Shown here in pieces: positions 1 through 64,000 of a stretch of 64,000 nucleotides of DNA. Both the position numbers and the translations under genes were made by a program. Position 1 is the first letter of the stretch; each line of letters begins with the position of its first letter. This DNA is from Terriglobia bacterium (GTDB lineage Bacteria; Acidobacteriota; Terriglobia; 20CM-2-55-15): positions 844,496-908,495 of the forward strand of contig OZ253554.1 of the NCBI GenBank assembly GCA_965262675.1. The letters run 5' to 3'. Below the pieces are notes generated by a model. It made no database searches. It was given only the letters and a program-made list of their open reading frames with translations, and was not told the DNA's origin.

Positions 1-399
1 TTTACCGACGGGTTCCAGGAATACGAGACCGCCACTCGGGGATGGGACATCGACTACGCGCAGGTGATCCGCCCAAAATCGGGAGACGCCTCGTGGGGCA
101 AGCAGTTGGAGATCGTGCGCGTAAGGGGCAACCCGGACTACAACCGGATCGGCACGTCCTACGTGGAGCGCAACAACCTCACCATCCGGCAACAGGTCCG
201 GAGATTCACCAGAAAGACGCTGGCCTTCTCGAAGAAGCTCCATAACCTGCGGGCCGCGGTCGCGCTCTACTTCGCGTGGTACAACTTCGTCCGGCCGCAC
301 GGGGCGTTGCACGGCGCCACCCCGGCGATGGCTCTGGGGATCGAACCGACGTTCTGGACGCTGGAACGGCTGTTGCCGCGAGAGGCTGATGTGAGATAA
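1..399 (+). mobile_element. IS1-family (InsB-like) DDE transposase, C-terminal fragment entering from the 5' window edge
   Basis: Reading frame is open from nt 1 through the listed 64..399 ORF. The motif TSYVERNNLTIRQQVRRFTRKTLAFSKK...YNFVRPH...TPAMALG matches the conserved InsB-type C-terminus (ER.NL..RQ...R..RKTL.FSK). Confidence 0.55.
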
Positions 400-414
400 T
401 CGACCGAGAACAGC

Positions 415-446
415 GAAGCCCCGGTTGGCGCCGGGGCTTCTTAACC
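415..446 (+). terminator. GC-rich hairpin (gaagccccgg ttgg cgccggggcttc) followed by tt, just after the transposase stop
   Basis: Perfect stem seen directly in the sequence; T-tract is short. Confidence 0.4.
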
Positions 447-519
447 GATTTCTGTCAGGAGAGATTTCACCCCCACCTTAGCGGGAGTCTCCGACAGAAG
501 TCAACAGGAGATTTCTGTC

Positions 520-825
520 ATGACGTTCAAGCAACGTGTTTCCGACATTCGATCACACATCAAGAACCAAATTGAGTCTCTGGACAGGCTGGAATCCCAA
601 GCACCCGACCCGAGCGTTCGAAAAGCGCTGAATCTTCCACGAATGCACTACGAGGAATTGAAACGAACGATCCTCTCCCGAATCGAAAAGCACCCGATGC
701 GGGAGAGGGATCGTTGGCTATGGCTTCTTGGAGTCGAACTTCAACTACGGATGGCGGACGAACAGGCCCGTGGACTTCAATCGGCATTGATGGCTATCGG
801 TCCGAACGCAAAATTCATTTGGTGA
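520..825 (+). CDS. hypothetical protein (101 aa, helical/charged), lower-GC segment next to the IS fragment
   Basis: ORF with a plausible start, located in a local AT-richer segment; no family recognised. Confidence 0.35.
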   Translation: MTFKQRVSDIRSHIKNQIESLDRLESQAPDPSVRKALNLPRMHYEELKRTILSRIEKHPMRERDRWLWLLGVELQLRMADEQARGLQSALMAIGPNAKFIW

Positions 826-841
826 AGGAAAAACACCAACG

Positions 842-1045
842 ATGTCAGACTTCTTTGTGATTTACGATCAGAAGACTATCGCGGTTGTGCACACCCAAGA
901 TTGCGGCCGCTATCATGCGGGACTTGACGGGAACAACTGCCGTCGCTGGATTCGGTATTTAAATCGTCGGGATGTTGGAAAAGCGATCATTGACTCCGAC
1001 GGCGACAAGATTTTTCGACGCTGCAAGTTGTGTAGCCCTCGTTGA
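842..1045 (+). CDS. hypothetical small Cys-containing protein (67 aa)
   Basis: ORF lies 17 nt downstream of the previous one; no family recognised. Confidence 0.3.
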   Translation: MSDFFVIYDQKTIAVVHTQDCGRYHAGLDGNNCRRWIRYLNRRDVGKAIIDSDGDKIFRRCKLCSPR

Positions 1046-1237
1046 CCCCCCCCACCCCCCCCAAGATACCACCCCGCGGGGGGCCCGGGGCAAACTGACC
1101 CACTACCGAAAACTGAGGATCACCGCGGCAAACGCTGAATTGAAGGTAATGTTGCATATTCAATACTTCTCATTTATTTTTTTTGAAGTATTTTTGAAAT
1201 AATCCGATCAAGGGATGCCAAAAAGAAAGGTAACGCG

Positions 1238-1684
1238 ATGGAACGCGAAGACAAGCGACCGCAACGTTCACCTGGCACGAACAAGGATCAGGTTTTCGAA
1301 CTGATCCAGGAACACCCTGACGGCCTGGATGACGATGATATATCCGAGTTGTCCGGCGTCCGCCCGCGCCAGCAGGTGCAGCAACTCTGCAATCAATTGG
1401 CGGCGGTCGATCGTATTCGCCGGGAGTCGGTATCCAAGACCGGAAAGCGGCGCAAGATCCACAACTTTCCGTTGACGCAATCCGGTGAAAAACCCGATCC
1501 GTTTCAGAACATCAATACGAGTTGGCGCAGGCGGCTGGCGAATCTGGTCGCCGCGACCGGAAGGGATGAAGAAGAACTGCTCGACGAGGCACTTCAGGCG
1601 ATGGCGGTCAAGTTTCTGGCCGACTCGACCGTCGAACTCCCTGAAACGGGAGAACGTGGACCGCAGTCCAACGACGCGGGTTGA
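1238..1684 (+). CDS. hypothetical acidic protein (148 aa)
   Basis: An AT-rich promoter-like stretch lies at 1140-1235; the ORF has host-like codon usage; no family recognised. Confidence 0.45.
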   Translation: MEREDKRPQRSPGTNKDQVFELIQEHPDGLDDDDISELSGVRPRQQVQQLCNQLAAVDRIRRESVSKTGKRRKIHNFPLTQSGEKPDPFQNINTSWRRRLANLVAATGRDEEELLDEALQAMAVKFLADSTVELPETGERGPQSNDAG

Positions 1685-1708
1685 CAAGTGCCAGGAGGGA
1701 TCCCGTAG

Positions 1709-2494
1709 ATGAATCCGAGCGCCCACGCCGAAGACGCACCTTCGATGATCGAGGCCGAAGGACTCACCAAGTACTTTGGTCCGTTCGTTGCAATCGAGAA
1801 CGTTTCGTTCGCGATTCCCCGCGGTCAGATCGTCGCATTCCTCGGCCCGAACGGCGCCGGTAAAACGACGGCGATGAAGTTGTTGACCGGGTATATGGCG
1901 CCCAGTGCCGGGACGGCCAGGATTGCCGGACACGATATGCACTCCGGTCGAATCGAAGCTTCGCGGAATCTGGGATACCTTCCCGAAAACGGTCCGCTCT
2001 ACACCGACATGACGCCTCTCGAGCTGCTGCGATTTTTCGGCGAAGCGCGGGGAATGGTGTCTGAAGACCTGGAGGAAAGGATCGATTTCGTAGCCAGACG
2101 CTATTCGATCGCCGAGGTTCTGGAGAAGCCGATCGGAAAGCTCTCAAAAGGATTTCGCCAGCGGGTCGGTCTGGCGCAGGCCCTGATTCACGACCCCGAT
2201 GTCCTGATATTGGACGAACCGACCGTTGGGCTCGATCCCAATCAACTACGAGTATTCCGCGACAACATCCTGGAACTGGGGCAAACCAAGACGATTCTGA
2301 TTTCCACGCATATCCTGCAGGAAGTGGATGCGGTCGCCAGCCGCGTGTTGTTCATCAATGAGGGACGGATGATCTTCGACGGCGCCCCCGAAGAACTCAA
2401 GAAAGACGGCTCGCTCGAAACGCCGTTCTATCGGATGACCGTCCCAGCCGGGGCCGCGGCGGAACCGGCGAGCGACTTCGATCGCGAGACCTGA
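1709..2494 (+). CDS. ABC transporter ATP-binding protein (ABC-2/GldA-like)
   Basis: Walker A GPNGAGKTT, ABC signature LSKGFRQRV, Walker B ILDEPTVGLD. Confidence 0.9.
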   Translation: MNPSAHAEDAPSMIEAEGLTKYFGPFVAIENVSFAIPRGQIVAFLGPNGAGKTTAMKLLTGYMAPSAGTARIAGHDMHSGRIEASRNLGYLPENGPLYTDMTPLELLRFFGEARGMVSEDLEERIDFVARRYSIAEVLEKPIGKLSKGFRQRVGLAQALIHDPDVLILDEPTVGLDPNQLRVFRDNILELGQTKTILISTHILQEVDAVASRVLFINEGRMIFDGAPEELKKDGSLETPFYRMTVPAGAAAEPASDFDRET

Positions 2495-2507
2495 GGAGAG
2501 ACAGTTC

Positions 2508-5279
2508 ATGTTCACGAAGCTCCACGGAGATTTCATCCGCGCCCTGGTCAGGCGGGACCTGTGGAAGTACTTCACCAATCCCACGGGCTACGTTTTCATC
2601 ACGCTTTTCATTTTTCTGAGCGCCGCCGGCGCGTTCTGGCAGGACCGTTTTTTTCAGGCCAACCTGGCGAACCTCGATCAGTTGAACGCGGTGTTCCCCT
2701 ACCTGCTGGTGTTCTTCATTCCGGCACTGACCATGGCCGTCTGGTCCGAAGAGAAAAAACAGGCAACCGATGAACTGTTGCTGACGTTGCCGGCAACGAG
2801 CCTGGATGTCGTCGCCGGTAAATATCTCGCCGTGCTGGCGGTCTACACGGTATCGCTGATTCTTTCCGCCAGCCATGTCGTGGTATTGCTCTGGCTCGGA
2901 TCTCCCGACCTCGGATTGATGATTGCCAACTACATCGGGTACTGGCTGATCGGCGCCGCGATGATCGGAATCGGAATGCTGGCGTCGTTGCTCACCGCCA
3001 ACGCGACGGTCGCGTTCGTCATCGGCGCCGCCTTCTCGGCGGTATTTGCCTTCGGCTCCCAGGCAATCGCATTCAGCGACACTTTGAGCCGATGGTTTGC
3101 CCCAATCGGCGTCAGCGGATATTTCGAAGACTTCGCGGGAGGCGTCGTCAGCCTGTCGGCGGTCCTGTATTTCGTTTCGCTGGCCGGTGTGTCGCTCTAT
3201 CTGAACGTGCTGGTGCTCGACAGCCGCCATTGGCCGCATCGTGTGGACGGTCTTCCAATGTGGGGACATCACGCACTCCGGGTGGCGGCATTGGCAGTCG
3301 CGGTTATTGCATTCAACGCGGTTGCCGGGAGAGGCGATACCCGCATCGACGTGACCGCGGAGAGGCTGCACTCCCTCAGTTCCGAAACCCGCGGCCTGAT
3401 TGCGGAAATACCCGAAGACCGCCCGGTCTTTGTCCAGGCGTACGTGAGTTCCGAGGTCCCGGAAAGGTACGTCCAGGCCCGGGAGAACCTGATCGGCCTG
3501 CTTCGCGAAATCGACGCGATGGCGGGCGGCCGGGTCCAGGTTCTGCTGGAGGAAACGGAACCCTTCACACCCGAAGCGCGGGACGCGCGGGAGAAATTCG
3601 GAATCGTGCCCCGTCAGATTCCGACTTTGACCAGCGCGCGAACCAGCGTCATGGACGTGTTTCTCGGAGTGGCCGTCACCTCGGGAGCCCGGGAACAGGT
3701 CATTCCCTTCCTCGACCGCGGCCTTTCGCCGGAATACGAACTGACCCGCAGCATTCGCATCGTCGCCCAGACCGAACGCAGAAAGGTAGGTATCGTGGAT
3801 ACCGACCTTCGCATTCTGGGCGGACTCGATTTCGCGACGATGCAGAATTCGGCGGAATGGTCGGTGGTGGCCGAACTTCGCAAGCAATACGACGTCGCCA
3901 CGGTGACTCCGGACGAGCCGATCGACGACGATCTGGACGCGCTTCTCGTCATCCTGCCGTCGTCGCTGACCCAGGAGGAGATGGACCACGTTCAGGCCAC
4001 CATCGAAACAGGCAAACCATCGCTCCTGCTTGTCGACCCCCTGCCAGTGGTCAATTTCGCGCTGGCGCCATCCGAGCAAGGCGCAAACCCCAACCCGCTG
4101 TTCGGAAACACCGGTCCGCCACCGGAAGAAAAAGGGGACATCCAAGCGTTCCTGGCCGATCTCGGCGTCGATTGGAACCCGGCCGAGATCGTGTGGGATT
4201 CGTACAACCCGCATCCGGATCTTGCCCATCTGGCGCCGGAAATCGTTTTTGTCGGCGCGGGGAACGAGAACGAGAACGCTTTTGACGGCCAACACGCGAC
4301 AAGCTCGGCGCTTCAGGAACTGGTGTTGCTCTACTCCGGACACCTCGAAAAGGCACCGAATTCGAATGCCGATTTCCAACCACTGGTGGGATCGGGCGTC
4401 CAGTCGGGATCGCTTCCCTACTTTCAACTGATCCAGCGCACGCTGTTCGGACCTCAGATCAACCCGAGCCCCCCGCACCAACCCGATATGCGCGACTACG
4501 TATTTGCCGCGCACGTTCTTGGCGCCGAAATTGCCGTCGAGAGCTTGACGGACACGGACGACGAAAACGAAGCCGAGAATACCGCCGACTCCGTGGACGA
4601 TTCCGATGACCGGGCGGCAGCCTCCGATAACCAAGATGCGACTGCGCCATCGGATTCAGGTGAAATCAACGTGATCGTCGTCGCCGACGTCGACTTCATC
4701 TCGGAGCAGTTCTTTCAGATTCGGGAGCAGGCGCCGGCGGACCTCAATTTCGACAACGTCACTTTTTTCCTGAACGCGATGGACCTGCTCACCGGCGATA
4801 CCGAGTTCATCTCGTTGCGAGGCAAACGAGGGCTTCACCGGACACTGGAACGGGTTGAAGCGCAGGTCAGCAGCTTTCTCGAAGCCCGGATCGCCGACGA
4901 GGAGCAGGCTGAACTGGACGCCGAGGCCGCACTGTCGGAAGCCCAGGAACGGCTTGACGAAAGGGTCGACGCGGTCCGGCAACGCACGGATCTGGACGCC
5001 CAGACCAAGCAGATCATGGCCCGAAACCTCCAGGAGGTCGAGAATCGGCGCTTCGAAGTGCTTCGAACCAATATCGAGACCGAAAAGGAAGCCAGGATCA
5101 ACGCCAGCGAAGAAAACATGGAGGCGCAGATTCTTCGAATCCAGAACAACATCAAGACCTTCGCCGTGCTGTTGCCGCCACTGCCGGTATTCGCCGTCGG
5201 AATCATGATCTTTCTGCGGCGGCGACAGAAGGAACGCGAAGGGGCGGCCGCGGCCCGAAGGTTCAGGTCGAAATCATGA
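2508..5279 (+). CDS. ABC-2 type permease fused to a GldG-like ABC-transporter auxiliary domain (923 aa)
   Basis: N-terminal polytopic ABC-2 (GldF-like) region followed by a large extracytoplasmic domain, an acidic linker and a C-terminal TM. It sits directly after the ATPase. Confidence 0.75.
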   Translation: MFTKLHGDFIRALVRRDLWKYFTNPTGYVFITLFIFLSAAGAFWQDRFFQANLANLDQLNAVFPYLLVFFIPALTMAVWSEEKKQATDELLLTLPATSLDVVAGKYLAVLAVYTVSLILSASHVVVLLWLGSPDLGLMIANYIGYWLIGAAMIGIGMLASLLTANATVAFVIGAAFSAVFAFGSQAIAFSDTLSRWFAPIGVSGYFEDFAGGVVSLSAVLYFVSLAGVSLYLNVLVLDSRHWPHRVDGLPMWGHHALRVAALAVAVIAFNAVAGRGDTRIDVTAERLHSLSSETRGLIAEIPEDRPVFVQAYVSSEVPERYVQARENLIGLLREIDAMAGGRVQVLLEETEPFTPEARDAREKFGIVPRQIPTLTSARTSVMDVFLGVAVTSGAREQVIPFLDRGLSPEYELTRSIRIVAQTERRKVGIVDTDLRILGGLDFATMQNSAEWSVVAELRKQYDVATVTPDEPIDDDLDALLVILPSSLTQEEMDHVQATIETGKPSLLLVDPLPVVNFALAPSEQGANPNPLFGNTGPPPEEKGDIQAFLADLGVDWNPAEIVWDSYNPHPDLAHLAPEIVFVGAGNENENAFDGQHATSSALQELVLLYSGHLEKAPNSNADFQPLVGSGVQSGSLPYFQLIQRTLFGPQINPSPPHQPDMRDYVFAAHVLGAEIAVESLTDTDDENEAENTADSVDDSDDRAAASDNQDATAPSDSGEINVIVVADVDFISEQFFQIREQAPADLNFDNVTFFLNAMDLLTGDTEFISLRGKRGLHRTLERVEAQVSSFLEARIADEEQAELDAEAALSEAQERLDERVDAVRQRTDLDAQTKQIMARNLQEVENRRFEVLRTNIETEKEARINASEENMEAQILRIQNNIKTFAVLLPPLPVFAVGIMIFLRRRQKEREGAAAARRFRSKS

Positions 5280-6646
5280 GCGAAACACAGAAAACCGCAA
5301 CGTTCGGAGGGGTTGCGCTGGTGTTGGTTGTCGTCGCGCTGCTCGGCACGCCCCAGCGCGCAACTCCCGAAGATTTCCTGGACCGTGGGGAAGCCATTTT
5401 CCCCGATTTTACGGACCCCAATGTGGCTACCACGCTCGAAGTCATCGACTTCGATGAGGCGACCGCCACTGCCCGTCCGTTCCAGGTGAGGTTCAGTAAC
5501 GGGCGCTGGACCATTCCGTCCCACCACAACTATCCCGCCGACGGCGAAGATCGTTTGGCTCGAACCGCGGCGGGCGTGATCGACATTCTCAAGGACGACT
5601 ACCGTTCCGACAACGTGGCCGACCACGAAGCGCTGGGTGTGATTGGACCTCTGGACGACGCGGCCACCAGCCTGACAGGGCGCGGGCAGCGGATCACGTT
5701 GCGGGACGCCGGAAACAACGTCCTGGCGGATCTGATCGTGGGAAACACGGTCGAAGGGCGCGAGAATCTTCGATTCGTGCGCCTACCGGATCAGAAGCGC
5801 GTGTACGTCTCGCGCATGGATCTGGACATCTCGACACAGTTCGCCGACTGGATCGTGCAGGATCTGCTGGAGTTGACCCGCGACGACATTCGCCAAGTGA
5901 CGCTCAAGGACTATTCCATCGACGAACAAACCGGAATCCTCGACAACCGCGACACCTTGATCCTGGACCGGGAACCGGAAGGGGCTTCCTGGACGGCCGA
6001 CCGAATGGCGGACGGCGAAGAGGTGGATATTGCCACGATGAACGACCTTCTCGGGGCCATCGATACGTTATCGATCGTCGGTGTCCGCCCCAAACCCGAA
6101 GGCCTGTCCGAAAGCCTGACGCAGTTGTCCGACGGCCTCAGCATTACCCAGGCCGACCTGCTTTCCCTTCAGAGTCGCGGCTACTACTTCGCCGGCGGCG
6201 GACAGTTGGTCTCGAACGAAGGCGAGCTTGAAGTCCGGACCGGAAACGGAGTGCTCTACAACCTGAGGTTCGGGGAAGTGGTGTACGGCGACGGCGAAGC
6301 CGTCAGCGCCGGCAGCGAGACAAGCGGCGATGCCGAAAGCGGTCCGGGCGAAAACCGCTATCTGTTCGTGACCACGTCTTTTGATCCGGGAACGATGCCT
6401 GAACCGGGCCTGCCCAGGAACACGGACTTTTTGGAAAAAGATGAAAGCGATTGGAGCGATGAGGACCGCTCAAACAAGGAACTGCAGGATGCCCATGACG
6501 AGTGGGCGTCCAACCTCGAAGCCGGTCAACAACGATCCGAGGAGTTGAATACGCGCTTCGCGGAGTGGTACTACGTGATCTCGTCAGACATTTTCGAACG
6601 AATCCGATTAACCCGTTCCGATCTTGTACGACCGGAAGAAGCTTGA
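5276..6646 (+). CDS. DUF4340-like protein, the usual third gene of GldA/F/G-type ABC operons
   Basis: ATGA start/stop overlap with the upstream gene; N-terminal TM helix; operon context. Confidence 0.6.
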   Translation: MSETQKTATFGGVALVLVVVALLGTPQRATPEDFLDRGEAIFPDFTDPNVATTLEVIDFDEATATARPFQVRFSNGRWTIPSHHNYPADGEDRLARTAAGVIDILKDDYRSDNVADHEALGVIGPLDDAATSLTGRGQRITLRDAGNNVLADLIVGNTVEGRENLRFVRLPDQKRVYVSRMDLDISTQFADWIVQDLLELTRDDIRQVTLKDYSIDEQTGILDNRDTLILDREPEGASWTADRMADGEEVDIATMNDLLGAIDTLSIVGVRPKPEGLSESLTQLSDGLSITQADLLSLQSRGYYFAGGGQLVSNEGELEVRTGNGVLYNLRFGEVVYGDGEAVSAGSETSGDAESGPGENRYLFVTTSFDPGTMPEPGLPRNTDFLEKDESDWSDEDRSNKELQDAHDEWASNLEAGQQRSEELNTRFAEWYYVISSDIFERIRLTRSDLVRPEEA

Positions 6647-6679
6647 GCAGCCCGTGGCGGGCCGCTCGGTCCGAAGGAC

Positions 6680-7330
6680 TTGATTCGTGCGGTCATAGAC
6701 CGCCCCTACACACTCCCCCTGTAGGTGCGGTCTACGACCGGACGATTCGGACGATCCGCGCGAACTTGATTCTCTTCGCGAGTGCACCTGTAGGTCCGGT
6801 CTACGACCGGACGATTCGAAGATTCTTGATTCGAGCGGTCACAGACCGCTCCTACACACTCCCCCTGTAGGTGCGGTCTACGACCGGACGATTCGGACGA
6901 TCCGCACGAAGTTGATTCTCTTCGCAAGTGCACATGTAGGTCCGGTCTACGACCGGACGATTCGAAGATTCTTGATTCGAGCGGTCACAGACCGCTCCTA
7001 CACACTCCCCCTGTAGGTGCGGTCTATGACCGCACGATTCCCGCACGAAGTTGATTCTCTTCGCGAGTGCACATGTAGGTCCGGTCTACGACCGGACGAT
7101 TCGAAGATTCTTGATTCGAGCGGTCACAGACCGCTCCTACACACTCCCCTTGTAGGTGCTGTCTACGACAGCACGATTCCCGCACGAAGTTGATTCTCTT
7201 CGCGAGTGCACATGTAGGTCCGGTCTACGACCGGACGATTCGAAGATTCTTGATTCGAGCGGTCACAGACCGCTCCTACACACTCCCCCTGTAGCGGTCT
7301 ATGACCGCACGATCTCGACCGCACGATCAC
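6680..7330. repeat. BIME-like tandem array (about 4.5 copies of a roughly 140-bp unit) built from palindromic REP-like elements (core TGCGGTCTAYGACCGCA)
   Basis: Units repeat at 6826, 6971, 7111 and 7251. Each unit has an approximately 80-bp sub-element containing an inverted REP pair and an approximately 60-bp sub-element containing a single REP. The listed ORFs 6502..6870, 6706..6933 and 6852..7046 are artefacts of this array. Confidence 0.85.
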
Positions 7331-7356
7331 CGCCCCGCGGCCGCGGGGCGGTTTGT
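7330..7356 (+). terminator. GC hairpin ccgccccgcgg ccgcggggcgg followed by tttgt at the end of the repeat array
   Basis: Perfect 11-bp stem seen in the sequence. Confidence 0.4.
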
Positions 7357-7364
7357 CCCGTCAA

Positions 7365-7390
7365 TCCGATTGTGCGATATTGCACAATCG
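7365..7390. promoter_or_regulatory. Perfect 11-bp inverted repeat ccgattgtgca(atat)tgcacaatcgg, a candidate operator upstream of the amidohydrolase gene
   Basis: Palindrome seen about 80 nt upstream of the 7472 start codon. Confidence 0.35.
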
Positions 7391-7471
7391 GATATTGAAG
7401 CCCGAAAAGGGAGCGCCTTGGCGGCCCCGGGCAGAACCCCGCGAAGTTCTGCCCGGGGCTGCCGGATCCAC

Positions 7472-8407
7472 ATGAGTATCGAACCCTACGTCAGGCAGGA
7501 CCCCAATCCCGCGCCGCTCGCCTTCACGATGCCCGAGGGCGCGATCGACGCCCACATGCACGTGATCGGCCCGTTCGACCGATTTCCTCTCTCGCCAACG
7601 ACAAAATACGAACCGTTCGCCGCGACCTGGCGGGAACAGAGAGAAATCCTCATCGAAAAGATGGGATTCTTCGGTTACGTGGTGGTGCAGGCCACCTGCC
7701 ACGGTACCGACAACCGCGTCGTCGTCGATGCGCTCGAGCACATGGAGGGCCGAGCGGCCGGCGTGGTCAGCGTCACCGAGGACGTCACGAGGGCAGAATT
7801 GAAGCGAATGCACGATGTGGGAGTGCGGGGCGTGCGCTTTGCTTTTCTGCCCCATATCGCCCGCACCAAGACACCGTCCGATGTCATCCGGAGGATCGCG
7901 GAGCGGATCGAGCCGTTCGGGTGGCACACGGACTTGTATTTTTTGCCCGAAACGTTTGAAACGATGGCGCCTATGATCCAGGAGTTGCCGACACCGGTGA
8001 TCATCGACCACATGGGACGACCCGACGTCACGATGCCGGTCGAGAACAACGAATACTTTCAACGGCTGTTGAAACTGGGCTCGAGCCGTGACGGGATATT
8101 CTGGAAGGTCACCTCTCCGGACCGCTATACACGATCCGCACGACCGGAAGACTGGCCGATCGTGCTGCCCTTTGCGCATGCGTTGATCGAGCACTTCCCC
8201 GGCAACGTCATCAGCGGAACGGACCGGCCCCGCCCCAACATGAATACCGTTATCGTGACGGGCCGGGGGGATCCACCCAACAAGATGCCGAACGACGGCG
8301 ACATCGCCAATCATTGGATCTGGCCGGCCGCGCGCGAGGATCCAGACATCCTGAAGCAGATTCTCACGGTCAACCCACGCAAGCTATACGATTTCAGGGA
8401 GTTCTGA
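7472..8407 (+). CDS. amidohydrolase-2 family metal-dependent hydrolase
   Basis: N-terminal IDAHMHVIGP metal-binding motif and TIM-barrel amidohydrolase-like length. The start was moved to the internal Met because the upstream part of ORF 7301..8407 lies in the repeat array. Confidence 0.7.
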   Translation: MSIEPYVRQDPNPAPLAFTMPEGAIDAHMHVIGPFDRFPLSPTTKYEPFAATWREQREILIEKMGFFGYVVVQATCHGTDNRVVVDALEHMEGRAAGVVSVTEDVTRAELKRMHDVGVRGVRFAFLPHIARTKTPSDVIRRIAERIEPFGWHTDLYFLPETFETMAPMIQELPTPVIIDHMGRPDVTMPVENNEYFQRLLKLGSSRDGIFWKVTSPDRYTRSARPEDWPIVLPFAHALIEHFPGNVISGTDRPRPNMNTVIVTGRGDPPNKMPNDGDIANHWIWPAAREDPDILKQILTVNPRKLYDFREF

Positions 8408-8886
8408 TGCCCCATCTGCGACTCGAGGTGCCCGAAGAGTGGCTCCACGATGATTTCGTCCGGAAAACGGGTTTCGACGCCCGAAAACTTCTGGACCGTC
8501 TGGTGGATGTCGTTTGCGGCCTCAAGATGGAGAGTGCCGCGGATACCGGCGCCGCCACTCCCGCGAAACAACCGGAAATGGTCCCTTTGATCAACAGGAA
8601 GAACCTGAAACACGCCTTGATTCCCGTCCATCATTCCGGAGTCGCGGGCGAGGGTTCAATGGGATTTCTTCACGCCGTCCTTTCGGCGGGCAACGACACG
8701 CCGGGAAGGACTGCCGCGGTGCGGCGAAACGCGGCCGAAGTCCTTGGAGACGAAATCGACCATTTTACCGATGGGTTGCCGGGCCTGGCGTCGGTGACGG
8801 TCCACGTCCAGGATATTGACCGGGACCGGGGTTACACCACCACGGCGTCGCGCAGGAAAAGGCGGGAACGAGAGGCGAACCAGTAG
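8407..8886 (+). CDS. small cytoplasmic protein, possibly a 5-carboxymethyl-2-hydroxymuconate isomerase-like tautomerase
   Basis: Starts MPHLRLEVPEE..., resembling the N-terminus of the CHMI family; start overlaps the upstream stop (TGATG). This is a weak assignment. Confidence 0.35.
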   Translation: MPHLRLEVPEEWLHDDFVRKTGFDARKLLDRLVDVVCGLKMESAADTGAATPAKQPEMVPLINRKNLKHALIPVHHSGVAGEGSMGFLHAVLSAGNDTPGRTAAVRRNAAEVLGDEIDHFTDGLPGLASVTVHVQDIDRDRGYTTTASRRKRREREANQ

Positions 8887-8966
8887 CCCCGAACACCCGT
8901 TCCGAGAATACTTTGCGCCTTTTGGCCGTACGGTTATCATGTCGATAGTCAGGAGGGAGGGCACGA

Positions 8967-10340
8967 ATGAATGCTCTTGGCGGCGGTGGACGAGAGAGCG
9001 GCGCCAGGGAAAATCGGGGATCGGTCCTCGGACGGCGGTCGCTGGTTCGATGCGGCCTTGCCGGGCTGCTGGCAACGCCCTTTGCGAGCAGGGGCAGCGC
9101 CGCAGCCGGCGCAGCGGGATTCGGCACATTCGTGGCAGCGGGCCAGGAAGGCGGGGGCGAGGGATCGTTCCGTCCCGTGGAGGACGAGATCGTACTGGGC
9201 ATGTCCGCCGCGTTTTCAGGCCCCTCCAGGGGGCTGGGTAGCGAGCTTTATCGCGGCACCAGAGCCTATTTCAACCACGTAAACGACAACGGCGGGGTCA
9301 ATGGCCGCCGGATCGCGCTCAAGATTTACGACGACGGGTACCAGCCCGACCCATGCGTCCTGAACACCATGAAGCTCATGCTGGAAGACCGCGTCTTCCT
9401 GTTGTTCGGCTACGTGGGGACGCCGACCGTGACCCGTGCGCTGCCCCTGCTGAAGAAGTTCCAGGACGAGCGGGTCTACATGTTTTTTCCCTTTACAGGC
9501 GCCCAACCGCAAAGGGAACCCCCTTACGGCGATTTCGCCTTCAACCTCCGGGCGTCCTACCGTCAGGAGACGGCCGGTCTGGTCGACAACTTCGTTCGGG
9601 TCGGCCGGCGGCGCATCGGCGTGTTTTACCAGGCCGATGCCTATGGCCGTAGCGGATGGGCCGGCGTCAGGGCGGCTCTGGCGGCGCACGGCGAGCAACT
9701 TGCAGGCGAGGCCACCTATAGCCGCGGACAGAACTTCACCGGCAGCATGAGGCGGCAAGTTGAAATCCTGACGGCGGCATCGCCCGACGCGGTGATCTGC
9801 ATCGGTTCGTACGCCGCATGCGCCGGTTTTGCGCGCGACGCGGTTGACCTGGGCTTTCGGGTTCCGATCGCCAACCTTTCCTTCGTCGGGAGCGAGAACC
9901 TCCTTCAACTCCTCACCGAAAGCCAGGACGACGCCCAACCCTACACTCGGTTACTGGTCAACTCCCAGGTCGTTCCCAGCTACGAAAATACAGCCATTCC
10001 GGCCGTACTGGAGTATCGCGAGTTGATGTCGCGCTACGACCCCGCGGTCCCCGAAGAGCTTGTCCAGGAGCCCTACAACCCGTTTCCGCAGAGCTTCGTC
10101 AGCCTCGAGGGCTTCCTGAACGCCAAGTTGATGACCGAGATTCTGCGGCGCCTCGAAGGAGAGCCCACCAGGGCTGGACTGGAGGAAGCGGTCTTCTCGG
10201 TGCGGAACTTCGATCTCGGGATCGGCGAGAATGTCTCGTTCGGGCCCGATCGCCGGCAGGGGCTTCAGACCGTGTACTACACCGTCGTTCAGGATGGCCG
10301 TTTCGTGACACTGGAAGACTGGCAGGGCTGGCTTTCGTGA
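8967..10340 (+). CDS. ABC transporter substrate-binding protein, branched-chain amino acid (LivK/LivJ-like, PBP type I)
   Basis: Signal/TAT-like N-terminus and the motif LKIYDDGYQPDPCVLNTMKLMLEDRVFLLFGYVGTP typical of Leu/Ile/Val-binding proteins. Confidence 0.8.
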   Translation: MNALGGGGRESGARENRGSVLGRRSLVRCGLAGLLATPFASRGSAAAGAAGFGTFVAAGQEGGGEGSFRPVEDEIVLGMSAAFSGPSRGLGSELYRGTRAYFNHVNDNGGVNGRRIALKIYDDGYQPDPCVLNTMKLMLEDRVFLLFGYVGTPTVTRALPLLKKFQDERVYMFFPFTGAQPQREPPYGDFAFNLRASYRQETAGLVDNFVRVGRRRIGVFYQADAYGRSGWAGVRAALAAHGEQLAGEATYSRGQNFTGSMRRQVEILTAASPDAVICIGSYAACAGFARDAVDLGFRVPIANLSFVGSENLLQLLTESQDDAQPYTRLLVNSQVVPSYENTAIPAVLEYRELMSRYDPAVPEELVQEPYNPFPQSFVSLEGFLNAKLMTEILRRLEGEPTRAGLEEAVFSVRNFDLGIGENVSFGPDRRQGLQTVYYTVVQDGRFVTLEDWQGWLS

Positions 10341-10341
10341 A

Positions 10342-11085
10342 ATGAAAATCCAGAAACTCTTTCAGAAAACCCGGTTCGGCATCTTCGCTCTCTTCGGGGT
10401 AATCGTCCTGTCAACGTCCATTCTGTGCATTTACACCGTCGATACCCAGTTGTCGGCGGAGTACGTGACCAACAGCGCGAATATCGCGCAGAGCATCGCC
10501 GACTCCAGCGTGGACATCCTCCTGAACAGAGACCTGGCGACGCTGCAATCGATGATCGATCAGTTCGTCGAGATTCAGGGAATCAGTTACATATACATCA
10601 CCAGCGAGGAAGGCGAGTTTCTGGCGCATACCTTTGTACCCGGCATACCCGAAGAAATCCTTGCAAGCGATCCGTTCAGCACCGAACCCGTCGAACGAAA
10701 CATCCCCGGGATGGGCGATTTCATGGAAGTGGGCAGCCCAATCCTCGTCGGCGTTGCCGGAACGGTTCACGTGGGCATGGACCTGGACCTCGTCGCGCTC
10801 AAAATTCAGCGGGCCATCGGCCAGCAGGTCATCCTGATTTGCATCTTTCTCGTCGTTGGAGTGCTGGCTTCGATATGGCTCGTCAACCTGGCCGCAAAGC
10901 CGCTGGGAGAACTCCTGGCTTACGCCGTGGCACTGGCCGGCGACGGGGTCAAGGACACCGCGGGGAACGAAGCGCTCCTGACCCGGGACGATGAAGTCGG
11001 CGATCTGGCTCGCCTCTTCCGCTACGTTTCGGAACAATCTTCCCGCTCGGAAGCATCCGGAGCGCCACCGGAGATTGTCCGATAG
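10342..11085 (+). CDS. membrane sensor fragment (TM, periplasmic domain, TM, HAMP-like linker) with no output domain
   Basis: Two hydrophobic segments flank an approximately 130-aa periplasmic region, followed by an amphipathic HAMP-like stretch. The gene ends 15 nt before the MFS gene, so it is a truncated or stand-alone sensor. Confidence 0.5.
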   Translation: MKIQKLFQKTRFGIFALFGVIVLSTSILCIYTVDTQLSAEYVTNSANIAQSIADSSVDILLNRDLATLQSMIDQFVEIQGISYIYITSEEGEFLAHTFVPGIPEEILASDPFSTEPVERNIPGMGDFMEVGSPILVGVAGTVHVGMDLDLVALKIQRAIGQQVILICIFLVVGVLASIWLVNLAAKPLGELLAYAVALAGDGVKDTAGNEALLTRDDEVGDLARLFRYVSEQSSRSEASGAPPEIVR

Positions 11086-11099
11086 ACGGGGATTGCCCG

Positions 11100-12401
11100 A
11101 TGCGCATTCCGCGAAGCGTCATCGCGCTGTTCTGCACGATACTCCAGCTCTGCTTCGGTACGGTGTACGCCTGGAGTTTCTTCCAGACGATGCTCGTAAG
11201 GCAGAACGGCTGGACCCATACCGAGACGGCCTGGGCGTTCAGCATCGCGATCTTCTCACTCGGCGTATCGGCAGCCTGGGCCGGAAACGCACTTCCGAAA
11301 ATGGGTCCGAAGCGGCTCGCGGTGACCGGCAGCGCGATGTTCTCGATCGGTTACATGATCGCGGGCCTGGCGCTTCACCTCGATTCGGTACCGCTCTTCT
11401 ACCTGGGTTACGGCGTAATTGGCGGAGCGGGAATCGGGCTGGGTTACGTAACTCCGGTCGCAACAGTCGCCAAGTGGTTTCCCGACCGCAAGGGACTGGC
11501 CACCGGCATCGTCGTCATGGGCTTCGGCGTAGGGGCCTTTCTTCTGAGCAAGGGACTGGCGCCGTTCCTCATTGTGCAGGTTGGCCCTCAACTGCCGCTC
11601 GTCTTCGTATGGCTTGGCGTGATTTTCGCCTGCATCCTGATTCCCTGCAGTCTTGCCCTGAGCAATCCCCCGGAGTCGCGATCCCTGGCCGGCGCCGGGG
11701 CCGGACGCGCCGGTCGCAACGAAGCGGAATCCGCCGCCACATACCTGCGCACGCCGCAGTTCCTCATCATGTGGATCGTCTTCTTCTTCAATATCGCCGC
11801 GGGGATCTCGGTGATCGGCTTTCAGTCGGAAATCCTGCAAGAAGTCTGGGGCCTCTCCGATCCCTCGATCGAACCGGCCACGCTTGCCGCTTACGGCGCG
11901 ACGCTCATAACCGTCAGTTCGATCTGCAACGGTTTGGGGCGCCTTTTCTGGGGACTGCTATCGGACCGGATCGGGCGAGTCAGGGTTTTCAGGATCCTGC
12001 TTGCCAGCCAGATGTTCGTTTTCGGGATCCTCATGACGGAAACCAACCCCTGGGTTTTTTCCGTTTTGGTCTGCTATGTCCTGCTCTGTTTCGGAGGCGG
12101 GTTCGCCACCATGCCTTCATTCGTTCTCGATGTTTTTGGGACCAGGAAGATGTCCACGATTTACGGGGCCGTTCTGACTGCCTGGGCGGCCGCCGGGATC
12201 TTCGGCCCCCTGTACGTCGGCTATCTGAAGGACATGTATCCCGACAGATCCGTGTTGTACTGCTTTCTCATCGGAATACTCATGCTCGGCGCCGGGTACC
12301 TGTTCTCCTACCTGTTGAACGATGGGCGGCTTCGCCTGGGCCGACCGACGCTCGAAAGCACGCTTCAGCGGTATGGGATTCCGGTGGCGGAGAAGGGCTA
12401 G
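11100..12401 (+). CDS. MFS transporter, oxalate/formate antiporter (OFA) family
   Basis: N-terminus LQLCFGTVYAWSFFQ typical of OFA; 12 predicted TMs. Confidence 0.8.
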   Translation: MRIPRSVIALFCTILQLCFGTVYAWSFFQTMLVRQNGWTHTETAWAFSIAIFSLGVSAAWAGNALPKMGPKRLAVTGSAMFSIGYMIAGLALHLDSVPLFYLGYGVIGGAGIGLGYVTPVATVAKWFPDRKGLATGIVVMGFGVGAFLLSKGLAPFLIVQVGPQLPLVFVWLGVIFACILIPCSLALSNPPESRSLAGAGAGRAGRNEAESAATYLRTPQFLIMWIVFFFNIAAGISVIGFQSEILQEVWGLSDPSIEPATLAAYGATLITVSSICNGLGRLFWGLLSDRIGRVRVFRILLASQMFVFGILMTETNPWVFSVLVCYVLLCFGGGFATMPSFVLDVFGTRKMSTIYGAVLTAWAAAGIFGPLYVGYLKDMYPDRSVLYCFLIGILMLGAGYLFSYLLNDGRLRLGRPTLESTLQRYGIPVAEKG

Positions 12402-12593
12402 CCCGCATGCTGGCAACCCGTGGTATCGCAGGGGACCGGCCCCGGTTTCATTGGACAGATCGTCGACCGTGGCGGATAATCCAGACGTTCATCCGATAAT
12501 CCTTAATCTATCGGCACCTCGATGTACCGAGAAATAATCCTTCCGTCGGTCCGCACTCGGCTGAATTTCGCAAGGGCGGTTTCGAGAGATGGC

Positions 12594-13307
12594 ATGGTCC
12601 GGCCCGCACGCCGGTTCCCCTGGCTGCTTGCCGGTTTGCTGACACTGGCATCGTCCGCCGCCGCGGCGCCCGGGTTTCAGGAGTTGCCCGATTTGTCCGG
12701 CAACTGGATTCGCGGGGATTTCGCTGGATTAGGCCGGAGTAACCAACCCCTGGACCGCGCGATGCTCACCGTGGAAGGTCAACGCGGGATGGATGCGTAC
12801 GACTTTCTCACCGACGACCCCGCGTACGAATGCGTGCCGGCCAGTTGGACCCGGGTATGGTCGAATCCCAACGTCGTGGTCCAGGTCGATCAGTCGGACC
12901 GGGACGTGCGGCTGCGATACGAGTGGATGGATATCGATCGCAGGATCCCTCTGTACGATCCGGCCGATGCGAACGCGGAACGCGTGCATATGGAAGGCAT
13001 TCCCACGCTGGGACGTTCTATGGCCTGGTACGACGGCGACACGCTTGTCATCGACACCGTGGACTACGCGCCCGGCTACGTTTCGACGATCGCCGACCTA
13101 GCCGGACTGCCGCAAAGCCGCACCATGCACACCGTCGAACGAATTCGCCGCGAGGGTGAGGGACTGGTGATCGAAATCACGCACCTCGATCCGACCATCC
13201 TTCGCCGGCCCTTCGTCATGGCCATCAGCTACGCCCCGACGGATTTTGAGTTGCTCGACTATGGATGTTCGCCTGAATACGCACGGATCGTGGCGCCCGA
13301 CGATTAA
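12594..13307 (+). CDS. secreted protein, paralogue family L (subtype 3) of the recurring two-gene cassette
   Basis: Signal peptide; shared motifs PDLSGNW..., YDGDTLVIDT and C-terminal DYGCSPEY align with ORFs 16250, 17120, 53470 and 56151. Confidence 0.6.
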   Translation: MVRPARRFPWLLAGLLTLASSAAAAPGFQELPDLSGNWIRGDFAGLGRSNQPLDRAMLTVEGQRGMDAYDFLTDDPAYECVPASWTRVWSNPNVVVQVDQSDRDVRLRYEWMDIDRRIPLYDPADANAERVHMEGIPTLGRSMAWYDGDTLVIDTVDYAPGYVSTIADLAGLPQSRTMHTVERIRREGEGLVIEITHLDPTILRRPFVMAISYAPTDFELLDYGCSPEYARIVAPDD

Positions 13308-13322
13308 CCCGGGAGCAACCGA

Positions 13323-13721
13323 ATGAGTCTTCCACAACACGCGATCCTGGCAACGTTGCCCTCCCTGCTGCTCACCCTGGCGGCCCCGGCGCACCATTCC
13401 GTGGCCGTCAACTTCGACCAGTCCAGAGAAATCACCATCGAGGGTGTGCTCACCGAGATGTCCTGGCGCAATCCGCACTCCCATTTTCGGATCGACGTCG
13501 AGGACAGCGAGGGCCCACAATCGGAATGGCTGGTCGAAATGGGCGCGATCAACACGATGCGCAGAGCCGGATTCGAAGTCGAACTTTTCGTGCCCGGAGA
13601 GACGGTATCGATTACCGGTTGGCCGGGGTGGCGGGATCGGACGCTTTACCTGAGTTCCGCAATCCTGCAGGATGGAACGGAATTGATCTGCGCAGGCGCG
13701 TCCTGCAATCGGGAGAGGTAA
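13323..13721 (+). CDS. small secreted His-His protein (132 aa), partner S of the cassette
   Basis: Signal peptide ends ...AAPA followed by HHSVAVNFD. Conserved W.NPHSHF, E.G..N core shared with ORFs 18171 and 54333. Confidence 0.6.
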   Translation: MSLPQHAILATLPSLLLTLAAPAHHSVAVNFDQSREITIEGVLTEMSWRNPHSHFRIDVEDSEGPQSEWLVEMGAINTMRRAGFEVELFVPGETVSITGWPGWRDRTLYLSSAILQDGTELICAGASCNRER

Positions 13722-13724
13722 ATC

Positions 13725-15095
13725 ATGAACGACGGCCGCATCGACCGGCGGGAATTCATCGGAACCGCCCTCGCGGGCTCCGTCCTCGCCATGGCGCCCG
13801 AATTGGCTGGCCAACAACCTCCAGAGCTCCCGGAACGACCGAACATCGTGTTTCTGTTCGCGGACGATCTGGGTTACGGCGACCTGAGTTCCTACGGCCG
13901 GCCCGACTATCGGACGCCCGTCCTGGACCGGTTGGCCGATGACGGCCTGGCCTTCTCGGACGCCTACGCGGCCGCGCCCGTATGTTCGCCAACGCGCGTC
14001 GGTTTTCACACCGGCCGCTATCCCCACCGGTTGCCCGTCGGGGCCGGAGGCGTGGTGGGCGCCGACGACGTTTCGCTGGGCATCCCGCCGGAACATCCGA
14101 CACTGGCGACGCTGCTTCGGCGACAGGGATACGAGAACATCCTGCTCGGCAAATGGCACGTGGGCCGCGCACCCCGATTCCGCCCGAACGCGCAGGGATA
14201 CGATGAGTTTTTCGGATTCCTGACCGGAACGTCCGACTACTTCGCATATACCAATACGGCCGGTTTCCGGGACCTCTGGGACAACGATGAACCCAGCGAC
14301 GCGGAAGGCTACCTGACCGATCTGCTGACCGATCGGGCCGTCGAGGCCATTCGAAGGCCGCGCGAACAGCCGTTTTACCTGAGCCTGCACTACAACGCCC
14401 CACATTCGCCATGGGAAGGACCCGGCGACGGAGGACTCGACCACACTCATCCGGTCCAGCAGGGACCGGCCGGGTCCCCAGAGAAGTACGGCGAGATGAT
14501 GCGCAGCCTGGATGACGGGATCGGGCGGGTCCTGGCCGCACTGACCGATAGGAACCTGGATCGCACGACCCTCGTCGTGTTCACCAGCGACAACGGTGGA
14601 GCGCAGTATTCGAACAACTGGCCGTTCTCGTTTCAAAAGGGCAACTGCTGGGAAGGAGGCATACGGGTCCCGGCGATCGTGCGCTGGCCGGGCGTCGTTC
14701 CGGCAGGATTCCGAACCGGCCAGGTGGCCACGACCATGGACTGGACAGCGACATTTCTGGCCGCCGCGGGAGCGAGTCCGGATTCGAATTACCCGCTGGA
14801 CGGCGACAACCTGCTCCCGGTCTGCACGGGCGAACGGCCCGCCTACGATCGGACGCTGTTCTGGCGAAACCCCCGGCACGATGCCGTGCGATCCGGACAG
14901 TGGAAGTATCTGCGGGACCCCCAAGGGGAATATCTGTTCAATCTTCCGGCCGACCCCGGTGAACGAACCGATCTGAAGGACAATTATCCGGAAATATTCG
15001 ATTCCCTGCGAAATCGGTTCCAGGCGTGGAACCGGAAGATGGTTCCGCTTCCCGAGGCCGCGGGACCCGGCGGCCGGGGCCGCGGCGGCGTTTAG
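13725..15095 (+). CDS. arylsulfatase (formylglycine-dependent sulfatase family)
   Basis: TAT signal RREFIGTALAG; sulfatase signature PVCSPTRVGFHTGRYPHR (C-x-P-x-R); begins 4 nt after the small His-His gene. Confidence 0.9.
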   Translation: MNDGRIDRREFIGTALAGSVLAMAPELAGQQPPELPERPNIVFLFADDLGYGDLSSYGRPDYRTPVLDRLADDGLAFSDAYAAAPVCSPTRVGFHTGRYPHRLPVGAGGVVGADDVSLGIPPEHPTLATLLRRQGYENILLGKWHVGRAPRFRPNAQGYDEFFGFLTGTSDYFAYTNTAGFRDLWDNDEPSDAEGYLTDLLTDRAVEAIRRPREQPFYLSLHYNAPHSPWEGPGDGGLDHTHPVQQGPAGSPEKYGEMMRSLDDGIGRVLAALTDRNLDRTTLVVFTSDNGGAQYSNNWPFSFQKGNCWEGGIRVPAIVRWPGVVPAGFRTGQVATTMDWTATFLAAAGASPDSNYPLDGDNLLPVCTGERPAYDRTLFWRNPRHDAVRSGQWKYLRDPQGEYLFNLPADPGERTDLKDNYPEIFDSLRNRFQAWNRKMVPLPEAAGPGGRGRGGV

Positions 15096-15102
15096 CCCGC
15101 GC

Positions 15103-15260
15103 CTACAGTCTCGGAATGCAGGCGCCCCTCCGACTCCCCCTGTAGGTGCGGTCTACGACCGCACGATTACCGCACGATCTTGATTTGGGCGGTCATAGAC
15201 CGCCCCTACATTAGCTTTGGGCGATCATCGTTCACCCTCACAGTCTCGGAATGTAGCTGG
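15103..15260. mobile_element. MITE-like REP element (inverted REP pair) flanked by 17-bp direct repeats ACAGTCTCGGAATGYAG
   Basis: cctgtaggtgcggtctacgaccgcacgat ... ggtcatagaccgcccctaca lies between the two copies of acagtctcggaatg(c/t)ag. The flanking repeats look like a target-site duplication. Confidence 0.6.
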
Positions 15261-15261
15261 C

Positions 15262-16137
15262 TCACTCCCGAATCCCTTCGGGCGTGACGTTGACTTCGAC
15301 CCTGAAGCGCTGGAAGTTGCGATATTGAGCTCGCGTATCGACGGTGTGAAGGTCGCTGTCGTAGTTTTCTTCCATCGAGTCCGGAACCAGCATCCCCAGT
15401 TCGGGGCTGTCCCTGTAGCCAACCCGCATCGTGACCCGATACCGCGTGCGGGCGGACTCTCCCTCGAAGATGACCTCTGTTCTGACGACACTTCCGTTTT
15501 CGGGATCGATCCAGAACGTCCCATGCGCCGGTCGGTCTTCGCCATTGGATCCCCGCACGAGCGTGGGACTGGCGGCCTCCAGGAAACTGACCTCCCACGT
15601 ATCGACACCGTCGATGGTGCGTGTTCTATCCTGTTCGAATGAAAAGCGGTCGAGATTGTCGGGACGCAGAAATGTCAATGCAAACGTGGGGACGTTGAAG
15701 TTTCGCGAAAAGTCGCCAATGTTGTGCTGGGCGTCTGTCCGGGTTTCAAGGATTTCTTCGAGCGACTCCGGAAAGACGTCCGGAACTTCGACCGGAACGC
15801 CATCGACGCGCAGCACGTTTCTGACGCCATACCAACGCGCCCGGACTTGCAGCAACAGAAAATCCGAAGCCAGGCGCCGGCGCTCCCGTTTCACAACCGT
15901 TGGCGGAGTGTTTCCACCGAGCCACGCGGCATTCTGAACGTATTCCTCTTCGCCGATAACCGTCCCCAGTTGCCCTTCATAGTCCGCGACGTATCGGCCG
16001 GCGCGCTCCAGAACGGTAGCCAGATCGAGCGAACTCGAATCGACCTGCCCCTGGCCGGCGGCAACGCCCCCCAGAACGAACAACACCAACAGTGCGGCAA
16101 CGGCAACGGACGCGGCCGTTTCCGAAACGGTTTTCAT
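15262..16137 (-). CDS. hypothetical secreted protein (291 aa)
   Basis: Signal peptide MKTVSETAASVAVAALLVLFVLGG; no family recognised. Confidence 0.55.
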   Translation of the reverse strand: MKTVSETAASVAVAALLVLFVLGGVAAGQGQVDSSSLDLATVLERAGRYVADYEGQLGTVIGEEEYVQNAAWLGGNTPPTVVKRERRRLASDFLLLQVRARWYGVRNVLRVDGVPVEVPDVFPESLEEILETRTDAQHNIGDFSRNFNVPTFALTFLRPDNLDRFSFEQDRTRTIDGVDTWEVSFLEAASPTLVRGSNGEDRPAHGTFWIDPENGSVVRTEVIFEGESARTRYRVTMRVGYRDSPELGMLVPDSMEENYDSDLHTVDTRAQYRNFQRFRVEVNVTPEGIRE

Positions 16138-16249
16138 GACATCGAGTGTAGCTCCACTCTCGGTTTTCGCGGACTAAATCCGATACCTGCTGGGTTCTCT
16201 TGACATTTGTTGTAAACTGCGGAAATCGAACAAACCGGGGGTCGCCAGA

Positions 16250-17104
16250 GTGAAAACACGGTCTCGACATGCAAGAGTCCTCATCGCCGCCATCACGTCG
16301 ATCACGAGCCTCTCGTTAGCAGTTGACATTGCGGTTGCTCAGACGCCGGACTACGAAGCGCCTCGCCTGATCGGGACCGGGAACCCCGACCTGAACGGCG
16401 TCTGGCAGACACTGAACACTGCGAATTGGAATATCGAACCGCATGCGGCCGGGCGTGCGGCGTTCGCGGAACTTCAGGGCGCGATCGGGGCGGTCCCCGC
16501 CGGACAGGGAGTTGTCGAGGGCGGCGAGATCCCATATCAGGAGTGGGCCGAAGCGCAGAGGCAAATAAACTTCGAACAGCGGTTCACGAGACCCATCGAC
16601 CGGCAAACCAACGAAACAACCGGCGACCCCGAGGCCAAGTGTTATCTGCCGGGCGTGCCGCGCGCCACCTATCTTCCCTATCCGTTTCGCATCGTCCAGA
16701 CGCCGTCTCAGATCCTGATCGCGTATGAATACGCCAACGCCACCCGTGTGGTGCACATGGATCGGGAACCCGTCAGCCCGTCGCTTTCCTGGATGGGCTG
16801 GTCGATCGGCCGCTGGGAGGGAGACACGCTGGTCGTGGAGGTTACCGACCAATTGGCATCCACATGGTTTGATCGCGCCGGCAATTTTCACAGTGAGGAT
16901 CTACGTGTGGTCGAGCGTTACACACCGATCGGCCCGGACCACCTGATGTACGAAGCCACGATTGAGGATCCGGCCGTGTTTACGCGCCCCTGGACCATAC
17001 GCATGCCGCTGTACCGCCGGATCGAGGAAAACGCGCAAATTCTGGAGTTCAAGTGCGTGGAGTTCGTTGAAGAGTTCATGTATGGACACATGGTCGACGA
17101 TTAG
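16250..17104 (+). CDS. secreted protein, paralogue family L (subtype 1)
   Basis: About 50% identical to ORF 53470. Motifs NPDLNGVWQTLNTANWN, DPEAKCY.PGVPR, SWMGWSIGRWEGDTLVV, EATIEDP, IEENAQILEFKCV. Confidence 0.65.
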   Translation: MKTRSRHARVLIAAITSITSLSLAVDIAVAQTPDYEAPRLIGTGNPDLNGVWQTLNTANWNIEPHAAGRAAFAELQGAIGAVPAGQGVVEGGEIPYQEWAEAQRQINFEQRFTRPIDRQTNETTGDPEAKCYLPGVPRATYLPYPFRIVQTPSQILIAYEYANATRVVHMDREPVSPSLSWMGWSIGRWEGDTLVVEVTDQLASTWFDRAGNFHSEDLRVVERYTPIGPDHLMYEATIEDPAVFTRPWTIRMPLYRRIEENAQILEFKCVEFVEEFMYGHMVDD

Positions 17105-17119
17105 ACGGGAGATGTTGCG

Positions 17120-18166
17120 ATGAATAATCGATTGCTGCTTGGAATGGGTGTGCTGATCGCCGGGCTGTCGCTTGCGGCCCTGCCCACCGTCGCACAGGCC
17201 TTCGCACAGGAAGAAGTGGCCCAGGACTGGACCCGATCATACACGCCCTGGGGCGATCCGGACCTGCAGGGGGTGTACACGTTCTCGACCAATACTCCTC
17301 TGGAGCGCCCCGAAGCGCTTGGGGACAAGGCAACGTACACGGAAGCCGAACTGGCGGAACTGGAGGCGCAGGCCGCCGAAAGACTCACCACCGAGGGCGG
17401 CGCGCTCCAGGCGGGCAACGTCGGCAGCTATAACAGCTTCTGGACAAGCAACGAAAAGGGACGGTTGATGAACCGCACGTCGCTGGTGATCGACCCGCCC
17501 GACGGCCGTCTTCCCCAGGTTCGGGAGCAGGCGCAGATTGTTTGGGAAGAGCAGGCGGCGGACTTGGCGGATCGGACCGTTGGCGAGGCGCCTTTCGTCG
17601 AAACGCTGTACCGCACATGGACAGACTTCCCTGCCTATGAACGTTGCCTCGCTCGTCCGATGCCTCGAGTCTGGCAATCCTACAACCACGGCGTTCAGAT
17701 TCTGCAGACCCCCGGCTACGTGGTGATCCACTACGAGAGCATGAACGACGTGCGCATCGTTCCGCTGGACCAACGCCCGCCTCTTCACGACAACATCCGG
17801 CAGTGGAATGGGGACTCGCGCGGTCACTGGGAAGGCGACACGCTCGTGGTCGACTGGTCCAACTTCAGCGACAAGCAATTGTTCGATGGGGGGCGTGCAC
17901 GCCAGCCCCTGAATTTGCCTCAGGGCACCATGCGCTTTACCGAACGGTTTACGAAGGTCGACGCCAACACGATCGACTACGAAGTCACCGTTGTGGATTC
18001 GGCCATGTGGTCCGAACCCTGGACATTCGCCCTGCCCTGGCGGGGCGACGATCCGAATTATCAGGAACCTGAAGATCTTTATGAATTCGCCTGTCACGAA
18101 GGCAACTACAGAATGATGGAAAACTCACTGAAGGGGTCGCGCGCCCTGGAAGAGCAGTCCAACTAG
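17120..18166 (+). CDS. secreted protein, paralogue family L (subtype 2)
   Basis: Homologous to ORF 56151 (TPWGDPDLQGVY, IDPPDGR.P, QSPGYVV, GHWEGDTLVV, YEFACHEGNY). Confidence 0.65.
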   Translation: MNNRLLLGMGVLIAGLSLAALPTVAQAFAQEEVAQDWTRSYTPWGDPDLQGVYTFSTNTPLERPEALGDKATYTEAELAELEAQAAERLTTEGGALQAGNVGSYNSFWTSNEKGRLMNRTSLVIDPPDGRLPQVREQAQIVWEEQAADLADRTVGEAPFVETLYRTWTDFPAYERCLARPMPRVWQSYNHGVQILQTPGYVVIHYESMNDVRIVPLDQRPPLHDNIRQWNGDSRGHWEGDTLVVDWSNFSDKQLFDGGRARQPLNLPQGTMRFTERFTKVDANTIDYEVTVVDSAMWSEPWTFALPWRGDDPNYQEPEDLYEFACHEGNYRMMENSLKGSRALEEQSN

Positions 18167-18170
18167 GGAG

Positions 18171-18614
18171 ATGCAATCGATGTCAATAAAATCATTCGCC
18201 GCCGCCGTCGGCATCTGCGGACTTCTGCTCGTTGCCGCAACGGCGCCCGCCCTGTCCCATCACGCGTTTTCCGCCGAGTTCGATGCGTCGAAACCGATCG
18301 AGTTGCGTGGAACGGTCACCAAGGTCGAATGGATCAATCCGCACAGTTGGATCACGATCGACGTCAGCGGGCCCGATGGCGGATCCGAAATCTGGGAAAT
18401 CGAGGCCGGCGCCCCCAATGCAATGTTCCGGCGCGGCTTCACCCGCGATTCCCTGCCGCTCGGGACTGAAATCCTGGTCAACGGTTTCCAGTCCAAGGAC
18501 GGTGCGAATCGTGCCAACGGCAGGGACCTGACCCTGCCCGACGGCAACAGATTGTTCGTCGGGTCGGCCGGGACCGGAGCGCCCGCGGACGGGCGCGATT
18601 CAACTGAACGTTAG
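18171..18614 (+). CDS. small secreted His-His protein (147 aa), partner S
   Basis: Signal peptide ...APALS then HHAFSAEFD, followed by KVEWINPHSW and the rest of the conserved core. Confidence 0.65.
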   Translation: MQSMSIKSFAAAVGICGLLLVAATAPALSHHAFSAEFDASKPIELRGTVTKVEWINPHSWITIDVSGPDGGSEIWEIEAGAPNAMFRRGFTRDSLPLGTEILVNGFQSKDGANRANGRDLTLPDGNRLFVGSAGTGAPADGRDSTER

Positions 18615-18766
18615 CAGCCCGTGGCAGAACCCTGCCGGACCGCGCCACTGGCGCCCTTGGCCCGCGGTCCTGACAGGTTTGGTGCGGAACTGCCGACGAC
18701 TACCAGTGCAATGCAATCCCGCCGGGATCGGAAACTCGTTCTTCGTACCGCGATCTTCCTCCGGGT

Positions 18767-20218
18767 TCAGTAGGTGTACTGGATGTAAATGTTGAGCCGG
18801 TTGTCGGTGCCTTCATTGGCCATCTTGTATTTCGTTTGCCAACGGATGTATTCGAACCCGGTCGTCACCGGAGGCCCCAGCCTGAACTGGGTATGAAAAT
18901 ACCCGGCGCGATTCAGGCTGATCCCGCCCGAGGGAACATGCCCATTGTTCGGGTCATCCACGGTGTAGCCCGTAAAGAAACCAACGTTCCCGCCGCGCAA
19001 TCCCATCTCGATCCATCCGCCGCGGCTGTCGATTTCCTTTCCTGTCAGCCTGTTGAACGATTGACCGGCGCCGCCGCGTACGTCTCCCATATTGCTGCCC
19101 TTCCACAGCTCTCCACGCAAGCTCACCTGGGGTGTCAACCGGAAATCGAAGTCTCCACCGAAGGAATAACTTTCGAAGTCATTCTTTCTCGCGAAGGCCG
19201 TGCTGGTGTGCTCCCGAGCGTAGTGGCTCCAAAGTCCCACAAAGGCCCGTCCGTTGGGCGTGTTGTATCCGACGCGCCCCTGCAGACCCGGCATGGCAGA
19301 GGCTTCCCCGTCCCTTATTCCGTCGCCATCGGCATCCTGGCCATTGAGAGCGCCGGTCAAGACCAGGCCCGTCTGGAGGTTGAAGCCAGGGCTGGTGCTG
19401 GTTCCGTAGCTGTAACGAAGTTGCGTCCGGCGGTCGCCCGGGTTTCCGGCGTTCCACATCAATGTTTGCAAGTTTACGTTCGGAAAAATGGGAGAAATGA
19501 TGTCGGAAGTCTGGCCCGCCAAAAGCGAATGCCGTTGCCAGTTGAGTTGTAGGAACACGTGGCGGTATCGGGGAATGCCTCGGGAATCGCTACCGCCATT
19601 GAGGAAATCGATTTCGAACTTGCCGTTTACCGTTGCACCACCTACGGCGTCCAGGGTGCCGGGCGCCCTGTAGTTGACACCGAAACGGGTCATGCGGGGA
19701 TGCAGGGTGAAGTTGGCTTGATTGTCCGCATCGGGTTGTTCGGATCGGACCACGGTGGGCGCCTGAAAGTTGTTGATCCGAGAGTCGTCAAGAGCCGCGT
19801 CGAGCCGTGCGAAGCCATAGAACGTCAAGGCGCTGCGATTTGTTTCGGCTTCAAGTACCGTCGGCTGTGCCTGCGTGGGGGGCGGTATCACACGCCGCGA
19901 TACCGGCGCCGCGGCGGGCGGAAAGATGGGAAAGGTCGACGCCACCTGGACCGCGTTTGCGACCGTGGGGTTGCGGTCCAGGGTCTCCAGACGCGATTGG
20001 ATCGCGGCCAATTGCTCCTGGATGGCCGTGTTCTGGGCCTGGATGGCCAGGTTCTGGGCCTCGAGTTCCACGATCCGCCGGCGGAGTTGTTCCAATTCGG
20101 CGCGGTCGTTCGACTGCGCCTCGGGGTTTTGAGCGTTCGTCGCGGACGAATTCACAAGAATCGCCACCATCGCGAGACCTGGCAAGATGAGGTGTGAAAA
20201 CTTCGCGGTTCTGGACAT
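18767..20218 (-). CDS. outer-membrane porin with an N-terminal coiled coil (DcaP / phosphate-selective porin-like beta-barrel)
   Basis: Signal peptide, a heptad-rich LEAQNLAIQAQNTAIQEQLAAIQSRLETL region, alternating beta strands and a C-terminal ...IYIQYTY (aromatic terminus). Confidence 0.6.
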   Translation of the reverse strand: MSRTAKFSHLILPGLAMVAILVNSSATNAQNPEAQSNDRAELEQLRRRIVELEAQNLAIQAQNTAIQEQLAAIQSRLETLDRNPTVANAVQVASTFPIFPPAAAPVSRRVIPPPTQAQPTVLEAETNRSALTFYGFARLDAALDDSRINNFQAPTVVRSEQPDADNQANFTLHPRMTRFGVNYRAPGTLDAVGGATVNGKFEIDFLNGGSDSRGIPRYRHVFLQLNWQRHSLLAGQTSDIISPIFPNVNLQTLMWNAGNPGDRRTQLRYSYGTSTSPGFNLQTGLVLTGALNGQDADGDGIRDGEASAMPGLQGRVGYNTPNGRAFVGLWSHYAREHTSTAFARKNDFESYSFGGDFDFRLTPQVSLRGELWKGSNMGDVRGGAGQSFNRLTGKEIDSRGGWIEMGLRGGNVGFFTGYTVDDPNNGHVPSGGISLNRAGYFHTQFRLGPPVTTGFEYIRWQTKYKMANEGTDNRLNIYIQYTY

Positions 20219-20495
20219 CGAAAATTCTCCTCTGAAAATATCCCTCAGGCTCATTTTCACGATTCGCGGGATCATGGACGGCTCTCTTGACTGTTCCCGC
20301 GGGGCACAAGCGAACAGCGCCGCGATCCACCGATACGGTTCCGGTCGAGTCCGGCTTCAACCAGACCAGCCGCCCGATTCCGATAATACATCCGTTCGAA
20401 CGCCGCCGGAGATGTCTCCGGCCGGTTCCGGCAATCGCTCCGTATTGTAGTGCGTCAATCTCTTTCGATGGAACCTGCCGGCCGATCTCGTCCGA

Positions 20496-20532
20496 CTGTA
20501 GGTGCGGTCTATGACCGCACGATCCGCCCCTG
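20496..20532. repeat. solo REP element ctgtaggtgcggtctatgaccgcacgatc
   Basis: Same palindromic core as the 6680-7330 array. Confidence 0.7.
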
Positions 20533-20894
20533 CAATCACGTAACCCGTGACATCGGATACGTTGCGGGGGAGAATCAAGTGTCCTGACCCATAAATAGCG
20601 AGTTTAACGTTCGGAGCGCAACGGGGTCGTATTCGAGGAGTGACGACCGAGCAAATGTCCCGCATTGCGAGTGGAGGAACGACAACGAAGACGGCCCCGT
20701 TCCGCCCGAACCCTTTGGGCCGATGGGGGTTGGCGGCGATCTCGTTGTCGCTCGACGTTCGCGATGAATGAGCATCCACTTCCGTCTCGCTGCCAGCCAA
20801 GACCCATCGGCGTTAGGCACGTTATTTGTGGGACAGGACACTACCTTGAACTTTGGGCTGAAGGCCGACTCGATACCGCGAGCCAGGAGAATTC

Positions 20895-22466
20895 ATGATA
20901 TCCGGCAGACTTGCAGGCATGGTGTTTGGGGTTGGGTTCCTCATATCCGCCCCGGCCTTGGGCAACGAGGCCGACTTGGCCACCGCCGCCAGGGTGGGTG
21001 ACTGGGCGGCGGTTATTGCCCTTGTCGACGATGGCGTGGATGTCAACACCAAGGACCTGGACGGCAACCGGGCGCTGCACTGGGCGGTTCGCTCCGATGC
21101 CACGGAAGCGGCCGGGCGGCTCCTTGAAAGTGGCGCGGATCCCGCGGTCGAAAACCGTCACGGAGTTACGCCGCTCTATCAGGCTGCGGAGAACGGCAAT
21201 GCTTCGATCGCACGGTTGCTCATCGAGGCCGGCGCCGATCCGAATCAGGTGGACCGGACCGGGGAAACGATCCTGATGATCGCCACCCAGACCGGCGATG
21301 CCGAGACGGTCCGGGTACTCCTCGATCATGGCGCCGATGTCACCGCGACCGATCCGGAATTTGGACAAACCGCCCTGATGTGGGCCGCGAGAGGCGATCG
21401 TCCCGGCTTGGTCGAAATGCTGATCGATCATGGCTCGGATGTCACCGCGCGTACCCGGCGGGGTGAAACCCCCGCGCCCCGGCTGCCGTGCATCGGCAGA
21501 ACCGGGTGCGGCTCTCACGGGCTGGGCATCATCCGGGGAGGGCTTCCGGAGCGTGGCAAGCGCGCTCCGATCCCTGGCGAGATGACGCCCCTGATGTACG
21601 CCGCCCGGGAGGGGCGGACCGAATCGGCGCGGCTCTTGCTGGAAGCCGGAGCGGACGTGAACGCGGTTGACGCGAACGGCATCGCGCCTCTGCTTCTTGC
21701 GATCGGCAACTATCGAATCGAACTGGCCGAGTTGCTGCTGGATCGTGGCGCCGATTTGAATGCGGTGGACTGGTATGGACGAACGCCGTTGTGGGCTGCC
21801 GTCGAGATGCGGAATGTGGATCTGCACTATTCGACCTTCGAGCATATGATCGACGCGGACGATCGCGAGGAGATCCTGGAATTCATTCGCGCGCTGCTGG
21901 ATCGGGGGGCCGAAGTCAACGTCCGGATTCAGGAAGTCCCGCCGCTTCGGAGTTGGATGTATCTGCTTGGAGGCTCTCTGGCGTGGGTGGACTTTACCGG
22001 ACAAACACCGTTTCTGCTCGCCTCGTTATCCGGTGACATCGCCACGATGCGGCTTCTGCTCGAATACGGCGCAAACCCCTACATTTCCACTTTTGAAGGT
22101 ACGACTCCCCTGATGGCTGTCGCGGGAATCAACTGGGTGGTGAATCAGACATTCACCGAGTGGGACTCGCTCGTCGAAGCGGTCGAACTCTGTTGGGAAC
22201 TTGGAATGGATGTGAACGCGGTGAACTCGATGGGGCTCACCGCCCTGATGGGTGCGGCCAACCGGGGTTCATCCGACATCATCGAGTTCCTGGTGGACAG
22301 GGGCGCACGCCTCGATGCGAGGGACAACGAAGGCCGGACGCCGCTCACATGGGCCGAGGGGGTGTTTCTGGCCACGCACGCTCCCGAACCCAAGCCCGAA
22401 TCGATTGCGGTGATCCGGGACTTGATGGATCGGACGAACGTGGCGGATGCCGGCGTACCCGAATAG
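20895..22466 (+). CDS. ankyrin-repeat protein with a signal peptide (about 12 ANK repeats)
   Basis: Repeated G.T.LH.A...G......LL..GAD.N motifs; N-terminal hydrophobic signal. Confidence 0.85.
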   Translation: MISGRLAGMVFGVGFLISAPALGNEADLATAARVGDWAAVIALVDDGVDVNTKDLDGNRALHWAVRSDATEAAGRLLESGADPAVENRHGVTPLYQAAENGNASIARLLIEAGADPNQVDRTGETILMIATQTGDAETVRVLLDHGADVTATDPEFGQTALMWAARGDRPGLVEMLIDHGSDVTARTRRGETPAPRLPCIGRTGCGSHGLGIIRGGLPERGKRAPIPGEMTPLMYAAREGRTESARLLLEAGADVNAVDANGIAPLLLAIGNYRIELAELLLDRGADLNAVDWYGRTPLWAAVEMRNVDLHYSTFEHMIDADDREEILEFIRALLDRGAEVNVRIQEVPPLRSWMYLLGGSLAWVDFTGQTPFLLASLSGDIATMRLLLEYGANPYISTFEGTTPLMAVAGINWVVNQTFTEWDSLVEAVELCWELGMDVNAVNSMGLTALMGAANRGSSDIIEFLVDRGARLDARDNEGRTPLTWAEGVFLATHAPEPKPESIAVIRDLMDRTNVADAGVPE

Positions 22467-22493
22467 AGGCGGCCCGGGCGACATGTTTCACTC

Positions 22494-24860
22494 ATGTTTC
22501 ACTCAAGAGAGACGGCATTGACCGGGAAGACCCGGTCGGCATGGGTGGCGGCCGCACTGTTGGCGCTTGGCCCGCACGCTGTCACTCTTGCGGCGGTGCC
22601 CGCGCAGGCCACCCCGGAAGCGGCGGTTCCAACTGAATTCTCCCGGGATCGGGCGCAAGGGCTTCTCGACCGATACTGTCTGACCTGCCACAATTCGACC
22701 GCAAACACTGCGGGCCTTGCCCTCGACACAAAGGACGCGGAGATCGTGGGTCCGGATGCCGAGGTCTGGGAATCTGTCGTCCGCAAGATCCGCACCGGCC
22801 TGATGCCTCCAGGGGAAGCGCCCCGGCCGATACGTCGAGACCTGGATGGTTTGGCATCATGGCTCGAGGCCGGACTGGATCGTGCTGCCGCCGGCGCCCC
22901 CAATCCGGGATCGCCCACGCTTCACCGGCTGAACCGGACCGAGTATGCCAATGCGATCCGTGACCTGCTCGATCTCGAGATCGACGCGTCGACGCTGCTT
23001 CCCGTAGACAGATCGGCTGCGGGCTTCGACAACGTCGCCGACGTGTTGAGTACATCTCCGGCGCTCATCGACGGCTATCTCTCCGCGGCGATGAAGGTGA
23101 GCCGTCTGGCGGTTGGCGACCTGACGGCGCCGCCGCGCATCGTGACCCATCGTGCGCCTGACGACCTGTCACAAACCGGACACATCGAGGGCTTGCCGCT
23201 CGGAACTCGCGGAGGCATGGTCGTGCGGCATGTGTTTCCGCTGGATGCCGAGTACGAGTTCGCTGTCGGCGGCGGTGGTCCGGACCTCGACTTCACGATT
23301 GACGGCGAGAGCGTTCCGGCGGGCGATCGTGACGGGATCGTACGACAAGTCTCCGCCGGGCCCCATACTCTCGCCGCTTCCCTGGTACGGACTCTTCGAT
23401 CCGCCGGTGTCGATGACACGTTCAGTGCGCCGGTCAGCAACCGTGGCGGTATCCAGAGTATTACGGTAACGGGTCCACTCGATCCGACCGGTCCGGGGGA
23501 CACACCCAGTCGTCGCCGGATTTTCGTTTGCCAACCGGCAGGCGCCGAAGATGAATTGCGTTGCGCGCGCGATATCCTGGGCGCCCTGGCCCGGCCGGCG
23601 TTCCGGCGGCCTGTCCCCAACGATGATCCGGTAATGACAACGCTCGTCGAATTCTACGAGGCGGGACGCGGCGAAGGCACGTTCGAAACCGGCATCCAGC
23701 ATGCTCTGGCGCGCATCCTCGTAGACCCGCGGTTCATCTTCCGCATGGAACATGTGCCAGACGAACTGGCCGTGGGCGCGGTCTACCCTCTGACGGATAT
23801 CGAAATCGCGTCGCGTCTCTCCTTCTTTCTCTGGAGCAGCATTCCCGATGACGAACTTCTCGAAGTGGCGGCGTCCGGCATGCTCTCCGATCCTGCGACG
23901 TTCGAAGAGCAAACCCTTCGCATGCTGGCAAATCCACGATCCCAGGCACTGATCGACAACTTCGCCGCGCAGTGGATGGGCCTGAGGGAACTCGAAGACG
24001 CCGCGCCCGAATCGGACGGCTTCGACGCCAATCTGCGGCTGGCCTTTGAGCGCGAGACGCGCCTGTTGTTCGAGCACATCGTCAACGAAGACCGGAGCAT
24101 CGTTGAACTGTTGGATGCGGATTACACGTTTCTGGATCAGCGTCTTGCCGAACACTATGGCATTCCCGGCGTCCGTGGAAGTCGAGTGCGCCGGGTTGCG
24201 CTCGATCCCGACAGCCCGCGGCGCGGCATTCTGGGGCATGGCAGCATCCTTCTGGTGACATCGGTCGCCAACCGGACATCGCCGGTTGTCCGCGGGAAGT
24301 GGGTTCTCGAGAATCTGCTCGGTGCGCCACCGCCGTCCCCGCCGGCTGGCGTGGAGACCAACCTTGACGAGACACCGGATGCGGTGGCGTCGGGGACTTT
24401 GCGCGCGCGACTGGAGCAGCACCGCGCAAATCCGGCTTGCGCCTCCTGCCACGGCATCATGGACCCTATCGGCTTCAGCCTGGAGAACTTCGATCTGACC
24501 GGACGGTGGCGGGAATACGACGGGGATGCGCCGATCGACGCGTCTTCCGAACTGGCGGACGGTACCGTTCTGGACGGTCCCGCGAGTCTTCGAAGGGCGT
24601 TGCTGCTGCGTTCAGACGCGTTCGTGTCGACTGCCGTCGAGAAGTTGTTGACCTACGCCACCGGACGGGCGGCGGAATATTACGACATGCCGGCTATCCG
24701 TTCCATCGTTCGCGGCACCGCCGCCTCGGACTACCGTTTCTCATCGCTCGTCCTGGGTATCGTAGCGAGTCCACCGTTTCAAACACGGGTCAAGGCGGTG
24801 GAGCGTAACGATACGGTGGCCGAAGCGGAACTGGCGGTAGAAACGCCCGGGCAGGACTGA
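22494..24860 (+). CDS. DUF1592/DUF1595/DUF1587/DUF1588-type protein with an N-terminal cytochrome-c-like CxxCH motif
   Basis: CLTCHN heme-binding motif near the N-terminus and a long multi-domain body. It forms the canonical pair with the downstream DUF1552 gene. Confidence 0.8.
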   Translation: MFHSRETALTGKTRSAWVAAALLALGPHAVTLAAVPAQATPEAAVPTEFSRDRAQGLLDRYCLTCHNSTANTAGLALDTKDAEIVGPDAEVWESVVRKIRTGLMPPGEAPRPIRRDLDGLASWLEAGLDRAAAGAPNPGSPTLHRLNRTEYANAIRDLLDLEIDASTLLPVDRSAAGFDNVADVLSTSPALIDGYLSAAMKVSRLAVGDLTAPPRIVTHRAPDDLSQTGHIEGLPLGTRGGMVVRHVFPLDAEYEFAVGGGGPDLDFTIDGESVPAGDRDGIVRQVSAGPHTLAASLVRTLRSAGVDDTFSAPVSNRGGIQSITVTGPLDPTGPGDTPSRRRIFVCQPAGAEDELRCARDILGALARPAFRRPVPNDDPVMTTLVEFYEAGRGEGTFETGIQHALARILVDPRFIFRMEHVPDELAVGAVYPLTDIEIASRLSFFLWSSIPDDELLEVAASGMLSDPATFEEQTLRMLANPRSQALIDNFAAQWMGLRELEDAAPESDGFDANLRLAFERETRLLFEHIVNEDRSIVELLDADYTFLDQRLAEHYGIPGVRGSRVRRVALDPDSPRRGILGHGSILLVTSVANRTSPVVRGKWVLENLLGAPPPSPPAGVETNLDETPDAVASGTLRARLEQHRANPACASCHGIMDPIGFSLENFDLTGRWREYDGDAPIDASSELADGTVLDGPASLRRALLLRSDAFVSTAVEKLLTYATGRAAEYYDMPAIRSIVRGTAASDYRFSSLVLGIVASPPFQTRVKAVERNDTVAEAELAVETPGQD

Positions 24861-24886
24861 GAGTTTCGATTGAAGAGATTGCGGAA

Positions 24887-26197
24887 ATGAACTTTATTTC
24901 GAAGAAGCATCTGGCGCGGAGGACGTTCCTCCGGGGCGCGGGCGCGACGCTGGCTCTGCCATTGCTCGATTCGATGGTGTCGGCACAGACTCCCTTGAAC
25001 CGAACGCCGGCGTCGCCACAAAGCCGGTTCGCGTGCATCTACTTTCCTCACGGAGTCACGATGGACAAGTGGACGCCCGCGACTGAAGGGAAGGATTTCG
25101 AATTTACCGAGATCCTGAAGCCTCTCGAACCATTCAGGGAACGCATCAACGTCGTGAGCAACCTGTATGCGCCCTCGGCATACGGCGCGGATGCTTCGGC
25201 CGGGGCCAATCACGAGCGGTCCTCGGCCGTGTTTTTGACCGCGGCCAGGGCTGAAGAGGGCGCCCGCGTTTTTCTGGGCCCGTCAGTGGACCAGATTGCG
25301 GCCCGAACGATTGGCCAGGACACTCCGTTGCCCTCCATTGAACTCACGGTCCAGGAAGGGGGACGAACCAGTCCCTACCGGAACACGATTTCCTGGCAGT
25401 CCGCAACGACGCCCCTTCCGATGGAGCATAATCCCCAGGCAGTTTTCGAGAAACTGTTCGGGGATGGGACGACCGATGCCGAACGTGGGGCGCGTCGTCA
25501 ACAGTCCCGAAGTCTGTTGGACTCGGTTGTGGACCAGATCGCCACCTTGAACTCGGAGTTGCCGGCTGGAGACAGGGGCCGGCTCGGCGAATACCTGGAC
25601 AACGTCCGCGAGATCGAGCGCCGGATCGAGAAAGCGGAGGCACGGATGGCGACGGCGGACCTGGAGGTGCCCGAGGCGCCCGTAGGCATACCGAATGCGT
25701 TCGAAGACCACATCGAGTTGCTTTTCGATCTGCAGGTGCTCGCGTGGCAGGCCGAGATCACGCGAATTTCGACGTTGATGCTGGCCCCCGAACTCAGCAA
25801 TGCGGTCTATCCCGGCACGGGAATCCGTGACGGGTTTCACAACCTCTCGCACCACTCCCACAGTCGGGCCAACATGGATCGGTTCGCCGAACTCAACGCC
25901 TACCACCACGGTATGTTGGCTTACTTCCTGGAGAGTCTGGCGGCGACGCCCGACGGCGACGAGACGCTCCTCGACAACTCGTTGATCCTCTACGGCAGCG
26001 GCATGAGCGACGGCAACGCGCACAACCACACCCCACTGCCTCTGGTGCTGGCCGGAGGCGCCGCCGGAAATCTGGCGGGGGGACGGCACATCAAGGCCCG
26101 CCGCGAAACGCATGCGAACCTGCTCCTCGCGATGCTCGACAAACTCGGGGTTCCGGCGGAACAATTCGGTGACAGCACCGGTCTGGTGGAGATTTGA
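24887..26197 (+). CDS. DUF1552 family protein (TAT-secreted)
   Basis: RRTFLRGAGATLALPLL TAT signal; conserved partner of DUF1592 proteins. Confidence 0.8.
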   Translation: MNFISKKHLARRTFLRGAGATLALPLLDSMVSAQTPLNRTPASPQSRFACIYFPHGVTMDKWTPATEGKDFEFTEILKPLEPFRERINVVSNLYAPSAYGADASAGANHERSSAVFLTAARAEEGARVFLGPSVDQIAARTIGQDTPLPSIELTVQEGGRTSPYRNTISWQSATTPLPMEHNPQAVFEKLFGDGTTDAERGARRQQSRSLLDSVVDQIATLNSELPAGDRGRLGEYLDNVREIERRIEKAEARMATADLEVPEAPVGIPNAFEDHIELLFDLQVLAWQAEITRISTLMLAPELSNAVYPGTGIRDGFHNLSHHSHSRANMDRFAELNAYHHGMLAYFLESLAATPDGDETLLDNSLILYGSGMSDGNAHNHTPLPLVLAGGAAGNLAGGRHIKARRETHANLLLAMLDKLGVPAEQFGDSTGLVEI

Positions 26198-26198
26198 C

Positions 26199-27038
26199 AT
26201 GTCAGGCACACTGACACGCCGGGAAGCGCTTCAACTTCTGGGCGGCGCGGCGGCAACGCTGTCACTGCCGTCCTCTGGGGAGGCCGGTCTTGAGCAGGGT
26301 TCCGATACGCCTCTGCTGGCGCGCACGACAGGACTCGAACACCTCGGGTTCACGGTGCCCGACACGCACGCCACGGCGGAGTTCTATGGACGAATCTTCA
26401 ACCCGCAGTTGTTCAGGGAGCGGGAGGACGAGAATCGGCTTTACGTGACCGCCGGCACCGCGTATCTGGCCTTCGGCGGAAACATGCCGGATTCGACGCC
26501 GCACATCGACCACTTCTGCGCGCTCATGCCGGACTACGACTCAGGCAGGATGCGGCCCATGATCGAGGCGGCGGGTATCGATCTGACTCCCGGGGGATTC
26601 GGCATGCTGTTGGACCCGGATGGGCTGCGGCTTCAGTTGCTGAACGTTCCAGGCGGTCTGGCCGGAACCATCGTGCCGGCCGGCCGGATTTCGCTCGATC
26701 CGCCCGCGGTTCATGCCGTGGGACTCGACAGCATCGCGTTGCGTGTGTCGGACCTCGCTCGATCCATCGAACACTATCGGAAACTCTTTGGCCTTGAGAC
26801 TTCCAATCCACAGGGCACCGCATTCGATGCCGCGAACACACGACTTGTCCTCGAACAGGCCGCGTCCGGCGAGACGCCGAGTATCGCCCGCTTTTGCCTT
26901 ACGGTTGCCGGCTTCGACCGCCAGGCCATCGCAGGGAAACTGGAAGGTCTTCAGGTGGAGCTTGCGTCGTCCGGCGATGACGCACTGCTCAGCTTCCGCG
27001 ATCCCCATGGACACGTCGTTGAATTGAAAGCGGCGTAG
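26199..27038 (+). CDS. VOC (glyoxalase/bleomycin-resistance/dioxygenase) family protein with two domains and a TAT-like signal
   Basis: Two beta-alpha-beta-beta-beta modules (LEHLGFTVPDTHATAEFY..., LDSIALRVSDLARSIEHY...); start taken at MSGTLTRREALQLLGG. Confidence 0.55.
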   Translation: MSGTLTRREALQLLGGAAATLSLPSSGEAGLEQGSDTPLLARTTGLEHLGFTVPDTHATAEFYGRIFNPQLFREREDENRLYVTAGTAYLAFGGNMPDSTPHIDHFCALMPDYDSGRMRPMIEAAGIDLTPGGFGMLLDPDGLRLQLLNVPGGLAGTIVPAGRISLDPPAVHAVGLDSIALRVSDLARSIEHYRKLFGLETSNPQGTAFDAANTRLVLEQAASGETPSIARFCLTVAGFDRQAIAGKLEGLQVELASSGDDALLSFRDPHGHVVELKAA

Positions 27039-27071
27039 CGGTCGTTCCAGGAGCGAAGAAATTCGAGGAGA

Positions 27072-29441
27072 CTACTCGTATCGCAATGCCGACATCGGAT
27101 CGAATCGGGCCGCCCGCCGGGCCGGCAACCACGACGCGACGACGACCAGGGCAATGCCTCCAATCATGACGACGGTGTAGACCCAGGAATCGGCCGCTTC
27201 GATCTCGAACAGGTAGCTTTGCAGGAATCGCGTCAACTCGGCCGACGCGATTGTGCCGAGTGCGAGTCCGAGAATCGCGGGGACAAGACCGTGGCGCATC
27301 ATCTGGAAGATCACATCGCGCGCTCGGGCGCCCATGGCCATTCGAAGGCCGATCTCGCGGGACCGTTGCGCGGTAGAGAACGCGACCACGCTGTAGACGC
27401 CCAGCATTGCCAGCACCAGCGCCGCTCCAGCGAAGGAGGACAGCACGGCAGTCTGGAACCGTTCGCGCTGAACGTTTGTGGCAATAAGCCGGTCCATTGA
27501 AGTCACGGTGACAACGCTTTCGGGCTCGATCCGAAGTATCGCCTGTTCCAGTGAAACCTCGGCCCCGGGGCTCACCTTCGCCACCAGGGTGGCATTTCCG
27601 CTCCCGGGCCGGGGGGGTGGAAGGCCCAGATCCGCCGTGTAGGGTACGTAAAGGTAAGCCAGGGAGTCGCTCCGCATACTCAAGCGCACCCCCCGAACCA
27701 CACCGATCATTGTCGGGGACTCTTGCGCGCCGCTGAATGCTTCGAGCCGCTGCCCGATCGGATTCTGTCCCGGAAAGAACTGCCGGATGATCGATTCGCT
27801 GATGACGACGACAGAATCGCCTGCCGCCACGTCGCTCTCATCGATCCAGCGACCCGACACCAGGGGGATTCCCATCGCCTGCCCGTAGTCCGCGGCCACC
27901 GCTGCCGGGACCATGGCTACGGGGTCTTCCACGCCGGCAGTCATTGCAAGCATGAAAAAACCCTGTCCACCCATCGGAAGCTGTTGTGTCGACGAGGCGT
28001 ATTCCACTTCCGGCAGCGATCGAATCTCTTCCAGTACGGTGTTCAGTAACGCTTGCTGGCTGGAAGCCACGGCATAACGCCGCGGAAGAGAAATTCGGGC
28101 GGTTACCACGTTCTCCGGATCGAAGCCGGGATCGACCGTAATCAACCTCGCGAAACTCTCTATCAGCAGACCGGCGCCGACCAGCAGCACAACCGCAAGC
28201 GAAGTCTGTGCGACAGTCAACACGCTGCGCAGCCATCGCCGATGCCGGGTCTCCGTGGCGCTCGTCGTTCCGTCCTTGAGCGTGTCGTTCAGTTCAAGAC
28301 GCGACGCCCTCAGCGCGGGGACGATTCCAATGGCCAAACCGGACACAAGCGCGACAGCGACAGAGAAGGCGAACACGCGGCCATCGACGGGAACGTCAGC
28401 CATACGTGGAAGCAGCGGTGGCATGTTGGCCAAGGCGGCGGCGCGGATCGAATAGACGGCCAGGAACCCGAGCCCCGCCCCCGAAAAGGTCAGGATCATT
28501 GCCTCGGCAATCATCTGTCGGATCAGGCGCCAGCGGGAGGCGCCCAACGCCCCGCGAATCGACAGTTCCCTTTCTCGCCTCGAAATCCTCGATGCCTGCA
28601 GGTTGACGAGATTCAGAACTCCAATCGACAGAACCATGCCGACAGCGACGGCGAAGATCAGGATGCTTCGTCTGGAATCCGGACCCACAACCCGCTCGGA
28701 CAGCGGCCGCACGACAATGCCCCGTGCGTTCGCTCCGTCGCTCAAACGGTCCCCAAGCAAGTCCATTTCGGCCTGAGCCGATTCGATCGACTCTCCCGGC
28801 ATCAGACGACCCACCACGGCATAGTTCCGGCGGAAGCCCTGGCGAGGCGCCTCAACGGTTGTCACGACCGTTGACGGCGGTCCCGCATCGAAGGGCGACC
28901 GAAACGTTGCCGGAAGGACACCGACGATCGTCATGGCCGGCTGCCCTTCGAGTCGTAACGCCTGACCGATGACATCGGGCCTGCCGCCCCACTTCCCTTG
29001 CCAATAGCTGTAGTCGATTACCGCGGGCTTCGTGCCGTCGGCAAGAAGCTCTTCGGTATCGAACAAGCGGCCAAGTACGGGCTGCACTCGCAACACCTCG
29101 AAATAGCCCGCCGTCACGAAACCGAGGTCGACCGCTTCGGGCGCACCGTCCTGGTCGACGTTCGCGGTGCTCGACGTCGAGGCCGCCAGTCCGGCGAGCG
29201 TACGCGATTCGTCTCGGAAGTCCGCCAGGAGTTCGAGATCGAAGAATCTATCGGCGAAACCGACCAGATCGTCCGGTTCCTCGAACGGAAGGGGCGCCAG
29301 CAGGATCCCGTTGACGATGCTGAACGCGGCCGTGCTCGCCCCGATCGCGATCGTCAGCGTGGCGATTGCGGCGAGAGCGAAGCCCGGACTCCGCGCCAGG
29401 CCGCGGACACCGTATCGGACATTTTTCCAGAGTTCGATCAT
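27072..29441 (-). CDS. ADOP-type duplicated FtsX/MacB-like ABC permease (789 aa)
   Basis: N-terminus LWKNVRYGVRGLARSPGFALAAIATLTIAIGA; two 4-TM FtsX modules separated by large periplasmic domains. Confidence 0.85.
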   Translation of the reverse strand: MIELWKNVRYGVRGLARSPGFALAAIATLTIAIGASTAAFSIVNGILLAPLPFEEPDDLVGFADRFFDLELLADFRDESRTLAGLAASTSSTANVDQDGAPEAVDLGFVTAGYFEVLRVQPVLGRLFDTEELLADGTKPAVIDYSYWQGKWGGRPDVIGQALRLEGQPAMTIVGVLPATFRSPFDAGPPSTVVTTVEAPRQGFRRNYAVVGRLMPGESIESAQAEMDLLGDRLSDGANARGIVVRPLSERVVGPDSRRSILIFAVAVGMVLSIGVLNLVNLQASRISRRERELSIRGALGASRWRLIRQMIAEAMILTFSGAGLGFLAVYSIRAAALANMPPLLPRMADVPVDGRVFAFSVAVALVSGLAIGIVPALRASRLELNDTLKDGTTSATETRHRRWLRSVLTVAQTSLAVVLLVGAGLLIESFARLITVDPGFDPENVVTARISLPRRYAVASSQQALLNTVLEEIRSLPEVEYASSTQQLPMGGQGFFMLAMTAGVEDPVAMVPAAVAADYGQAMGIPLVSGRWIDESDVAAGDSVVVISESIIRQFFPGQNPIGQRLEAFSGAQESPTMIGVVRGVRLSMRSDSLAYLYVPYTADLGLPPPRPGSGNATLVAKVSPGAEVSLEQAILRIEPESVVTVTSMDRLIATNVQRERFQTAVLSSFAGAALVLAMLGVYSVVAFSTAQRSREIGLRMAMGARARDVIFQMMRHGLVPAILGLALGTIASAELTRFLQSYLFEIEAADSWVYTVVMIGGIALVVVASWLPARRAARFDPMSALRYE

Positions 29442-29499
29442 CGTTCCGCCTTTAGCCCGCCTTTCTCACGGGTTTTCGTCGCGAAGAGTCGGAGACGCC

Positions 29500-29600
29500 G
29501 TCAGAGCTACGGCGCGTTCTCAGACGCGTTCCTCGCGTCGGTCGCGCCGGGCGCGTAGCGGCGCGTTCCTCGCGCCGGATCAAGCGCGTCAGGGGGCGTG
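29500..29600. repeat. direct-repeat copy 1 (gcgccgggcgcgtaRcggcgcgttc...cctcgcgccgg...atcaagcgcg); copy 2 is at 35120-35200
   Basis: About 60-70 bp of near-identity in the same orientation, bracketing the degenerate accessory segment 29.6-35.1 kb. Confidence 0.6.
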
Positions 29601-29726
29601 CCTGGCGGATGGATCCGGCGCTGTAGCAGACAACTCGTGAGAAAGACGGGTCAGACAAGACCGAGCCTTTTCGGTTAGTCGCGCCGTAATTTCAATCCGT
29701 AAGCCTTGGAAGCCCGACGCCAAACC

Positions 29727-31264
29727 CTACAGGCTCGCGCGCAAACCCTTCCAGGTGCTGTAACACATGACGATCAGCACCAGCGCAAAGGGGAGACCGG
29801 CCGCGAGAACGGCCGCCTGCGCGGCCACAAGGCCGCCTCCGAGCATCAGCGCGATGGCGACGGCCCCCTCGAAGACGCACCAGAACGCGCGTTGGGCAAC
29901 CGGCGAGTCCAGCTTGCCGCCGGCAGTGATGGTGTCGATGACCAACGATCCCGAGTCGGAGGAGGTGACGAAGAATACCACCACCAGGACGAGGCCGATG
30001 ACCGTGGTGAGGTTCGCAAGCGGCAGAGACTCCAGCATCGCGAACAGGGCAATCTCCGGCTGCTGCGCCTCGACCGCCGCGACGACCTCCGGAGAACCGG
30101 TTTCGATGTACTGCGACACCGCGGTTCCGCCGAAAGCGTTCATCCAGATCGTGACAACCAGCGTCGGGATGATCAGCATGCAGGCGACCGTCTCGCGCAC
30201 CGTTCTGCCGCGCGAAACCCTTGCGACGAACAGGCCGACGAAGGGAGACCACGAGATCCACCAGGCCCAGAAGAATGTCGTCCAGCCGTGCATGAAGTGG
30301 AGATCCTCGCGGCCCACCCAGTTGCTGAGCGGTCCGATCGCCGCGAGATAACTACCGAGGCTGGTCACGGCACCTGTGGCGATGTCTCGCGCCGGCCCGA
30401 CCGCCAGAACGAATACCAGCAGCACCAGGGCGAGCCACAGGTTGGCCTCGCTCAGCCGCTTGACGCCCTTTTCCATCCCGCTCAGGACCGAGGCCAGTGC
30501 CATGCCGGTGATACCGACGATCACCAATACCTCGGTGGCGCCGGTCGTCGGCGCTCCCAAGTGGTCCAGCCCCGCCCTCACCTGTTCGGCGCCCAGCCCG
30601 AGCGACGTCGCCAGACCAAAGAGGGTGGCAAAGACGGCGAGGATGTCGATACAGTGGCCGAACCGGCCCCACACCGCATCCCCCATCAGCGGATAGAACG
30701 CCGACCTCAGCGTCATCGGCAGCCCGAGATTGTACGAGGCGAAGGCGATCGACAGCGCGACCACCGCGTACATGGCCCACCCATGGATTCCCCAATGGTA
30801 GATGGTGCCGGCCATGCCCAGGCGCGCCGCCGCCGCCGTGTCGGCCGGATCGAGGCCGAGCGGCGGTTGCAGGAAATGCTCCACCGGTTCCGACACCCCG
30901 TAGAACATCAGGCCGATGCCCATCCCGCGGCGAAAAGCATGGCAAACCACGCCCACCTGGAGTAGTCGGGCCGGGCATCCGAGCCACCCAGGCGCACGCG
31001 GCCGACGGGCGTTACGATCAACAGCAGGCAGAAGAGCACGAAGAAGTTCCCCGCGCCCATGAACACCCAGTCGAAAGACGACATGAGCCACGCGCGCAGC
31101 GCAACGAAAGCGGTCGCCGCCCCGGCCTGGAAAGTCAGTACCCCCGCGACGAACGCAACGATGGCGAGGCTCGAGACGGCGAAGACCGGATTGTGGATGT
31201 CGAGACCCAAGAACTGGACGTTGTCCTGCCCGAGCTTGTAATTGATCTTCGGGATCTCAGCCAT
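29727..31264 (-). pseudogene. BCCT-family (betaine/carnitine/choline) transporter disrupted by a -1 frameshift near nt 30935
   Basis: N-terminal 118-aa ORF (30908..31264) ends ...WAWFAMLFAAGWASA*, whereas the 454-aa ORF continues the canonical ...GMGIGLMFYGVSEP in another frame. Restoring one G in the run gcgggatggg fuses them. Confidence 0.7.
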
Positions 31265-31334
31265 ATTGTTTTGTCAGCGGCGCTCGAATACCCGGGGCCC
31301 CACCGCGAGGGAAAGCGGGGGAGCCCCGATTCGT

Positions 31335-32372
31335 TCAACTCCCGGTGCCAACGATGAACGCGCCCGGGTTGCCGACGCTGGACCACCCGCCCCGGCCGCC
31401 TTCGTAGTTTCTCAACGTAAAGTCGGGCCTTTCGGAGGGGAGCAACTCGCGGCGGTGCACCCGCTCGCCGGAAAAGACCACCTGGGACGAACCGAGCGCT
31501 CCCCCCCAGATGCCGGAAACCGTGCTGTCGCCGGCGCTGACGAAATGGTCGTGCGTGACGTTCAACTCGAAGCCGCTGAAGTCCTTCCGCGTCACGAAGT
31601 TGGCAACGCCAGCGACCGCGTCCGACCCGTAGGTCGCCGCGGCGCCTTCCTTCAGTACCTCGATCCGATCGATGGCGACCGCCGGGATGGCGTTGATGTC
31701 GACGAATCGGCCTCCGACCAGACGCGCCGGCACGTATGTCTGCCGGCGGCCGTTGATCGATACGAGAGTTCGCGACGCGCCGAGTCCGCGCAGGTTGACG
31801 TTTGAAATCGTCTCGGTGAGGGTAGCGGGCTGGTCGGAATTGTACCAACTGTTCCGCTCGCCGATGACTCCGTGGCTGGCGCCGATGTTCCTGAAGAGGT
31901 CGACGAGTTGGGCCGCCCTCTGCTCCTGCAGCGTTTCACGGCCGACGACGGTGACCGCGTGCGGCAGGTTGATGGCGGGCGCCTCGATCGCCGTGCCGGT
32001 CGCCACCACGGAGATCTGCTCGGCGAACGCTCCGATTCTCATTTCGACATCGAGCGCGGTCATCGCCCCCTCGGCCACCAGTACTCTCTCCCGCTCGAGT
32101 AAGGCGAAGCCGGGCAGATTGAAACTCACGGTGTAGGAACCGGCCGGCAACGAGACGGAGTAGGCCCCGTCCCCGCCGGTAAGGACGATGGAGGGCGCCT
32201 CCAGGTTGGGGCCGGCGATTTCGACCGTGACGCCGGGCAGCACGGCGCCGGTGGCGTCGCTGACGGAACCCGCAACACCAGTGTCCTGCGCCAGCGCCGC
32301 TGCGGGCGCCAGCCACAGAGACGCGAAGACACCCGGATAGACCGATCTTTTTATTTTATCGAGTAGCGTCAC
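31335..32372 (-). pseudogene. TonB-dependent receptor truncated after the plug domain (345 aa; barrel missing)
   Basis: Signal peptide, carboxypeptidase-regulatory-like region and plug motif IEVLKEGAAATYGSDAVAGVANF. Stops about 600 aa short of a complete receptor, 70 nt before the BCCT start. Confidence 0.65.
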
Positions 32373-32776
32373 TATCGATCTCCGGACAGGTATTCATCCC
32401 GTTGTCCAGTCCCCGCACAGACGACTGTCTCGCGCGTGGGTTCGATCTCGCGGAAGTTCTCTCCGTCTTTGGGCCGTCCATTGGTAAGGAGTATACGGTG
32501 TGTGAGTTGTAAGCGCCGGTGAGGTTCAGCGCGTTCCGAGTCGGTCAGTTCAATGGTGGCGACCGGCCGTGGCATTCCTGAAGGATAGGACGCCAAACAA
32601 CTTACGTCAAATTCAGGAACGCTGACGGCGGAGTTATACGACTTGCGAATCAGATGCGACACCACGTTGGTGTCTAACAGCACGACCATGGCCCCGGGCC
32701 CAATCGATGCGAGGCGGTTCGCGCGCGTGCTCGGACGGCGACGATGATTACGATCTTCAACCCGGCGTGTGTTCAA
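32372..32776 (-). pseudogene. degenerate PIN-domain (VapC-like) toxin remnant
   Basis: MVVLLDTNVVSHLIRK is the canonical VapC N-terminus, but the remaining 100 aa lack the PIN acidic residues and core. Confidence 0.35.
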
Positions 32777-32965
32777 AAAAATTCACTTTTGGGTGATCGT
32801 TCACATTCCGCGGGCCGTCCTTTCGGATGACCCGATCTTGTACAGGCCGATCTTCGACGCGACCGAGGCCATCGCCACTTCAATCTGCCGCAAATTCGCT
32901 GCGGTCTGCTCGTCGACCTGTCTCGCGCAGTGGCTGATGCCGACGTAACCTATGTTTCATAATAT

Positions 32966-32998
32966 TCATTGTTTCCCGCATGCCGAAACACTAATATA
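32966..32998 (+). promoter_or_regulatory. sigma70-like promoter (TTGTTT, 17 nt spacer, TAATAT) ending 2-3 nt before the ATG of the 33000 gene, implying a leaderless transcript
   Basis: Read directly in the AT-rich divergent intergenic region 32780-33000. Confidence 0.4.
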
Positions 32999-32999
32999 A

Positions 33000-34112
33000 A
33001 TGGAACACTATTCGCGACAGAGAGCCCTTATGCCTGTAGGGAACAAACAGCAGCCCACCGGAATACAGATCGAGCGCCAGATCGAGCGATTTCTGGCTGA
33101 GCGAATTCCGGCCGGCTGGTCACTCCAAGCCCGGCGAACCGAAATGCTGGCCGGTCGTTACAGTGTGGACCTGCTGGCGGAGATCGCGTCACCCGACGGC
33201 GGGACAGCCGTCCTTGCCGTCGAGATCAAACGAAATCTGGAGCCACGCGACGTCCTCCAGGCAGTCGAGCAGATTTCGATGATCACGGCGAGCGCATTGC
33301 CTCGTGCCGTGCCTGTCGTGGCGGCCGCCTACCTCGCCCCTCGCACCCGTGCCCTGCTTCGTGATCGGGGTGTCGGCTACCTCGATACCACGGGCAACGT
33401 CCGTATCGAAATCTCTACGCCTGGACTGTTCATTTCTACCGACGGGGCCGATCGCAACCCCTGGCCAAGGGATCACAAGCTCCGGTCCCTGCGAGGTCCG
33501 GGTGCTGCCCGGGCCATGAGGGCCATTATCGACACATTTCCTCCATACGGTGTCCGCCAGTTGGCCCAGTCGACCGGAGCGTCGGCACCGACCCTGTCCC
33601 GCGTGCTGGACTTGCTCGAACGCGAGGCAATCGTGACCCGTGCACGCGGGGCCGTATCGACCGTCGATTGGCAGGGCGCCATTCGCCGGTGGGCCGAGGA
33701 CTACGACCAGACCGATTCCAACACACCAACCACGGTTCTCGAGCCACGGGGTCTGCCGGCCCTCGAAAAGAAGCTCCGCGCGAAGAAGTTTGAGTACGCT
33801 GCCACCGGCGCCCTTGCATCTCAGCGATTCGATCCCCTCGCGCCGGCACGGCAGGCGGCCATCTACGTCACCGACGCGCCAAGGTCCATCGACCGCCTGG
33901 ATCTCCGCGAGACCGAAGCCGGTGCCAACGTGGTGCTCCTCGAGCCTCTCGATCCGGTCGTCTTCGATCGGACGGTCGAGCGCGACGGCCTTCTTTGCGT
34001 CGCTCCCAGCCAGCTCGCCGTGGACCTGCTGACCGGACCGGGTCGGGAGCCGTCACAGGGCGAACAGATGTTGAAGTGGATGGAGAAGAACGAGCATGTC
34101 TGGCGGTCCTGA
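33000..34112 (+). CDS. PD-(D/E)xK nuclease-like plus winged-HTH protein (370 aa), first gene of a translationally coupled pair
   Basis: D...AVEIKR (D/EIK) motif in an alpha/beta N-terminal domain; HTH-like GVRQLAQSTGASAPTLSRVLDLLERE; overlaps the next gene by 17 nt. Confidence 0.5.
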   Translation: MEHYSRQRALMPVGNKQQPTGIQIERQIERFLAERIPAGWSLQARRTEMLAGRYSVDLLAEIASPDGGTAVLAVEIKRNLEPRDVLQAVEQISMITASALPRAVPVVAAAYLAPRTRALLRDRGVGYLDTTGNVRIEISTPGLFISTDGADRNPWPRDHKLRSLRGPGAARAMRAIIDTFPPYGVRQLAQSTGASAPTLSRVLDLLEREAIVTRARGAVSTVDWQGAIRRWAEDYDQTDSNTPTTVLEPRGLPALEKKLRAKKFEYAATGALASQRFDPLAPARQAAIYVTDAPRSIDRLDLRETEAGANVVLLEPLDPVVFDRTVERDGLLCVAPSQLAVDLLTGPGREPSQGEQMLKWMEKNEHVWRS

Positions 34113-34941
34113 CCCGCTCTACGTTCGCGCCCGCACTGCACTGCTCGACGCCGCCGATGCGCTGGCCGAACAGTTCGACGCTGTCGTGCTCGTCGGTGCT
34201 CAGGCCATCTATCTACACACCGGCGACGCCGACTTCGCTGCCGCCGAGTACACGACCGACGCAGACTTCTGCATCGCGCCGGCGGATCTGCGCGAAACGC
34301 CGCTTCTCGCCGAATTGCTCGAGACGCACGGGTTCTCGCTCAGAGAACATCCCGGGGCGTGGATGAGCCCGGATGGGATACCCATCGACCTGATGGTTCC
34401 CGAAACGCTGGCCGGAGCCGGTTCCAGGGGAGCTCGCCTTGGACTCCACGGCAATAGAGCGGCAAGGCGAGCCACGGGCCTCGAGGGAGCACTGGTTAAC
34501 CGGGAGCGCATGGAAATCACGGCACTCGATCCGGGCGTGGAGCGATCATCTGCAATGCTGGTCGCCGGACCCGCGGCGCTGCTCGTGGCAAAGGTCCACA
34601 AGATCGCCGAGCGCACCGGGACTCGTGACCGAGTCAGGGACAAGGACGCGTTGGATGTCCTTCGTCTCCTGCAGGCGATTGACACGCCGACGTTCGCGGC
34701 AGGCTTGGCGCAACTTGCGAGCCACGAGATAAGCGCGCGGGTCACAGCCGAAGCCGTGTCCCAGCTCGCGCCCTTGTTTGGCAACCCAGACTCCGTGGGC
34801 GTCACCATGGCGATCCGCGCGGCCCGTGCGGGCACCGAGGCCGACATGATTGCCGCTTCGTTCGGTGCGCTCGTGTCGGATCTCCTCACTGCCTCGACCG
34901 TCGGACGCTCCACCAACCCGTCGAACCCGTCGGCGAGGTAG
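34096..34941 (+). CDS. nucleotidyltransferase-fold-like protein (AbiEii-like?), second gene of the pair
   Basis: VVLVGAQAIYLHTGDADF...TTDADFCI resembles a minimal NTase G-x(n)-D-x-D signature; 281 aa. Confidence 0.4.
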   Translation: MSGGPDPLYVRARTALLDAADALAEQFDAVVLVGAQAIYLHTGDADFAAAEYTTDADFCIAPADLRETPLLAELLETHGFSLREHPGAWMSPDGIPIDLMVPETLAGAGSRGARLGLHGNRAARRATGLEGALVNRERMEITALDPGVERSSAMLVAGPAALLVAKVHKIAERTGTRDRVRDKDALDVLRLLQAIDTPTFAAGLAQLASHEISARVTAEAVSQLAPLFGNPDSVGVTMAIRAARAGTEADMIAASFGALVSDLLTASTVGRSTNPSNPSAR

Positions 34942-35152
34942 CGCGGCGCGAAGCGGCGGAGATCCTTGTCTGGATCGGCAGCGTAGGTCATGCGGTATTG
35001 ACGTAGGAGCATCGCAGCCACAACGGCGGGGATAATTCCCCAGATTCCTCACTCTCGACTTGGACCTGATTTTCGGGGAAGGTCACATCCACTGTAAAGA
35101 CGGCCGTGTTCAACGGCGCATTCCGATGCGCCGGGCGCGTAACGGCGCGTTC

Positions 35153-35314
35153 TCAGGCGCGTGCCTCGCGCCGGTCGCGCCGGATCAAGCGCGCCAAGGC
35201 CACCGACAGCACCGCCACGGCAGTGAAGCCCGGACTCCTGGACAACGAACGCGCGGTGTAGATCGCGTCCTTCGACAGCCGATCGATGGCGGAAAAGGAG
35301 CGCATGGCAGTCAT
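35153..35314 (-). pseudogene. 5' remnant (about 45 codons) of a second ADOP permease gene fused to direct-repeat copy 2
   Basis: Minus-strand translation ...AIYTARSLSRSPGFTAVAVLSVALA aligns with the N-terminus of 27072..29441. The gene body is absent. Confidence 0.5.
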
Positions 35315-35382
35315 TTTATCAGAGGCCGCGTTTCGCCAAACTCACGCCGCCCAGGCGCGTCCACGAACCGCGAGTTGGCGGC

Positions 35383-35808
35383 TTATTTGTTGCCTCTCAG
35401 CAGGCAAATGCCCATCGCGCACGAAAGCAGCGGCAGAGCGGCATCGATGAACCCCCACACGAGAGAGACGGTCTCGGGCCCCACTCCGGTAAAATCGGGG
35501 CTCCGGAAGTTGAACCAGTTCCAGAAAAACAGAATACCCACGAACAGGAAACCGTAGAACAGCGTGCTGGCTGCCAGGAACTCGCGGGTAATCGGCGCGC
35601 CGCCTTCATGGTTGGCGGCTCTCTTGCGGATGTAGCTGAATCTCACGCCCAGCACGATCGCCAACGCCATGAATGGGTTAACGATGTTCCAGATCGGGCT
35701 GTAGGGGCTGGCGTCGGTTGACGCGTAATACAGCGGCTCCACGATCGTGTGAACCGCGACCGCCACGCCGATGACGATGAGACCTGCACCGACAATTCGC
35801 CGGAGCAT
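35383..35808 (-). CDS. hypothetical integral membrane protein (4 TM, 141 aa)
   Basis: Hydrophobic helices; no family recognised. Confidence 0.45.
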   Translation of the reverse strand: MLRRIVGAGLIVIGVAVAVHTIVEPLYYASTDASPYSPIWNIVNPFMALAIVLGVRFSYIRKRAANHEGGAPITREFLAASTLFYGFLFVGILFFWNWFNFRSPDFTGVGPETVSLVWGFIDAALPLLSCAMGICLLRGNK

Positions 35809-36071
35809 ATCCGTGAGTTACCCCCCCTTGCATTGTCCTCACTTTCATCCTTGACTATACGCAACCACAGCCACGGAGGTGCGCAACAGTGTTGTGGCGG
35901 GGCGACGGCAAAAGGCGGATGTGAAGCCGGGTCCTGCATACCCGGCGGCATAGTCCGCATTTTCCATGCGGACAGACTGCCACTTGGTGACCAAGTGAAT
36001 GGGTTCGCATGCGCAAAATCGTGGGTGAACTAATCCGGCGCACATGCGCCGGATGCAACCCGCTAAGCCGA

Positions 36072-36416
36072 CTACAAATCCAGGACCTGCCGGAGTCCGG
36101 AATCGACGCGCGCCATGAGTTTCCGGGAAATTTGTCCAACCCGATCGGAAAGACAGGATTTGTCGAGAGTCACGATCTGCATGATGTTGGCGACAGAGTC
36201 TTGCGGGAGCCCGGTGCTTGTCGCTGGAAGCAGGGTGTTCCCGGGAGCGCCGAGTAGGCGCGTATTCGACGTGAGGATAACACCAAGGATTGTTCTCAAC
36301 CTGCTTCGATTGAAAGCATCCGCCTGAACGATGAGGACGGGGTGGCGAAAACCAGGTTCCGATGCTCGCGGAACATCCAGATCAGCCCACCATACCTCGC
36401 GGCGCGCAACTACCAT
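36072..36416 (-). CDS. MazF/PemK-family type II toxin (endoribonuclease)
   Basis: RREVWWADLD...GFRHPVLIVQADAFN...ILTSN matches the PemK/MazF fold signature. Confidence 0.7.
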   Translation of the reverse strand: MVVARREVWWADLDVPRASEPGFRHPVLIVQADAFNRSRLRTILGVILTSNTRLLGAPGNTLLPATSTGLPQDSVANIMQIVTLDKSCLSDRVGQISRKLMARVDSGLRQVLDL

Positions 36417-36646
36417 TTGCCAGAGCTGACGCTTCGAGCCTGGGCGGTCCTCAACGCCGGATCAAGGCCGTTCGATTCATCGGCGAAAACCTCGTTTAGC
36501 TTAGACGTCACATCCTCGTCACGGTGTTTCGCCAAGTATTCAGAAACCGCTGTGGCGTACAATTCGCTCCTCGACACTCCTTGCCGTTCCGCCAATTCGT
36601 CAGCAGACAGGAACAGTTCGTCCGGTAGTGAGATTGCTGTTTTCAT
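36410..36646 (-). CDS. ribbon-helix-helix (CopG/MazE-like) antitoxin
   Basis: MKTAISLPDELFLSADELAERQGVSRSELYATAVSEYL; overlaps the toxin by 7 nt. Confidence 0.65.
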   Translation of the reverse strand: MKTAISLPDELFLSADELAERQGVSRSELYATAVSEYLAKHRDEDVTSKLNEVFADESNGLDPALRTAQARSVSSGKW

Positions 36647-37395
36647 ACCGAGATTATACCAGCACGGCGACCCTCAAGGCTTGGTTGGGCGACGGCTAGC
36701 AGTGAATTCCGATTGAGCCGCGTGGTATGACCCGCCGGGAGAGAAGGCATTTCGCGGGGAGGAAGCTGTTTTTGTCAAGGGCTACGAAGCCGCTGAAAAA
36801 CCAAGGGGACATTCAAGTCGGTTTGGCCGCTGCCGGATGCTCCAGCCCAGATTGAATTAGCGCGCGGCAGCGAGGACGAGTGATGGGTTTGACAAAAAAA
36901 TGGCTTTGTGATGCGCATCGCGCCAAGCGGTGGTGATCGTATCTCCGAGGCGTTGGAGAAAGACCATCTGATTATCGGATGGTCGGCTGCGAAAGGCCTT
37001 CTTGATGAGGAGCTTCAATGGGAAGGGTTCCGGGAAATCATTCGTAAGACGTACTGCGCCGATGCTGAGAATCTGCGGCAGGCTGTACAGCGCTAGCCCG
37101 CATGGATCACCAGTCGAAGTTTTGGCGTCATTTTGTCGCCGGTAATCGTCTGCGACGAAGTGATGAGGCGTGAAGGGGCGTCTGAGGGCGAAACGAGGCG
37201 TTTTTGAAGACGTGGGACGCGACATTACCTCCATCACCGCTCCGATGGCTACCGGCTGGAGCGACAGTTGCCGGGTGGGTTTCGCACCCACTGAAGATCG
37301 GCGCCTTTTCACGGCGCACTGAGAAAGGCGGGCTAATCGGGACTACCGCGTCGGGGCGGGCGCTGCCGGCATCAACCCAGCCTACTCATTGACAA

Positions 37396-37701
37396 GTGTC
37401 TATAGACACATTACATTCATGGGTGATACGGAGCTTCCGACATCGCGGACTCAAGCGCTTCTACGAGCGCGGAGATCGAAGTCTCATTCGTCCCGATCTG
37501 CACGACCGGGTGGAAGTGATGCTCGCCCAGCTCGATGTCGCCGGCTCCCCTGAATCCATGCGCCTTCCCCAATACCGGCTGCACAGCCTCAAGGGAAACC
37601 TGAAGGGCTATTGGTCGGTCACTGTGAGGGCAAATTGGCGCATCATTTTCCGCTTCGAGAACGGGAACGTTCACGACGTGGAGTTGATCGACTACCACTG
37701 A
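37396..37701 (+). CDS. higB: HigB-family (RelE-fold) type II toxin
   Basis: IRSFRHRGLKRFYERGD...LPQYRLHSLKGNLKGYWSVTVRANWRIIFRFENGNVHDVELIDYH matches the plasmid-maintenance-killer HigB pattern. Confidence 0.75.
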   Translation: MSIDTLHSWVIRSFRHRGLKRFYERGDRSLIRPDLHDRVEVMLAQLDVAGSPESMRLPQYRLHSLKGNLKGYWSVTVRANWRIIFRFENGNVHDVELIDYH

Positions 37702-37717
37702 TGAAAGGAGAAACACC

Positions 37718-38011
37718 ATGCCGATGAAGAACCCGCCGCACCCCGGCAAGGTGGTACGCATATCCTGCCTGGAGCCGCTCGGCCTCAGCGTCACCGAAGG
37801 CGCGAAAGTCCTGGGAGTCAGCCGCCAGGCGCTCTCGAACGTCGTGAACTGCCGCGCCCGCATCTCGAGCGACATGGCGGTGCGACTGGCCAAAGCCTTC
37901 GGTTCGACCACGGAAACCTGGATACGTTTACAGGCCGCCTACGATGTCGCGCAGGCCCAAGCTCGAGAGGATGAGATCGAAGTCGAGCGGTACGAGCAGC
38001 AGCCGGCATGA
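37718..38011 (+). CDS. higA: HigA antitoxin (XRE-family HTH)
   Basis: NPPHPGKVVR...LGLSVTEGAKVLGVSRQALSNVVNCRARISSDMAVRLAKAFGST.ETWIRLQ. Confidence 0.75.
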   Translation: MPMKNPPHPGKVVRISCLEPLGLSVTEGAKVLGVSRQALSNVVNCRARISSDMAVRLAKAFGSTTETWIRLQAAYDVAQAQAREDEIEVERYEQQPA

Positions 38012-38012
38012 G

Positions 38013-38165
38013 GGAACAGTAGATGATGGCTCTCAGGGAGAGAATGGATGAGTTCCCCCCGGCGCGTCGGAATAAAGTGGAGGAGCGAGCCAAGGCGTTG
38101 ATCGCCGAAGAGATGTCCCTGCACGATCTGCGCAGGGCCCGGGAACAAACGCAGGTGCGCGTCGC
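38013..38165 (+). pseudogene. truncated XRE-type antitoxin fragment (50 aa)
   Basis: ...LIAEEMSLHDLRRAREQTQVRVA then stops before any HTH, typical of the N-terminal arm of RelE/ParE-associated antidotes. Confidence 0.3.
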
Positions 38166-38220
38166 TAGGGCCTGAAGGTTTCTGACGGAACTGGAAGTAA
38201 ACGCAGACGATGCGGGGGCG

Positions 38221-38340
38221 GGCCGGGGCCAGAATCCTGCGGATTCTGCTTGGGGCTTCCAGCCGGGGCCAGAATCCTGCGGATTCTGCTTGGGGCTTCC
38301 AGCCGGGGCCAGAATCCTGCGGATTCTGCTTGGGGCTTTG
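38221..38340. repeat. 3 x 40-bp identical tandem repeat, each unit carrying the palindrome CAGAATCCTGCGGATTCTG
   Basis: agccggggccagaatcctgcggattctgcttggggcttcc repeated three times; no variable spacers. Confidence 0.85.
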
Positions 38341-38952
38341 CTAATACCCGATTTCAGCGATGCCCGGCGTCAGCCGGATCTGCTCGATCCCCCAGGGAAT
38401 CGTGAACGGCGCGTCCAGGTCGACATCCGGATACCGGGAATTGACGAAACCCTCGACCAGCACGTCGATCACAACCAGGGGAACGGACAACCCGTCCAGT
38501 CGTACCTCGCGCAACTCGAACCGGCCGCGACCGTCGTCCCCGCTCAAGGCGCCCTCGGCGAAAATAGTATGCGTCCCTTCAAAAAGAGTATCGACAATGA
38601 CGTTCCCGGTTCGGTTCTCGGCGTCGAACGTCAGTTCAGTCTCGGCGGAGATAATCCCGTCCGTCACCCGGATGTCGATGGAATCGACCCGGGGAGGGAT
38701 GTCTTCTTCCATCCAGAAGAGGACGAAAGATTCCATCTCGATCTCGCTGACCCGGATCGTGTCCTGCCCCGGGGCACGTCCGGTATCGAGTTCGCGTTGT
38801 CGAATTTCCTGGATCCTGGAACCCAGAAGGTTAGCGGCTTCCGGGGAAACGGATGTGAACTCCTGAGCGGACGAAGGCAGCGAAGCGCATGACAACACAG
38901 ACACCAACGCCATGCAGACCAAACGACCTTGAACCGCCGCAGATCGAGACAT
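38341..38952 (-). CDS. hypothetical secreted protein (203 aa)
   Basis: Signal peptide LVCMALVSVLSCASLPSSAQE; no family recognised. Confidence 0.5.
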   Translation of the reverse strand: MSRSAAVQGRLVCMALVSVLSCASLPSSAQEFTSVSPEAANLLGSRIQEIRQRELDTGRAPGQDTIRVSEIEMESFVLFWMEEDIPPRVDSIDIRVTDGIISAETELTFDAENRTGNVIVDTLFEGTHTIFAEGALSGDDGRGRFELREVRLDGLSVPLVVIDVLVEGFVNSRYPDVDLDAPFTIPWGIEQIRLTPGIAEIGY

Positions 38953-38963
38953 GCCTCGATTAT

Positions 38964-39731
38964 CTATCGAATGACTTGAAAAGTCCGGCTCCAGCGTGTC
39001 TTGCGGAAAAAATTCAAACCGAGATCCAGAACTTGCTGAACTCGGGCGCCGACGCCGGTCCGCGTGTAGGTTGCCGCGTCGGCTTCGTAGGACCAGTAGA
39101 CGACCAGGGCCTTGCCGACGATGTCCTCGCGGGGCACGAACCCCCAGTAACGACTGTCGGAACTGTTGTCCCGATTGTCGCCCATCACAAAGTAGTGCCC
39201 TTCGGGAACAACGAGTTCGTCGCCATCGACATAATCCTCATACGGCCAGAACGGACGGCCATTGGTGTCGCTGTACAGCCGGTCGGGATGCGGCTGAGGA
39301 GGAAAGTAATCGCGAAAAGGGTCCACATACGTCCCCGGCGGACTGGTATGCATCTTGTAAGGTTCATCGAGCGCTTCCCCGTTCACGAACGCCTGTTGAT
39401 CGACGATACGGACACGCTCGACCGGCAATCCGACCACACGTTTCACATAGTGCTTCGTGAGATCGTCGGGATAGCGAAAAACGATGACGTCGCCTCGATC
39501 GATGTCCCGAAACGGCAACACGGCATCCAATAACGATCCGGGAGTGCCGAACGCGAACTTGTTGACGAGCAGGTGATCGCCAACCAGAAGATTCTCCTCC
39601 ATTGAAGGGGTGGGAATCTTGAACGCCTGGATGATAAACGTGGTCCCGAACAGTGCCAGGATCACGGTGATCACGAGCGATTCGAAATACTCGCGGGCGG
39701 TCGACTTGGTGATGTTCAGTTCGTCGGACAT
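38964..39731 (-). CDS. lepB: signal peptidase I
   Basis: Catalytic Ser box SMEENLLVGDHLLVNKF, RVVGLPVERV, GDNRDNSSDSRYWGFV. Confidence 0.9.
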   Translation of the reverse strand: MSDELNITKSTAREYFESLVITVILALFGTTFIIQAFKIPTPSMEENLLVGDHLLVNKFAFGTPGSLLDAVLPFRDIDRGDVIVFRYPDDLTKHYVKRVVGLPVERVRIVDQQAFVNGEALDEPYKMHTSPPGTYVDPFRDYFPPQPHPDRLYSDTNGRPFWPYEDYVDGDELVVPEGHYFVMGDNRDNSSDSRYWGFVPREDIVGKALVVYWSYEADAATYTRTGVGARVQQVLDLGLNFFRKTRWSRTFQVIR

Positions 39732-39813
39732 ACCTATCCTCTGTAACGAAACCGTTAGACACTATAGCGTTTATGACCCGTTTGTTCCAGCGATGGCCGT
39801 CCGGCGCAAAAAA

Positions 39814-40533
39814 TCAGCCCGCGGCAGAAGCATCTTCATTCCGGATCGCTTCAAGAGCGCGCATCGCCGACGCCTGCTCGGCCGCCTTCCTGGTCGTTCC
39901 GCTGCCGGAAGCGACGGGCACACCATCGATCAGAACTTCCACTGTAAAGAGTCGCCGATGATCAGGCCCGGTCTCTTCGACCAGCCTGTAGCGGGCCGCG
40001 CGGCTATCGGACTGCAGCGTCTCCTGCAATATCGACTTGAAATTGGACACGGGGCCTTCGCCGCCCGCCGCAATCTCGTCGATCTGTGTACTGAACAGCC
40101 CCCGGACGGTCTCGCGCGCGACCTCGATACCGCCGTCCAGATAAATGGCCGCGAGCACGGCCTCGAACGAGTCCACCAGGAGTGCGGGCTTGCGCCGGCC
40201 ACCGGTCTTTTCTTCGCCCTTCCCCAGTCGCAGGTACTCGCCGAGGGAAATCCGTTGGCCGTAATGCACAAGGTTGGCGGCGCTTACCAGAAAGGACTTG
40301 AGCCTCGATAGCTCACCCTCATCGAGATCCGGCCGGACGCGGTACAAACAGTCGCCAATCAGGAAACCAAGCACCGAATCGCCGAGGAATTCCAGTCGTT
40401 CGTTGTCTTCGACAGTCAGGGAATCTTGTTCGTGAGCAAACGAACTGTGAGTCAAGGCGAGTTCAAGCAGTTGGCGGCGCTCGAAACGATAGCCCAGGGT
40501 GTCTTCAAGTTCTTCGAGAGGTCTGCCGTCCAT
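39814..40533 (-). CDS. rnc: ribonuclease III
   Basis: ERLEFLGDSVLGFLIGDCLY signature plus a C-terminal dsRBD (GPDHRRLFTVEVLIDG...); start taken at MDGRPLEELEDTLGYRF. Confidence 0.9.
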   Translation of the reverse strand: MDGRPLEELEDTLGYRFERRQLLELALTHSSFAHEQDSLTVEDNERLEFLGDSVLGFLIGDCLYRVRPDLDEGELSRLKSFLVSAANLVHYGQRISLGEYLRLGKGEEKTGGRRKPALLVDSFEAVLAAIYLDGGIEVARETVRGLFSTQIDEIAAGGEGPVSNFKSILQETLQSDSRAARYRLVEETGPDHRRLFTVEVLIDGVPVASGSGTTRKAAEQASAMRALEAIRNEDASAAG

Positions 40534-40552
40534 GAGCGCACCGCGTGGGGCG

Positions 40553-41773
40553 TCAATTGCCGGGCAGCGACTGTCCAACGGCATCGATGAGTTCTTCCAT
40601 CCCGTCGAGATCTCCATGAACCCGTTCGTAGACCCGAATCAGTCCATCTCGGGCTTCGGTGCCGGGATACCCGAGGTATACCGCGCGGGCCAGGGCCTCG
40701 ATTGCTTCGGCGCCCTTCTGATCGTTGGCGTAGGCCACGCCCAGCCGGTAGTAGGTTGTGGAGTCGCGCCCGTTTGAATCCAACGCCGCCAGGTACTCTG
40801 CCTGAGCATCCGCAAACCGGCCCCGGTCGAAGTCAATCAGGCCCAGGGCGTTGCGTATCCGGGAACGCAAATCGGCTTCTTGCTCGGGCGGCAGGACGCT
40901 CCCTTCCGGGCCCGACACGATGGAATCCAGGGTCTCGAGCGCTTGGGCGGCATAACCTTCGGCCTCGGTCCTTCGATCCGCCCGCGAACCATCGTCCGAG
41001 GGCAAACTCTCGGCAATCGTTGTCGACATCGTGATCAATGTGAACAGATCGTCGGGAAACAGTTGCAGGGCGCGCCGGCCGTAGTCGATGACTTCGTCCG
41101 TGTTCTGCAATCCCCCGTGTGCCACCATCAGGTTCCGAAAGAAAAAACCCTCGCTGGCACGATGACGCACGGAAGCTTCCGCATACTCTGGAGAATCCGG
41201 CGCCGGGGACGGCGCCGTGATTGAACGCGCCCGCAGGTCGGACGCGCTCTCCAACCCCAGTTCGGCGAACCGAACGGCATCCCTGTAATTACCCAGTCCA
41301 TTGTGGGCCTCGGTCAACGATTCGTAGTACGACACCTTGATCCGTTGGTACTGGAGTTCGGCCTCGGTGAAACCCGGAAGTGTTTCAGCATCCGGCAACG
41401 ACGCCAGGCGGCCTTCCATAAAGGCGGTCTCGGCTTCGAGGGCAGTCTCGGCAATTCCGATGACCGCCGCGAAGTCGCCCATCGACGCAAAAGCGTTCCA
41501 ACGAGCGCGTAGAACGACGGGACGAAGTTCCGATTCGGGATAGCGAACAAGAAACGACTCGGTCAGGTCGAGCCGCGCCGCCATATCGGCCTCGTCCTGA
41601 ATGTCCCTGAATGCGTCGGCTTCGAATTCCGACCGGACCATCGGTGTGAACGGATTGGACTGGGCCAGGGCAAAACTCGCCAGAGCGGCGATCGCCGCCG
41701 ACAGCGCCAGCATCGAACGGCACCGTGCCACGACCGGCCCGCCCGATTCCCTGCCTGGCAGCTTCAACATCAT
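40553..41773 (-). CDS. TPR-repeat protein with a signal peptide
   Basis: Multiple TPR-like helical repeats. The upstream 170 codons of ORF 40553..42286 overlap the next gene and are not coding. Confidence 0.6.
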   Translation of the reverse strand: MMLKLPGRESGGPVVARCRSMLALSAAIAALASFALAQSNPFTPMVRSEFEADAFRDIQDEADMAARLDLTESFLVRYPESELRPVVLRARWNAFASMGDFAAVIGIAETALEAETAFMEGRLASLPDAETLPGFTEAELQYQRIKVSYYESLTEAHNGLGNYRDAVRFAELGLESASDLRARSITAPSPAPDSPEYAEASVRHRASEGFFFRNLMVAHGGLQNTDEVIDYGRRALQLFPDDLFTLITMSTTIAESLPSDDGSRADRRTEAEGYAAQALETLDSIVSGPEGSVLPPEQEADLRSRIRNALGLIDFDRGRFADAQAEYLAALDSNGRDSTTYYRLGVAYANDQKGAEAIEALARAVYLGYPGTEARDGLIRVYERVHGDLDGMEELIDAVGQSLPGN

Positions 41774-41807
41774 GAACTCGTCCCGGCGGCGCGAACCAAC
41801 CCCGATC

Positions 41808-43325
41808 TCAGAGTCCGCACCCGCCGCCGAACGGCGCTTCGATACCGTTTCGCGCCTCAGCCTGCGCGCCGTTGTTGTCGTCGCCGAGACCGGCGCCGGC
41901 TTCGTATTGAACCAGAGCGGCCGCCCGGTCGCATTCGATGTCCAGAATCCGGCCGAGGAATACGTGAGACCATGCGCGCATTGGAAGTTCGGCGGATTCG
42001 CTTTCGATGGTCTGCGCGAAATAGTCCTTCGCCATCTCGGAATCGCCCTCGCGGCTCGCCAGCAGAGCCAGCCCGTACAGCGCCGACCCATTCGCATCGT
42101 CGTATTGCGCGAGCACCGTTTCGAAAGCGGTCCGCGCCGTGTTGTCGTCTCCCGAGTTGAATGCGGCCTGAGCCTCAAGCAGAAGGTCCTGAACCGGATT
42201 CGACGGCGGTGGCTCGGGCACTTCGGCGCGGGGGCCCAGGTCAGGCGCCAGGGCGATCGCATGGAACCGCTCATCGAAGCGCTCACGCTCAGCCTGGAGT
42301 TCTATCTCCAACGCCATTTCGGGAAAATATTCGCGAATCCCGACAGGAGTCTGCTCGAACCGCGCCAGACTATCCATGAAATAGGGTGTCAACAGCAAAC
42401 CTGACCGGTAAGCCGTATCCACAAGACTGTCAACGTTGTCCGCATCTCCGTCGATTCGCATCTCCACGGCCTGAATCAGCGATTCGGTGACCATGACCTC
42501 GAAATCGTCGGTATATTCCGATCGAACTCCTTCGATATCTCGAACCCAGTCCACCATGGCGTTGCTCTCGACCAACTCCTCGCGGCTTCTCCGGACAATC
42601 GCGTCGAGCGCCACGTGGAGATAGCCGTGCCGCACGTCCTCAACCGGATTCTGAGCGTCATAGCCGAAAACCAGATAGAGATTGTCGGTGTAGTTCCTGA
42701 CATGCACGCTGTTGACTGGCGCCGAAAGTTCCAGATATGCGATCAGGCGCCGGCCATCGATTGTTCCCGTCTGCGCCCGGATATACGCCCGGGTCTCAAC
42801 GACGGACTGACGCAACGGCCCCGCCATGACATCCAGAACCTGGTCATAGACCGGCGCCAGTTGTACCCACATCTGGCTGATGTCTGCTTCAAAGTAGAAT
42901 TCGTTGAGCAGTGGGAGGAAGCCATCGAGATCGCGTGCGTCGGGGGGGATGAACAGGTCGTCGGTGACGAAATCCATATCGGGCGGATAGGTCAGATTCA
43001 GGGCAAGGGAAACGTACCGCGCCAATTCGTCTTCGTGTGGCGTATCTCCCCTGTTTTCGGCGTAATATTCAGCCAGCCGTGTTCGAAGGTCGGGATCGAT
43101 GCTTACCAGTCGTTCCCGGACCGCTTCACGCACGGGATGATACTGGGGTGCGAACTCGACGTCGAACCCGGCAACGTTCAGGGCCGCGGTAACGGTAAAC
43201 ACGCGAATGTCGCGGTCGACCGTGGCGCTGGACTGAGAATCGTTAACGATCTGAGCGTCCGCGATGAACAAGGTTCCCCCAAGGACGGACACGACCGAGA
43301 CAGCTAAAATCCAATGACGCAGCAT
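41808..43325 (-). CDS. hypothetical secreted protein with a C-terminal TPR-like region
   Basis: Signal peptide MLRHWILAVSVVSVLGGTLFIADAQ chosen as start; no family recognised. Confidence 0.55.
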   Translation of the reverse strand: MLRHWILAVSVVSVLGGTLFIADAQIVNDSQSSATVDRDIRVFTVTAALNVAGFDVEFAPQYHPVREAVRERLVSIDPDLRTRLAEYYAENRGDTPHEDELARYVSLALNLTYPPDMDFVTDDLFIPPDARDLDGFLPLLNEFYFEADISQMWVQLAPVYDQVLDVMAGPLRQSVVETRAYIRAQTGTIDGRRLIAYLELSAPVNSVHVRNYTDNLYLVFGYDAQNPVEDVRHGYLHVALDAIVRRSREELVESNAMVDWVRDIEGVRSEYTDDFEVMVTESLIQAVEMRIDGDADNVDSLVDTAYRSGLLLTPYFMDSLARFEQTPVGIREYFPEMALEIELQAERERFDERFHAIALAPDLGPRAEVPEPPPSNPVQDLLLEAQAAFNSGDDNTARTAFETVLAQYDDANGSALYGLALLASREGDSEMAKDYFAQTIESESAELPMRAWSHVFLGRILDIECDRAAALVQYEAGAGLGDDNNGAQAEARNGIEAPFGGGCGL

Positions 43326-43373
43326 AATGGTGATGATATCAGGAGCCGGGCAGGCATGGCATTCGGAGAGTGA

Positions 43374-44675
43374 ATGAAAGCAACATACGTTGAAGATGTC
43401 GGAAATCGCATCGGCGAAAAGGTCACGCTGCGTTGCTGGCTTCACAACAAGCGATCCAGCGGGAAACTACGCTTTCTTATCGTTCGTGATGGAACGGGAT
43501 ATCTGCAGGCCGTGGTCTTCAAGAAAGCCGTGTCGGAAGAAACCTTCACGGCAGCAAGCGACCTGACACATGAGTCGTCGTTCACCGTCACCGGCACGAT
43601 CCGCGCGGACGAACGCGCGCCCGGCGGATGCGAGATGGACGTGGAGTCGATCGAACCGCTTCAGATCGTCCCGACCGATGACGAGTTTCCGATCACGCCC
43701 AAGGAGCATGGCATTGAATTCTTGATGGACAAACGCCATCTGTGGATCCGGTCCAGCCGGCAGCGTGCCGTCCTTAAGATTCGACACGAGATTATCCGGG
43801 CCGCGCGAGAATTCCTGGACGACGATGGGTTCACGCTGTGCGACACGCCGATCCTGACCCCGGCAGCCTGTGAGGGAACGACGACATTGTTTCCGGTCAA
43901 TTACTTCAAGGACCAGGCGTTCCTGACCCAGTCGGGCCAGCTCTACAGCGAAGCCACGGCGATGGCTCTGGGAAAGGTGTACAACTTCGGGCCGACGTTT
44001 CGGGCCGAAAAATCCAAGACACGACGGCATCTCACCGAGTTCTGGATGATCGAGCCCGAAGTGGCATTCGCGCAGGTCGAAGACATGATGGACCTGTCCG
44101 AGCGGTTCATCACGCACATCGTGGGCCGGGTCCTGGAGCGGCGCAAAGACGAACTCGAAACCCTCGAGCGCGATCCGGCGCCGCTGGAAGCCGTCGCGCC
44201 CCCCTTTCCTCGAGTCGCGTACGACGAAGCCATCGAGATTCTTCAAAAGCAAGGCTCCGCGATCGAGTGGGGCAGCGACTTTGGCGGCGGCGACGAAACC
44301 GTCCTTTCGAAGGAATTCGACAAACCCATCATCGTTCATCGCTATCCGTCGGCCATCAAGGCGTTTTATATGGAACCCGACCCCGTCCGGCCGGAAGTCG
44401 CGCTGTGTCTCGACGTCCTGGCGCCGGAAGGCTACGGCGAAATCATCGGCGGCGGCCAGCGGACGGCCAGCTACGATTTACTGCTGCAACGACTGGATGA
44501 GCATGGACTCGAAAAAGAGGTCTTTGACTGGTATCTGGATTTGCGGAAGTACGGATCCGTGCCGCATGCCGGGTTTGGAATGGGAATCGAGCGAGTCGTG
44601 GCGTGGATCTGCCATCTCGACCACGTGCGCGAAACGATTCCGTTTCCGAGGATGCTTCACCGGTTGAGGCCCTGA
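43374..44675 (+). CDS. asnS: asparagine--tRNA ligase (class II aaRS, AsnRS-type)
   Basis: N-terminal OB anticodon-binding domain, class II motifs, [24 protein letters not shown] and GGGQR; 433 aa. Confidence 0.8.
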
Positions 44676-44718
44676 AGGGCGTCAGTGGGATATTTCGCGA
44701 AAGGAAGCGGGCATCAGT

Positions 44719-45219
44719 GTGAGCATTGTGGAAATTGAGATTCGACGGGTGGAGTGGTTCAACGGTGGACTGTTCGCGGAAATCCTCTCTACCGCCGCCC
44801 GAAACCTTGTCCTGGCGCTGGAAGCTGAAATGTTGCAACTCTATCCTGGAGATGAGGCAACCGACCACTTCATGTTGGGCGCCGATGAGGTTGCCGTCGG
44901 TCGGGGAGTCTTCATGATTGCGTACAGCGCAACCACCCCAGTCGCCTGTGGCGCCATTCGACTGCGCAACCCCGAGACCGCCGAGATAAAAAGGATGTAT
45001 GTGATTCCCCAAGCGCGCGGCTAGGGGATAGCAGGCCGCCTGTTGGATGCTCTTGAATCGGAAGCACGCCGCCTTGGCGCCAGGAAGGCCGTGCTGGTGA
45101 CTGGGCCGAGGCAGCCTGAAGCGATCTCACTCTATTCAAGAGCCGGGTTCGTCGAGACCGAAGGCTTTGGAAAGTTCAAGGACCATCCGCTGAGCTATTT
45201 CATGGGAAAGCAACTGTGA
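44719..45219 (+). pseudogene. GNAT N-acetyltransferase interrupted by an in-frame TAG at about 45022
   Basis: ...RMYVIPQARG * GIAGRLLDALESEARRLGARKAVLVTG...: the stop falls exactly in the acetyl-CoA-binding R/Q-x-x-G-x-G/A motif. Confidence 0.55.
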
Positions 45220-45240
45220 TGCTCCGGGCCGGTTACTCCA
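45100..45240. repeat. 140-bp direct-repeat copy A (GNAT 3' end); copy B is at 46366-46510
   Basis: About 93% identical copies flank the TA cassette; listed ORF 46163..46495 is an artefact spanning copy B. Confidence 0.8.
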
Positions 45241-45296
45241 TCACGGTCACATCATCAAATAAGGTCACTGGGAAACACGTTTAAGCTTTTCCTGAT

Positions 45297-45509
45297 ATGA
45301 TCTGGACCATGAGCATCAAGGCCGAGTACAGGAACGGGGTCTTCGAGCCCCTGGAGGAAGTGAGCAACACCGATCCGGGAAAAATCTACCAGGTCTTCTC
45401 GGAGGATGAGTTGAGGCGACTCGCCGAGGACCTGCCGTGGCTAGAGGGCTCGGAGCGGAGCTTCGAGTTCTGGGAGAATAAGGAGGATGCCGTCTACGAC
45501 AGTTTATAG
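45297..45509 (+). CDS. DUF104-type antitoxin
   Basis: MSIKAEYRNGVFEPLEEV... matches the AF2212/DUF104 antitoxin N-terminus; overlaps the toxin by 23 nt. Confidence 0.55.
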   Translation: MIWTMSIKAEYRNGVFEPLEEVSNTDPGKIYQVFSEDELRRLAEDLPWLEGSERSFEFWENKEDAVYDSL

Positions 45510-45837
45510 ACAGGGCAACATCGTTCTGGTTTCATTCCCCTTCACCGACCTCACCTCGTCCAAAAGACGTCCCGCGCTGATCATTTCCCCGGATTCCTTC
45601 AACGCTGCCGGAGAGGACCTCGTGCTGGCCGCGATCACCTCGCACATCACGGACGACCCCAATGCGATCCAACTCTCCGACGCGGACTTTGCCGAAGGCC
45701 GGCTTCCGAAGAGATCGATCGTCAAGACGACTAAGCTGTTCACGATGCACTCGTCGCTCATCGTAAAGAAAGTCTGCGCGCTCAAGAGAGAGAAGACAGA
45801 AGAAGCCCTTCGGTCGGTGCGGGAATTTTTTTCATGA
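45487..45837 (+). CDS. MazF/PemK-family toxin
   Basis: RQGNIVLVSFPFTDLTSSKRRPALIISPDSFN. Confidence 0.7.
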   Translation: MPSTTVYRQGNIVLVSFPFTDLTSSKRRPALIISPDSFNAAGEDLVLAAITSHITDDPNAIQLSDADFAEGRLPKRSIVKTTKLFTMHSSLIVKKVCALKREKTEEALRSVREFFS

Positions 45838-45959
45838 GCGAAACGAGATCTCGCAAGCCTTCCTGGACTCAACGGGAAAAACTGATGCTGTCGCACCGAT
45901 TTCCCGTTTGATTCTCATGTGGCGCGGTTAGTGACCATGCCTCTAAAATTCAATGACAT

Positions 45960-46217
45960 ATGGCGATTCAAGCCCTCGCAGACGGCAAATTCCGAATGAT
46001 TTGGCACGACGATCTTGTAACGGCGATATTGGCAGTGACTTCAAGGATGGCCGATCCTGCGTTGCGGAAAAATGATACCGCAATCCAACAGACACGCAAG
46101 AACGCCTCCGATGTCCTTGCAGACCATCCGACGCTCAAGAATCTGTTGCCGACAAGCGACCAATGGCATCTGTACAATTTGTCCCCCGCCCCACGATTTC
46201 TTTGGACAGTGATTTGA
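45960..46217 (+). CDS. hypothetical protein (85 aa)
   Basis: ORF only; inside the repeat-flanked segment. Confidence 0.3.
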   Translation: MAIQALADGKFRMIWHDDLVTAILAVTSRMADPALRKNDTAIQQTRKNASDVLADHPTLKNLLPTSDQWHLYNLSPAPRFLWTVI

Positions 46218-46671
46218 GAGAATACCGAACAGGAGGATCACGATGTCCAGAGGAAGAAATACAGAATCCGGGGGCTTCGCAGGGAGCCCGTAGGGCGACC
46301 GAAGCGGCCCCGGATTCAGCGCGACGCGGGAAGGGCCGTTGGTCGGCCCGGCGGCAGGTCACGGTCGTGCTGGAGACTGGGCCGAGGCAACCTGAAGCGA
46401 TTTCACTCTATTCAAGAGCCGGGTTCGTCGAGATCGAAGGCTTTGGAGAGTTCAAGGACCATCCCCTGAGCTATTTCACGGGAAAGCAACTGTGATGCTC
46501 CGGGCCGCCGCCATTCGGGAGGTCCAGCGACCGGTTGATGTCAACGAAAGAAAAGCGTGATATCGGGAGTGCTTCAAGTCAAATTGCGTAACTGGCAACT
46601 CGACACCGATTGTCGCTGGGTACTGTCGGATCATGTCTGACGCTTACGCTTGGACCGCCATCACAGTTTTC

Positions 46672-49600
46672 TCAGGAATTATGCGGATTAAGAACATCCT
46701 CCAGACGCTCGCGTGCCGCTCGGCTGAGCCGGGCGATTCCTAACGCCCGTGCAAGTTCAACTACATCGCCATTGAGGTCTAGTGTCTCGTCAATGTGTTG
46801 CAATTCTTCCGCGCAGATGTGCTCGGGTTTGCGCATCTCCTCGTCTCGGTTAGCATAGCGCGCGGGGACCAACCGATTCTTGACCGTGCCCTTTCGCCAA
46901 AAGAAGAGGCCGACATCCTCGTTCGTGCGCCCCCGCCGGTTCTTGGCGAGGCGCAACACCAGATTGCGAATCTGACGTCCGGCGCGTTGGAAATCGTGAT
47001 GACGGGCAATTCGACGGCTCAGAATATCCTCATGGATCGGCCCTTCGATATCGACAATGTGATCGATCATCGCTTTAAGCCTCCGTTCGTACTCCTCGTC
47101 GTAGAAGCGCGATGGATCGGGCACAAACGCACCACCAGCAAGACGACTTTTGACGTAACGATGGGTTTCCTCCAGAGCGGTCTCGCTCGAAAAGACGAGA
47201 GACGGCTGCTCCTCGGCGGAATTTACCTGGGCGGCCTTTGCGGTCGCACCCTGGAGGCGGTGCCCCTCATTTCCCGCACGTATAGAGTAAGTCCGTTTGA
47301 CGTCGCGTTGCCGCGAGGACGTCTCCTTGGAGCCGTTTTCGTAAGGTAGGACGCCATCGACGTCTATAGGGCTGTGATCTTCAGAAACCGGCTCTTTGCG
47401 CTCCCCGTCGTCTCTTGCAGCTTTGCGGCGCTGTCTATCCTCCTCCAGATGCTCCCTCAACTGGCGATCGAGCTTTTCGAGCGCCCCCACCTTGTTGATC
47501 CACCAGTCCGTTGACCATACGCGGAAGAGGGTCCAACCGAGTCCCTCCAGCACTTCCTGACGGATCTTGTCGCGTTCCCGGGCGAAGGCGGAACTGTGGT
47601 ACATCGCCCCGTCGCATTCGACGCCCGCGAGATAGACCCCGGGCTCGTCTGGATGGACGACTCCGAGATCTATCCGGAACGAACTGACGCCGATCTGCGG
47701 GTGGATCGTCCACCCTTTCTCACGAAAGGACCGTGCAACGGCAATTTCGAACGGCGATTCGAAATCTCCAAGCGAACCGTGAACACCTGCGCCAAGCGCT
47801 ATCGGCCCGCGTTCGGCATATTCAAGAAAATGCTTCAGATCCTTCACCGCTTCCGCGTTCGTGCGGGAAAGGTCGATCTTATCGGGGTGCAGTGTCGCGA
47901 AAACGACCATCTCAGAACGCGCTCGAGTCAATGCAACATTGAGGCGCCTTTCGCCCCCCTCCCGGTTCAAAGGACCGAAATTCATAGACACATGGCCGGA
48001 TTGGTCCGGCCCATACGTAACGCTGAAGAGGATCACGTCGCGTTCGTCGCCCTGAACAGTCTCGAGGTTCTTGACGAATACCGCCTCCTGATGGTTCTCA
48101 TCGAAAGCCCATTCGATGCTCGGATTGGCGGCCCGCGCCCTATCCAACAGATCCTCGATTAGCGACTGCTGTTCTGTATTGAAAGTGACGACACCGATGG
48201 TGGCCTGTTTCACCTCAGGTTCGTCCGAAGTGAGGCGCCGGACGACCTCAGCGACGATCACTTTCGCCTCTCGTTCATTGTGTCGCGCCTTGCCACGGGC
48301 ATAAAACCCGTCGGGCCGGACCAACCGAACGCCGGAATCCGGACGGATCGGCGCCGGGAAGGTGATGAGGCTGTTGTCGTAGTAGCGACTGTTCGAGAAG
48401 GCGATCAAGCTTTCCCGGCGGGAGCGATAGTGGAGATTGAGCGTGCATTCCGGGATGCTGGAGCTTCGCAATTCGTCCAGGATACTCTCCAGATCACCGT
48501 CATAGTCGATGTCACCGTCAGGATCGTCGTCAGCGCGGTTGAAAAAGTTGGTCGGCGGCATCTGCTTCGGATCGCCTGCGACAATCACCTGCATCCCGCG
48601 CGCTATCGAACCCACGGCATCCCAGACCGTGATCTGCGACGCCTCGTCAAAAATCACCATGTCGAACAAGGCTTGTTCCGCCGACAGATATTGCGCGACG
48701 GAAAGCGGCGACATCATCAGACAAGGGGTGAGCTTGGTTACCACATCGGGTGCCTCTTGCATCAGTTGGCGTACCGGCTTATGACGCTTTTTCTTGTTGA
48801 TCTCGTGCCGCAAGACGCCCCATTGGGAACTTTTCTTCACATCATCCTGAACCGGGATCTGGCCGCTCAGTCCGGCTGCGATATAGGCTGCCGTAATCTT
48901 TTGGAAGGATGCGTCGATCTGCCGGAACTTCTCGATCGTATCCATATGTTCGGCGGTCGAGAATGTACGTAGCACCTCGTCTTCGCCAATCACCATAGAC
49001 GACCACCAAGCGCAATACGCGGCCTCAAACGTCTCCAGAATCTCGTCAATGGGAACACGCCCCTTCTCGATCCCGTCTACCAGCGGTGCAAGGTCGAGAT
49101 CCATCGCCTCTGTCCGCCGCTTTCGCCAGGCACACCAGTCATGCAACTCCGCTCGCCGGGCAATGATCGTCTCGGCAGTCTCACACAATGCCTCAAGCGC
49201 CCGGTCTTTCTCCGAAAAAGCCTCGCGCACGACGCGTCCGGCGCGCTCTTCGAAGGCCCGGCTTGCACTCTGCAACGTGTCGAGTGTCTTCAAATACTCC
49301 GCTGCCGCGCGGCCCACAATTGCTTCCGGGGCAAGCAGGTCATTGCCGTCCTGCAGAAGCATCCGCACCTTGCGACGCACCTCCGCTAGCGCCTGCGCAT
49401 CGTCGGCGAGCCATCCGACCGATGTGCGCGCTCGATCGCCCAGATCTCGCAACGCCTGCGCGGCCTGCGGATCGGTCGTGTGCGCCTCCCACTCCTTGAG
49501 CGAGGAAAGTTGCTTGTCGAGGCGATCGATCGCCTCGCCCTCCTCGCGAAGTGAGGTCAGCAACGGGGCGTCGCGCGCAGGATTCGGCTCGCCTCGGGCC

Positions 49601-52600
49601 CCACCTTTGCGCATCGATTTGATGACGGCACGCTGGGCGAATATTTTTTTGGGCCACCAAGTACGTTCCGCCTCTGCCCAGTGCAACGCGACCTCTTGAC
49701 CGTCGGTCGCCCTCCAGGCCATCGGATCATAAGGACAGCTCAACCGAGCCTGCGCCGCAGCATAAGCTTTGAGGCGGTGAACTGCCTCTTCCAGCGCTTC
49801 GATCCGGTCCTGACCGTCTGGCTCCAGCGCGTAGGCGGTCTGTCTACGATATGACTCCGTCAACACGCGCGCGAGATCAGCGAGCGCATCGAGGCGTCTC
49901 ATGGTCTGGTCGGGCAGCGTCAAACCGACGGTCTCACAAAGCGCGCGCGCAGCGTGATCGGCAGCCTTCGCGGCGGCGGAGAGCGCGGCAGCGCGGCCCA
50001 CCAGTTCACCCTCCCACTGCGGTGTCCATCCTGAGCTCGCTACGAGTTGCAAAGGGCTTTCCGTGATCTCGCCCACAGCATGGGCCTGAATCTTCAACAT
50101 TTCGGCCGCCGCACGCATCGCGGCGAGTTGCGCCTCGTCATGCTGATCGGCTTTCGGCCAAGAAAGATTGATCCGCGAGCCCAACTCTTCGTCGCGCACC
50201 TTCACGCCAATCGCGTAGTGGGCGGTTAGACCGTTCCGCCGCCTGCGGTGCATATGATCAATGAATCGATTGAGTTGGTCGCGTAAGATGCGTAGTCGCT
50301 CCGCCTCCTTCTCCCAAACCTCGGCCGTGCGGCTTTTTCCAGTGGACCAAGCGGTTTCGAGTTGATTTAACACGTCCGCCTTTTTGGCCTTGTTGGAATG
50401 GAGTTCCAGACAGAAGCGCCCCAGTCCGATGTCATCGAGACGACGGTAGACGACGTTGAGCGCCGCCGTCTTCTCCGAGACAAAGAGAACCTTCTTTCCC
50501 TTTCCGAGAAAGTGCGCGATCAGATTGCCAATAGTCTGGCTTTTGCCCGTGCCGGGCGGGCCGATGATTATGAAGTCCTTGCCCCTATCCGCCGTCGCGA
50601 CCGCCGCCATCTGGGACGAATCCGCCGGCAGCGGGACAAGCAGTTCGGAAGGCTTATAGTCGCGATCGATCCGATCCGTCTCGACGAAGGCGATCTTGCT
50701 CCCATAGGCCTCGCGCGGGGTATCGATCAGGTGCCGGACAACCGGATTCTCCCGCAGTGCATCCGTCCGATCGATCAGATCCTTCCACATCAGGAACTTC
50801 GCGAAGGAAAAATGGCCGAGCACCACGTCCTCCACGACCTCGAAGCCCGGCGCGTCCTTGACTGCCTTGCGCACCTTTTTCCAGATACCATGGACGTCGA
50901 CCCCACTTTCGTCCTCGGGAAGTGCTCCGTCAATGCCTTTGATATCGATTTCGAAATCCTTACGCAGCATTTCGAGGAGGGTGGTGTTAAAGCGCGGCTC
51001 GTCGTCATGCGCAAGCATCTTGACGCCGCTACGGACCGACTGGCGCTGCAGGGTGACGGGCATCAAGATGAGGGGGGCACGGAAGCGATGGTCTTCCTTT
51101 TCATCCCGCTTCCAGAGGAGGAAGCCGAGGGCGACGTAGAGCGTGTTCGCCCCGCCCTCCTGCAGCGCTGTCCGGGCCTTGCGGTAGATTTCGACAGCGC
51201 GCTTCGAGAGGTCCTCTGGTGGAAGATCGACCAACACTTGACCCCGATTCAGCGCGTCGCGGGCGTACTCCTCTGTGATTAGTTCGCCGGTGCGTTGTTC
51301 ATGGAGATCAACGTCCTGTGCTTGGGAAGTTGCCTGCCGCAAAACCTGGATCGAGATCTTGCTCCCATCTGCAAGTTTGTCTTCGAGTAGCCCTGGATCG
51401 GGGCAGACGATCTTCAGGCTTGCCTTGGTCGATTTGTGATTCAGAAGTGGATTGCGCGCGGAGAGGTCAAGCAGCTTGCGTTGCCAACGCTCCAAACGAC
51501 CGGCCGGAGTCTCCGGCTTCTGTTCCGTGACGTCCTCGTCGAATCGGGGCAACGCCGGCGCCTCCTCCATTGGAAGCTCGACGGCCTCAATCCCCTGGCC
51601 GTCTGGACCATTCGTAGGCGTCTCCCCTTTCAGCCCCAGCGGCAAAATCCGATGCGCACGAGCGCGACGAATGTCGACCGCGACGCTGAACGTTTGGTCG
51701 CGCTCTGGGGCGACCTGCTCCATTGCGCGAGCAATCGCTTTCGAAAAAGGCGGCGCCGGATACGAAGTGGCCAGCGTCGTTTCAATCAGGATGAGTTCCT
51801 GCAATTGATAGCGCTTGCGGAGCGTCTCGGCGTCATCAATCACAATGGTGGTGAGCTCTTCCGGTTGTAGCCAGACGCCGACCATGGCATGGTCCTTCGG
51901 CATCGCGATGATGGGATTGAGGCCCGCTTGCTCCAACACAGAGGCGAACAGCATCGTGGTGTCGAGACATGTTGCAATCTTGCGCTCCCAGATCTGGCTT
52001 GGCAGGCGGATTTTCTGGCCGTCGCGCTCAAAGCTGGCCGGGGGAACAGCATAGACGATCCCGAGATTGGCGATTGCCGTGTAGATAGCTGACGCCATTT
52101 CCCAAATCCGGTGCCGACTGCCGGAGCTATAGCCGTCGAGGCCGTCGGGCTTGCCAGCTTGGCGCAGAAGCTTTGAGGCCTTGTGCAAAATCCGGTCAAC
52201 TGCCGGGTCATTCGGCATCGAAAAAGCTGCCAAAAGCTCCGGCATATAGCCCGAACCACCCCATTCATTGAAAGCGAGAATCTCGACGGGCTTAGTCACC
52301 TCGGTCAGCACCTCACCCCCAGTCTCGACTCGGATCGAGACCGCCCCACGCAGTGAGTCGGAGAGGTCAAGCAGGAAACCGCCATCGAGATCGATATCAC
52401 GATGCCTGACCGAAACAACCCCAGCCGCGGCTATGCGATCGATGCGCCAGATCTTCGGCTTTATGAAGCCCGGATTCGCACTAAGCGTTACCAGAACGTC
52501 GTCGAGACGATTCTCCTCGTCCAGGTTTTCAATTCGGAGATCCCGCAACACGGGATATGCACTTTGGTGGCAGGCGAAATTCAACTTCGCCGCAATTTCA

Positions 52601-52638
52601 CAATGAATTGCGACGGTTCGATCTTTGGCGTCGTCCAT
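46672..52638 (-). CDS. 1988-aa DUF4011 / Upf1-like SF1 helicase (AAA_11/AAA_12) / REase (Vsr/DUF559-like) / DUF3320 protein (Hhe-like architecture)
   Basis: Walker A IIIGPPGTGKSQTIGN, motif VI VALTRARSEMVVF, endonuclease core GVECDGAMYHSSAFARERDKIRQEVLEGLGWTLFRVWSTDWW, and a C-terminal DUF3320-like tail. Confidence 0.85.
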   Translation of the reverse strand: MDDAKDRTVAIHCEIAAKLNFACHQSAYPVLRDLRIENLDEENRLDDVLVTLSANPGFIKPKIWRIDRIAAAGVVSVRHRDIDLDGGFLLDLSDSLRGAVSIRVETGGEVLTEVTKPVEILAFNEWGGSGYMPELLAAFSMPNDPAVDRILHKASKLLRQAGKPDGLDGYSSGSRHRIWEMASAIYTAIANLGIVYAVPPASFERDGQKIRLPSQIWERKIATCLDTTMLFASVLEQAGLNPIIAMPKDHAMVGVWLQPEELTTIVIDDAETLRKRYQLQELILIETTLATSYPAPPFSKAIARAMEQVAPERDQTFSVAVDIRRARAHRILPLGLKGETPTNGPDGQGIEAVELPMEEAPALPRFDEDVTEQKPETPAGRLERWQRKLLDLSARNPLLNHKSTKASLKIVCPDPGLLEDKLADGSKISIQVLRQATSQAQDVDLHEQRTGELITEEYARDALNRGQVLVDLPPEDLSKRAVEIYRKARTALQEGGANTLYVALGFLLWKRDEKEDHRFRAPLILMPVTLQRQSVRSGVKMLAHDDEPRFNTTLLEMLRKDFEIDIKGIDGALPEDESGVDVHGIWKKVRKAVKDAPGFEVVEDVVLGHFSFAKFLMWKDLIDRTDALRENPVVRHLIDTPREAYGSKIAFVETDRIDRDYKPSELLVPLPADSSQMAAVATADRGKDFIIIGPPGTGKSQTIGNLIAHFLGKGKKVLFVSEKTAALNVVYRRLDDIGLGRFCLELHSNKAKKADVLNQLETAWSTGKSRTAEVWEKEAERLRILRDQLNRFIDHMHRRRRNGLTAHYAIGVKVRDEELGSRINLSWPKADQHDEAQLAAMRAAAEMLKIQAHAVGEITESPLQLVASSGWTPQWEGELVGRAAALSAAAKAADHAARALCETVGLTLPDQTMRRLDALADLARVLTESYRRQTAYALEPDGQDRIEALEEAVHRLKAYAAAQARLSCPYDPMAWRATDGQEVALHWAEAERTWWPKKIFAQRAVIKSMRKGGARGEPNPARDAPLLTSLREEGEAIDRLDKQLSSLKEWEAHTTDPQAAQALRDLGDRARTSVGWLADDAQALAEVRRKVRMLLQDGNDLLAPEAIVGRAAAEYLKTLDTLQSASRAFEERAGRVVREAFSEKDRALEALCETAETIIARRAELHDWCAWRKRRTEAMDLDLAPLVDGIEKGRVPIDEILETFEAAYCAWWSSMVIGEDEVLRTFSTAEHMDTIEKFRQIDASFQKITAAYIAAGLSGQIPVQDDVKKSSQWGVLRHEINKKKRHKPVRQLMQEAPDVVTKLTPCLMMSPLSVAQYLSAEQALFDMVIFDEASQITVWDAVGSIARGMQVIVAGDPKQMPPTNFFNRADDDPDGDIDYDGDLESILDELRSSSIPECTLNLHYRSRRESLIAFSNSRYYDNSLITFPAPIRPDSGVRLVRPDGFYARGKARHNEREAKVIVAEVVRRLTSDEPEVKQATIGVVTFNTEQQSLIEDLLDRARAANPSIEWAFDENHQEAVFVKNLETVQGDERDVILFSVTYGPDQSGHVSMNFGPLNREGGERRLNVALTRARSEMVVFATLHPDKIDLSRTNAEAVKDLKHFLEYAERGPIALGAGVHGSLGDFESPFEIAVARSFREKGWTIHPQIGVSSFRIDLGVVHPDEPGVYLAGVECDGAMYHSSAFARERDKIRQEVLEGLGWTLFRVWSTDWWINKVGALEKLDRQLREHLEEDRQRRKAARDDGERKEPVSEDHSPIDVDGVLPYENGSKETSSRQRDVKRTYSIRAGNEGHRLQGATAKAAQVNSAEEQPSLVFSSETALEETHRYVKSRLAGGAFVPDPSRFYDEEYERRLKAMIDHIVDIEGPIHEDILSRRIARHHDFQRAGRQIRNLVLRLAKNRRGRTNEDVGLFFWRKGTVKNRLVPARYANRDEEMRKPEHICAEELQHIDETLDLNGDVVELARALGIARLSRAARERLEDVLNPHNS

Positions 52639-53094
52639 GCTGCCCCCCCTGAAAGTAGATCGTCCATCGTTACGCCGACATTCCCCAAATGACTTACAAA
52701 TTCGGCCAGATGTAGCTAAACGGATCCCGTATCGGAACCAAGAACAACGTCTCGATCGGATGGAGCAAGTTTTCGACTGCTGGACCGCCTGAAACGACCA
52801 TTCAGATTGAGCCGATTCCGTTCCATCCAGAAACCTTTCTCCTTCACACGTCTCCGTTCTGTCGTCCCCTTAGATTGCAACCATGGCCAATGGTCGCAAT
52901 ATGTCGATCCCCCGCAAGATTTTCAGAAACAGATCAGTCTGCACGGCAACCTCAGCAAATTGGAAGGTGACGTATATCACCAATCAATCGGGCGCACGTC
53001 CTGAAGACATATTTAGTTGCCGTACGTTGTAAATCTTCTGACTTCATCCGACAGTACGCAGCAGCAATCGGAGTCGAGTTCCCAGCTAAACACT

Positions 53095-53275
53095 CCGTTG
53101 AAACGCACTCGATCTCCGTGCCCCGTTGCTGGGGGAGTAATGCCGCCGAGATGTTGAGGGTGACGTCTGACTTGCCGCGATCGGTGGACTCCAGTACGGC
53201 AGTCACCACCTTGTCAACCTCGAGGTTGACAAGGCCCCGCTTCTCCAACTGAACGACGCGTGGAAACCTCAACAT
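53095..53275 (-). pseudogene. internal fragment of a paralogous FtsX/MacB-type permease
   Basis: KVVTAVLESTDRGKSDVTLNISAALLPQQRGTEI aligns with KVVTAVLESTHRGTPDFTVTIPAALLAQQRRTQTI of the intact permease 57438..58682. Confidence 0.5.
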
Positions 53276-53469
53276 TGCTCCAACCCGATACCTCGCTCGC
53301 GCGGACCCGCCCTTCCGACGAAAATGCTCCCAAAAACTTGTTTCGCGTATACTCTATTTTTTCGAATGGGACTCCAAAATGGGCGATCCGGAACGTCTCA
53401 TCGGGTTGGCGTTCCAAGGCATTTCGGGCCAATCTGTCGCCCGATGGATGTGTAGAGGGGAGTTGATAC

Positions 53470-54270
53470 ATGCGAAATCGATTGACCGGCGTGATCGTGA
53501 CGGCCGCGGCGGTATTGTTGACCGCCGGCGCCGTTCGCGCCCAGCAACTGGAACGTCCCGAACGCATGTTGGACCGTCCCGACCTGAACGGCATCTGGCA
53601 GGCGCTGAACACCGCCAACTGGAATCTCGAAGGTCATTCGGCGGAAGCGCTCGATGACTTCTGGCAGCTCGGCGCCATCGGCGCGATTCCGGCGGGCCAG
53701 AGCGTCGTCGGTGAAGGCACGATTCCGTACCTGCCCGAAGCGCTCGCTATACGCGATGAAAACCGCGCGGCGTGGCCCGCTGAAGATCCCGAAGCGAAAT
53801 GCTACATGCTGGGAGTTCCACGCGTTACCTACCATGATTTGCCGTTCCAGATTTTCCAGGGCAACGGCGATCTTCTGATGGTCTACCCGTTCGCCGCCGC
53901 GAACAGAGTTATCTACATGAGCGATGACTCGGAACTGCCGATCGATTCGTGGATGGGCAAATCCAACGGAACCTGGGAAGACGATGTTCTGGTCGTGACG
54001 ACGACGGGCTCCAACGGCCAGACGTGGTTGGATCGCGCCGGCAATCATCACAGCAATCAGTTGACGGTCACGGAGCGATTTACGCTTCTCGGGCCGAACC
54101 ACATCTGGTATGAGGCGACGCTTGAGGATCCGCTGACCTTCTCGGAGCCCTGGACCATCGAGATGCCGCTGTATCGTTTGATCGAGGAGAACGCGCAACT
54201 GCTCGAGCACAAGTGTGTACCGTTTGCGGACATGCTTCTCTATAGCGATCTGCTCCTGACGGAGCAATGA
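53470..54270 (+). CDS. secreted protein, paralogue family L (subtype 1, second copy)
   Basis: RPDLNGIWQALNTANWNLE, DPEAKCYMLGVPR, SWMGKSNGTWEDDVLVV, EATLEDP, IEENAQLLEHKCV. Confidence 0.65.
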   Translation: MRNRLTGVIVTAAAVLLTAGAVRAQQLERPERMLDRPDLNGIWQALNTANWNLEGHSAEALDDFWQLGAIGAIPAGQSVVGEGTIPYLPEALAIRDENRAAWPAEDPEAKCYMLGVPRVTYHDLPFQIFQGNGDLLMVYPFAAANRVIYMSDDSELPIDSWMGKSNGTWEDDVLVVTTTGSNGQTWLDRAGNHHSNQLTVTERFTLLGPNHIWYEATLEDPLTFSEPWTIEMPLYRLIEENAQLLEHKCVPFADMLLYSDLLLTEQ

Positions 54271-54332
54271 CGGCGCGCGGAAATGCGGCGTAACGACGAT
54301 GTCTTCAGAATAGACGATCGGGAGCAAGACCA

Positions 54333-54731
54333 ATGCAGAGCAGACTGATGAGTGTTATTGCGAGCGCCGGAGTCCTGATGGCGGCGGCGTTGCCCGCGGC
54401 GGCGCACCATTCCTTTTCCGCCGAGTTCTCCCGGGAGAGGCCGGTCACGCTCGAGGGCGAAGTGGTCATGATGGAGTGGGTGAACCCGCATTCGTGGCTG
54501 CACATCGACGTGCCGCAGGCGGACGGCTCCGTCGAACGCTGGAAGGTTGAAGGCGGGTCACCGTCGGTATTGATGCGCCAAGGATGGAACAGGGATTCGC
54601 TGCCGGCCGGCACGAAGGTCAGAGTCGAAGGTTTCGGGGCGAAGGATGGCGCGTTCCGGGCCCAGTCGCGAGGACTTGAGTTCCCCGATGGCCGACGTCT
54701 GGAGCTTGGCGGCACGGCAAGTCCCGATTAG
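54333..54731 (+). CDS. small secreted His-His protein (132 aa), partner S
   Basis: ...ALPAAA then HHSFSAEFS...MMEWVNPHSWLHIDV... Confidence 0.65.
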   Translation: MQSRLMSVIASAGVLMAAALPAAAHHSFSAEFSRERPVTLEGEVVMMEWVNPHSWLHIDVPQADGSVERWKVEGGSPSVLMRQGWNRDSLPAGTKVRVEGFGAKDGAFRAQSRGLEFPDGRRLELGGTASPD

Positions 54732-54873
54732 CAGCCCGTGGCGAAACCCTGCATGGTCGCGCAGACGGGGTTCTTCGAATACATGGTCTGACACTTTCCA
54801 TCGGCCAGGACACCGCCCAGTGGATACCGTCTCAACACACCTGCGGCCCGGTACCGCAAGGAGCAACAAGATT

Positions 54874-55719
54874 ATGCGCAGCACTGTTCTTGCTATCGCC
54901 GGCCTGATCGCCGTTCCGCTGGCGGGCATGTCGCAACCGGCCGGTTGGAACGATCCCTATCCACCCCATCGCGTGATGGACAACCTCTACTACGTCGGCA
55001 CCACCATGCTGGCCACATTCCTGGTTGCCACGCCGGACGGTCATATCCTGATCAATAGCGACTACGAGACGACAGTACCGGTGATTCGCGACAACATGGC
55101 CGAACTGGGCTTCGATTTCGACGACATCAGGATCGTTCTCGGCAGCCACGCACATGCCGACCATGTGGAGGCGGACGCGCTGATCCAGGAACTGACCGGA
55201 GCGGAAGTCATGGCGGCCCGAGGCGACGTGCCGGCTCTGCGCGAGATTCGTCCAGGCGGCAAGGAGCATCCGATCGACCGCATACTCGACGACGGCGATG
55301 AGGTGACGCTGGGGGGAACGACGCTGACGGCTCACGTGATGCCGGGTCACACCAAGGGCTGTACGAGTTGGGGAATGGAATTGACCGAAGACGGCCAGAC
55401 TTACCAGGCACTGATCGTTTGCAGCCTCAACGGCGGTTTCCTTGAGCTTTTCGACAACCCGGATTACCCCGAAATCGCCGATGACTTCGTGGCGACGTTC
55501 GAAAAGGCGCGGGCGTTACCGATCGATGTCTTTCTCAGTTCCCATGGCGTGTTCTACGGCCTGGACGCCAAGTACGAGCAACTGCTGGCCCGCGCCCCCG
55601 GAGATCCCAACCCGTTTGTCGATCCCGAGGGTTACCAAGCGCACATTGACGAGTACGAGGAGATTTTCCAGACGAGACTCGAGGAGCAGCGAAACGCTGC
55701 CGAGACAACCGACCCGTAA
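54874..55719 (+). CDS. subclass B3-like metallo-beta-lactamase-fold hydrolase (secreted)
   Basis: GSHAHADH zinc motif, later H...D...H ligands; signal peptide MRSTVLAIAGLIAVPLAG chosen as start. Confidence 0.75.
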   Translation: MRSTVLAIAGLIAVPLAGMSQPAGWNDPYPPHRVMDNLYYVGTTMLATFLVATPDGHILINSDYETTVPVIRDNMAELGFDFDDIRIVLGSHAHADHVEADALIQELTGAEVMAARGDVPALREIRPGGKEHPIDRILDDGDEVTLGGTTLTAHVMPGHTKGCTSWGMELTEDGQTYQALIVCSLNGGFLELFDNPDYPEIADDFVATFEKARALPIDVFLSSHGVFYGLDAKYEQLLARAPGDPNPFVDPEGYQAHIDEYEEIFQTRLEEQRNAAETTDP

Positions 55720-55816
55720 GATCTTCGGTCCTGGGTCCTTCACAAACCAAGCGTTCGATTCGAACCTTCCTGAATGGTAAGACGCGAGAAGGCGTTCAGA
55801 TAGCTCATCGGTGCCC

Positions 55817-56095
55817 CTACACTAACTCAATGTTCACGCGGCGCCCGACCATTGCGGCGGCCCGTTGCAGGCTGCCGAGCGTGATGTCGTTGTTCGGATC
55901 GAGCAGCCGGTCCACCTGGGTGCGGCTCGTCTTCAGCAGCGTCGCCATCTTGTTCTTGGAGATGTTCTTCTGCTTCATGGCCTCCGCGAGCTGCCACGCG
56001 ACGACCTCCTTGATCGCCTGCGCCTGCGTTTCCTCGAAGATGCCTTCCTCCTTAAGGAAGGCATCGATGCTCGAACCCATATGCGTCTTGCTCAT
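55817..56095 (-). CDS. XRE-family HTH protein (antitoxin-like)
   Basis: ...ISKNKMATLLKTSRTQVDRLLDPNNDITLGSLQRAAAMVGRRVNIELV. Confidence 0.55.
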   Translation of the reverse strand: MSKTHMGSSIDAFLKEEGIFEETQAQAIKEVVAWQLAEAMKQKNISKNKMATLLKTSRTQVDRLLDPNNDITLGSLQRAAAMVGRRVNIELV

Positions 56096-56150
56096 CGTTT
56101 CGATTGGTTGGCTGAACAGGCTCGCGTGGCTTCTTCAGGAACCCGATGGC

Positions 56151-57200
56151 CTACTGACCGGCCTGCTGTGCTCGCTCGAAACGCGACGTCTCGATGTAAT
56201 TACGGACGGCCGTGTTGCCTTCGTGGCAGGCGTATTCGTAGATCCGGTAGCTGTTGTCGAGCTTCATCGGGTAGGCCGCGGTCCACGAACCCGTCGCCAG
56301 CACTTCGGGGTCCTCCACGGTCATCTGGTATTCGATCGTTTCGTCGTCGGTTCGGGTAAAGCGCTCGACGAAGCGCATGTTTTCTGTCGTCGGCTGCAAG
56401 GGCCGCGGAGAACCGGGGACCCCGGCGCTGGTGGCGCCCGTCTTGCCGGTGAAGTTCGTTGTTTCGACGACAAGCGTGTTGCCTTCCCATCGCCCCCGCG
56501 GCTCGCCCAGCCACTGCCTGATCGACGAATCGAGCGCCGGGCGCGGTTCGGTGGGAATGATGCGGGCCTCGTGGGCCATTTCGATGACAAGCACGACGTA
56601 GCCAGGAGACTGAACGATCTGGATGCCGTTGTTGTAGTTGCGGGTCAACATCGAAACGGGCAGACCGCGCGTGATGCAACGATCCCAGTGGTTGAAGTCC
56701 TCGATGCCGTCGAATACGGTCTGTCCCGGCCGGTAGCTGCTGCGCATGTCGGCTTGCAGCGCCACGCCGGTTTCGGTCAGTCCCGGAAAACGCCCATCCG
56801 GCGGATCGATTATCAGGGACGTCAGCCGCATCGCCTGGCCTGCCGGATCGGCCGCGGGTATCGCTCCTGAAAGGAAACGCGAGTCGCGGGCTTCCACACT
56901 GGCCTGCTCGGCCTCGAATTCCTCATCGGTCAACAATCGGCGCTCGCCGAACTCCTCCGGGCGTTCGAGAGGGACGCCGATCAAATGGGAAAGGGGCCAA
57001 ATGCCCTGAAGGTCGGGCTCGCCCCACGGCGTCATCGGGTGCGTCCAGTCGGCATCGCTCGCGGCGGGTTCCACTGCCGTCTGTGGGTCCGAGCAGCCCG
57101 TCAGGCCTATGCCGATAACAATTCCACCTAAAGCCAGAATCCGTTTGATCACCTTGAGAATCCTCTGCGATTCATGCCGTCGAACGCTGTTACGCGGCAT
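56151..57200 (-). CDS. secreted/lipoprotein, paralogue family L (subtype 2, second copy; no small partner)
   Basis: TPWGEPDLQGIW, IDPPDGRFP, QSPGYVV, GRWEGNTLVVETTNF, YEYACHEGN; possible lipobox LTGCS. Confidence 0.65.
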   Translation of the reverse strand: MPRNSVRRHESQRILKVIKRILALGGIVIGIGLTGCSDPQTAVEPAASDADWTHPMTPWGEPDLQGIWPLSHLIGVPLERPEEFGERRLLTDEEFEAEQASVEARDSRFLSGAIPAADPAGQAMRLTSLIIDPPDGRFPGLTETGVALQADMRSSYRPGQTVFDGIEDFNHWDRCITRGLPVSMLTRNYNNGIQIVQSPGYVVLVIEMAHEARIIPTEPRPALDSSIRQWLGEPRGRWEGNTLVVETTNFTGKTGATSAGVPGSPRPLQPTTENMRFVERFTRTDDETIEYQMTVEDPEVLATGSWTAAYPMKLDNSYRIYEYACHEGNTAVRNYIETSRFERAQQAGQ

Positions 57201-57329
57201 TGCCGTTACGCAACCGATACCGAACTGGCACCAATCCGGCACCAATGGTTACTTGTGCGAAAAACCGGTCGACATCTTCGGTTTTCCGTTCGCCGATGAT
57301 ATCACCATACCTGCGGCAAACGTGCCGTC

Positions 57330-57400
57330 ATAGATCGCGCGGTCGATCGCGCGGTAGATCGTGCGGTCATAGACCGCACCTACACTGGCCTACACTGGGA
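57330..57400. repeat. degenerate REP copy gtgcggtcatagaccgcacctaca with upstream cgcggt-gatcg sub-repeats
   Basis: Same palindromic core as the other REP copies. Confidence 0.6.
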
Positions 57401-57437
57401 GCGGGGGTGACGTCCGAAGGCCGGCAGGGCGAGGCCG

Positions 57438-58682
57438 TCACTCGTATCGAAGGGCGTCGATGGGATCGATACGGGACGCCTTCATCGCGGGATACACGCC
57501 GAACAGCACGCCCACCGAGACCGACACGCTGAAAGCGACCACGACGGAGGTCGTGGTCACAATCGTTGTCCAGTCCGCTGTCCGTGCAATCAGTCCGGCC
57601 AGAATGAACCCGAAACCGATACCGATGACGCCTCCACCGCCCGAGATCAATACCGATTCGGTGATGAACTGCCGGGCGATGTCCAATCGGCGGGCGCCGA
57701 CGGAACGGCGGATGCCGATTTCGCGAGTCCGTTCGAGCACAGTCGCAAGAACGATGTTCATGATACCGATACCCCCGACGAGCAGAGAAATCGCGGCGAT
57801 TGCAACCATCACGTAGGTGAAGATCGTCTGCGTACGCCGTTGCTGGGCCAGCAGCGCCGCCGGGATGGTGACGGTGAAGTCCGGTGTGCCGCGATGTGTG
57901 GACTCCAATACCGCGGTCACCACTTTTGCGATCTCGACGCTGTCGGCGCCCTCGCTCAATTGAAGTTCGATACCGGCAAGCTCGTCTTTCAGGTTCGAGC
58001 CGGGATCGTGGAATCGGTACTCGAAGGTGTTGATCGGGACATAGACGATGTTGTTGATGTCCGGCAGCGAACCGCCTTCGCTCTGGGAACTCTCCATCAA
58101 CTGCTCTTCGAGCACACCGATGACTTCGAGCCAGGTGTCGTCCACCTTGATGAATTCCCCGAGAGCCGGCCGATAACCGAACAGCGCGACTTTCGCGGAT
58201 TCCCCGAGGACACCGACGGCGGCACTCGACCGATTCGCGCGGTCGTCGAAGAAAGCGCCCTCCGCGAAGGCAAGGTTGTGAATCGCGCTGTAAGCGGGCT
58301 CCACTCCATACAGCTCGGGCGGATCTTCGGACGGCTTGGGCAGCAGCGTGGCCGGCCGCATCGTCTTGCGCACCGACAGCGCTTCAATGGCATCGACGTT
58401 GGTCGCCAGGATGCGGGCGTCGCGGTACGTGAGGCCGGGCGAGGACTGGCGGCGCAACTGGAACTCCTGAGAGCTGTCGGCGGCCTGCGAATCGATCAAG
58501 ATGTTTCGCACGCCCAGCAACTCAATGAAACGGAGCGACTCCTCACGTGCCCCGGCGCCAATCGACATCATTCCGATAACCGATCCGACGCCGAAGACAA
58601 TGCCCATCGCGGTCAACAGAGTGCGCGCCTTCTGCGCCGTGAGATTATCGAGGGCCTGGCCAAAGTCCGAGATCACCATCAT
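57438..58682 (-). CDS. FtsX/MacB-type ABC permease (414 aa, no ATPase domain)
   Basis: N-terminal TM, large periplasmic domain, and C-terminal 3-TM FtsX module IRRSVGARRLDIARQFITESVLISGGGGVIGIGFG. Confidence 0.85.
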   Translation of the reverse strand: MMVISDFGQALDNLTAQKARTLLTAMGIVFGVGSVIGMMSIGAGAREESLRFIELLGVRNILIDSQAADSSQEFQLRRQSSPGLTYRDARILATNVDAIEALSVRKTMRPATLLPKPSEDPPELYGVEPAYSAIHNLAFAEGAFFDDRANRSSAAVGVLGESAKVALFGYRPALGEFIKVDDTWLEVIGVLEEQLMESSQSEGGSLPDINNIVYVPINTFEYRFHDPGSNLKDELAGIELQLSEGADSVEIAKVVTAVLESTHRGTPDFTVTIPAALLAQQRRTQTIFTYVMVAIAAISLLVGGIGIMNIVLATVLERTREIGIRRSVGARRLDIARQFITESVLISGGGGVIGIGFGFILAGLIARTADWTTIVTTTSVVVAFSVSVSVGVLFGVYPAMKASRIDPIDALRYE

Positions 58683-59974
58683 CGGGAGAGCGCTCCAAGG
58701 GGGCCATCCGATCGTCGGCCGCCGCCGGTCTCGACCCCGGGCCTGGCGAGAGCGATCGTCACGCCCTCGTCGATGCCCGTGATCACGGCCTGACTCTCGG
58801 TGCGGCGAATCAACTGCACTTCGTCGGTGAGATAGCCCTCAGGCGTTTGCCGGTAGACGTACCACCCTCCCCCGCTTTCGAATAGTGCCTGAGATGGAAT
58901 CCACAACACGTCGTCGAGAGTCTCTACGTTGATCAGGATGTCCGCGCTCATGCCCGGGCGTAAATCCGGCGCGGTTTGGTCGAGAGCAATGCGGCAGTTG
59001 AAAGTGCGATTCCACGCGTTCCCGGACGAGCCGCCGAGCGCACTGATGTGGCCCAGGAACTCCCGCTCCGGCGTCGCCACAGGCCGGACAATCACCTCCT
59101 GCCCCACCTCGAGGTAGGCGCGGTCCGTTTCAGTTATCTGGGCACTGACCTCCCAGCGGCTCATGTCCGGGATGCGCGCTACCACTTGTCCGGGACGCGC
59201 AGTGTCGCCGGGTTGGAAATGTGGCAGTTCCATTCCCGAAAAAATAAAGCTGAGGCCGTTCAGGTTTTCGGCAAGCTGGACGTAGCCCGAAGTTTCGGCG
59301 CGTAGCGTCAGGTCGGCCATCGTGCGGCGCGCCATGTCTGCCTTCGTCGACGCTTCGTTCACCGCGGCACGCCGGACGTCGAGACTCGCGCCGGTCGTCG
59401 CTTCGCGATGCTCCAGGTCCTGAACGGCCTGCGCGTGTCTGTTCTCGGCGCGTTCCAGCGCGATCTCGTTCTGGCGCCCCTGGATGGCCGGCAGGACTTC
59501 ATTCTTTCTAATTTCCAGCCTTGCGATCCGGAGGTCGGCTTCGGCGGTCGCCCCCAGGAGCCGTGCCTGCTCCAACGCCACTCGGGCTTCGGCTTCGGCT
59601 TGCAACAGTTGCTGTTCGGCTTCCGCGAGATCCGCTTCGGCCTCGATAAGGTTGTATTCCTGCTCACCCGCGTCGAATTCGGCGACGATTCCTCCGGCAT
59701 CCACCAGTTCACCGTCGTCCCGCAGGAACGTAATCGGCAATTCGGGGACACCGGCCATCGGTGCGGTCAGGGATTCAGCGCCACCGCCCTGAAGTTCACC
59801 CTTGGCCGGCACGGTAATCGCCACCAATCCGCGCCGTACCGTGGTCGTGGGCATTTCGGCATCGCCCGACTCCGCGGTCGCTTCGATCACGGCTCGAAGC
59901 CCCCGGGACAGCCCTGCTCCAATACCGACAATCGCCGCGGCGAGGGCCATTAACACGATCATCCGTTTGATCAT
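58679..59974 (-). CDS. HlyD-family membrane fusion (periplasmic adaptor) protein
   Basis: Signal anchor, biotinyl-lipoyl-like half-domains around a long coiled coil, and a beta-barrel; 4-nt overlap with the permease. Confidence 0.75.
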   Translation of the reverse strand: MIKRMIVLMALAAAIVGIGAGLSRGLRAVIEATAESGDAEMPTTTVRRGLVAITVPAKGELQGGGAESLTAPMAGVPELPITFLRDDGELVDAGGIVAEFDAGEQEYNLIEAEADLAEAEQQLLQAEAEARVALEQARLLGATAEADLRIARLEIRKNEVLPAIQGRQNEIALERAENRHAQAVQDLEHREATTGASLDVRRAAVNEASTKADMARRTMADLTLRAETSGYVQLAENLNGLSFIFSGMELPHFQPGDTARPGQVVARIPDMSRWEVSAQITETDRAYLEVGQEVIVRPVATPEREFLGHISALGGSSGNAWNRTFNCRIALDQTAPDLRPGMSADILINVETLDDVLWIPSQALFESGGGWYVYRQTPEGYLTDEVQLIRRTESQAVITGIDEGVTIALARPGVETGGGRRSDGPLGALSR

Positions 59975-61239
59975 TCTTCACCTGCGATCGCGGACCCTGT
60001 CTCTACACTGCCCGCAAAAGGATCGATCAGCGTCACCCGCGAGCCCCCATCGATGCCGGCCACCGCAATCTCATCCGGATTGCGCGCGAGCACTTCAACG
60101 TCAACGGCCCGGAAACCATCGCCATCCACCACAAACACCGTCGGCCTGCCGGATCGCGTAAACAGCGCCTGCGCCGGAATCGTCTTTGCGTCAGGGATTC
60201 GTTCGGTCACGATATCCATACTCCCGTTCATGCCCGGCCTCAACCGGGTGTCCACGCTATCGCCGAGGAACGCGAACGCATGAAAGCTCCGGCCACGGGT
60301 GTCGAAAGAAATCTCGGCAAGCGGGGAAATCTGTGTCAGCACGGTCTCGATCGTCAGTTCGGGAAGCGCATCCACGCGCACGATCACCTCATCGCCCACC
60401 CGCATCCGCCCGCGGTCGATCTCTTCGACGGCGGCATCGATCAGCAGAGAGGTCAAATCCGGGATTGCCGCCAGGTTCATTCCACCCGACACCTGGTCCC
60501 CGACGCGAAACGGCTGCGGCTGTCCCCCGCCCAATACCGAGGCCAACGAACTCGAGTTTCTCGAGTAGATGGCAAACCCGGACAGGGGGGCCAGGATCTC
60601 CATCCGCGCCATTCGCGCCTCGATAACATCCACCTCTGCCTGGGCGTCCTGCAACTGCCGGTTCAGAGACGCGATTCTCGACTCACTCGAAACGGCGCGT
60701 TGAGCCACTTCGGCTCCGAGTTGGCGGAGATTCTGCTCTGCGAGTCCCAGATCGATCAGCGCCCGTTCTGCTTCGATGCGCCCGACAAACTCGTTATCCG
60801 CGGTACCGAGTTCAGCGATTTCAACGTTGAGTCTGGCATCGACCAACTCGCGCTCGTCGTGCCCGGCCGAAATGAGAGCTTCGGCAGCGGCCTGCGCCAG
60901 GCTCGCCTCCGCCCGTTCGAGGGCCGCGCGCCGCTGGATCAGATCGCGCTCTGCCGAACTGGAGTCGAAGCGGATCATCGGCTGGCCTTCTTCGACAATC
61001 TCTCCGGTGGGCGCCATCCATGCGATCCTCAGGTCTTGAGCAACAGGCGCGTAGATTGGAACCGATCGCCCGGCCTGGATTTGACCCCGTGTTCGAATGA
61101 CGGCAACGAACTCCCCCTCATCGACGGTGGCCATGGGAAGGCTTGATTCTTCCACCGCCAGAAACGGGACCACGCCAATCCACACGGCGCCGGCGAGCGC
61201 GGCAACGACGACGAGGGCCGCCAACAACTTGAAGCCCAT
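59971..61239 (-). CDS. HlyD-family membrane fusion protein (second paralogue)
   Basis: Same architecture; overlaps its neighbours by 4 nt and 1 nt. Confidence 0.75.
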   Translation of the reverse strand: MGFKLLAALVVVAALAGAVWIGVVPFLAVEESSLPMATVDEGEFVAVIRTRGQIQAGRSVPIYAPVAQDLRIAWMAPTGEIVEEGQPMIRFDSSSAERDLIQRRAALERAEASLAQAAAEALISAGHDERELVDARLNVEIAELGTADNEFVGRIEAERALIDLGLAEQNLRQLGAEVAQRAVSSESRIASLNRQLQDAQAEVDVIEARMARMEILAPLSGFAIYSRNSSSLASVLGGGQPQPFRVGDQVSGGMNLAAIPDLTSLLIDAAVEEIDRGRMRVGDEVIVRVDALPELTIETVLTQISPLAEISFDTRGRSFHAFAFLGDSVDTRLRPGMNGSMDIVTERIPDAKTIPAQALFTRSGRPTVFVVDGDGFRAVDVEVLARNPDEIAVAGIDGGSRVTLIDPFAGSVETGSAIAGEE

Positions 61240-62324
61240 TACGGAACCCCCGCGCCGGACAGAATTTCGACCGAGTGACCGGTCACGTCCGGTTCCTCGA
61301 TTTCCACTGATTCGAATACGACGGCGGTCGAAAGATCGGGCATCAGACGCGGATCCGAATCGACCAGTCTGAAGACCGCTGTAAACGTCTTGATCGAGTT
61401 TCCAAACGTGGCCGACGCGACGGGACTGGCCGAAGCGAATCGGGCGCGCAACGCGAGGTCGGGGTAGGCATCAACGTAGACCACCGCTTCGAGCCCCGGC
61501 TGCAACAGGGCGCCGTCCGGCTCTGCGACAGTGGCACGAACCAGCATCTCCGTGGGATCGAAGATGCTGAGCAGGGAGTTGTTGCGTCTCATCTGATCGC
61601 CTTCCTGCGGACGAATCATTGCGCCATTGCTGTAGCGCGTCGCATGCGCCACCATGCCGCCGATCGCCGCCCGCAAACGGAGCCGCTCCAGGTTGGCTTC
61701 GGCACGCTCGAATGCCGATCTCTGCCGGTCGCGCTGCAACTCCAGGATCCGGAGCGCCGCCGCATCCACGCGTTCGTTCTCGGCGTCGGATCGAGCGAGG
61801 CTTTCAACCTTCAATCGGGCCTTCTCGGCCCGAATCACGTTTTGCTCCGCTTCGATGGCGCTCAGAATCTCGGCCTTGCTCACCTCGAGCAATGCCTTGG
61901 CAAGGTCGGCCTCGGCCTGTTGAACCGCCGACCGCCGGCGCTCGAGATTGGCAATATTGTCGGCTTCCCTCTGGCGCACCTGAAAGCTCAGATCTTCGTA
62001 GCGCGCGGCGCTTTCCCGGGCCAGATCGATCTGTTCGACGCCGGCGAATTCCGCCACGATGTCGCCGGCAACCACTTCACTGCCGTTGGGAATGATTCGG
62101 GTGAGGGTCATTTGGCGGGACGGCCCCGTCAACTGGGGCACCACAACACGAGTCGACCGAACCGCATCGAGGACCCCCGTCAGGCGGATCGTGCGCGCGC
62201 TGGGGGAGTTCGGCGCACCCGCCGACGACATCGAAGCGGCGGGAAGAACTTCGTCGCGCGGGGGCTCGGAGGTCGTACAGGAACACAGAAGTGACACAGC
62301 CACAACAGACAGAACGGACCGCAT
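61239..62324 (-). CDS. HlyD-like periplasmic adaptor lipoprotein (third paralogue)
   Basis: Lipobox LLCSC, coiled coil, C-terminal beta-barrel-like region. Confidence 0.6.
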   Translation of the reverse strand: MRSVLSVVAVSLLCSCTTSEPPRDEVLPAASMSSAGAPNSPSARTIRLTGVLDAVRSTRVVVPQLTGPSRQMTLTRIIPNGSEVVAGDIVAEFAGVEQIDLARESAARYEDLSFQVRQREADNIANLERRRSAVQQAEADLAKALLEVSKAEILSAIEAEQNVIRAEKARLKVESLARSDAENERVDAAALRILELQRDRQRSAFERAEANLERLRLRAAIGGMVAHATRYSNGAMIRPQEGDQMRRNNSLLSIFDPTEMLVRATVAEPDGALLQPGLEAVVYVDAYPDLALRARFASASPVASATFGNSIKTFTAVFRLVDSDPRLMPDLSTAVVFESVEIEEPDVTGHSVEILSGAGVP

Positions 62325-62499
62325 TTGAATCTCCGATCGGTGAACCCACAGGTTTAGCCTGGCAGCCCGAGGCGAAACCCTGCAGGGTTATTACACGGGC
62401 CGCTACCAGCCACGATGCGGCGCACTAAACACTTTGACACCGACAAAGGCAAAAAGGATTCCCGAAGACGTCAAAAATATGTCCGGGACGAATCCGTCA

Positions 62500-62550
62500 A
62501 TGTCGTCGACTCAATTCGAGTCGATGTCGTCGACTCATTTTGAGTCGATA
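62500..62550. promoter_or_regulatory. two tandem imperfect palindromes tgtcgtcgactcAATTcgagtcgatg / tgtcgtcgactcATTTTgagtcgata between divergent genes
   Basis: Read directly; 25-bp periodicity; candidate operator for the OMP gene and/or the efflux operon. Confidence 0.35.
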
Positions 62551-62663
62551 AACTGACCCGACACGTGCCACCGCCGCGTTTGCCAGAAACGCTCTTGATT
62601 TCCCCGGTGGGGCAGGTCCACGATATATTCATGCTTGGAAATCGAACCGCCGTGCCGTCGCGG

Positions 62664-63452
62664 ATGAATCGAAGGGAGTCGAGGTCGCGAATCGGAACGT
62701 TGGACTTCCATCGAGGTTTTTCAATCCTTCTCGTCATCCTGCTCTGGCATGTCCCTCTGAGTGCCCAGGAGACTGGCGAAGACGGCCGATTTTACGTGAA
62801 TCTTTCCGGATCGGCTGTTTTTCCATACGACCCCAGGGTCCCATCGGACGCCGGCGAGTTGGGGCCCGGTTATGACGTTGGAACCGGCTTCACAGCGGCT
62901 TTCGGTTACGCATTCAAAGAGGGTTTCTCGACCGAGATGGAATGGGGATACCGGAGAATCGGTGTCGGCAATTCCTTCGAAGACTTGCTCCAGGACATCG
63001 ATCTTGGGGGCCTTGCAGATTTCTCAGGCTTCGTTGGGGGCCTTGCAGATTTCCCAGGCTTCCAAATCCCCTCCATCGGCATCGAAATCGACGGAGAACT
63101 CGAGACCCAGTCTCTGATGGGCAATGCCTACTACCGCTATCCCGAATGGAGAGTGAGTCCCTATGCCGGATTCGGTGTTGGAACCTTCTTCCACGATGGG
63201 GCCTTCACCTCCACCTTCACCGTTGGGAACGAACTCGGAAACATCGACATTCCCGTCATCGATTTTCCCGCCGAAGCCCTCACGAACACAGAAACGTACG
63301 AGGATTCCCGGTTTTCCTATCAGATCATGGTAGGCCTCTCGGCTCAGGCCTCCGAGCGCGTGGAGTTCCACTTTGGCTATCGCTTTCGCTCCAGTCGCGG
63401 GGCAGTCATCGATTCGGACCAGATTGAAGGCGGCATCCGGTTCCGGTTCTGA
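62664..63452 (+). CDS. outer-membrane beta-barrel protein (OmpA-like barrel / porin family)
   Basis: Signal peptide FSILLVILLWHVPLSAQE, alternating beta strands, C-terminal ...GIRFRF, and an internal duplicated loop GGLADFSGFVGGLADFPGF. Confidence 0.55.
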   Translation: MNRRESRSRIGTLDFHRGFSILLVILLWHVPLSAQETGEDGRFYVNLSGSAVFPYDPRVPSDAGELGPGYDVGTGFTAAFGYAFKEGFSTEMEWGYRRIGVGNSFEDLLQDIDLGGLADFSGFVGGLADFPGFQIPSIGIEIDGELETQSLMGNAYYRYPEWRVSPYAGFGVGTFFHDGAFTSTFTVGNELGNIDIPVIDFPAEALTNTETYEDSRFSYQIMVGLSAQASERVEFHFGYRFRSSRGAVIDSDQIEGGIRFRF

Positions 63453-63603
63453 TGCGAACCTGAGGAACGGCGCTTCCCAATTCTTCCGCTGAAGAGGATT
63501 CAGGGGGCCACCCCTCACGATTACCGGTTTATCCTGGCGCACGCCACGGGCTGCCAAGGTTCTGTCAGCCGCCTCGAATCAAGCTCGTCCGGGCAGGCCT
63601 CCG

Positions 63604-63632
63604 TTGGACTACTGGCATTGGAACCGTATAAT
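63604..63632 (+). promoter_or_regulatory. near-consensus sigma70 promoter TTGGAC, 17 nt spacer, TATAAT, 6 nt upstream of the ATG
   Basis: Read directly: ttggac tactggcattggaaccg tataat cacccg atg. Confidence 0.45.
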
Positions 63633-63638
63633 CACCCG

Positions 63639-64000
63639 ATGTTGCCGCGCCTTCGTCCAATCCTGCTCGCGCTCGGTACGGTGCTGCTGACGCCGTGGGC
63701 AGGCGCCGCTCAGGAGTTCACAATCGCCACCTTCGCCGGCACCGGCACGGCAGGCTTCGCGGGAGACAGCGGCACGGCGGTCCAGGCGCGGCTGGCCAAT
63801 CCAACGGGTGTCGCGGTGGACGGGGCGGGAAACCTCTACATCGCCGATTCGCACAACGACCGCGTTCGCCGGGTGGACCCCTCGGGGACAATTGCCACAT
63901 TTGCCGGAGGAGGAGACTCTTTTGGCGATGGGGGGCCGGCCCTCGAGGCCCAACTGGACTTCCCCGCGGACTTGGCGGTCGACGGCGCGGGCAATGTCTA
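63639..64000 (+). CDS. NHL-repeat protein, 5' part (runs off the window)
   Basis: Signal peptide then repeated GTAGFAGD.G.A..A.L..P.GVAVD.AGNLYIADS.N..VRRVD NHL units; no stop before the window end. Confidence 0.7.
   Translation, partial: MLPRLRPILLALGTVLLTPWAGAAQEFTIATFAGTGTAGFAGDSGTAVQARLANPTGVAVDGAGNLYIADSHNDRVRRVDPSGTIATFAGGGDSFGDGGPALEAQLDFPADLAVDGAGNV

Follow-up and report, generated by a model that had tools for sequence, protein, structure and literature searches.

A ProA-family helicase-nuclease gene, likely a single-gene immunity determinant, in a strain-variable hotspot of an acidobacterial chromosome

The window, that is the whole stretch of DNA analysed here (64,000 nucleotides), comes from the chromosome of an acidobacterium. 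An earlier reading of the sequence alone had drawn attention to a 1988-aa ORF at 46672-52638, and this ORF was found on the minus strand, uninterrupted from its ATG. The surroundings that the sequence-only reading described, namely toxin-antitoxin (TA) modules (PemK/MazF and HigB/HigA), a GNAT gene disrupted by a stop, repeat-flanked DNA and a permease remnant, are likewise real. The features of the locus, with residue numbers referring to the 1988-aa protein, are as follows.

44719-45219, plus strand: GNAT acetyltransferase gene with one in-frame TAG (45022-45024), a close relative having Gln at this site
45232-46362, plus strand: 1.13-kb insert with an AF2212-like antitoxin candidate (45297-45509) and a PemK/MazF toxin (45487-45837)
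46589-46645, no strand assigned: left arm of an imperfect inverted repeat, 27-83 nt beyond the stop codon
46672-52638, minus strand: ProA / PDC-S37 family giant helicase-nuclease, complete ORF (ATG start, 1988 aa, 0 internal stops)
46675-47133, minus strand: DUF3320-containing tail, residues 1836-1988 (Pfam DUF3320 at 1844-1892, E 1e-18)
47134-47448, minus strand: variable linker of low conservation, residues 1731-1835 (8-22% identity across the family)
47458-47751, minus strand: Vsr-like PD-(D/E)xK nuclease (MTES_1575 / DUF559-related), residues 1630-1727 (Pfam E 2e-33)
47839-48738, minus strand: rest of RecA1 and RecA2, residues 1301-1600 (Pfam AAA_11, AAA_12)
48739-50358, minus strand: all-alpha insert of ~540 aa splitting RecA1, residues 761-1300 (AF2 helices, no Pfam match)
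50359-50625, minus strand: first part of RecA1, residues 672-760, with Walker A GPPGTGKSQ at 693-701 (Pfam AAA_19/AAA_30/AAA_11)
50965-51477, minus strand: DUF4011, residues 388-558 (Pfam E 2e-50)
51634-52251, minus strand: transglutaminase/papain-like domain, residues 130-335, with a putative Cys224-His250-Asp268 triad
52264-52614, minus strand: Ig-like beta-sandwich, residues 9-125 (no Pfam match)
52952-53275, minus strand: MacB/FtsX-type permease gene remnant, the right-hand flank of the inserted gene
53032-53088, no strand assigned: right arm of the imperfect inverted repeat, 394-450 nt 5' of the start codon

To the left of the gene, the 1.13-kb insert is bracketed by a 145-nt direct repeat (45087-45231 and 46363-46507), which represents a duplication of the GNAT 3' end. 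To its right, the permease remnant is 76.6% identical at 53113-53223 to positions 57827-57937 of an intact gene at 57438-58682. The arms of the inverted repeat are 57 nt long and 81% complementary (52 nt at 82.7% by blastn), and the right arm lies ~25 nt from the end of the permease-remnant homology (53113). Arms and junctions folded no better than shuffled sequence (z -0.03 to 1.37), and since the repeat arms lack attC-like hairpins, the reading of the locus as an integron gene cassette was rejected. A shared transposon marked by the inverted repeat was also rejected, in that DNA homology to the two nearest copies stops at -81 and +18 of the ORF, and none of the relative loci compared contains a copy of either arm; other ProA-type loci have their own, unrelated flanking repeats. 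No Rfam or tRNA features were detected in the window, and a scan for promoters and terminators yielded no signal exceeding that of shuffled sequence. Within 830 nt 5' of the start codon there are only the permease remnant and short ORFs without family support, and neither there nor elsewhere alongside the gene was a partner gene or a methyltransferase found.

Two close relatives of the host (AsnS 97% identical) are collinear with the window from 38169 to 45223 at 92-94% DNA identity. Collinearity ends at ~45221-45223, just past the GNAT stop codon, which marks the hotspot boundary; beyond it the two genomes carry other cargo, with no ProA gene within the 10 kb examined. In more distant relatives asnS is followed by coaE and folD. 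Since the close relatives match as far as asnS-GNAT and then differ in cargo, the gene lies in a strain-variable hotspot, in this lineage a clean one, and the accessory location claimed for it is borne out by its absence from the same locus in both close relatives.

The protein is an ordinary new member of a known family, ProA (the PADLOC candidate PDC-S37), the sister family of Hhe. The NCBIfam equivalog model for ProA (NF058533.1) scored 2190.9 bits against a cutoff of 1500, with profile positions 1-1875 of 1903 aligned to residues 20-1949, which amounts to end-to-end coverage. In PADLOC the gene was also matched, best by PDC-S37 (1251.1 bits; residues 381-1984 against profile positions 9-1531 of 1550). 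The same ProA model was passed by homologues of the same architecture from Achromobacter, Pseudomonas, a Raoultella plasmid and a Mesoflavibacter MAG. The nearest known relative is 84% identical; for the protein itself no database record was found. The window copy shows no structural difference from the rest of the ProA family and is distinguished by being acidobacterial.

The sequence-only reading had instead matched the protein to Hhe, the single-gene system of large defence screens. The match held for the order of the core, both proteins comprising DUF4011, a split Upf1-like SF1 helicase with a large insert and an MTES_1575 Vsr-like nuclease by Pfam; it did not hold for the family. Hhe is the second-best match in both collections, but the match is partial: 555.6 bits in PADLOC and, for the NCBIfam equivalog model (NF042953.1), 830.5 bits against a cutoff of 2000, the best stretch being residues 1109-1754 only. 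When compared with an example of Hhe (WP_021314612.1, PGAP-annotated, 1911 aa, from a Klebsiella IncFIB plasmid), the protein aligns only over residues 464-792 and 1145-1729, at 37% identity and including the ECDG nuclease motif; Hhe matches cover only 46% of its 1988 residues. Moreover, DUF4011 begins at residue 30 of Hhe, which lacks both the Ig and transglutaminase-like N-terminal module and DUF3320. It is therefore very improbable that the protein is Hhe itself, an identity refuted at the level of family membership by the score and the architecture, and the correct label for the gene is ProA/PDC-S37.

A Pfam HMM scan found all of the domains that had been claimed, in the claimed order (DUF4011, SF1 helicase, Vsr-like endonuclease, DUF3320), and the quoted motifs are present (GPPGTGKSQ at 693, DEASQ at 1331, VALTRAR at 1568 and GVECDGAMYH at 1672). 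DUF4011 is the hallmark common to ProA-type proteins and Hhe, and a search of PDB sequences with its profile returned no solved relative. In the motor, Pfam AAA_11, AAA_19 and AAA_30 match around Walker A (residues ~675-750), AAA_11 matches again at 1312-1363, and AAA_12 covers 1385-1581 (E 4e-18). Motifs II (DEASQ), III (GDPKQMPP), V (TVQGDERD) and VI (VALTRAR) are conserved within residues 1301-1600, the Walker A Lys is conserved in 46/46 true members, and all helicase motifs are kept in true members down to ~38% identity. With motifs I, II, III, V and VI intact and the best structural matches in the Upf1-like group, the motor belongs with the Upf1-like SF1B helicases (Sen1/SETX, IGHMBP2, Upf1, Dna2, Aquarius), with which it shares the RecA1/RecA2 core and motifs I-VI; Dna2 likewise couples a nuclease to its motor. 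Similarity to this group is nevertheless distant (E ~1e-7; 15-18% identity in fold alignments). By sequence, the Walker A region matches IGHMBP2 and Upf1 in the PDB and the motor matches Sen1 (E 3e-7). Foldseek matched the motor to Aquarius, IGHMBP2, SETX, Dna2 and Upf1, which confirms the Upf1-like class only, the AF2 model of residues 386-1585 being poor for DUF4011 and the RecA domains (pTM 0.40). Outside the generic helicase core, no match to a solved structure was obtained. The protein differs from these helicases in the ~540-aa insert in RecA1, in the type and position of its nuclease and in its extra N- and C-terminal modules. AF2 predicts long helices at residues ~705-1225 (pLDDT 85-93), and the insert evolves fast: distant members share 29% identity with it on average.

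Few parts of ProA-family proteins are as well conserved as the nuclease. It matches the MTES_1575 profile and has the acidic and His residues of the (E)xDG..H core of the Vsr/DUF559 type; D1657, E1674, D1676 and H1681 are intact and conserved in true members to ~38% identity. E1674 aligns with the Glu of the Hhe ECDG motif. A published substitution in Hhe, E1731A, abolished defence, and we infer that E1731 is this Glu. The C-terminal tail, together with the Ig domain and the helical insert, evolves fast. DUF3320 has been described as a winged helix-turn-helix (wHTH) (Anantharaman et al. 2013, PMC3710099), and it is missing from a 1740-aa subclass as well as from Hhe.

DUF4011 is preceded by 387 residues, of which 1-335 are modelled as an Ig-like beta-sandwich (residues 9-120 in the AF2 model) followed by a transglutaminase/papain-like domain. 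This module and the large helical insert had been overlooked in the sequence-only reading. The Ig-like domain is one of the three fastest-evolving folded regions, and the putative C224/H250/D268 triad is kept in true members down to ~38-40% identity. Pfam gave no HEPN match, even when residues 1-380 were scanned with the threshold relaxed to E 10; AF2 shows the beta-sandwich there instead. Some family members bear optional nuclease domains or other extensions ahead of this module, for instance an RNase_T exonuclease. The whole corresponds to an architecture described by Anantharaman et al. 2013 (PMC3710099), with a transglutaminase-like domain, SF-I helicase, MTES_1575 and DUF3320/wHTH in the same order and no linked methyltransferase, except that HEPN was not detected and the N terminus is an Ig-like beta-sandwich. 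Modification-independent restriction was predicted for this architecture (Anantharaman et al. 2013, PMC3710099).

We consider it likely that the gene encodes an intact, horizontally acquired, single-gene helicase-nuclease immunity protein of the ProA family, situated in a strain-variable hotspot downstream of asnS-GNAT on an acidobacterial chromosome. Horizontal acquisition is indicated by the occurrence of 59-84% identical proteins in unrelated phyla with different neighbours, and by DNA homology to the two nearest copies that is confined to the ORF and its edges (-81 and +18). Catalytic motifs are intact in all three predicted enzymatic modules, namely the Vsr-like nuclease, the Upf1-like SF1B motor (ATPase/translocase) and the transglutaminase-like domain with its putative triad, and the candidate antiviral role put forward earlier is consistent with the evidence at the level of sequence. 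The anti-phage status of ProA rests on the curated HMM name and on PADLOC candidate status, since the paper behind the name was not found: a full-text literature search returned no paper naming ProA or PDC-S37 and no mechanism for ProA, in keeping with the earlier remark that the biochemical mechanism of such proteins is largely uncharacterised. For the sister family, Hhe has been reported to protect against lambda, T3, T7 and PhiV-1 and to require its Vsr glutamate, with several T7 DNA-metabolism genes acting as candidate triggers.

The distribution of the family bears on whether such a protein might instead be a housekeeping helicase-nuclease that, like Dna2, Sen1 or Vsr, maintains the genome, for example by processing mismatches, R-loops or stalled forks. 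The motor does resemble Dna2, Sen1 and IGHMBP2, and the nuclease belongs to the Vsr repair family. The syntenic core orthologues that the sequence-only reading associated with such a role are absent from this lineage and its close clade; they are partly represented by ~40%-identical members in ~25 Achromobacter species, which have a partly conserved chromosomal context beside ordinary genes (common neighbours are a penicillin-acylase-like gene, a TonB-dependent receptor and lipoproteins). A large DUF4011 gene, which may or may not belong to this family, has also been reported as core in every P. aeruginosa isolate; it fits either a housekeeping role or a fixed "core" defence, and it borders a defence hotspot. 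From the Achromobacter context and the P. aeruginosa gene, a non-defence role is therefore conceivable for lineage-fixed copies. For the protein studied here a housekeeping role is quite unlikely, being opposed by the absence of the gene from the same locus in two close relatives, by the lack of common flanking genes among proteins 59-84% identical from unrelated phyla, by homologues on conjugative plasmids and by copies embedded in R-M/Mrr/GmrSD islands. The Halopseudomonas copy stands between a type I R-M cluster (HsdR, YhcG, HsdM, HsdS) on one side and Mrr on the other, and two further copies adjoin GmrSD_N (locus L002) and AAA_13 (locus L061). The N-terminal effector add-ons that differ between members, the fast evolution of the Ig domain, insert and tail, and the defence hotspot beside the P. 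aeruginosa gene point the same way.

In 55 plasmid records a match covered at least 80% of the query, and on conjugative plasmids homologues have replication genes and IS elements as neighbours. The nearest relative (locus L001) is surrounded by TA modules, ArdC, IS elements including IS66 and a PLD-family protein, and the window copy by TA modules. The same translocate-and-cut chemistry could thus serve mainly in rivalry between mobile elements, either keeping plasmids and other elements out or stabilising the carrier. We regard this as a fairly unlikely main role: at the sequence level it offers no distinction from anti-phage defence, the sister Hhe is documented against phages and the curated name is anti-phage. 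With the window copy, a very large family whose architecture moves between phyla and onto conjugative plasmids gains an acidobacterial member.

As an immunity protein, ProA would act independently of DNA modification, recognising a state of nucleic acid that accompanies infection, for instance foreign DNA or intermediates of replication or recombination. The likely recognition surfaces would be the DUF3320 wHTH tail, DUF4011 and the fast-evolving helical insert. The SF1B motor would then load and, by analogy with its relatives Upf1, Sen1, IGHMBP2 and Dna2, translocate 5'->3', carrying the Vsr-like nuclease onto the substrate for cutting. The Ig and transglutaminase-like module may bind or process a protein and so act as a sensor or regulator, or it may provide a second effector of the peptidase type. 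In this scheme we infer the substrate (DNA or RNA), the polarity, the trigger and the role of the transglutaminase-like domain alike.

The transglutaminase-like domain, which has no counterpart in Hhe, is probably active. It is improbable, however, that ProA is an abortive-infection toxin whose main effector is this peptidase or metabolic depletion and whose helicase-nuclease is a sensor only. The family-wide conservation of the putative Cys-His-Asp triad would fit such a toxin, as would the reports that NAD+-regenerating phage genes modestly counter Hhe and that one phage gene expressed with Hhe is toxic to the cell, and Anantharaman et al. 2013 (PMC3710099) proposed protein cleavage as an additional layer of defence. 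Hhe, however, defends without the domain and needs its nuclease glutamate, and the nuclease is under strong conservation in ProA. Returning to the helicase-nuclease immunity protein, a rather doubtful extension is that the module with its conserved triad is an active cysteine peptidase (or deamidase) coupling protein sensing or cleavage to the helicase-nuclease, perhaps with a phage protein as its activator or target. On this view ProA-type proteins would combine three enzymes in one immune machine and differ in mechanism from Hhe, and the conserved chromosomal copies in Achromobacter, possibly also in Pseudomonas, would be an immunity gene that has become "fixed" in the core genome. On its own, the N-terminal module has matches in 3944 representative clusters.

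We consider it likely that the giant gene, an ORF of 1988 codons with an ATG start at 46672-52638 on the minus strand, encodes a defence helicase-nuclease of the ProA family. The sequence-only reading had described the ORF correctly and had taken its product for a candidate antiviral helicase-nuclease, Hhe-like; the kind of protein stands, but the family name does not. Against the NCBIfam equivalog model "anti-phage protein ProA" (NF058533.1) the protein scored 2190.9 bits over residues 20-1949, compared with a cutoff of 1500, while it scored 830.5 bits against the Hhe model (NF042953.1), for which the cutoff is 2000. In PADLOC, PDC-S37 was matched with 1251 bits over residues 381-1984 and Hhe with 556 bits over a partial stretch. 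NCBIfam and PADLOC are thus concordant in assigning the giant protein to a sister family of Hhe, not to Hhe itself. The ProA model was likewise passed, and the Hhe model failed, by the homologues from Achromobacter, Pseudomonas, a Raoultella conjugative plasmid and a Mesoflavibacter MAG. A 1911-aa protein annotated as Hhe by PGAP, from a Klebsiella IncFIB plasmid, was 37% identical over residues 464-792 and 1145-1729 of the giant protein; in this Hhe, DUF4011 begins at residue 30 and DUF3320, a domain of the giant protein, is lacking. Since a full-text literature search found no paper giving the origin of the name ProA or mentioning PDC-S37, the anti-phage label of ProA rests on database curation. 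The architecture of the giant protein was already described in 2013, in a passage of Anantharaman et al. (PMC3710099). The giant gene is an additional member of a known curated family with an architecture published since 2013, and is an unsurprising find.

The domain content claimed earlier (DUF4011, helicase, Vsr-like nuclease and DUF3320) was recovered by a Pfam scan, and the motifs cited with it were found: GPPGTGKSQ at residue 693, DEASQ at 1331, VALTRAR at 1568 and GVECDGAMYH at 1672.

Pfam domains of the giant protein, by residue
388-558, DUF4011 (E 2e-50)
~675-750, helicase N-terminal families, around the Walker A site
1312-1363, AAA_11, second match
1385-1581, AAA_12
1630-1727, MTES_1575, a Vsr-like REase family (E 2e-33)
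1844-1892, DUF3320 (E 1e-18)

Overlooked at that stage were an N-terminal module and a helical insert. Residues 1-385 gave no significant Pfam match, the sole trace being DUF553 (transglutaminase-like) at E 0.26. In an AlphaFold2 model built with 74 homologues (pLDDT 78.9), the module consists of a beta-sandwich (residues 9-120) and then an alpha/beta domain (133-330), with a helix at 224-237 that begins at Cys224; no HEPN domain is present in it. Conservation was read from an alignment of 46 true family members, which took in Achromobacter and Pseudomonas members of ~38-40% identity and left out four antisense-ORF artefacts. Cys224 and His250 are kept in every one of the 46; at position 268, 39 members have Asp and 4 have Glu. 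The transglutaminase-like domain, with its putative Cys-His-Asp triad, is probably active, and this makes the giant gene a reasonable candidate for mechanistic study.

In the AlphaFold2 model of residues 386-1585, DUF4011 and the RecA domains were poor (pTM 0.40); an all-helical insert at about residues 705-1225, which splits RecA1, had a pLDDT of 85-93. Foldseek matched this model to Aquarius, IGHMBP2, SETX, Dna2 and Upf1. By sequence, the PDB matches of the giant protein are confined to the helicase core (Sen1, IGHMBP2 and Upf1, E 3e-7 or weaker), and there is therefore no solved structure of a close relative on record; the DUF4011 profile had zero matches in the PDB. Mean identity to distant members is 47-73% in the best conserved regions (RecA parts, Vsr nuclease, transglutaminase-like domain, DUF4011) and 28% in the Ig-like domain, 29% in the helical insert and 27% in the DUF3320 tail, which evolve fastest of the folded regions. 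Such a pattern would suit catalytic cores joined to variable recognition surfaces.

Three predicted enzymatic modules have intact catalytic residues, which are conserved family-wide, in a unit that is a single gene without a methyltransferase or partner. The sister system Hhe protects against lambda, T3, T7 and PhiV-1, and this protection is lost with the substitution E1731A in its Vsr domain, a residue that, from the alignment of the ECDG motif, would correspond to E1674 of the giant protein. Candidate triggers of Hhe are several T7 genes of DNA metabolism, and the toxicity of one Bas63 gene depends on Hhe being present. In the mechanism that we propose, the DUF3320 (wHTH) tail, together with DUF4011 and the helical insert, would recognize foreign or abnormal nucleic acid; the SF1B motor would then use ATP to translocate 5'->3', and the Vsr-like nuclease would cut. 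The Ig plus transglutaminase-like module may be a protein-sensing or regulatory unit, or a second effector. Any single step of this scheme is held with much less confidence than the assignment to a defence family.

AsnS (43374-44675) places the host among the acidobacteria, its named matches being Acidobacteria and Terriglobia MAGs with a best identity of 97%. Two contigs with a 97% identical AsnS are collinear with positions 38169-45223 of the window at 92-94% DNA identity and have LepB, RNase III, a TPR protein, AsnS and GNAT in common with it, and the collinearity ends directly past the GNAT stop codon. Beyond this point one close relative carries HigB/HigA, a 1742-aa beta-propeller protein and a DDE transposase, and the other a second GNAT, DUF5677, IstB and a 1719-aa protein; the giant gene is absent from both within the 10 kb examined. 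In relatives whose AsnS is 88% identical, asnS is immediately followed by coaE and folD. Since the content after asnS/GNAT differs among relatives, the giant gene lies in a strain-variable hotspot, and the accessory location proposed for it receives direct support in its own lineage, where close relatives carry other cargo.

The hotspot in the window, in order
GNAT gene, with an in-frame TAG at 45022-45024
1.13-kb toxin-antitoxin insert, between direct repeats at 45087-45231 and 46363-46507
Giant gene
Permease-gene remnant, 52952-53275

The surroundings were much as first described. The insert by GNAT holds a candidate AF2212-like antitoxin together with a PemK/MazF toxin, and the 145-nt direct repeat (94%) that brackets it is a duplicated GNAT 3' end. 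The GNAT gene carries that single TAG where a 94%-identical relative has CAG (Gln); the stop reflects either a sequencing error or a nonsense mutation that arose recently. It falls within an ARGQGIA motif, the reading frame being otherwise undamaged. A MacB/FtsX-type permease gene at 57438-58682 is intact and leads an operon that also contains three HlyD-like adaptor genes (58679-62324); the permease remnant stems from a paralogue of this gene. Two close asnS-GNAT relatives, L064 and L065, have a second GNAT copy, partial or whole, at the same spot, so that the GNAT 3' end may be a recurrent insertion or recombination site. Neither tRNA genes nor Rfam families were found within the window.

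With the whole protein as query, 2797 proteins were matched at E <= 1e-10. Full-length relatives of 61-84% identity occur in Desulfurivibrio, Desulfoluna, Kiloniellales, Thiodiazotropha and Chlorobiaceae, and a species-level genome scan added a Mesoflavibacter MAG (67%) and Microbulbifer, Tistlia, Halopseudomonas and Woeseiaceae (59-70%). At the DNA level, the window and its two nearest relatives (83-86%) are homologous as far as the ORF borders, at -81 and +18. Close copies have no flanking gene families in common with the window and almost none between loci, as expected from an accessory rather than a syntenic-core position, and the genes around them are of kinds usual in defence islands or mobile DNA.

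Neighbours of homologues
Halopseudomonas, in order: HsdR, YhcG nuclease, HsdM, HsdS, the homologue, Mrr
Microbulbifer: HsdM and HsdS upstream
Locus L002: GmrSD_N
Locus L061: AAA_13
Locus L001: IS66/IS4 transposases, ArdC, BrnT/BrnA and a PLD-family protein

Among plasmids, 580 records matched, 55 of them over at least 80% of the query (up to 45% identity), and on the conjugative Raoultella plasmid the homologue adjoins IncFII repA and IS110. The accessory position may not extend to the whole family, however, as about 25 Achromobacter species carry a ~40%-identical member in a partly conserved chromosomal context (L012-L055) with a penicillin-acylase-like gene, a TonB-dependent receptor and lipoproteins. 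In five Pseudomonas loci (L035, L039, L040, L041 and L060) a member of 45-47% identity is preceded by the same ~300-aa hypothetical gene. These lineage-fixed copies leave room for a non-defence role, or for a fixed "core defence" role, in that part of the family. The defence hotspot cDHS1 of P. aeruginosa is marked, according to Johnson et al., by a core gene, a large DUF4011 gene after a small hypothetical gene; the Pseudomonas pair resembles this core boundary.

The N-terminal module alone matched 3944 representative clusters and, in the best 150, was always at or near the N terminus of proteins of 1.7-2.4 kaa, or of fragments. Among the family variants (P0330, P0372, P0365, P0265) are members with an added N-terminal RNase_T (DEDD) exonuclease or a ~170-aa extension, which precedes the Ig plus transglutaminase-like module, and a class of 1740 aa that stops directly behind the Vsr domain and has no DUF3320. 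With a simple ORF caller, the homologue was split or shortened at L032 (847 + 1170 aa), L056 (1080 + 945 aa, separated by three small ORFs) and L006 (1346 aa), which points to frameshifts or, for L056, to inserted DNA within the gene; these may be decaying copies or assembly errors.

The giant gene is bracketed by an imperfect inverted repeat (46589-46645 / 53032-53088; 57 nt, 81% complementary), which extends to ~100 nt with gaps allowed and whose right arm lies ~25 nt from the end of the permease-remnant homology (53113). The arms do not form hairpins, and the reading as an integron cassette was rejected. No further copies of the arms were found in the window or in any locus examined, and there is no recombinase gene nearby. 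The repeat could be an insertion relic, an inversion or an invertible segment. Other close copies of the giant gene are flanked by repeats, each of different sequence: a 74-nt direct repeat at L002 (94.6%; -324..-251 and +542..+615 relative to the gene), a 174-nt inverted repeat at L057 (77.6%; -526..-353 and +1027..+1200) and a weak 81-nt direct repeat at L034. Such recurrence may go back to the way the gene is inserted, or may arise by chance because the islands are rich in repeats.

A second small variable spot at 35878-38162, where 2.3 kb of strain-specific DNA replaces ~540 nt of L064 and L065, carries a PemK/MazF toxin (36072-36416) and HigB/HigA (37396-38011). Three tandem 40-nt units at 38222-38341 represent a short interspersed repeat family that also occurs at 29534-29594 and recurs in reverse orientation, as 2-4 spaced copies, in L064 (11950-12213) and L065 (11841-12194), right at the hotspot downstream of GNAT.

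Follow-up and report, generated by a model that had tools for sequence, protein, structure and literature searches.

A conserved cassette of paired calycin-like proteins and a His-His-bearing DUF6152 protein in a Terriglobia bacterium, a candidate periplasmic metal relay

ZinT (YodA) is a periplasmic calycin-like zinc chaperone with a His-rich amino terminus that aids the supply of metal to the envelope, and CusF and SilF are small periplasmic metallochaperones with an OB fold; in CusF the site for Cu(I) or Ag(I), Met2His(Trp), lies inside the barrel. YcnI (DUF1775), which began as a DUF and for which a metal was suggested by genome context, carries a conserved His that is exposed as the first residue once the signal peptide is cleaved off, is genomically linked to CopC/CopD and binds Cu(II) (PMC8424229; PMC12362106). 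Here we analyse a locus in a 64,000-nucleotide stretch of a Terriglobia bacterium contig (OZ253554.1), referred to as the window, that encodes two large paralogues of different subtypes (sub1 and sub2) and a small DUF6152 protein, all of them predicted to be secreted into the cell envelope.

All of the features that a preliminary description of this DNA had noted at the locus were confirmed at their positions (Table 1). The sub1-DUF6152 pair is followed, as had been claimed, by a gene for a secreted MBL-fold hydrolase (true start at about 54874), and beyond it lie the HTH gene and the sub2 gene; the ORFs are intact and the family scores for DUF6152 and subclass B3 are above their cutoffs. The sub2 gene and the HTH gene are not back-to-back, as had been stated, but in tandem on the minus strand, with the HTH gene converging on the MBL gene. 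The start of sub2 is probably the GTG at 57152, in agreement with the gene call in contig L001 (95% identical), and the product would then carry the signal peptide of a lipoprotein (..GLTGC); the orthologue in L001 differs by 26 nucleotides but only 4 amino acids. (Note that a promoter and terminator scan of 53000..57600 returned nothing exceeding the shuffled background, and that neither 53470 nor 16250 is preceded by a palindrome that the eye would readily take for Fur- or Zur-like.)

Table 1. Features of the locus, its flanks and the other cassettes, in window coordinates
Feature	Position	Strand	Remarks
MacB/FtsX-type permease gene relic	53114..53227	-	tblastn with MacB-type protein of 57438..58682
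sub1 (B1)	53470..54270	+	266 aa, large paralogue, predicted to be secreted; predicted calycin/FABP-like barrel core; conserved Cys111-Cys249 pair
DUF6152 small protein	54333..54731	+	132 aa; Pfam PF19649 113.5 bits, cutoff 27
Secreted subclass B3 metallo-beta-lactamase-type enzyme (putative)	54874..55719	+	281 aa; NCBIfam NF033105 256.8 bits, cutoff 240
HigA/XRE-type HTH antitoxin without toxin	55817..56095	-	weak HTH_37/HTH_26 matches
sub2 (B2), lipoprotein-type large paralogue	56151..57152 (probable start)	-	333 aa; longest ORF reaches 57245; lipobox LTGC
REP-like repeated extragenic element	57345..57384		copies at 15141-15179, 20497-20524, several in 6685-7333; 84-100% identical
Cassette A	16250..18614	+	sub1 16250..17104, sub2 17120..18166, DUF6152 18171..18614
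Cassette C	12522..15095	+	divergent large paralogue 12522..13307, DUF6152 13323..13721, sulfatase 13725..15095

The sub2 gene had been taken for a solo copy without a partner. Because in L001-L007 its orthologues occur together with those of B1, DUF6152 and the MBL gene, although order and orientation vary, that view had to be abandoned, and on this comparative evidence 53470..57245 is one cassette with a toxin-antitoxin remnant inside rather than a pair plus a stray gene. In L002 a TonB receptor, sub1, DUF6152, B3 metallo-beta-lactamase and sub2 follow one another in this order and are all co-directional; in the window sub2 is inverted, and the toxin-antitoxin remnant separates it from the lactamase gene. 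The MBL gene follows DUF6152 also in L001, L002, L004, L006 and L093. The HTH gene lies in L001 downstream of a Gp49/HigB-like toxin gene that the window lacks (a difference of 748 bp), and no toxin gene adjoins the window antitoxin as in a HigBA-type module; on this comparison it is an orphaned antitoxin, an insertion within the cassette that stands outside the system. Collinearity with L001 begins at position 53298, upstream of which L001 has IS elements and the window a helicase gene. The suggestion that these genes are carried in rearrangement-prone DNA is only partly borne out: the locus indeed lies at a boundary that varies between strains, but the strains have the cassette in common, and it lies outside the variable island.

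The five large paralogues of the window (starts 12522, 16250, 17120, 53470 and 56151) had no match in Pfam or NCBIfam, 103 members of their family had none in Pfam at E<=1, and PDB sequence searches with profiles of both cassette families gave nothing significant. Structure prediction gives sub1 and sub2 a calycin/FABP-like barrel as their core, the closest folds being those of FABPs, of retinol-, bile-acid- and bilirubin-binding proteins and of nitrobindin. Compared with members of the calycin superfamily (FABP, lipocalin, nitrobindin, Rv0813/Rv2717c), none of which they matched as a sequence family in Pfam, NCBIfam or the PDB, sub1 and sub2 are of greater size and have at the N-terminus a PDLxGxW region that takes up ~90 residues (more in sub2). 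They also have two conserved cysteines, probably joined in a disulfide, and are predicted to be secreted and found as paired paralogues. Both subtypes have in common a set of polar residues (Gln, Arg, Glu-Arg, Tyr and Asp), and these residues of the barrel together with the cysteine pair hint at a ligand-specific pocket. Apart from that pair, conserved His, Met and Cys are few, which is atypical for metallochaperones. Because the two subtypes also exist as one fused chain (~515 aa, with DUF6152 then 4 nt away in L093 and 83 nt away in L094), a heterodimer of sub1 and sub2 is probable.

Three small paralogues are encoded in the window (starts 13323, 18171 and 54333). The 18171 copy scores 109.7 bits against PF19649 and, like the 54333 copy, passes the gathering threshold; the 13323 copy was found by tblastn/phmmer. 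In the predicted structure DUF6152 has an OB fold, a barrel of five strands in which a helix separates the third from the fourth, and Foldseek against the PDB gave generic OB-fold matches only (E>=2e-3). A His-His comes straight after a signal-peptidase-type site (small residue at the signal end) in 77 of 78 DUF6152 ORFs; the mature protein is thus predicted to begin with His-His, and an NPH motif, whose His is the invariant third, follows 24-25 residues further on.

These properties invite comparison with the systems introduced above. Like CusF and SilF, DUF6152 is a small periplasmic OB-fold protein that we propose as a carrier of metal ions; unlike CusF it has an N-terminal His-His, no CusCBA genes are present here, and CusF is not among the listed structural matches. 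With YcnI it shares a predicted extracytoplasmic location, small size and a conserved His at the predicted mature N-terminus, and in related loci DUF6152 is directly followed by two DUF6644 genes with weak CopD/DUF2214 matches, a possible resemblance to the CopC-CopD arrangement. In contrast to YcnI and CopC, however, its predicted fold is OB and not cupredoxin-like or CopC, its sole Pfam match is DUF6152 and its motif is His-His...NPH. Moreover, the Cop and Ycn systems lack calycin-like proteins, whereas DUF6152 always comes with one or two. Neither CopC, PCuAC nor CopD was seen above threshold.

The family of the large proteins comprises more than 18,000 clusters at 50% identity. We scanned 80 loci/genomes from Acidobacteriota, Gammaproteobacteria, Gemmatimonadota and others, and in the 74 loci evaluable for gene content sub1 had sub2 next to it in 62, DUF6152 in 54 and both in 46. 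Judged by gene content, then, the core of the module is sub1, sub2 and DUF6152, and the order sub1-sub2-DUF6152, as in cassette A, is the commonest. In cassette C, with intergenic gaps of 15 nt and then 3 nt, a divergent large paralogue stands with DUF6152; this pair is kept in 8 metagenome loci, 2 of which have a sulfatase next. A plasmid collection yielded only distant Novosphingobium matches (~28% identity), yet the set of two DUF6644 genes, two large genes and DUF6152 is present there. A literature search found no paper mentioning DUF6152, DUF6644, "histidine brace" with OB-fold, or HemJ with CopD.

The genes that accompany the core vary. A tandem DUF6644 pair was found in 16 of the 80 loci (within 1 kb in 13 of them, and with 4-nt gaps in L072); its members have sub-threshold matches to DUF2214 (17/27), CopD (5/27) and UPF0093 (4/27). 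A lipoprotein with a C-terminal CxxCH and sub-threshold cytochrome c' matches occurs in 19/80 loci, HupE_UreJ_2 in 6/80, PQQ dehydrogenase in 22/80 and TonB receptor-like genes in 16/80; one or more of the redox or metal partner families are present in 44/80. The hydrolases and dehydrogenases next to paralogous cassettes differ (MBL, sulfatase, PQQ dehydrogenase, M20, DLH, SDR), and the zinc hydrolases among the genes within or next to cassettes (B3 MBL, M20 and M28 peptidases) recall the link of ZinT to zinc. PDB sequence searches with DUF6644, the cytochrome c'-like protein and a 488-aa cytochrome-domain protein gave nothing significant; the HH..HxH..M pattern of the last had raised the idea of a PHM-type copper monooxygenase, a reading that was set aside. 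Lanthanide handling, which the PQQ dehydrogenases brought to mind, was judged unlikely, given that the invariant ligands are His and not carboxylates and that the PQQ enzymes belong to different subfamilies.

The MBL gene of the window encodes a putative B3 metallo-beta-lactamase-type enzyme, a conserved member of this type of cassette. Its translation carries SHAHADH, PGHTKG and SSHG, corresponding to HxHxDH and the downstream His residues, the positions being read from the translation and not formally aligned. It passes the same NCBIfam B3 model as the named subclass B3 enzymes (FEZ, BJP, CAU and others) and has the same HxHxDH motif, but it falls outside every named allele family, with all scores far under the cutoffs. 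To our knowledge, a B3 gene embedded in a sub1/DUF6152/sub2 cassette has not been described so far.

Our best guess, held with limited confidence (a probability of about 0.4), is that the module relays a metal or a metal-ligand complex within the periplasm. The N-terminal His-His and the NPH site of DUF6152 would bind an ion of a transition metal, either Cu(II) or Zn(II), and DUF6152 and the barrel pair would hand on this metal, alone or in complex with an organic ligand. Such a relay could link outer-membrane TonB-dependent receptors with periplasmic metalloenzymes, the enzymes served perhaps being the B3 metallo-beta-lactamase and the sulfatase in the window and PQQ dehydrogenases and M20/M28 peptidases elsewhere; in many genomes it may also reach a c-type cytochrome and, in the inner membrane, CopD-like or HupE/UreJ-like proteins. 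If so, it would be a new route by which copper or zinc is brought to envelope enzymes.

Some observations run against a metal relay. The link to CopD consists entirely of sub-threshold HMM matches, and no membrane or cytochrome partner of the module lies within the window. The partner enzymes are mixed (Zn, Ca/PQQ and non-metal DLH hydrolases), so that a substrate-carrier role fits them equally well, and genes for PQQ dehydrogenases and TonB receptors are abundant in these taxa, so that chance adjacency is partly to be expected. The large proteins are also poor in conserved His, Met and Cys beyond the cysteine pair, and a DUF6644, cytochrome c'-like or HupE gene is present in only 26/80 loci.

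A different reading, possible though somewhat doubtful, is that the barrel pair carries an organic compound, either a specific one or one of low solubility (for example lipid-like, aromatic, sulfated or a lactam), which would enter by a TonB receptor or porin and be presented to a periplasmic catabolic enzyme encoded beside the cassette, DUF6152 being an adaptor with a structural or pH-sensing His motif. The nearest folds are indeed ligand-binding calycins, Arg, Tyr, Gln and Glu are conserved in both subtypes, many paralogous cassettes per genome each have a different hydrolase or dehydrogenase, and a TetR regulator and beta-oxidation genes adjoin the Novosphingobium humi cassette. Such a carrier explains neither the invariant N-terminal His-His/NPH of a near-constant component nor why DUF6644 membrane proteins and a c-type cytochrome are so tightly coupled to the module. 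The same His motif is the starting point for two further proposals. One, which we consider unlikely, makes DUF6152 a new OB-fold amino-terminal-histidine (histidine-brace-like) copper protein that, with the sub1/sub2 heterodimer, would either deliver copper by a new periplasmic route to CopD-like membrane proteins or form a new heteromeric copper oxygenase fed by PQQ dehydrogenases via the cytochrome c'-like lipoprotein.

The other, likewise unlikely in our estimation, is a heteromeric periplasmic redox metalloenzyme, a novel oxygenase or oxidase. Its copper centre, of the histidine-brace type, would belong to DUF6152 and its substrate pocket to the barrel pair, with electrons arriving from PQQ dehydrogenase by way of the cytochrome c'-like lipoprotein and DUF6644 membrane proteins. 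The N-terminal His motif, operons of PQQ dehydrogenase, sub1, sub2, DUF6152 and two DUF6644 genes with a cytochrome alongside (L072, L013, L014, L017, L022, L029) and the 44 loci with a redox or metal partner family favour it, and it would amount to a new kind of histidine-brace catalyst; however, the window cassettes and most loci lack an electron-transfer partner, the types of PQQ dehydrogenase vary between loci, and the literature search found no precedent for a histidine brace in an OB fold. That the cassette instead supports or regulates the B3 enzyme, for example by zinc loading or beta-lactam capture, would fit the embedding of the MBL gene in this cassette type in several genomes, but an MBL is present in only 4/80 genome-scan loci (plus L001, L002, L093, L097 and L098 from other look-ups), and cassettes A and C and the large majority elsewhere have none, making this very improbable. 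As for chance ORFs or assembly duplication, nothing speaks in their favour. Thousands of homologues, a gene neighbourhood conserved across phyla and dN/dS values of 0.08-0.18 versus L001 argue that purifying selection acts on the cassette genes and that these are genuine and intact, and nucleotide likeness between the window cassettes is confined to short stretches of 66-83% identity; the preliminary description had held that absent homologues would suggest ORF artefacts and near-identity would indicate a recent assembly duplication, and with these results the chance of either is negligible.

The definition of a three-part module with an invariant N-terminal His-His partner makes a testable system of many "hypothetical proteins". 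The large-subunit family occurs across major phyla of soil and sea but is missing from Pfam, NCBIfam, the PDB and the literature searched. The gain for the annotation of the window is smaller, namely that 53470..57245 is to be read as a single conserved cassette.

The copies in the window had been called clearly paralogous and not recently duplicated, and this is upheld. The accompanying figure of about 50% identity within subtypes is right for subtype 1 (52.5%) and the small proteins (49%) but not for subtype 2, where B2 and A2 are just 36.9% identical. Orthologues in L002/L003 are 79% (B1), 73% (B2; 72% to the L003 sub2) and 73-74% (small protein) identical to the window proteins, and A1, A2 and S1 of cassette A all find their best matches in a single L052 cassette (67%, 57% and 70%). 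Because each copy is much closer to its orthologues in other genomes (57-79%) than to its same-genome paralogues (37-52%), the copies are, by this measure, ancient paralogues.

The permease pseudogene fragment reported nearby is also real, corresponding to residues 248-285 of the MacB-type protein with 63% amino-acid and 77% nucleotide identity, and the REP copy likewise reported there recurs at three other sites in the window.

Five genes lie within 53470..57245 of the window (see the table): those for two related secreted large paralogues (sub1 and sub2, here copies B1 and B2), a small DUF6152 protein, a B3 metallo-beta-lactamase-type enzyme (MBL) and an HTH protein. The genes and paralogues set out in the preliminary description were confirmed with three corrections, one to the identity within subtype 2 (36.9%, see below) and two to sub2 itself. 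There, sub2 ran over 56151..57200 and stood back-to-back with the HTH gene; we found instead that it probably starts at 57152 and that it is in tandem with the HTH gene. The earlier interpretation is supported in part: sub2, described as a "solo" gene with no small partner, belongs to one conserved cassette, and its orthologues occur in the same loci of other genomes (L001-L007) as those of 53470/54333. In particular, B1, the small protein and B2 share their best-match loci, B2 being 73% identical to the L002 copy, 72% to that of L003 and 69% to that of L006. L001, a 95%-identical contig, has the layout of the window except that one extra gene, for a Gp49/HigB-type toxin, separates sub2 from the HTH gene. 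In L002 (79% identical) one strand carries throughout a TonB-dependent receptor gene, sub1, DUF6152, MBL and sub2, the last a clear B2 orthologue. Across L001-L007, sub2 varies in position and orientation around a sub1-DUF6152(-MBL) core. Cassette A gives the same picture: A1, A2 and its 18171 protein have their best match in a single Ca. Rariloculaceae cassette (67%, 57% and 70%). Each cassette is thus inherited as a set. B2 belongs with the 53470 pair as its cognate second large subunit, parted from it only by the MBL gene and a toxin-antitoxin insertion remnant.

Features of the window and of related loci (L-numbers), with positions, strands and properties
Feature	Position	Strand	Properties
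sub1 (B1)	53470..54270	+	secreted, 266 aa
DUF6152 protein	54333..54731	+	132 aa; PF19649, 113.5 bits
MBL-fold enzyme	~54874 (real start)..55719	+	secreted; NCBIfam subclass B3 metallo-beta-lactamase, 256.8 bits (passes cutoff of 240)
HTH protein	55817..56095	-	92 aa; HigA-like antitoxin
sub2 (B2)	56151..57152/57245	-	333-364 aa; lipoprotein signal
Cassette A	16250, 17120, 18171		sub1, sub2, DUF6152
Cassette C	12522, 13323		divergent large protein (C-type), DUF6152; sulfatase 3 nt further on
Inverted repeat	46589..46640 and 53037..53088		52 nt, 83% identity
DUF4011/SF1 helicase/REase_MTES_1575/DUF3320 gene	46672..52638		1988 aa; bracketed by the repeat
MacB-type permease relic	53114..53227
REP-like elements	6685..7333, 15141..15179, 20497..20524, 57345..57384		~27-40 nt
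Protein converging on cassette A	18767..20275	-	502 aa
Receptor-like ORF	31335..32372	-	probable fragment
Ankyrin-repeat protein	20895..22466		secreted, 523 aa
PSCyt/PSD (DUF1592/1588/1587/1585/1595) and DUF1552 proteins	22494..26197
Toxin-antitoxin locus, L001	10335..10966		748-bp size difference from window
Extended operon, L072	5999..12064
sub1-sub2 fusion, L093	7001..8548		DUF6152 after 4 nt; flanked by M20 peptidase and MBL
sub1-sub2 fusion, L094	7001..8554		DUF6152 after 83 nt; then MacB-type permease, DUF4097, dienelactone hydrolase
Cytochrome-c-domain protein, L036	3492..4958		420-490 aa family

The toxin gene itself is absent from the window. Because the antitoxin gene matches that of L001 at 278 of 279 nt, as against ~94% in the flanks, the toxin-antitoxin locus appears to have been exchanged recently.

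Further cassettes, A and C, were located by tblastn of the 53470..57245 proteins against the window. The expected within-subtype identity of ~50% held for subtype 1 (B1/A1, 52.5%) and the small proteins (49%) but not for subtype 2 (B2/A2, 36.9%); cross-subtype identity was 27-33% (E-values 1e-13 to 1e-19). A search for the nucleotide near-identity that marks recent duplication yielded short stretches of 66-83% identity only, and the cassettes are therefore not recent duplicates. Moreover, each resembles its orthologues from other organisms far more than the paralogues that share its genome, and the earlier proposal of ancient paralogy holds.

Collinearity with L001 (53298..56099 and 56087..61571, 93-94% identity) ends upstream of 53298, which puts a strain-variable junction next to the cassette, with the cassette on its conserved side, and bears out the suspected rearrangement-prone setting. 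Upstream of this junction L001 has IS21/rve transposases and a HigB module, and the window has the DUF4011/SF1-helicase gene, whose flanking inverted repeat may mark the ends of an inserted island. The permease relic and REP-like element reported near the cassette are both real; at least six REP-like copies cluster in the intergenic region 6685..7333. Relative to L001, dN/dS is 0.18 for B1, 0.08 for DUF6152 and 0.16 for the MBL, and B2 differs at 26 nucleotides but at only 4 amino acids; all four genes are under purifying selection.

Homologues are widespread. B1 alone retrieved >7000 proteins, every one "hypothetical" and none with a Pfam domain, and DUF6152 retrieved >2500; a profile built from the window's five paralogues matched 18,474 cluster representatives (50% identity) at E<=1e-3 and 10,480 at E<=1e-10. 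A genome scan gave 80 loci from Acidobacteriota (Bryobacterales, Vicinamibacterales, Terriglobia), Gammaproteobacteria (Pseudohongiella, Porticoccaceae, Halieaceae, Steroidobacteraceae, Rariloculaceae), Gemmatimonadota, Acidimicrobiia and others, with distant copies on Novosphingobium plasmids. Among 74 evaluable loci, sub1 had sub2 beside it in 62, DUF6152 in 54 and both in 46, most commonly in the order sub1-sub2-DUF6152 also seen in cassette A. Natural single-chain sub1-sub2 fusions of ~515 aa (P0247, P0251, P0255), followed by DUF6152, argue that the two large proteins function jointly. C-type large proteins form conserved pairs with DUF6152 without sub2. (Note that metagenome contig SMVA01108563.1, L088, packs four to five large-protein/DUF6152 pairs into 10 kb, using both strands; the module is here locally amplified to an extreme degree.)

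The large proteins have a PDLxGxW motif near the N-terminus, conserved Gln, Arg, Glu-Arg, Tyr and Asp positions, and two conserved Cys residues, probably joined in a disulfide. DUF6152 has an invariant His-His end, predicted to be exposed after secretion. To survey neighbours we clustered all other ORFs of the 80 loci without preselecting families. Recurrent were PQQ-dependent dehydrogenases of different subfamilies (22 loci, in 10 of them no more than 1 kb from a cassette gene), a ~150-aa lipoprotein with a single C-terminal CxxCH and sub-threshold cytochrome c' hits (19, 7), two DUF6644 membrane proteins encoded in tandem (16, 13), TonB-dependent receptor-like genes (16, 6), a cytochrome-c-domain protein of 420-490 aa (9, 4) and a HupE_UreJ_2 membrane protein (6, 4). 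DUF6644 members matched DUF2214 (17/27), CopD (5/27) and UPF0093 (4/27) below threshold; these three families belong to one CopD-like clan. In L072, PQQ dehydrogenase, sub1, sub2, DUF6152, two DUF6644 genes (4-nt gaps from DUF6152 onwards) and the cytochrome c'-like lipoprotein gene are closely packed into an uncharacterised set of genes for periplasmic/membrane proteins, found also in L013, L014, L017, L022 and L029. None of these membrane or cytochrome partners was found within the window, where the cassettes have the B3 MBL and a sulfatase as their attached enzymes.

Taken together, a protein whose His-His end is predicted to be exposed, its one or two companions with a predicted ligand barrel, and the repeated association with outer-membrane receptors, with membrane proteins resembling CopD or HupE, with a c-type cytochrome and with metalloenzymes of the periplasm suggest a periplasmic module that would bind a transition metal or metal-organic ligand complex and then hand it on. 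We give this reading a probability of only about 0.4 because metal ligands of the typical kind are lacking in the barrels, the hits behind the CopD link fall below threshold and the neighbours are heterogeneous. Its nearest precedent is YcnI (DUF1775) and CopC with CopD, where a conserved His, N-terminal once cleaved, binds Cu(II), and where genome context hinted at the function of YcnI ahead of biochemical confirmation (PMC8424229, PMC12362106).

On Pfam-annotated contigs, M20 and M28 peptidases, more MBLs, a dienelactone hydrolase and a MacB-type permease adjoin cassettes. Among the main rival readings, it is conceivable, if doubtful, that the cassette is a carrier for organic substrates of adjacent catabolic enzymes. 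Less likely still is a new heteromeric redox metalloenzyme supplied by the PQQ dehydrogenase and cytochrome. An accessory specific to the beta-lactamase is highly improbable since most cassettes have no MBL. Our literature search found no paper naming DUF6152 or DUF6644, and the large-protein family is absent from Pfam, NCBIfam and PDB sequences; the sub1/sub2/DUF6152 system is undescribed in these sources, and the function proposed for it is a hypothesis.

The 420-490-aa protein (L018, L029, L030, L032, L036, L043, L063, L079, L080) has a cytochrome c motif at its N-terminus and an HH..HxH..M spacing that reminded us of PHM-type copper monooxygenases; Pfam and PDB gave no support beyond the cytochrome c domain. 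Compared with the receptor clusters of related loci, the ORF at 31335..32372 matches TonB-dependent receptors over part of their length only (E 1e-21 to 1e-24). The 502-aa protein, which has no Pfam hit, looks like an outer-membrane barrel; it starts with a coiled-coil-like segment and ends in an aromatic residue. The ankyrin-repeat gene is followed by those for the PSCyt/PSD and DUF1552 proteins; such gene content, together with sulfatases, is often seen in the genomes of sponge-associated bacteria or marine symbionts.
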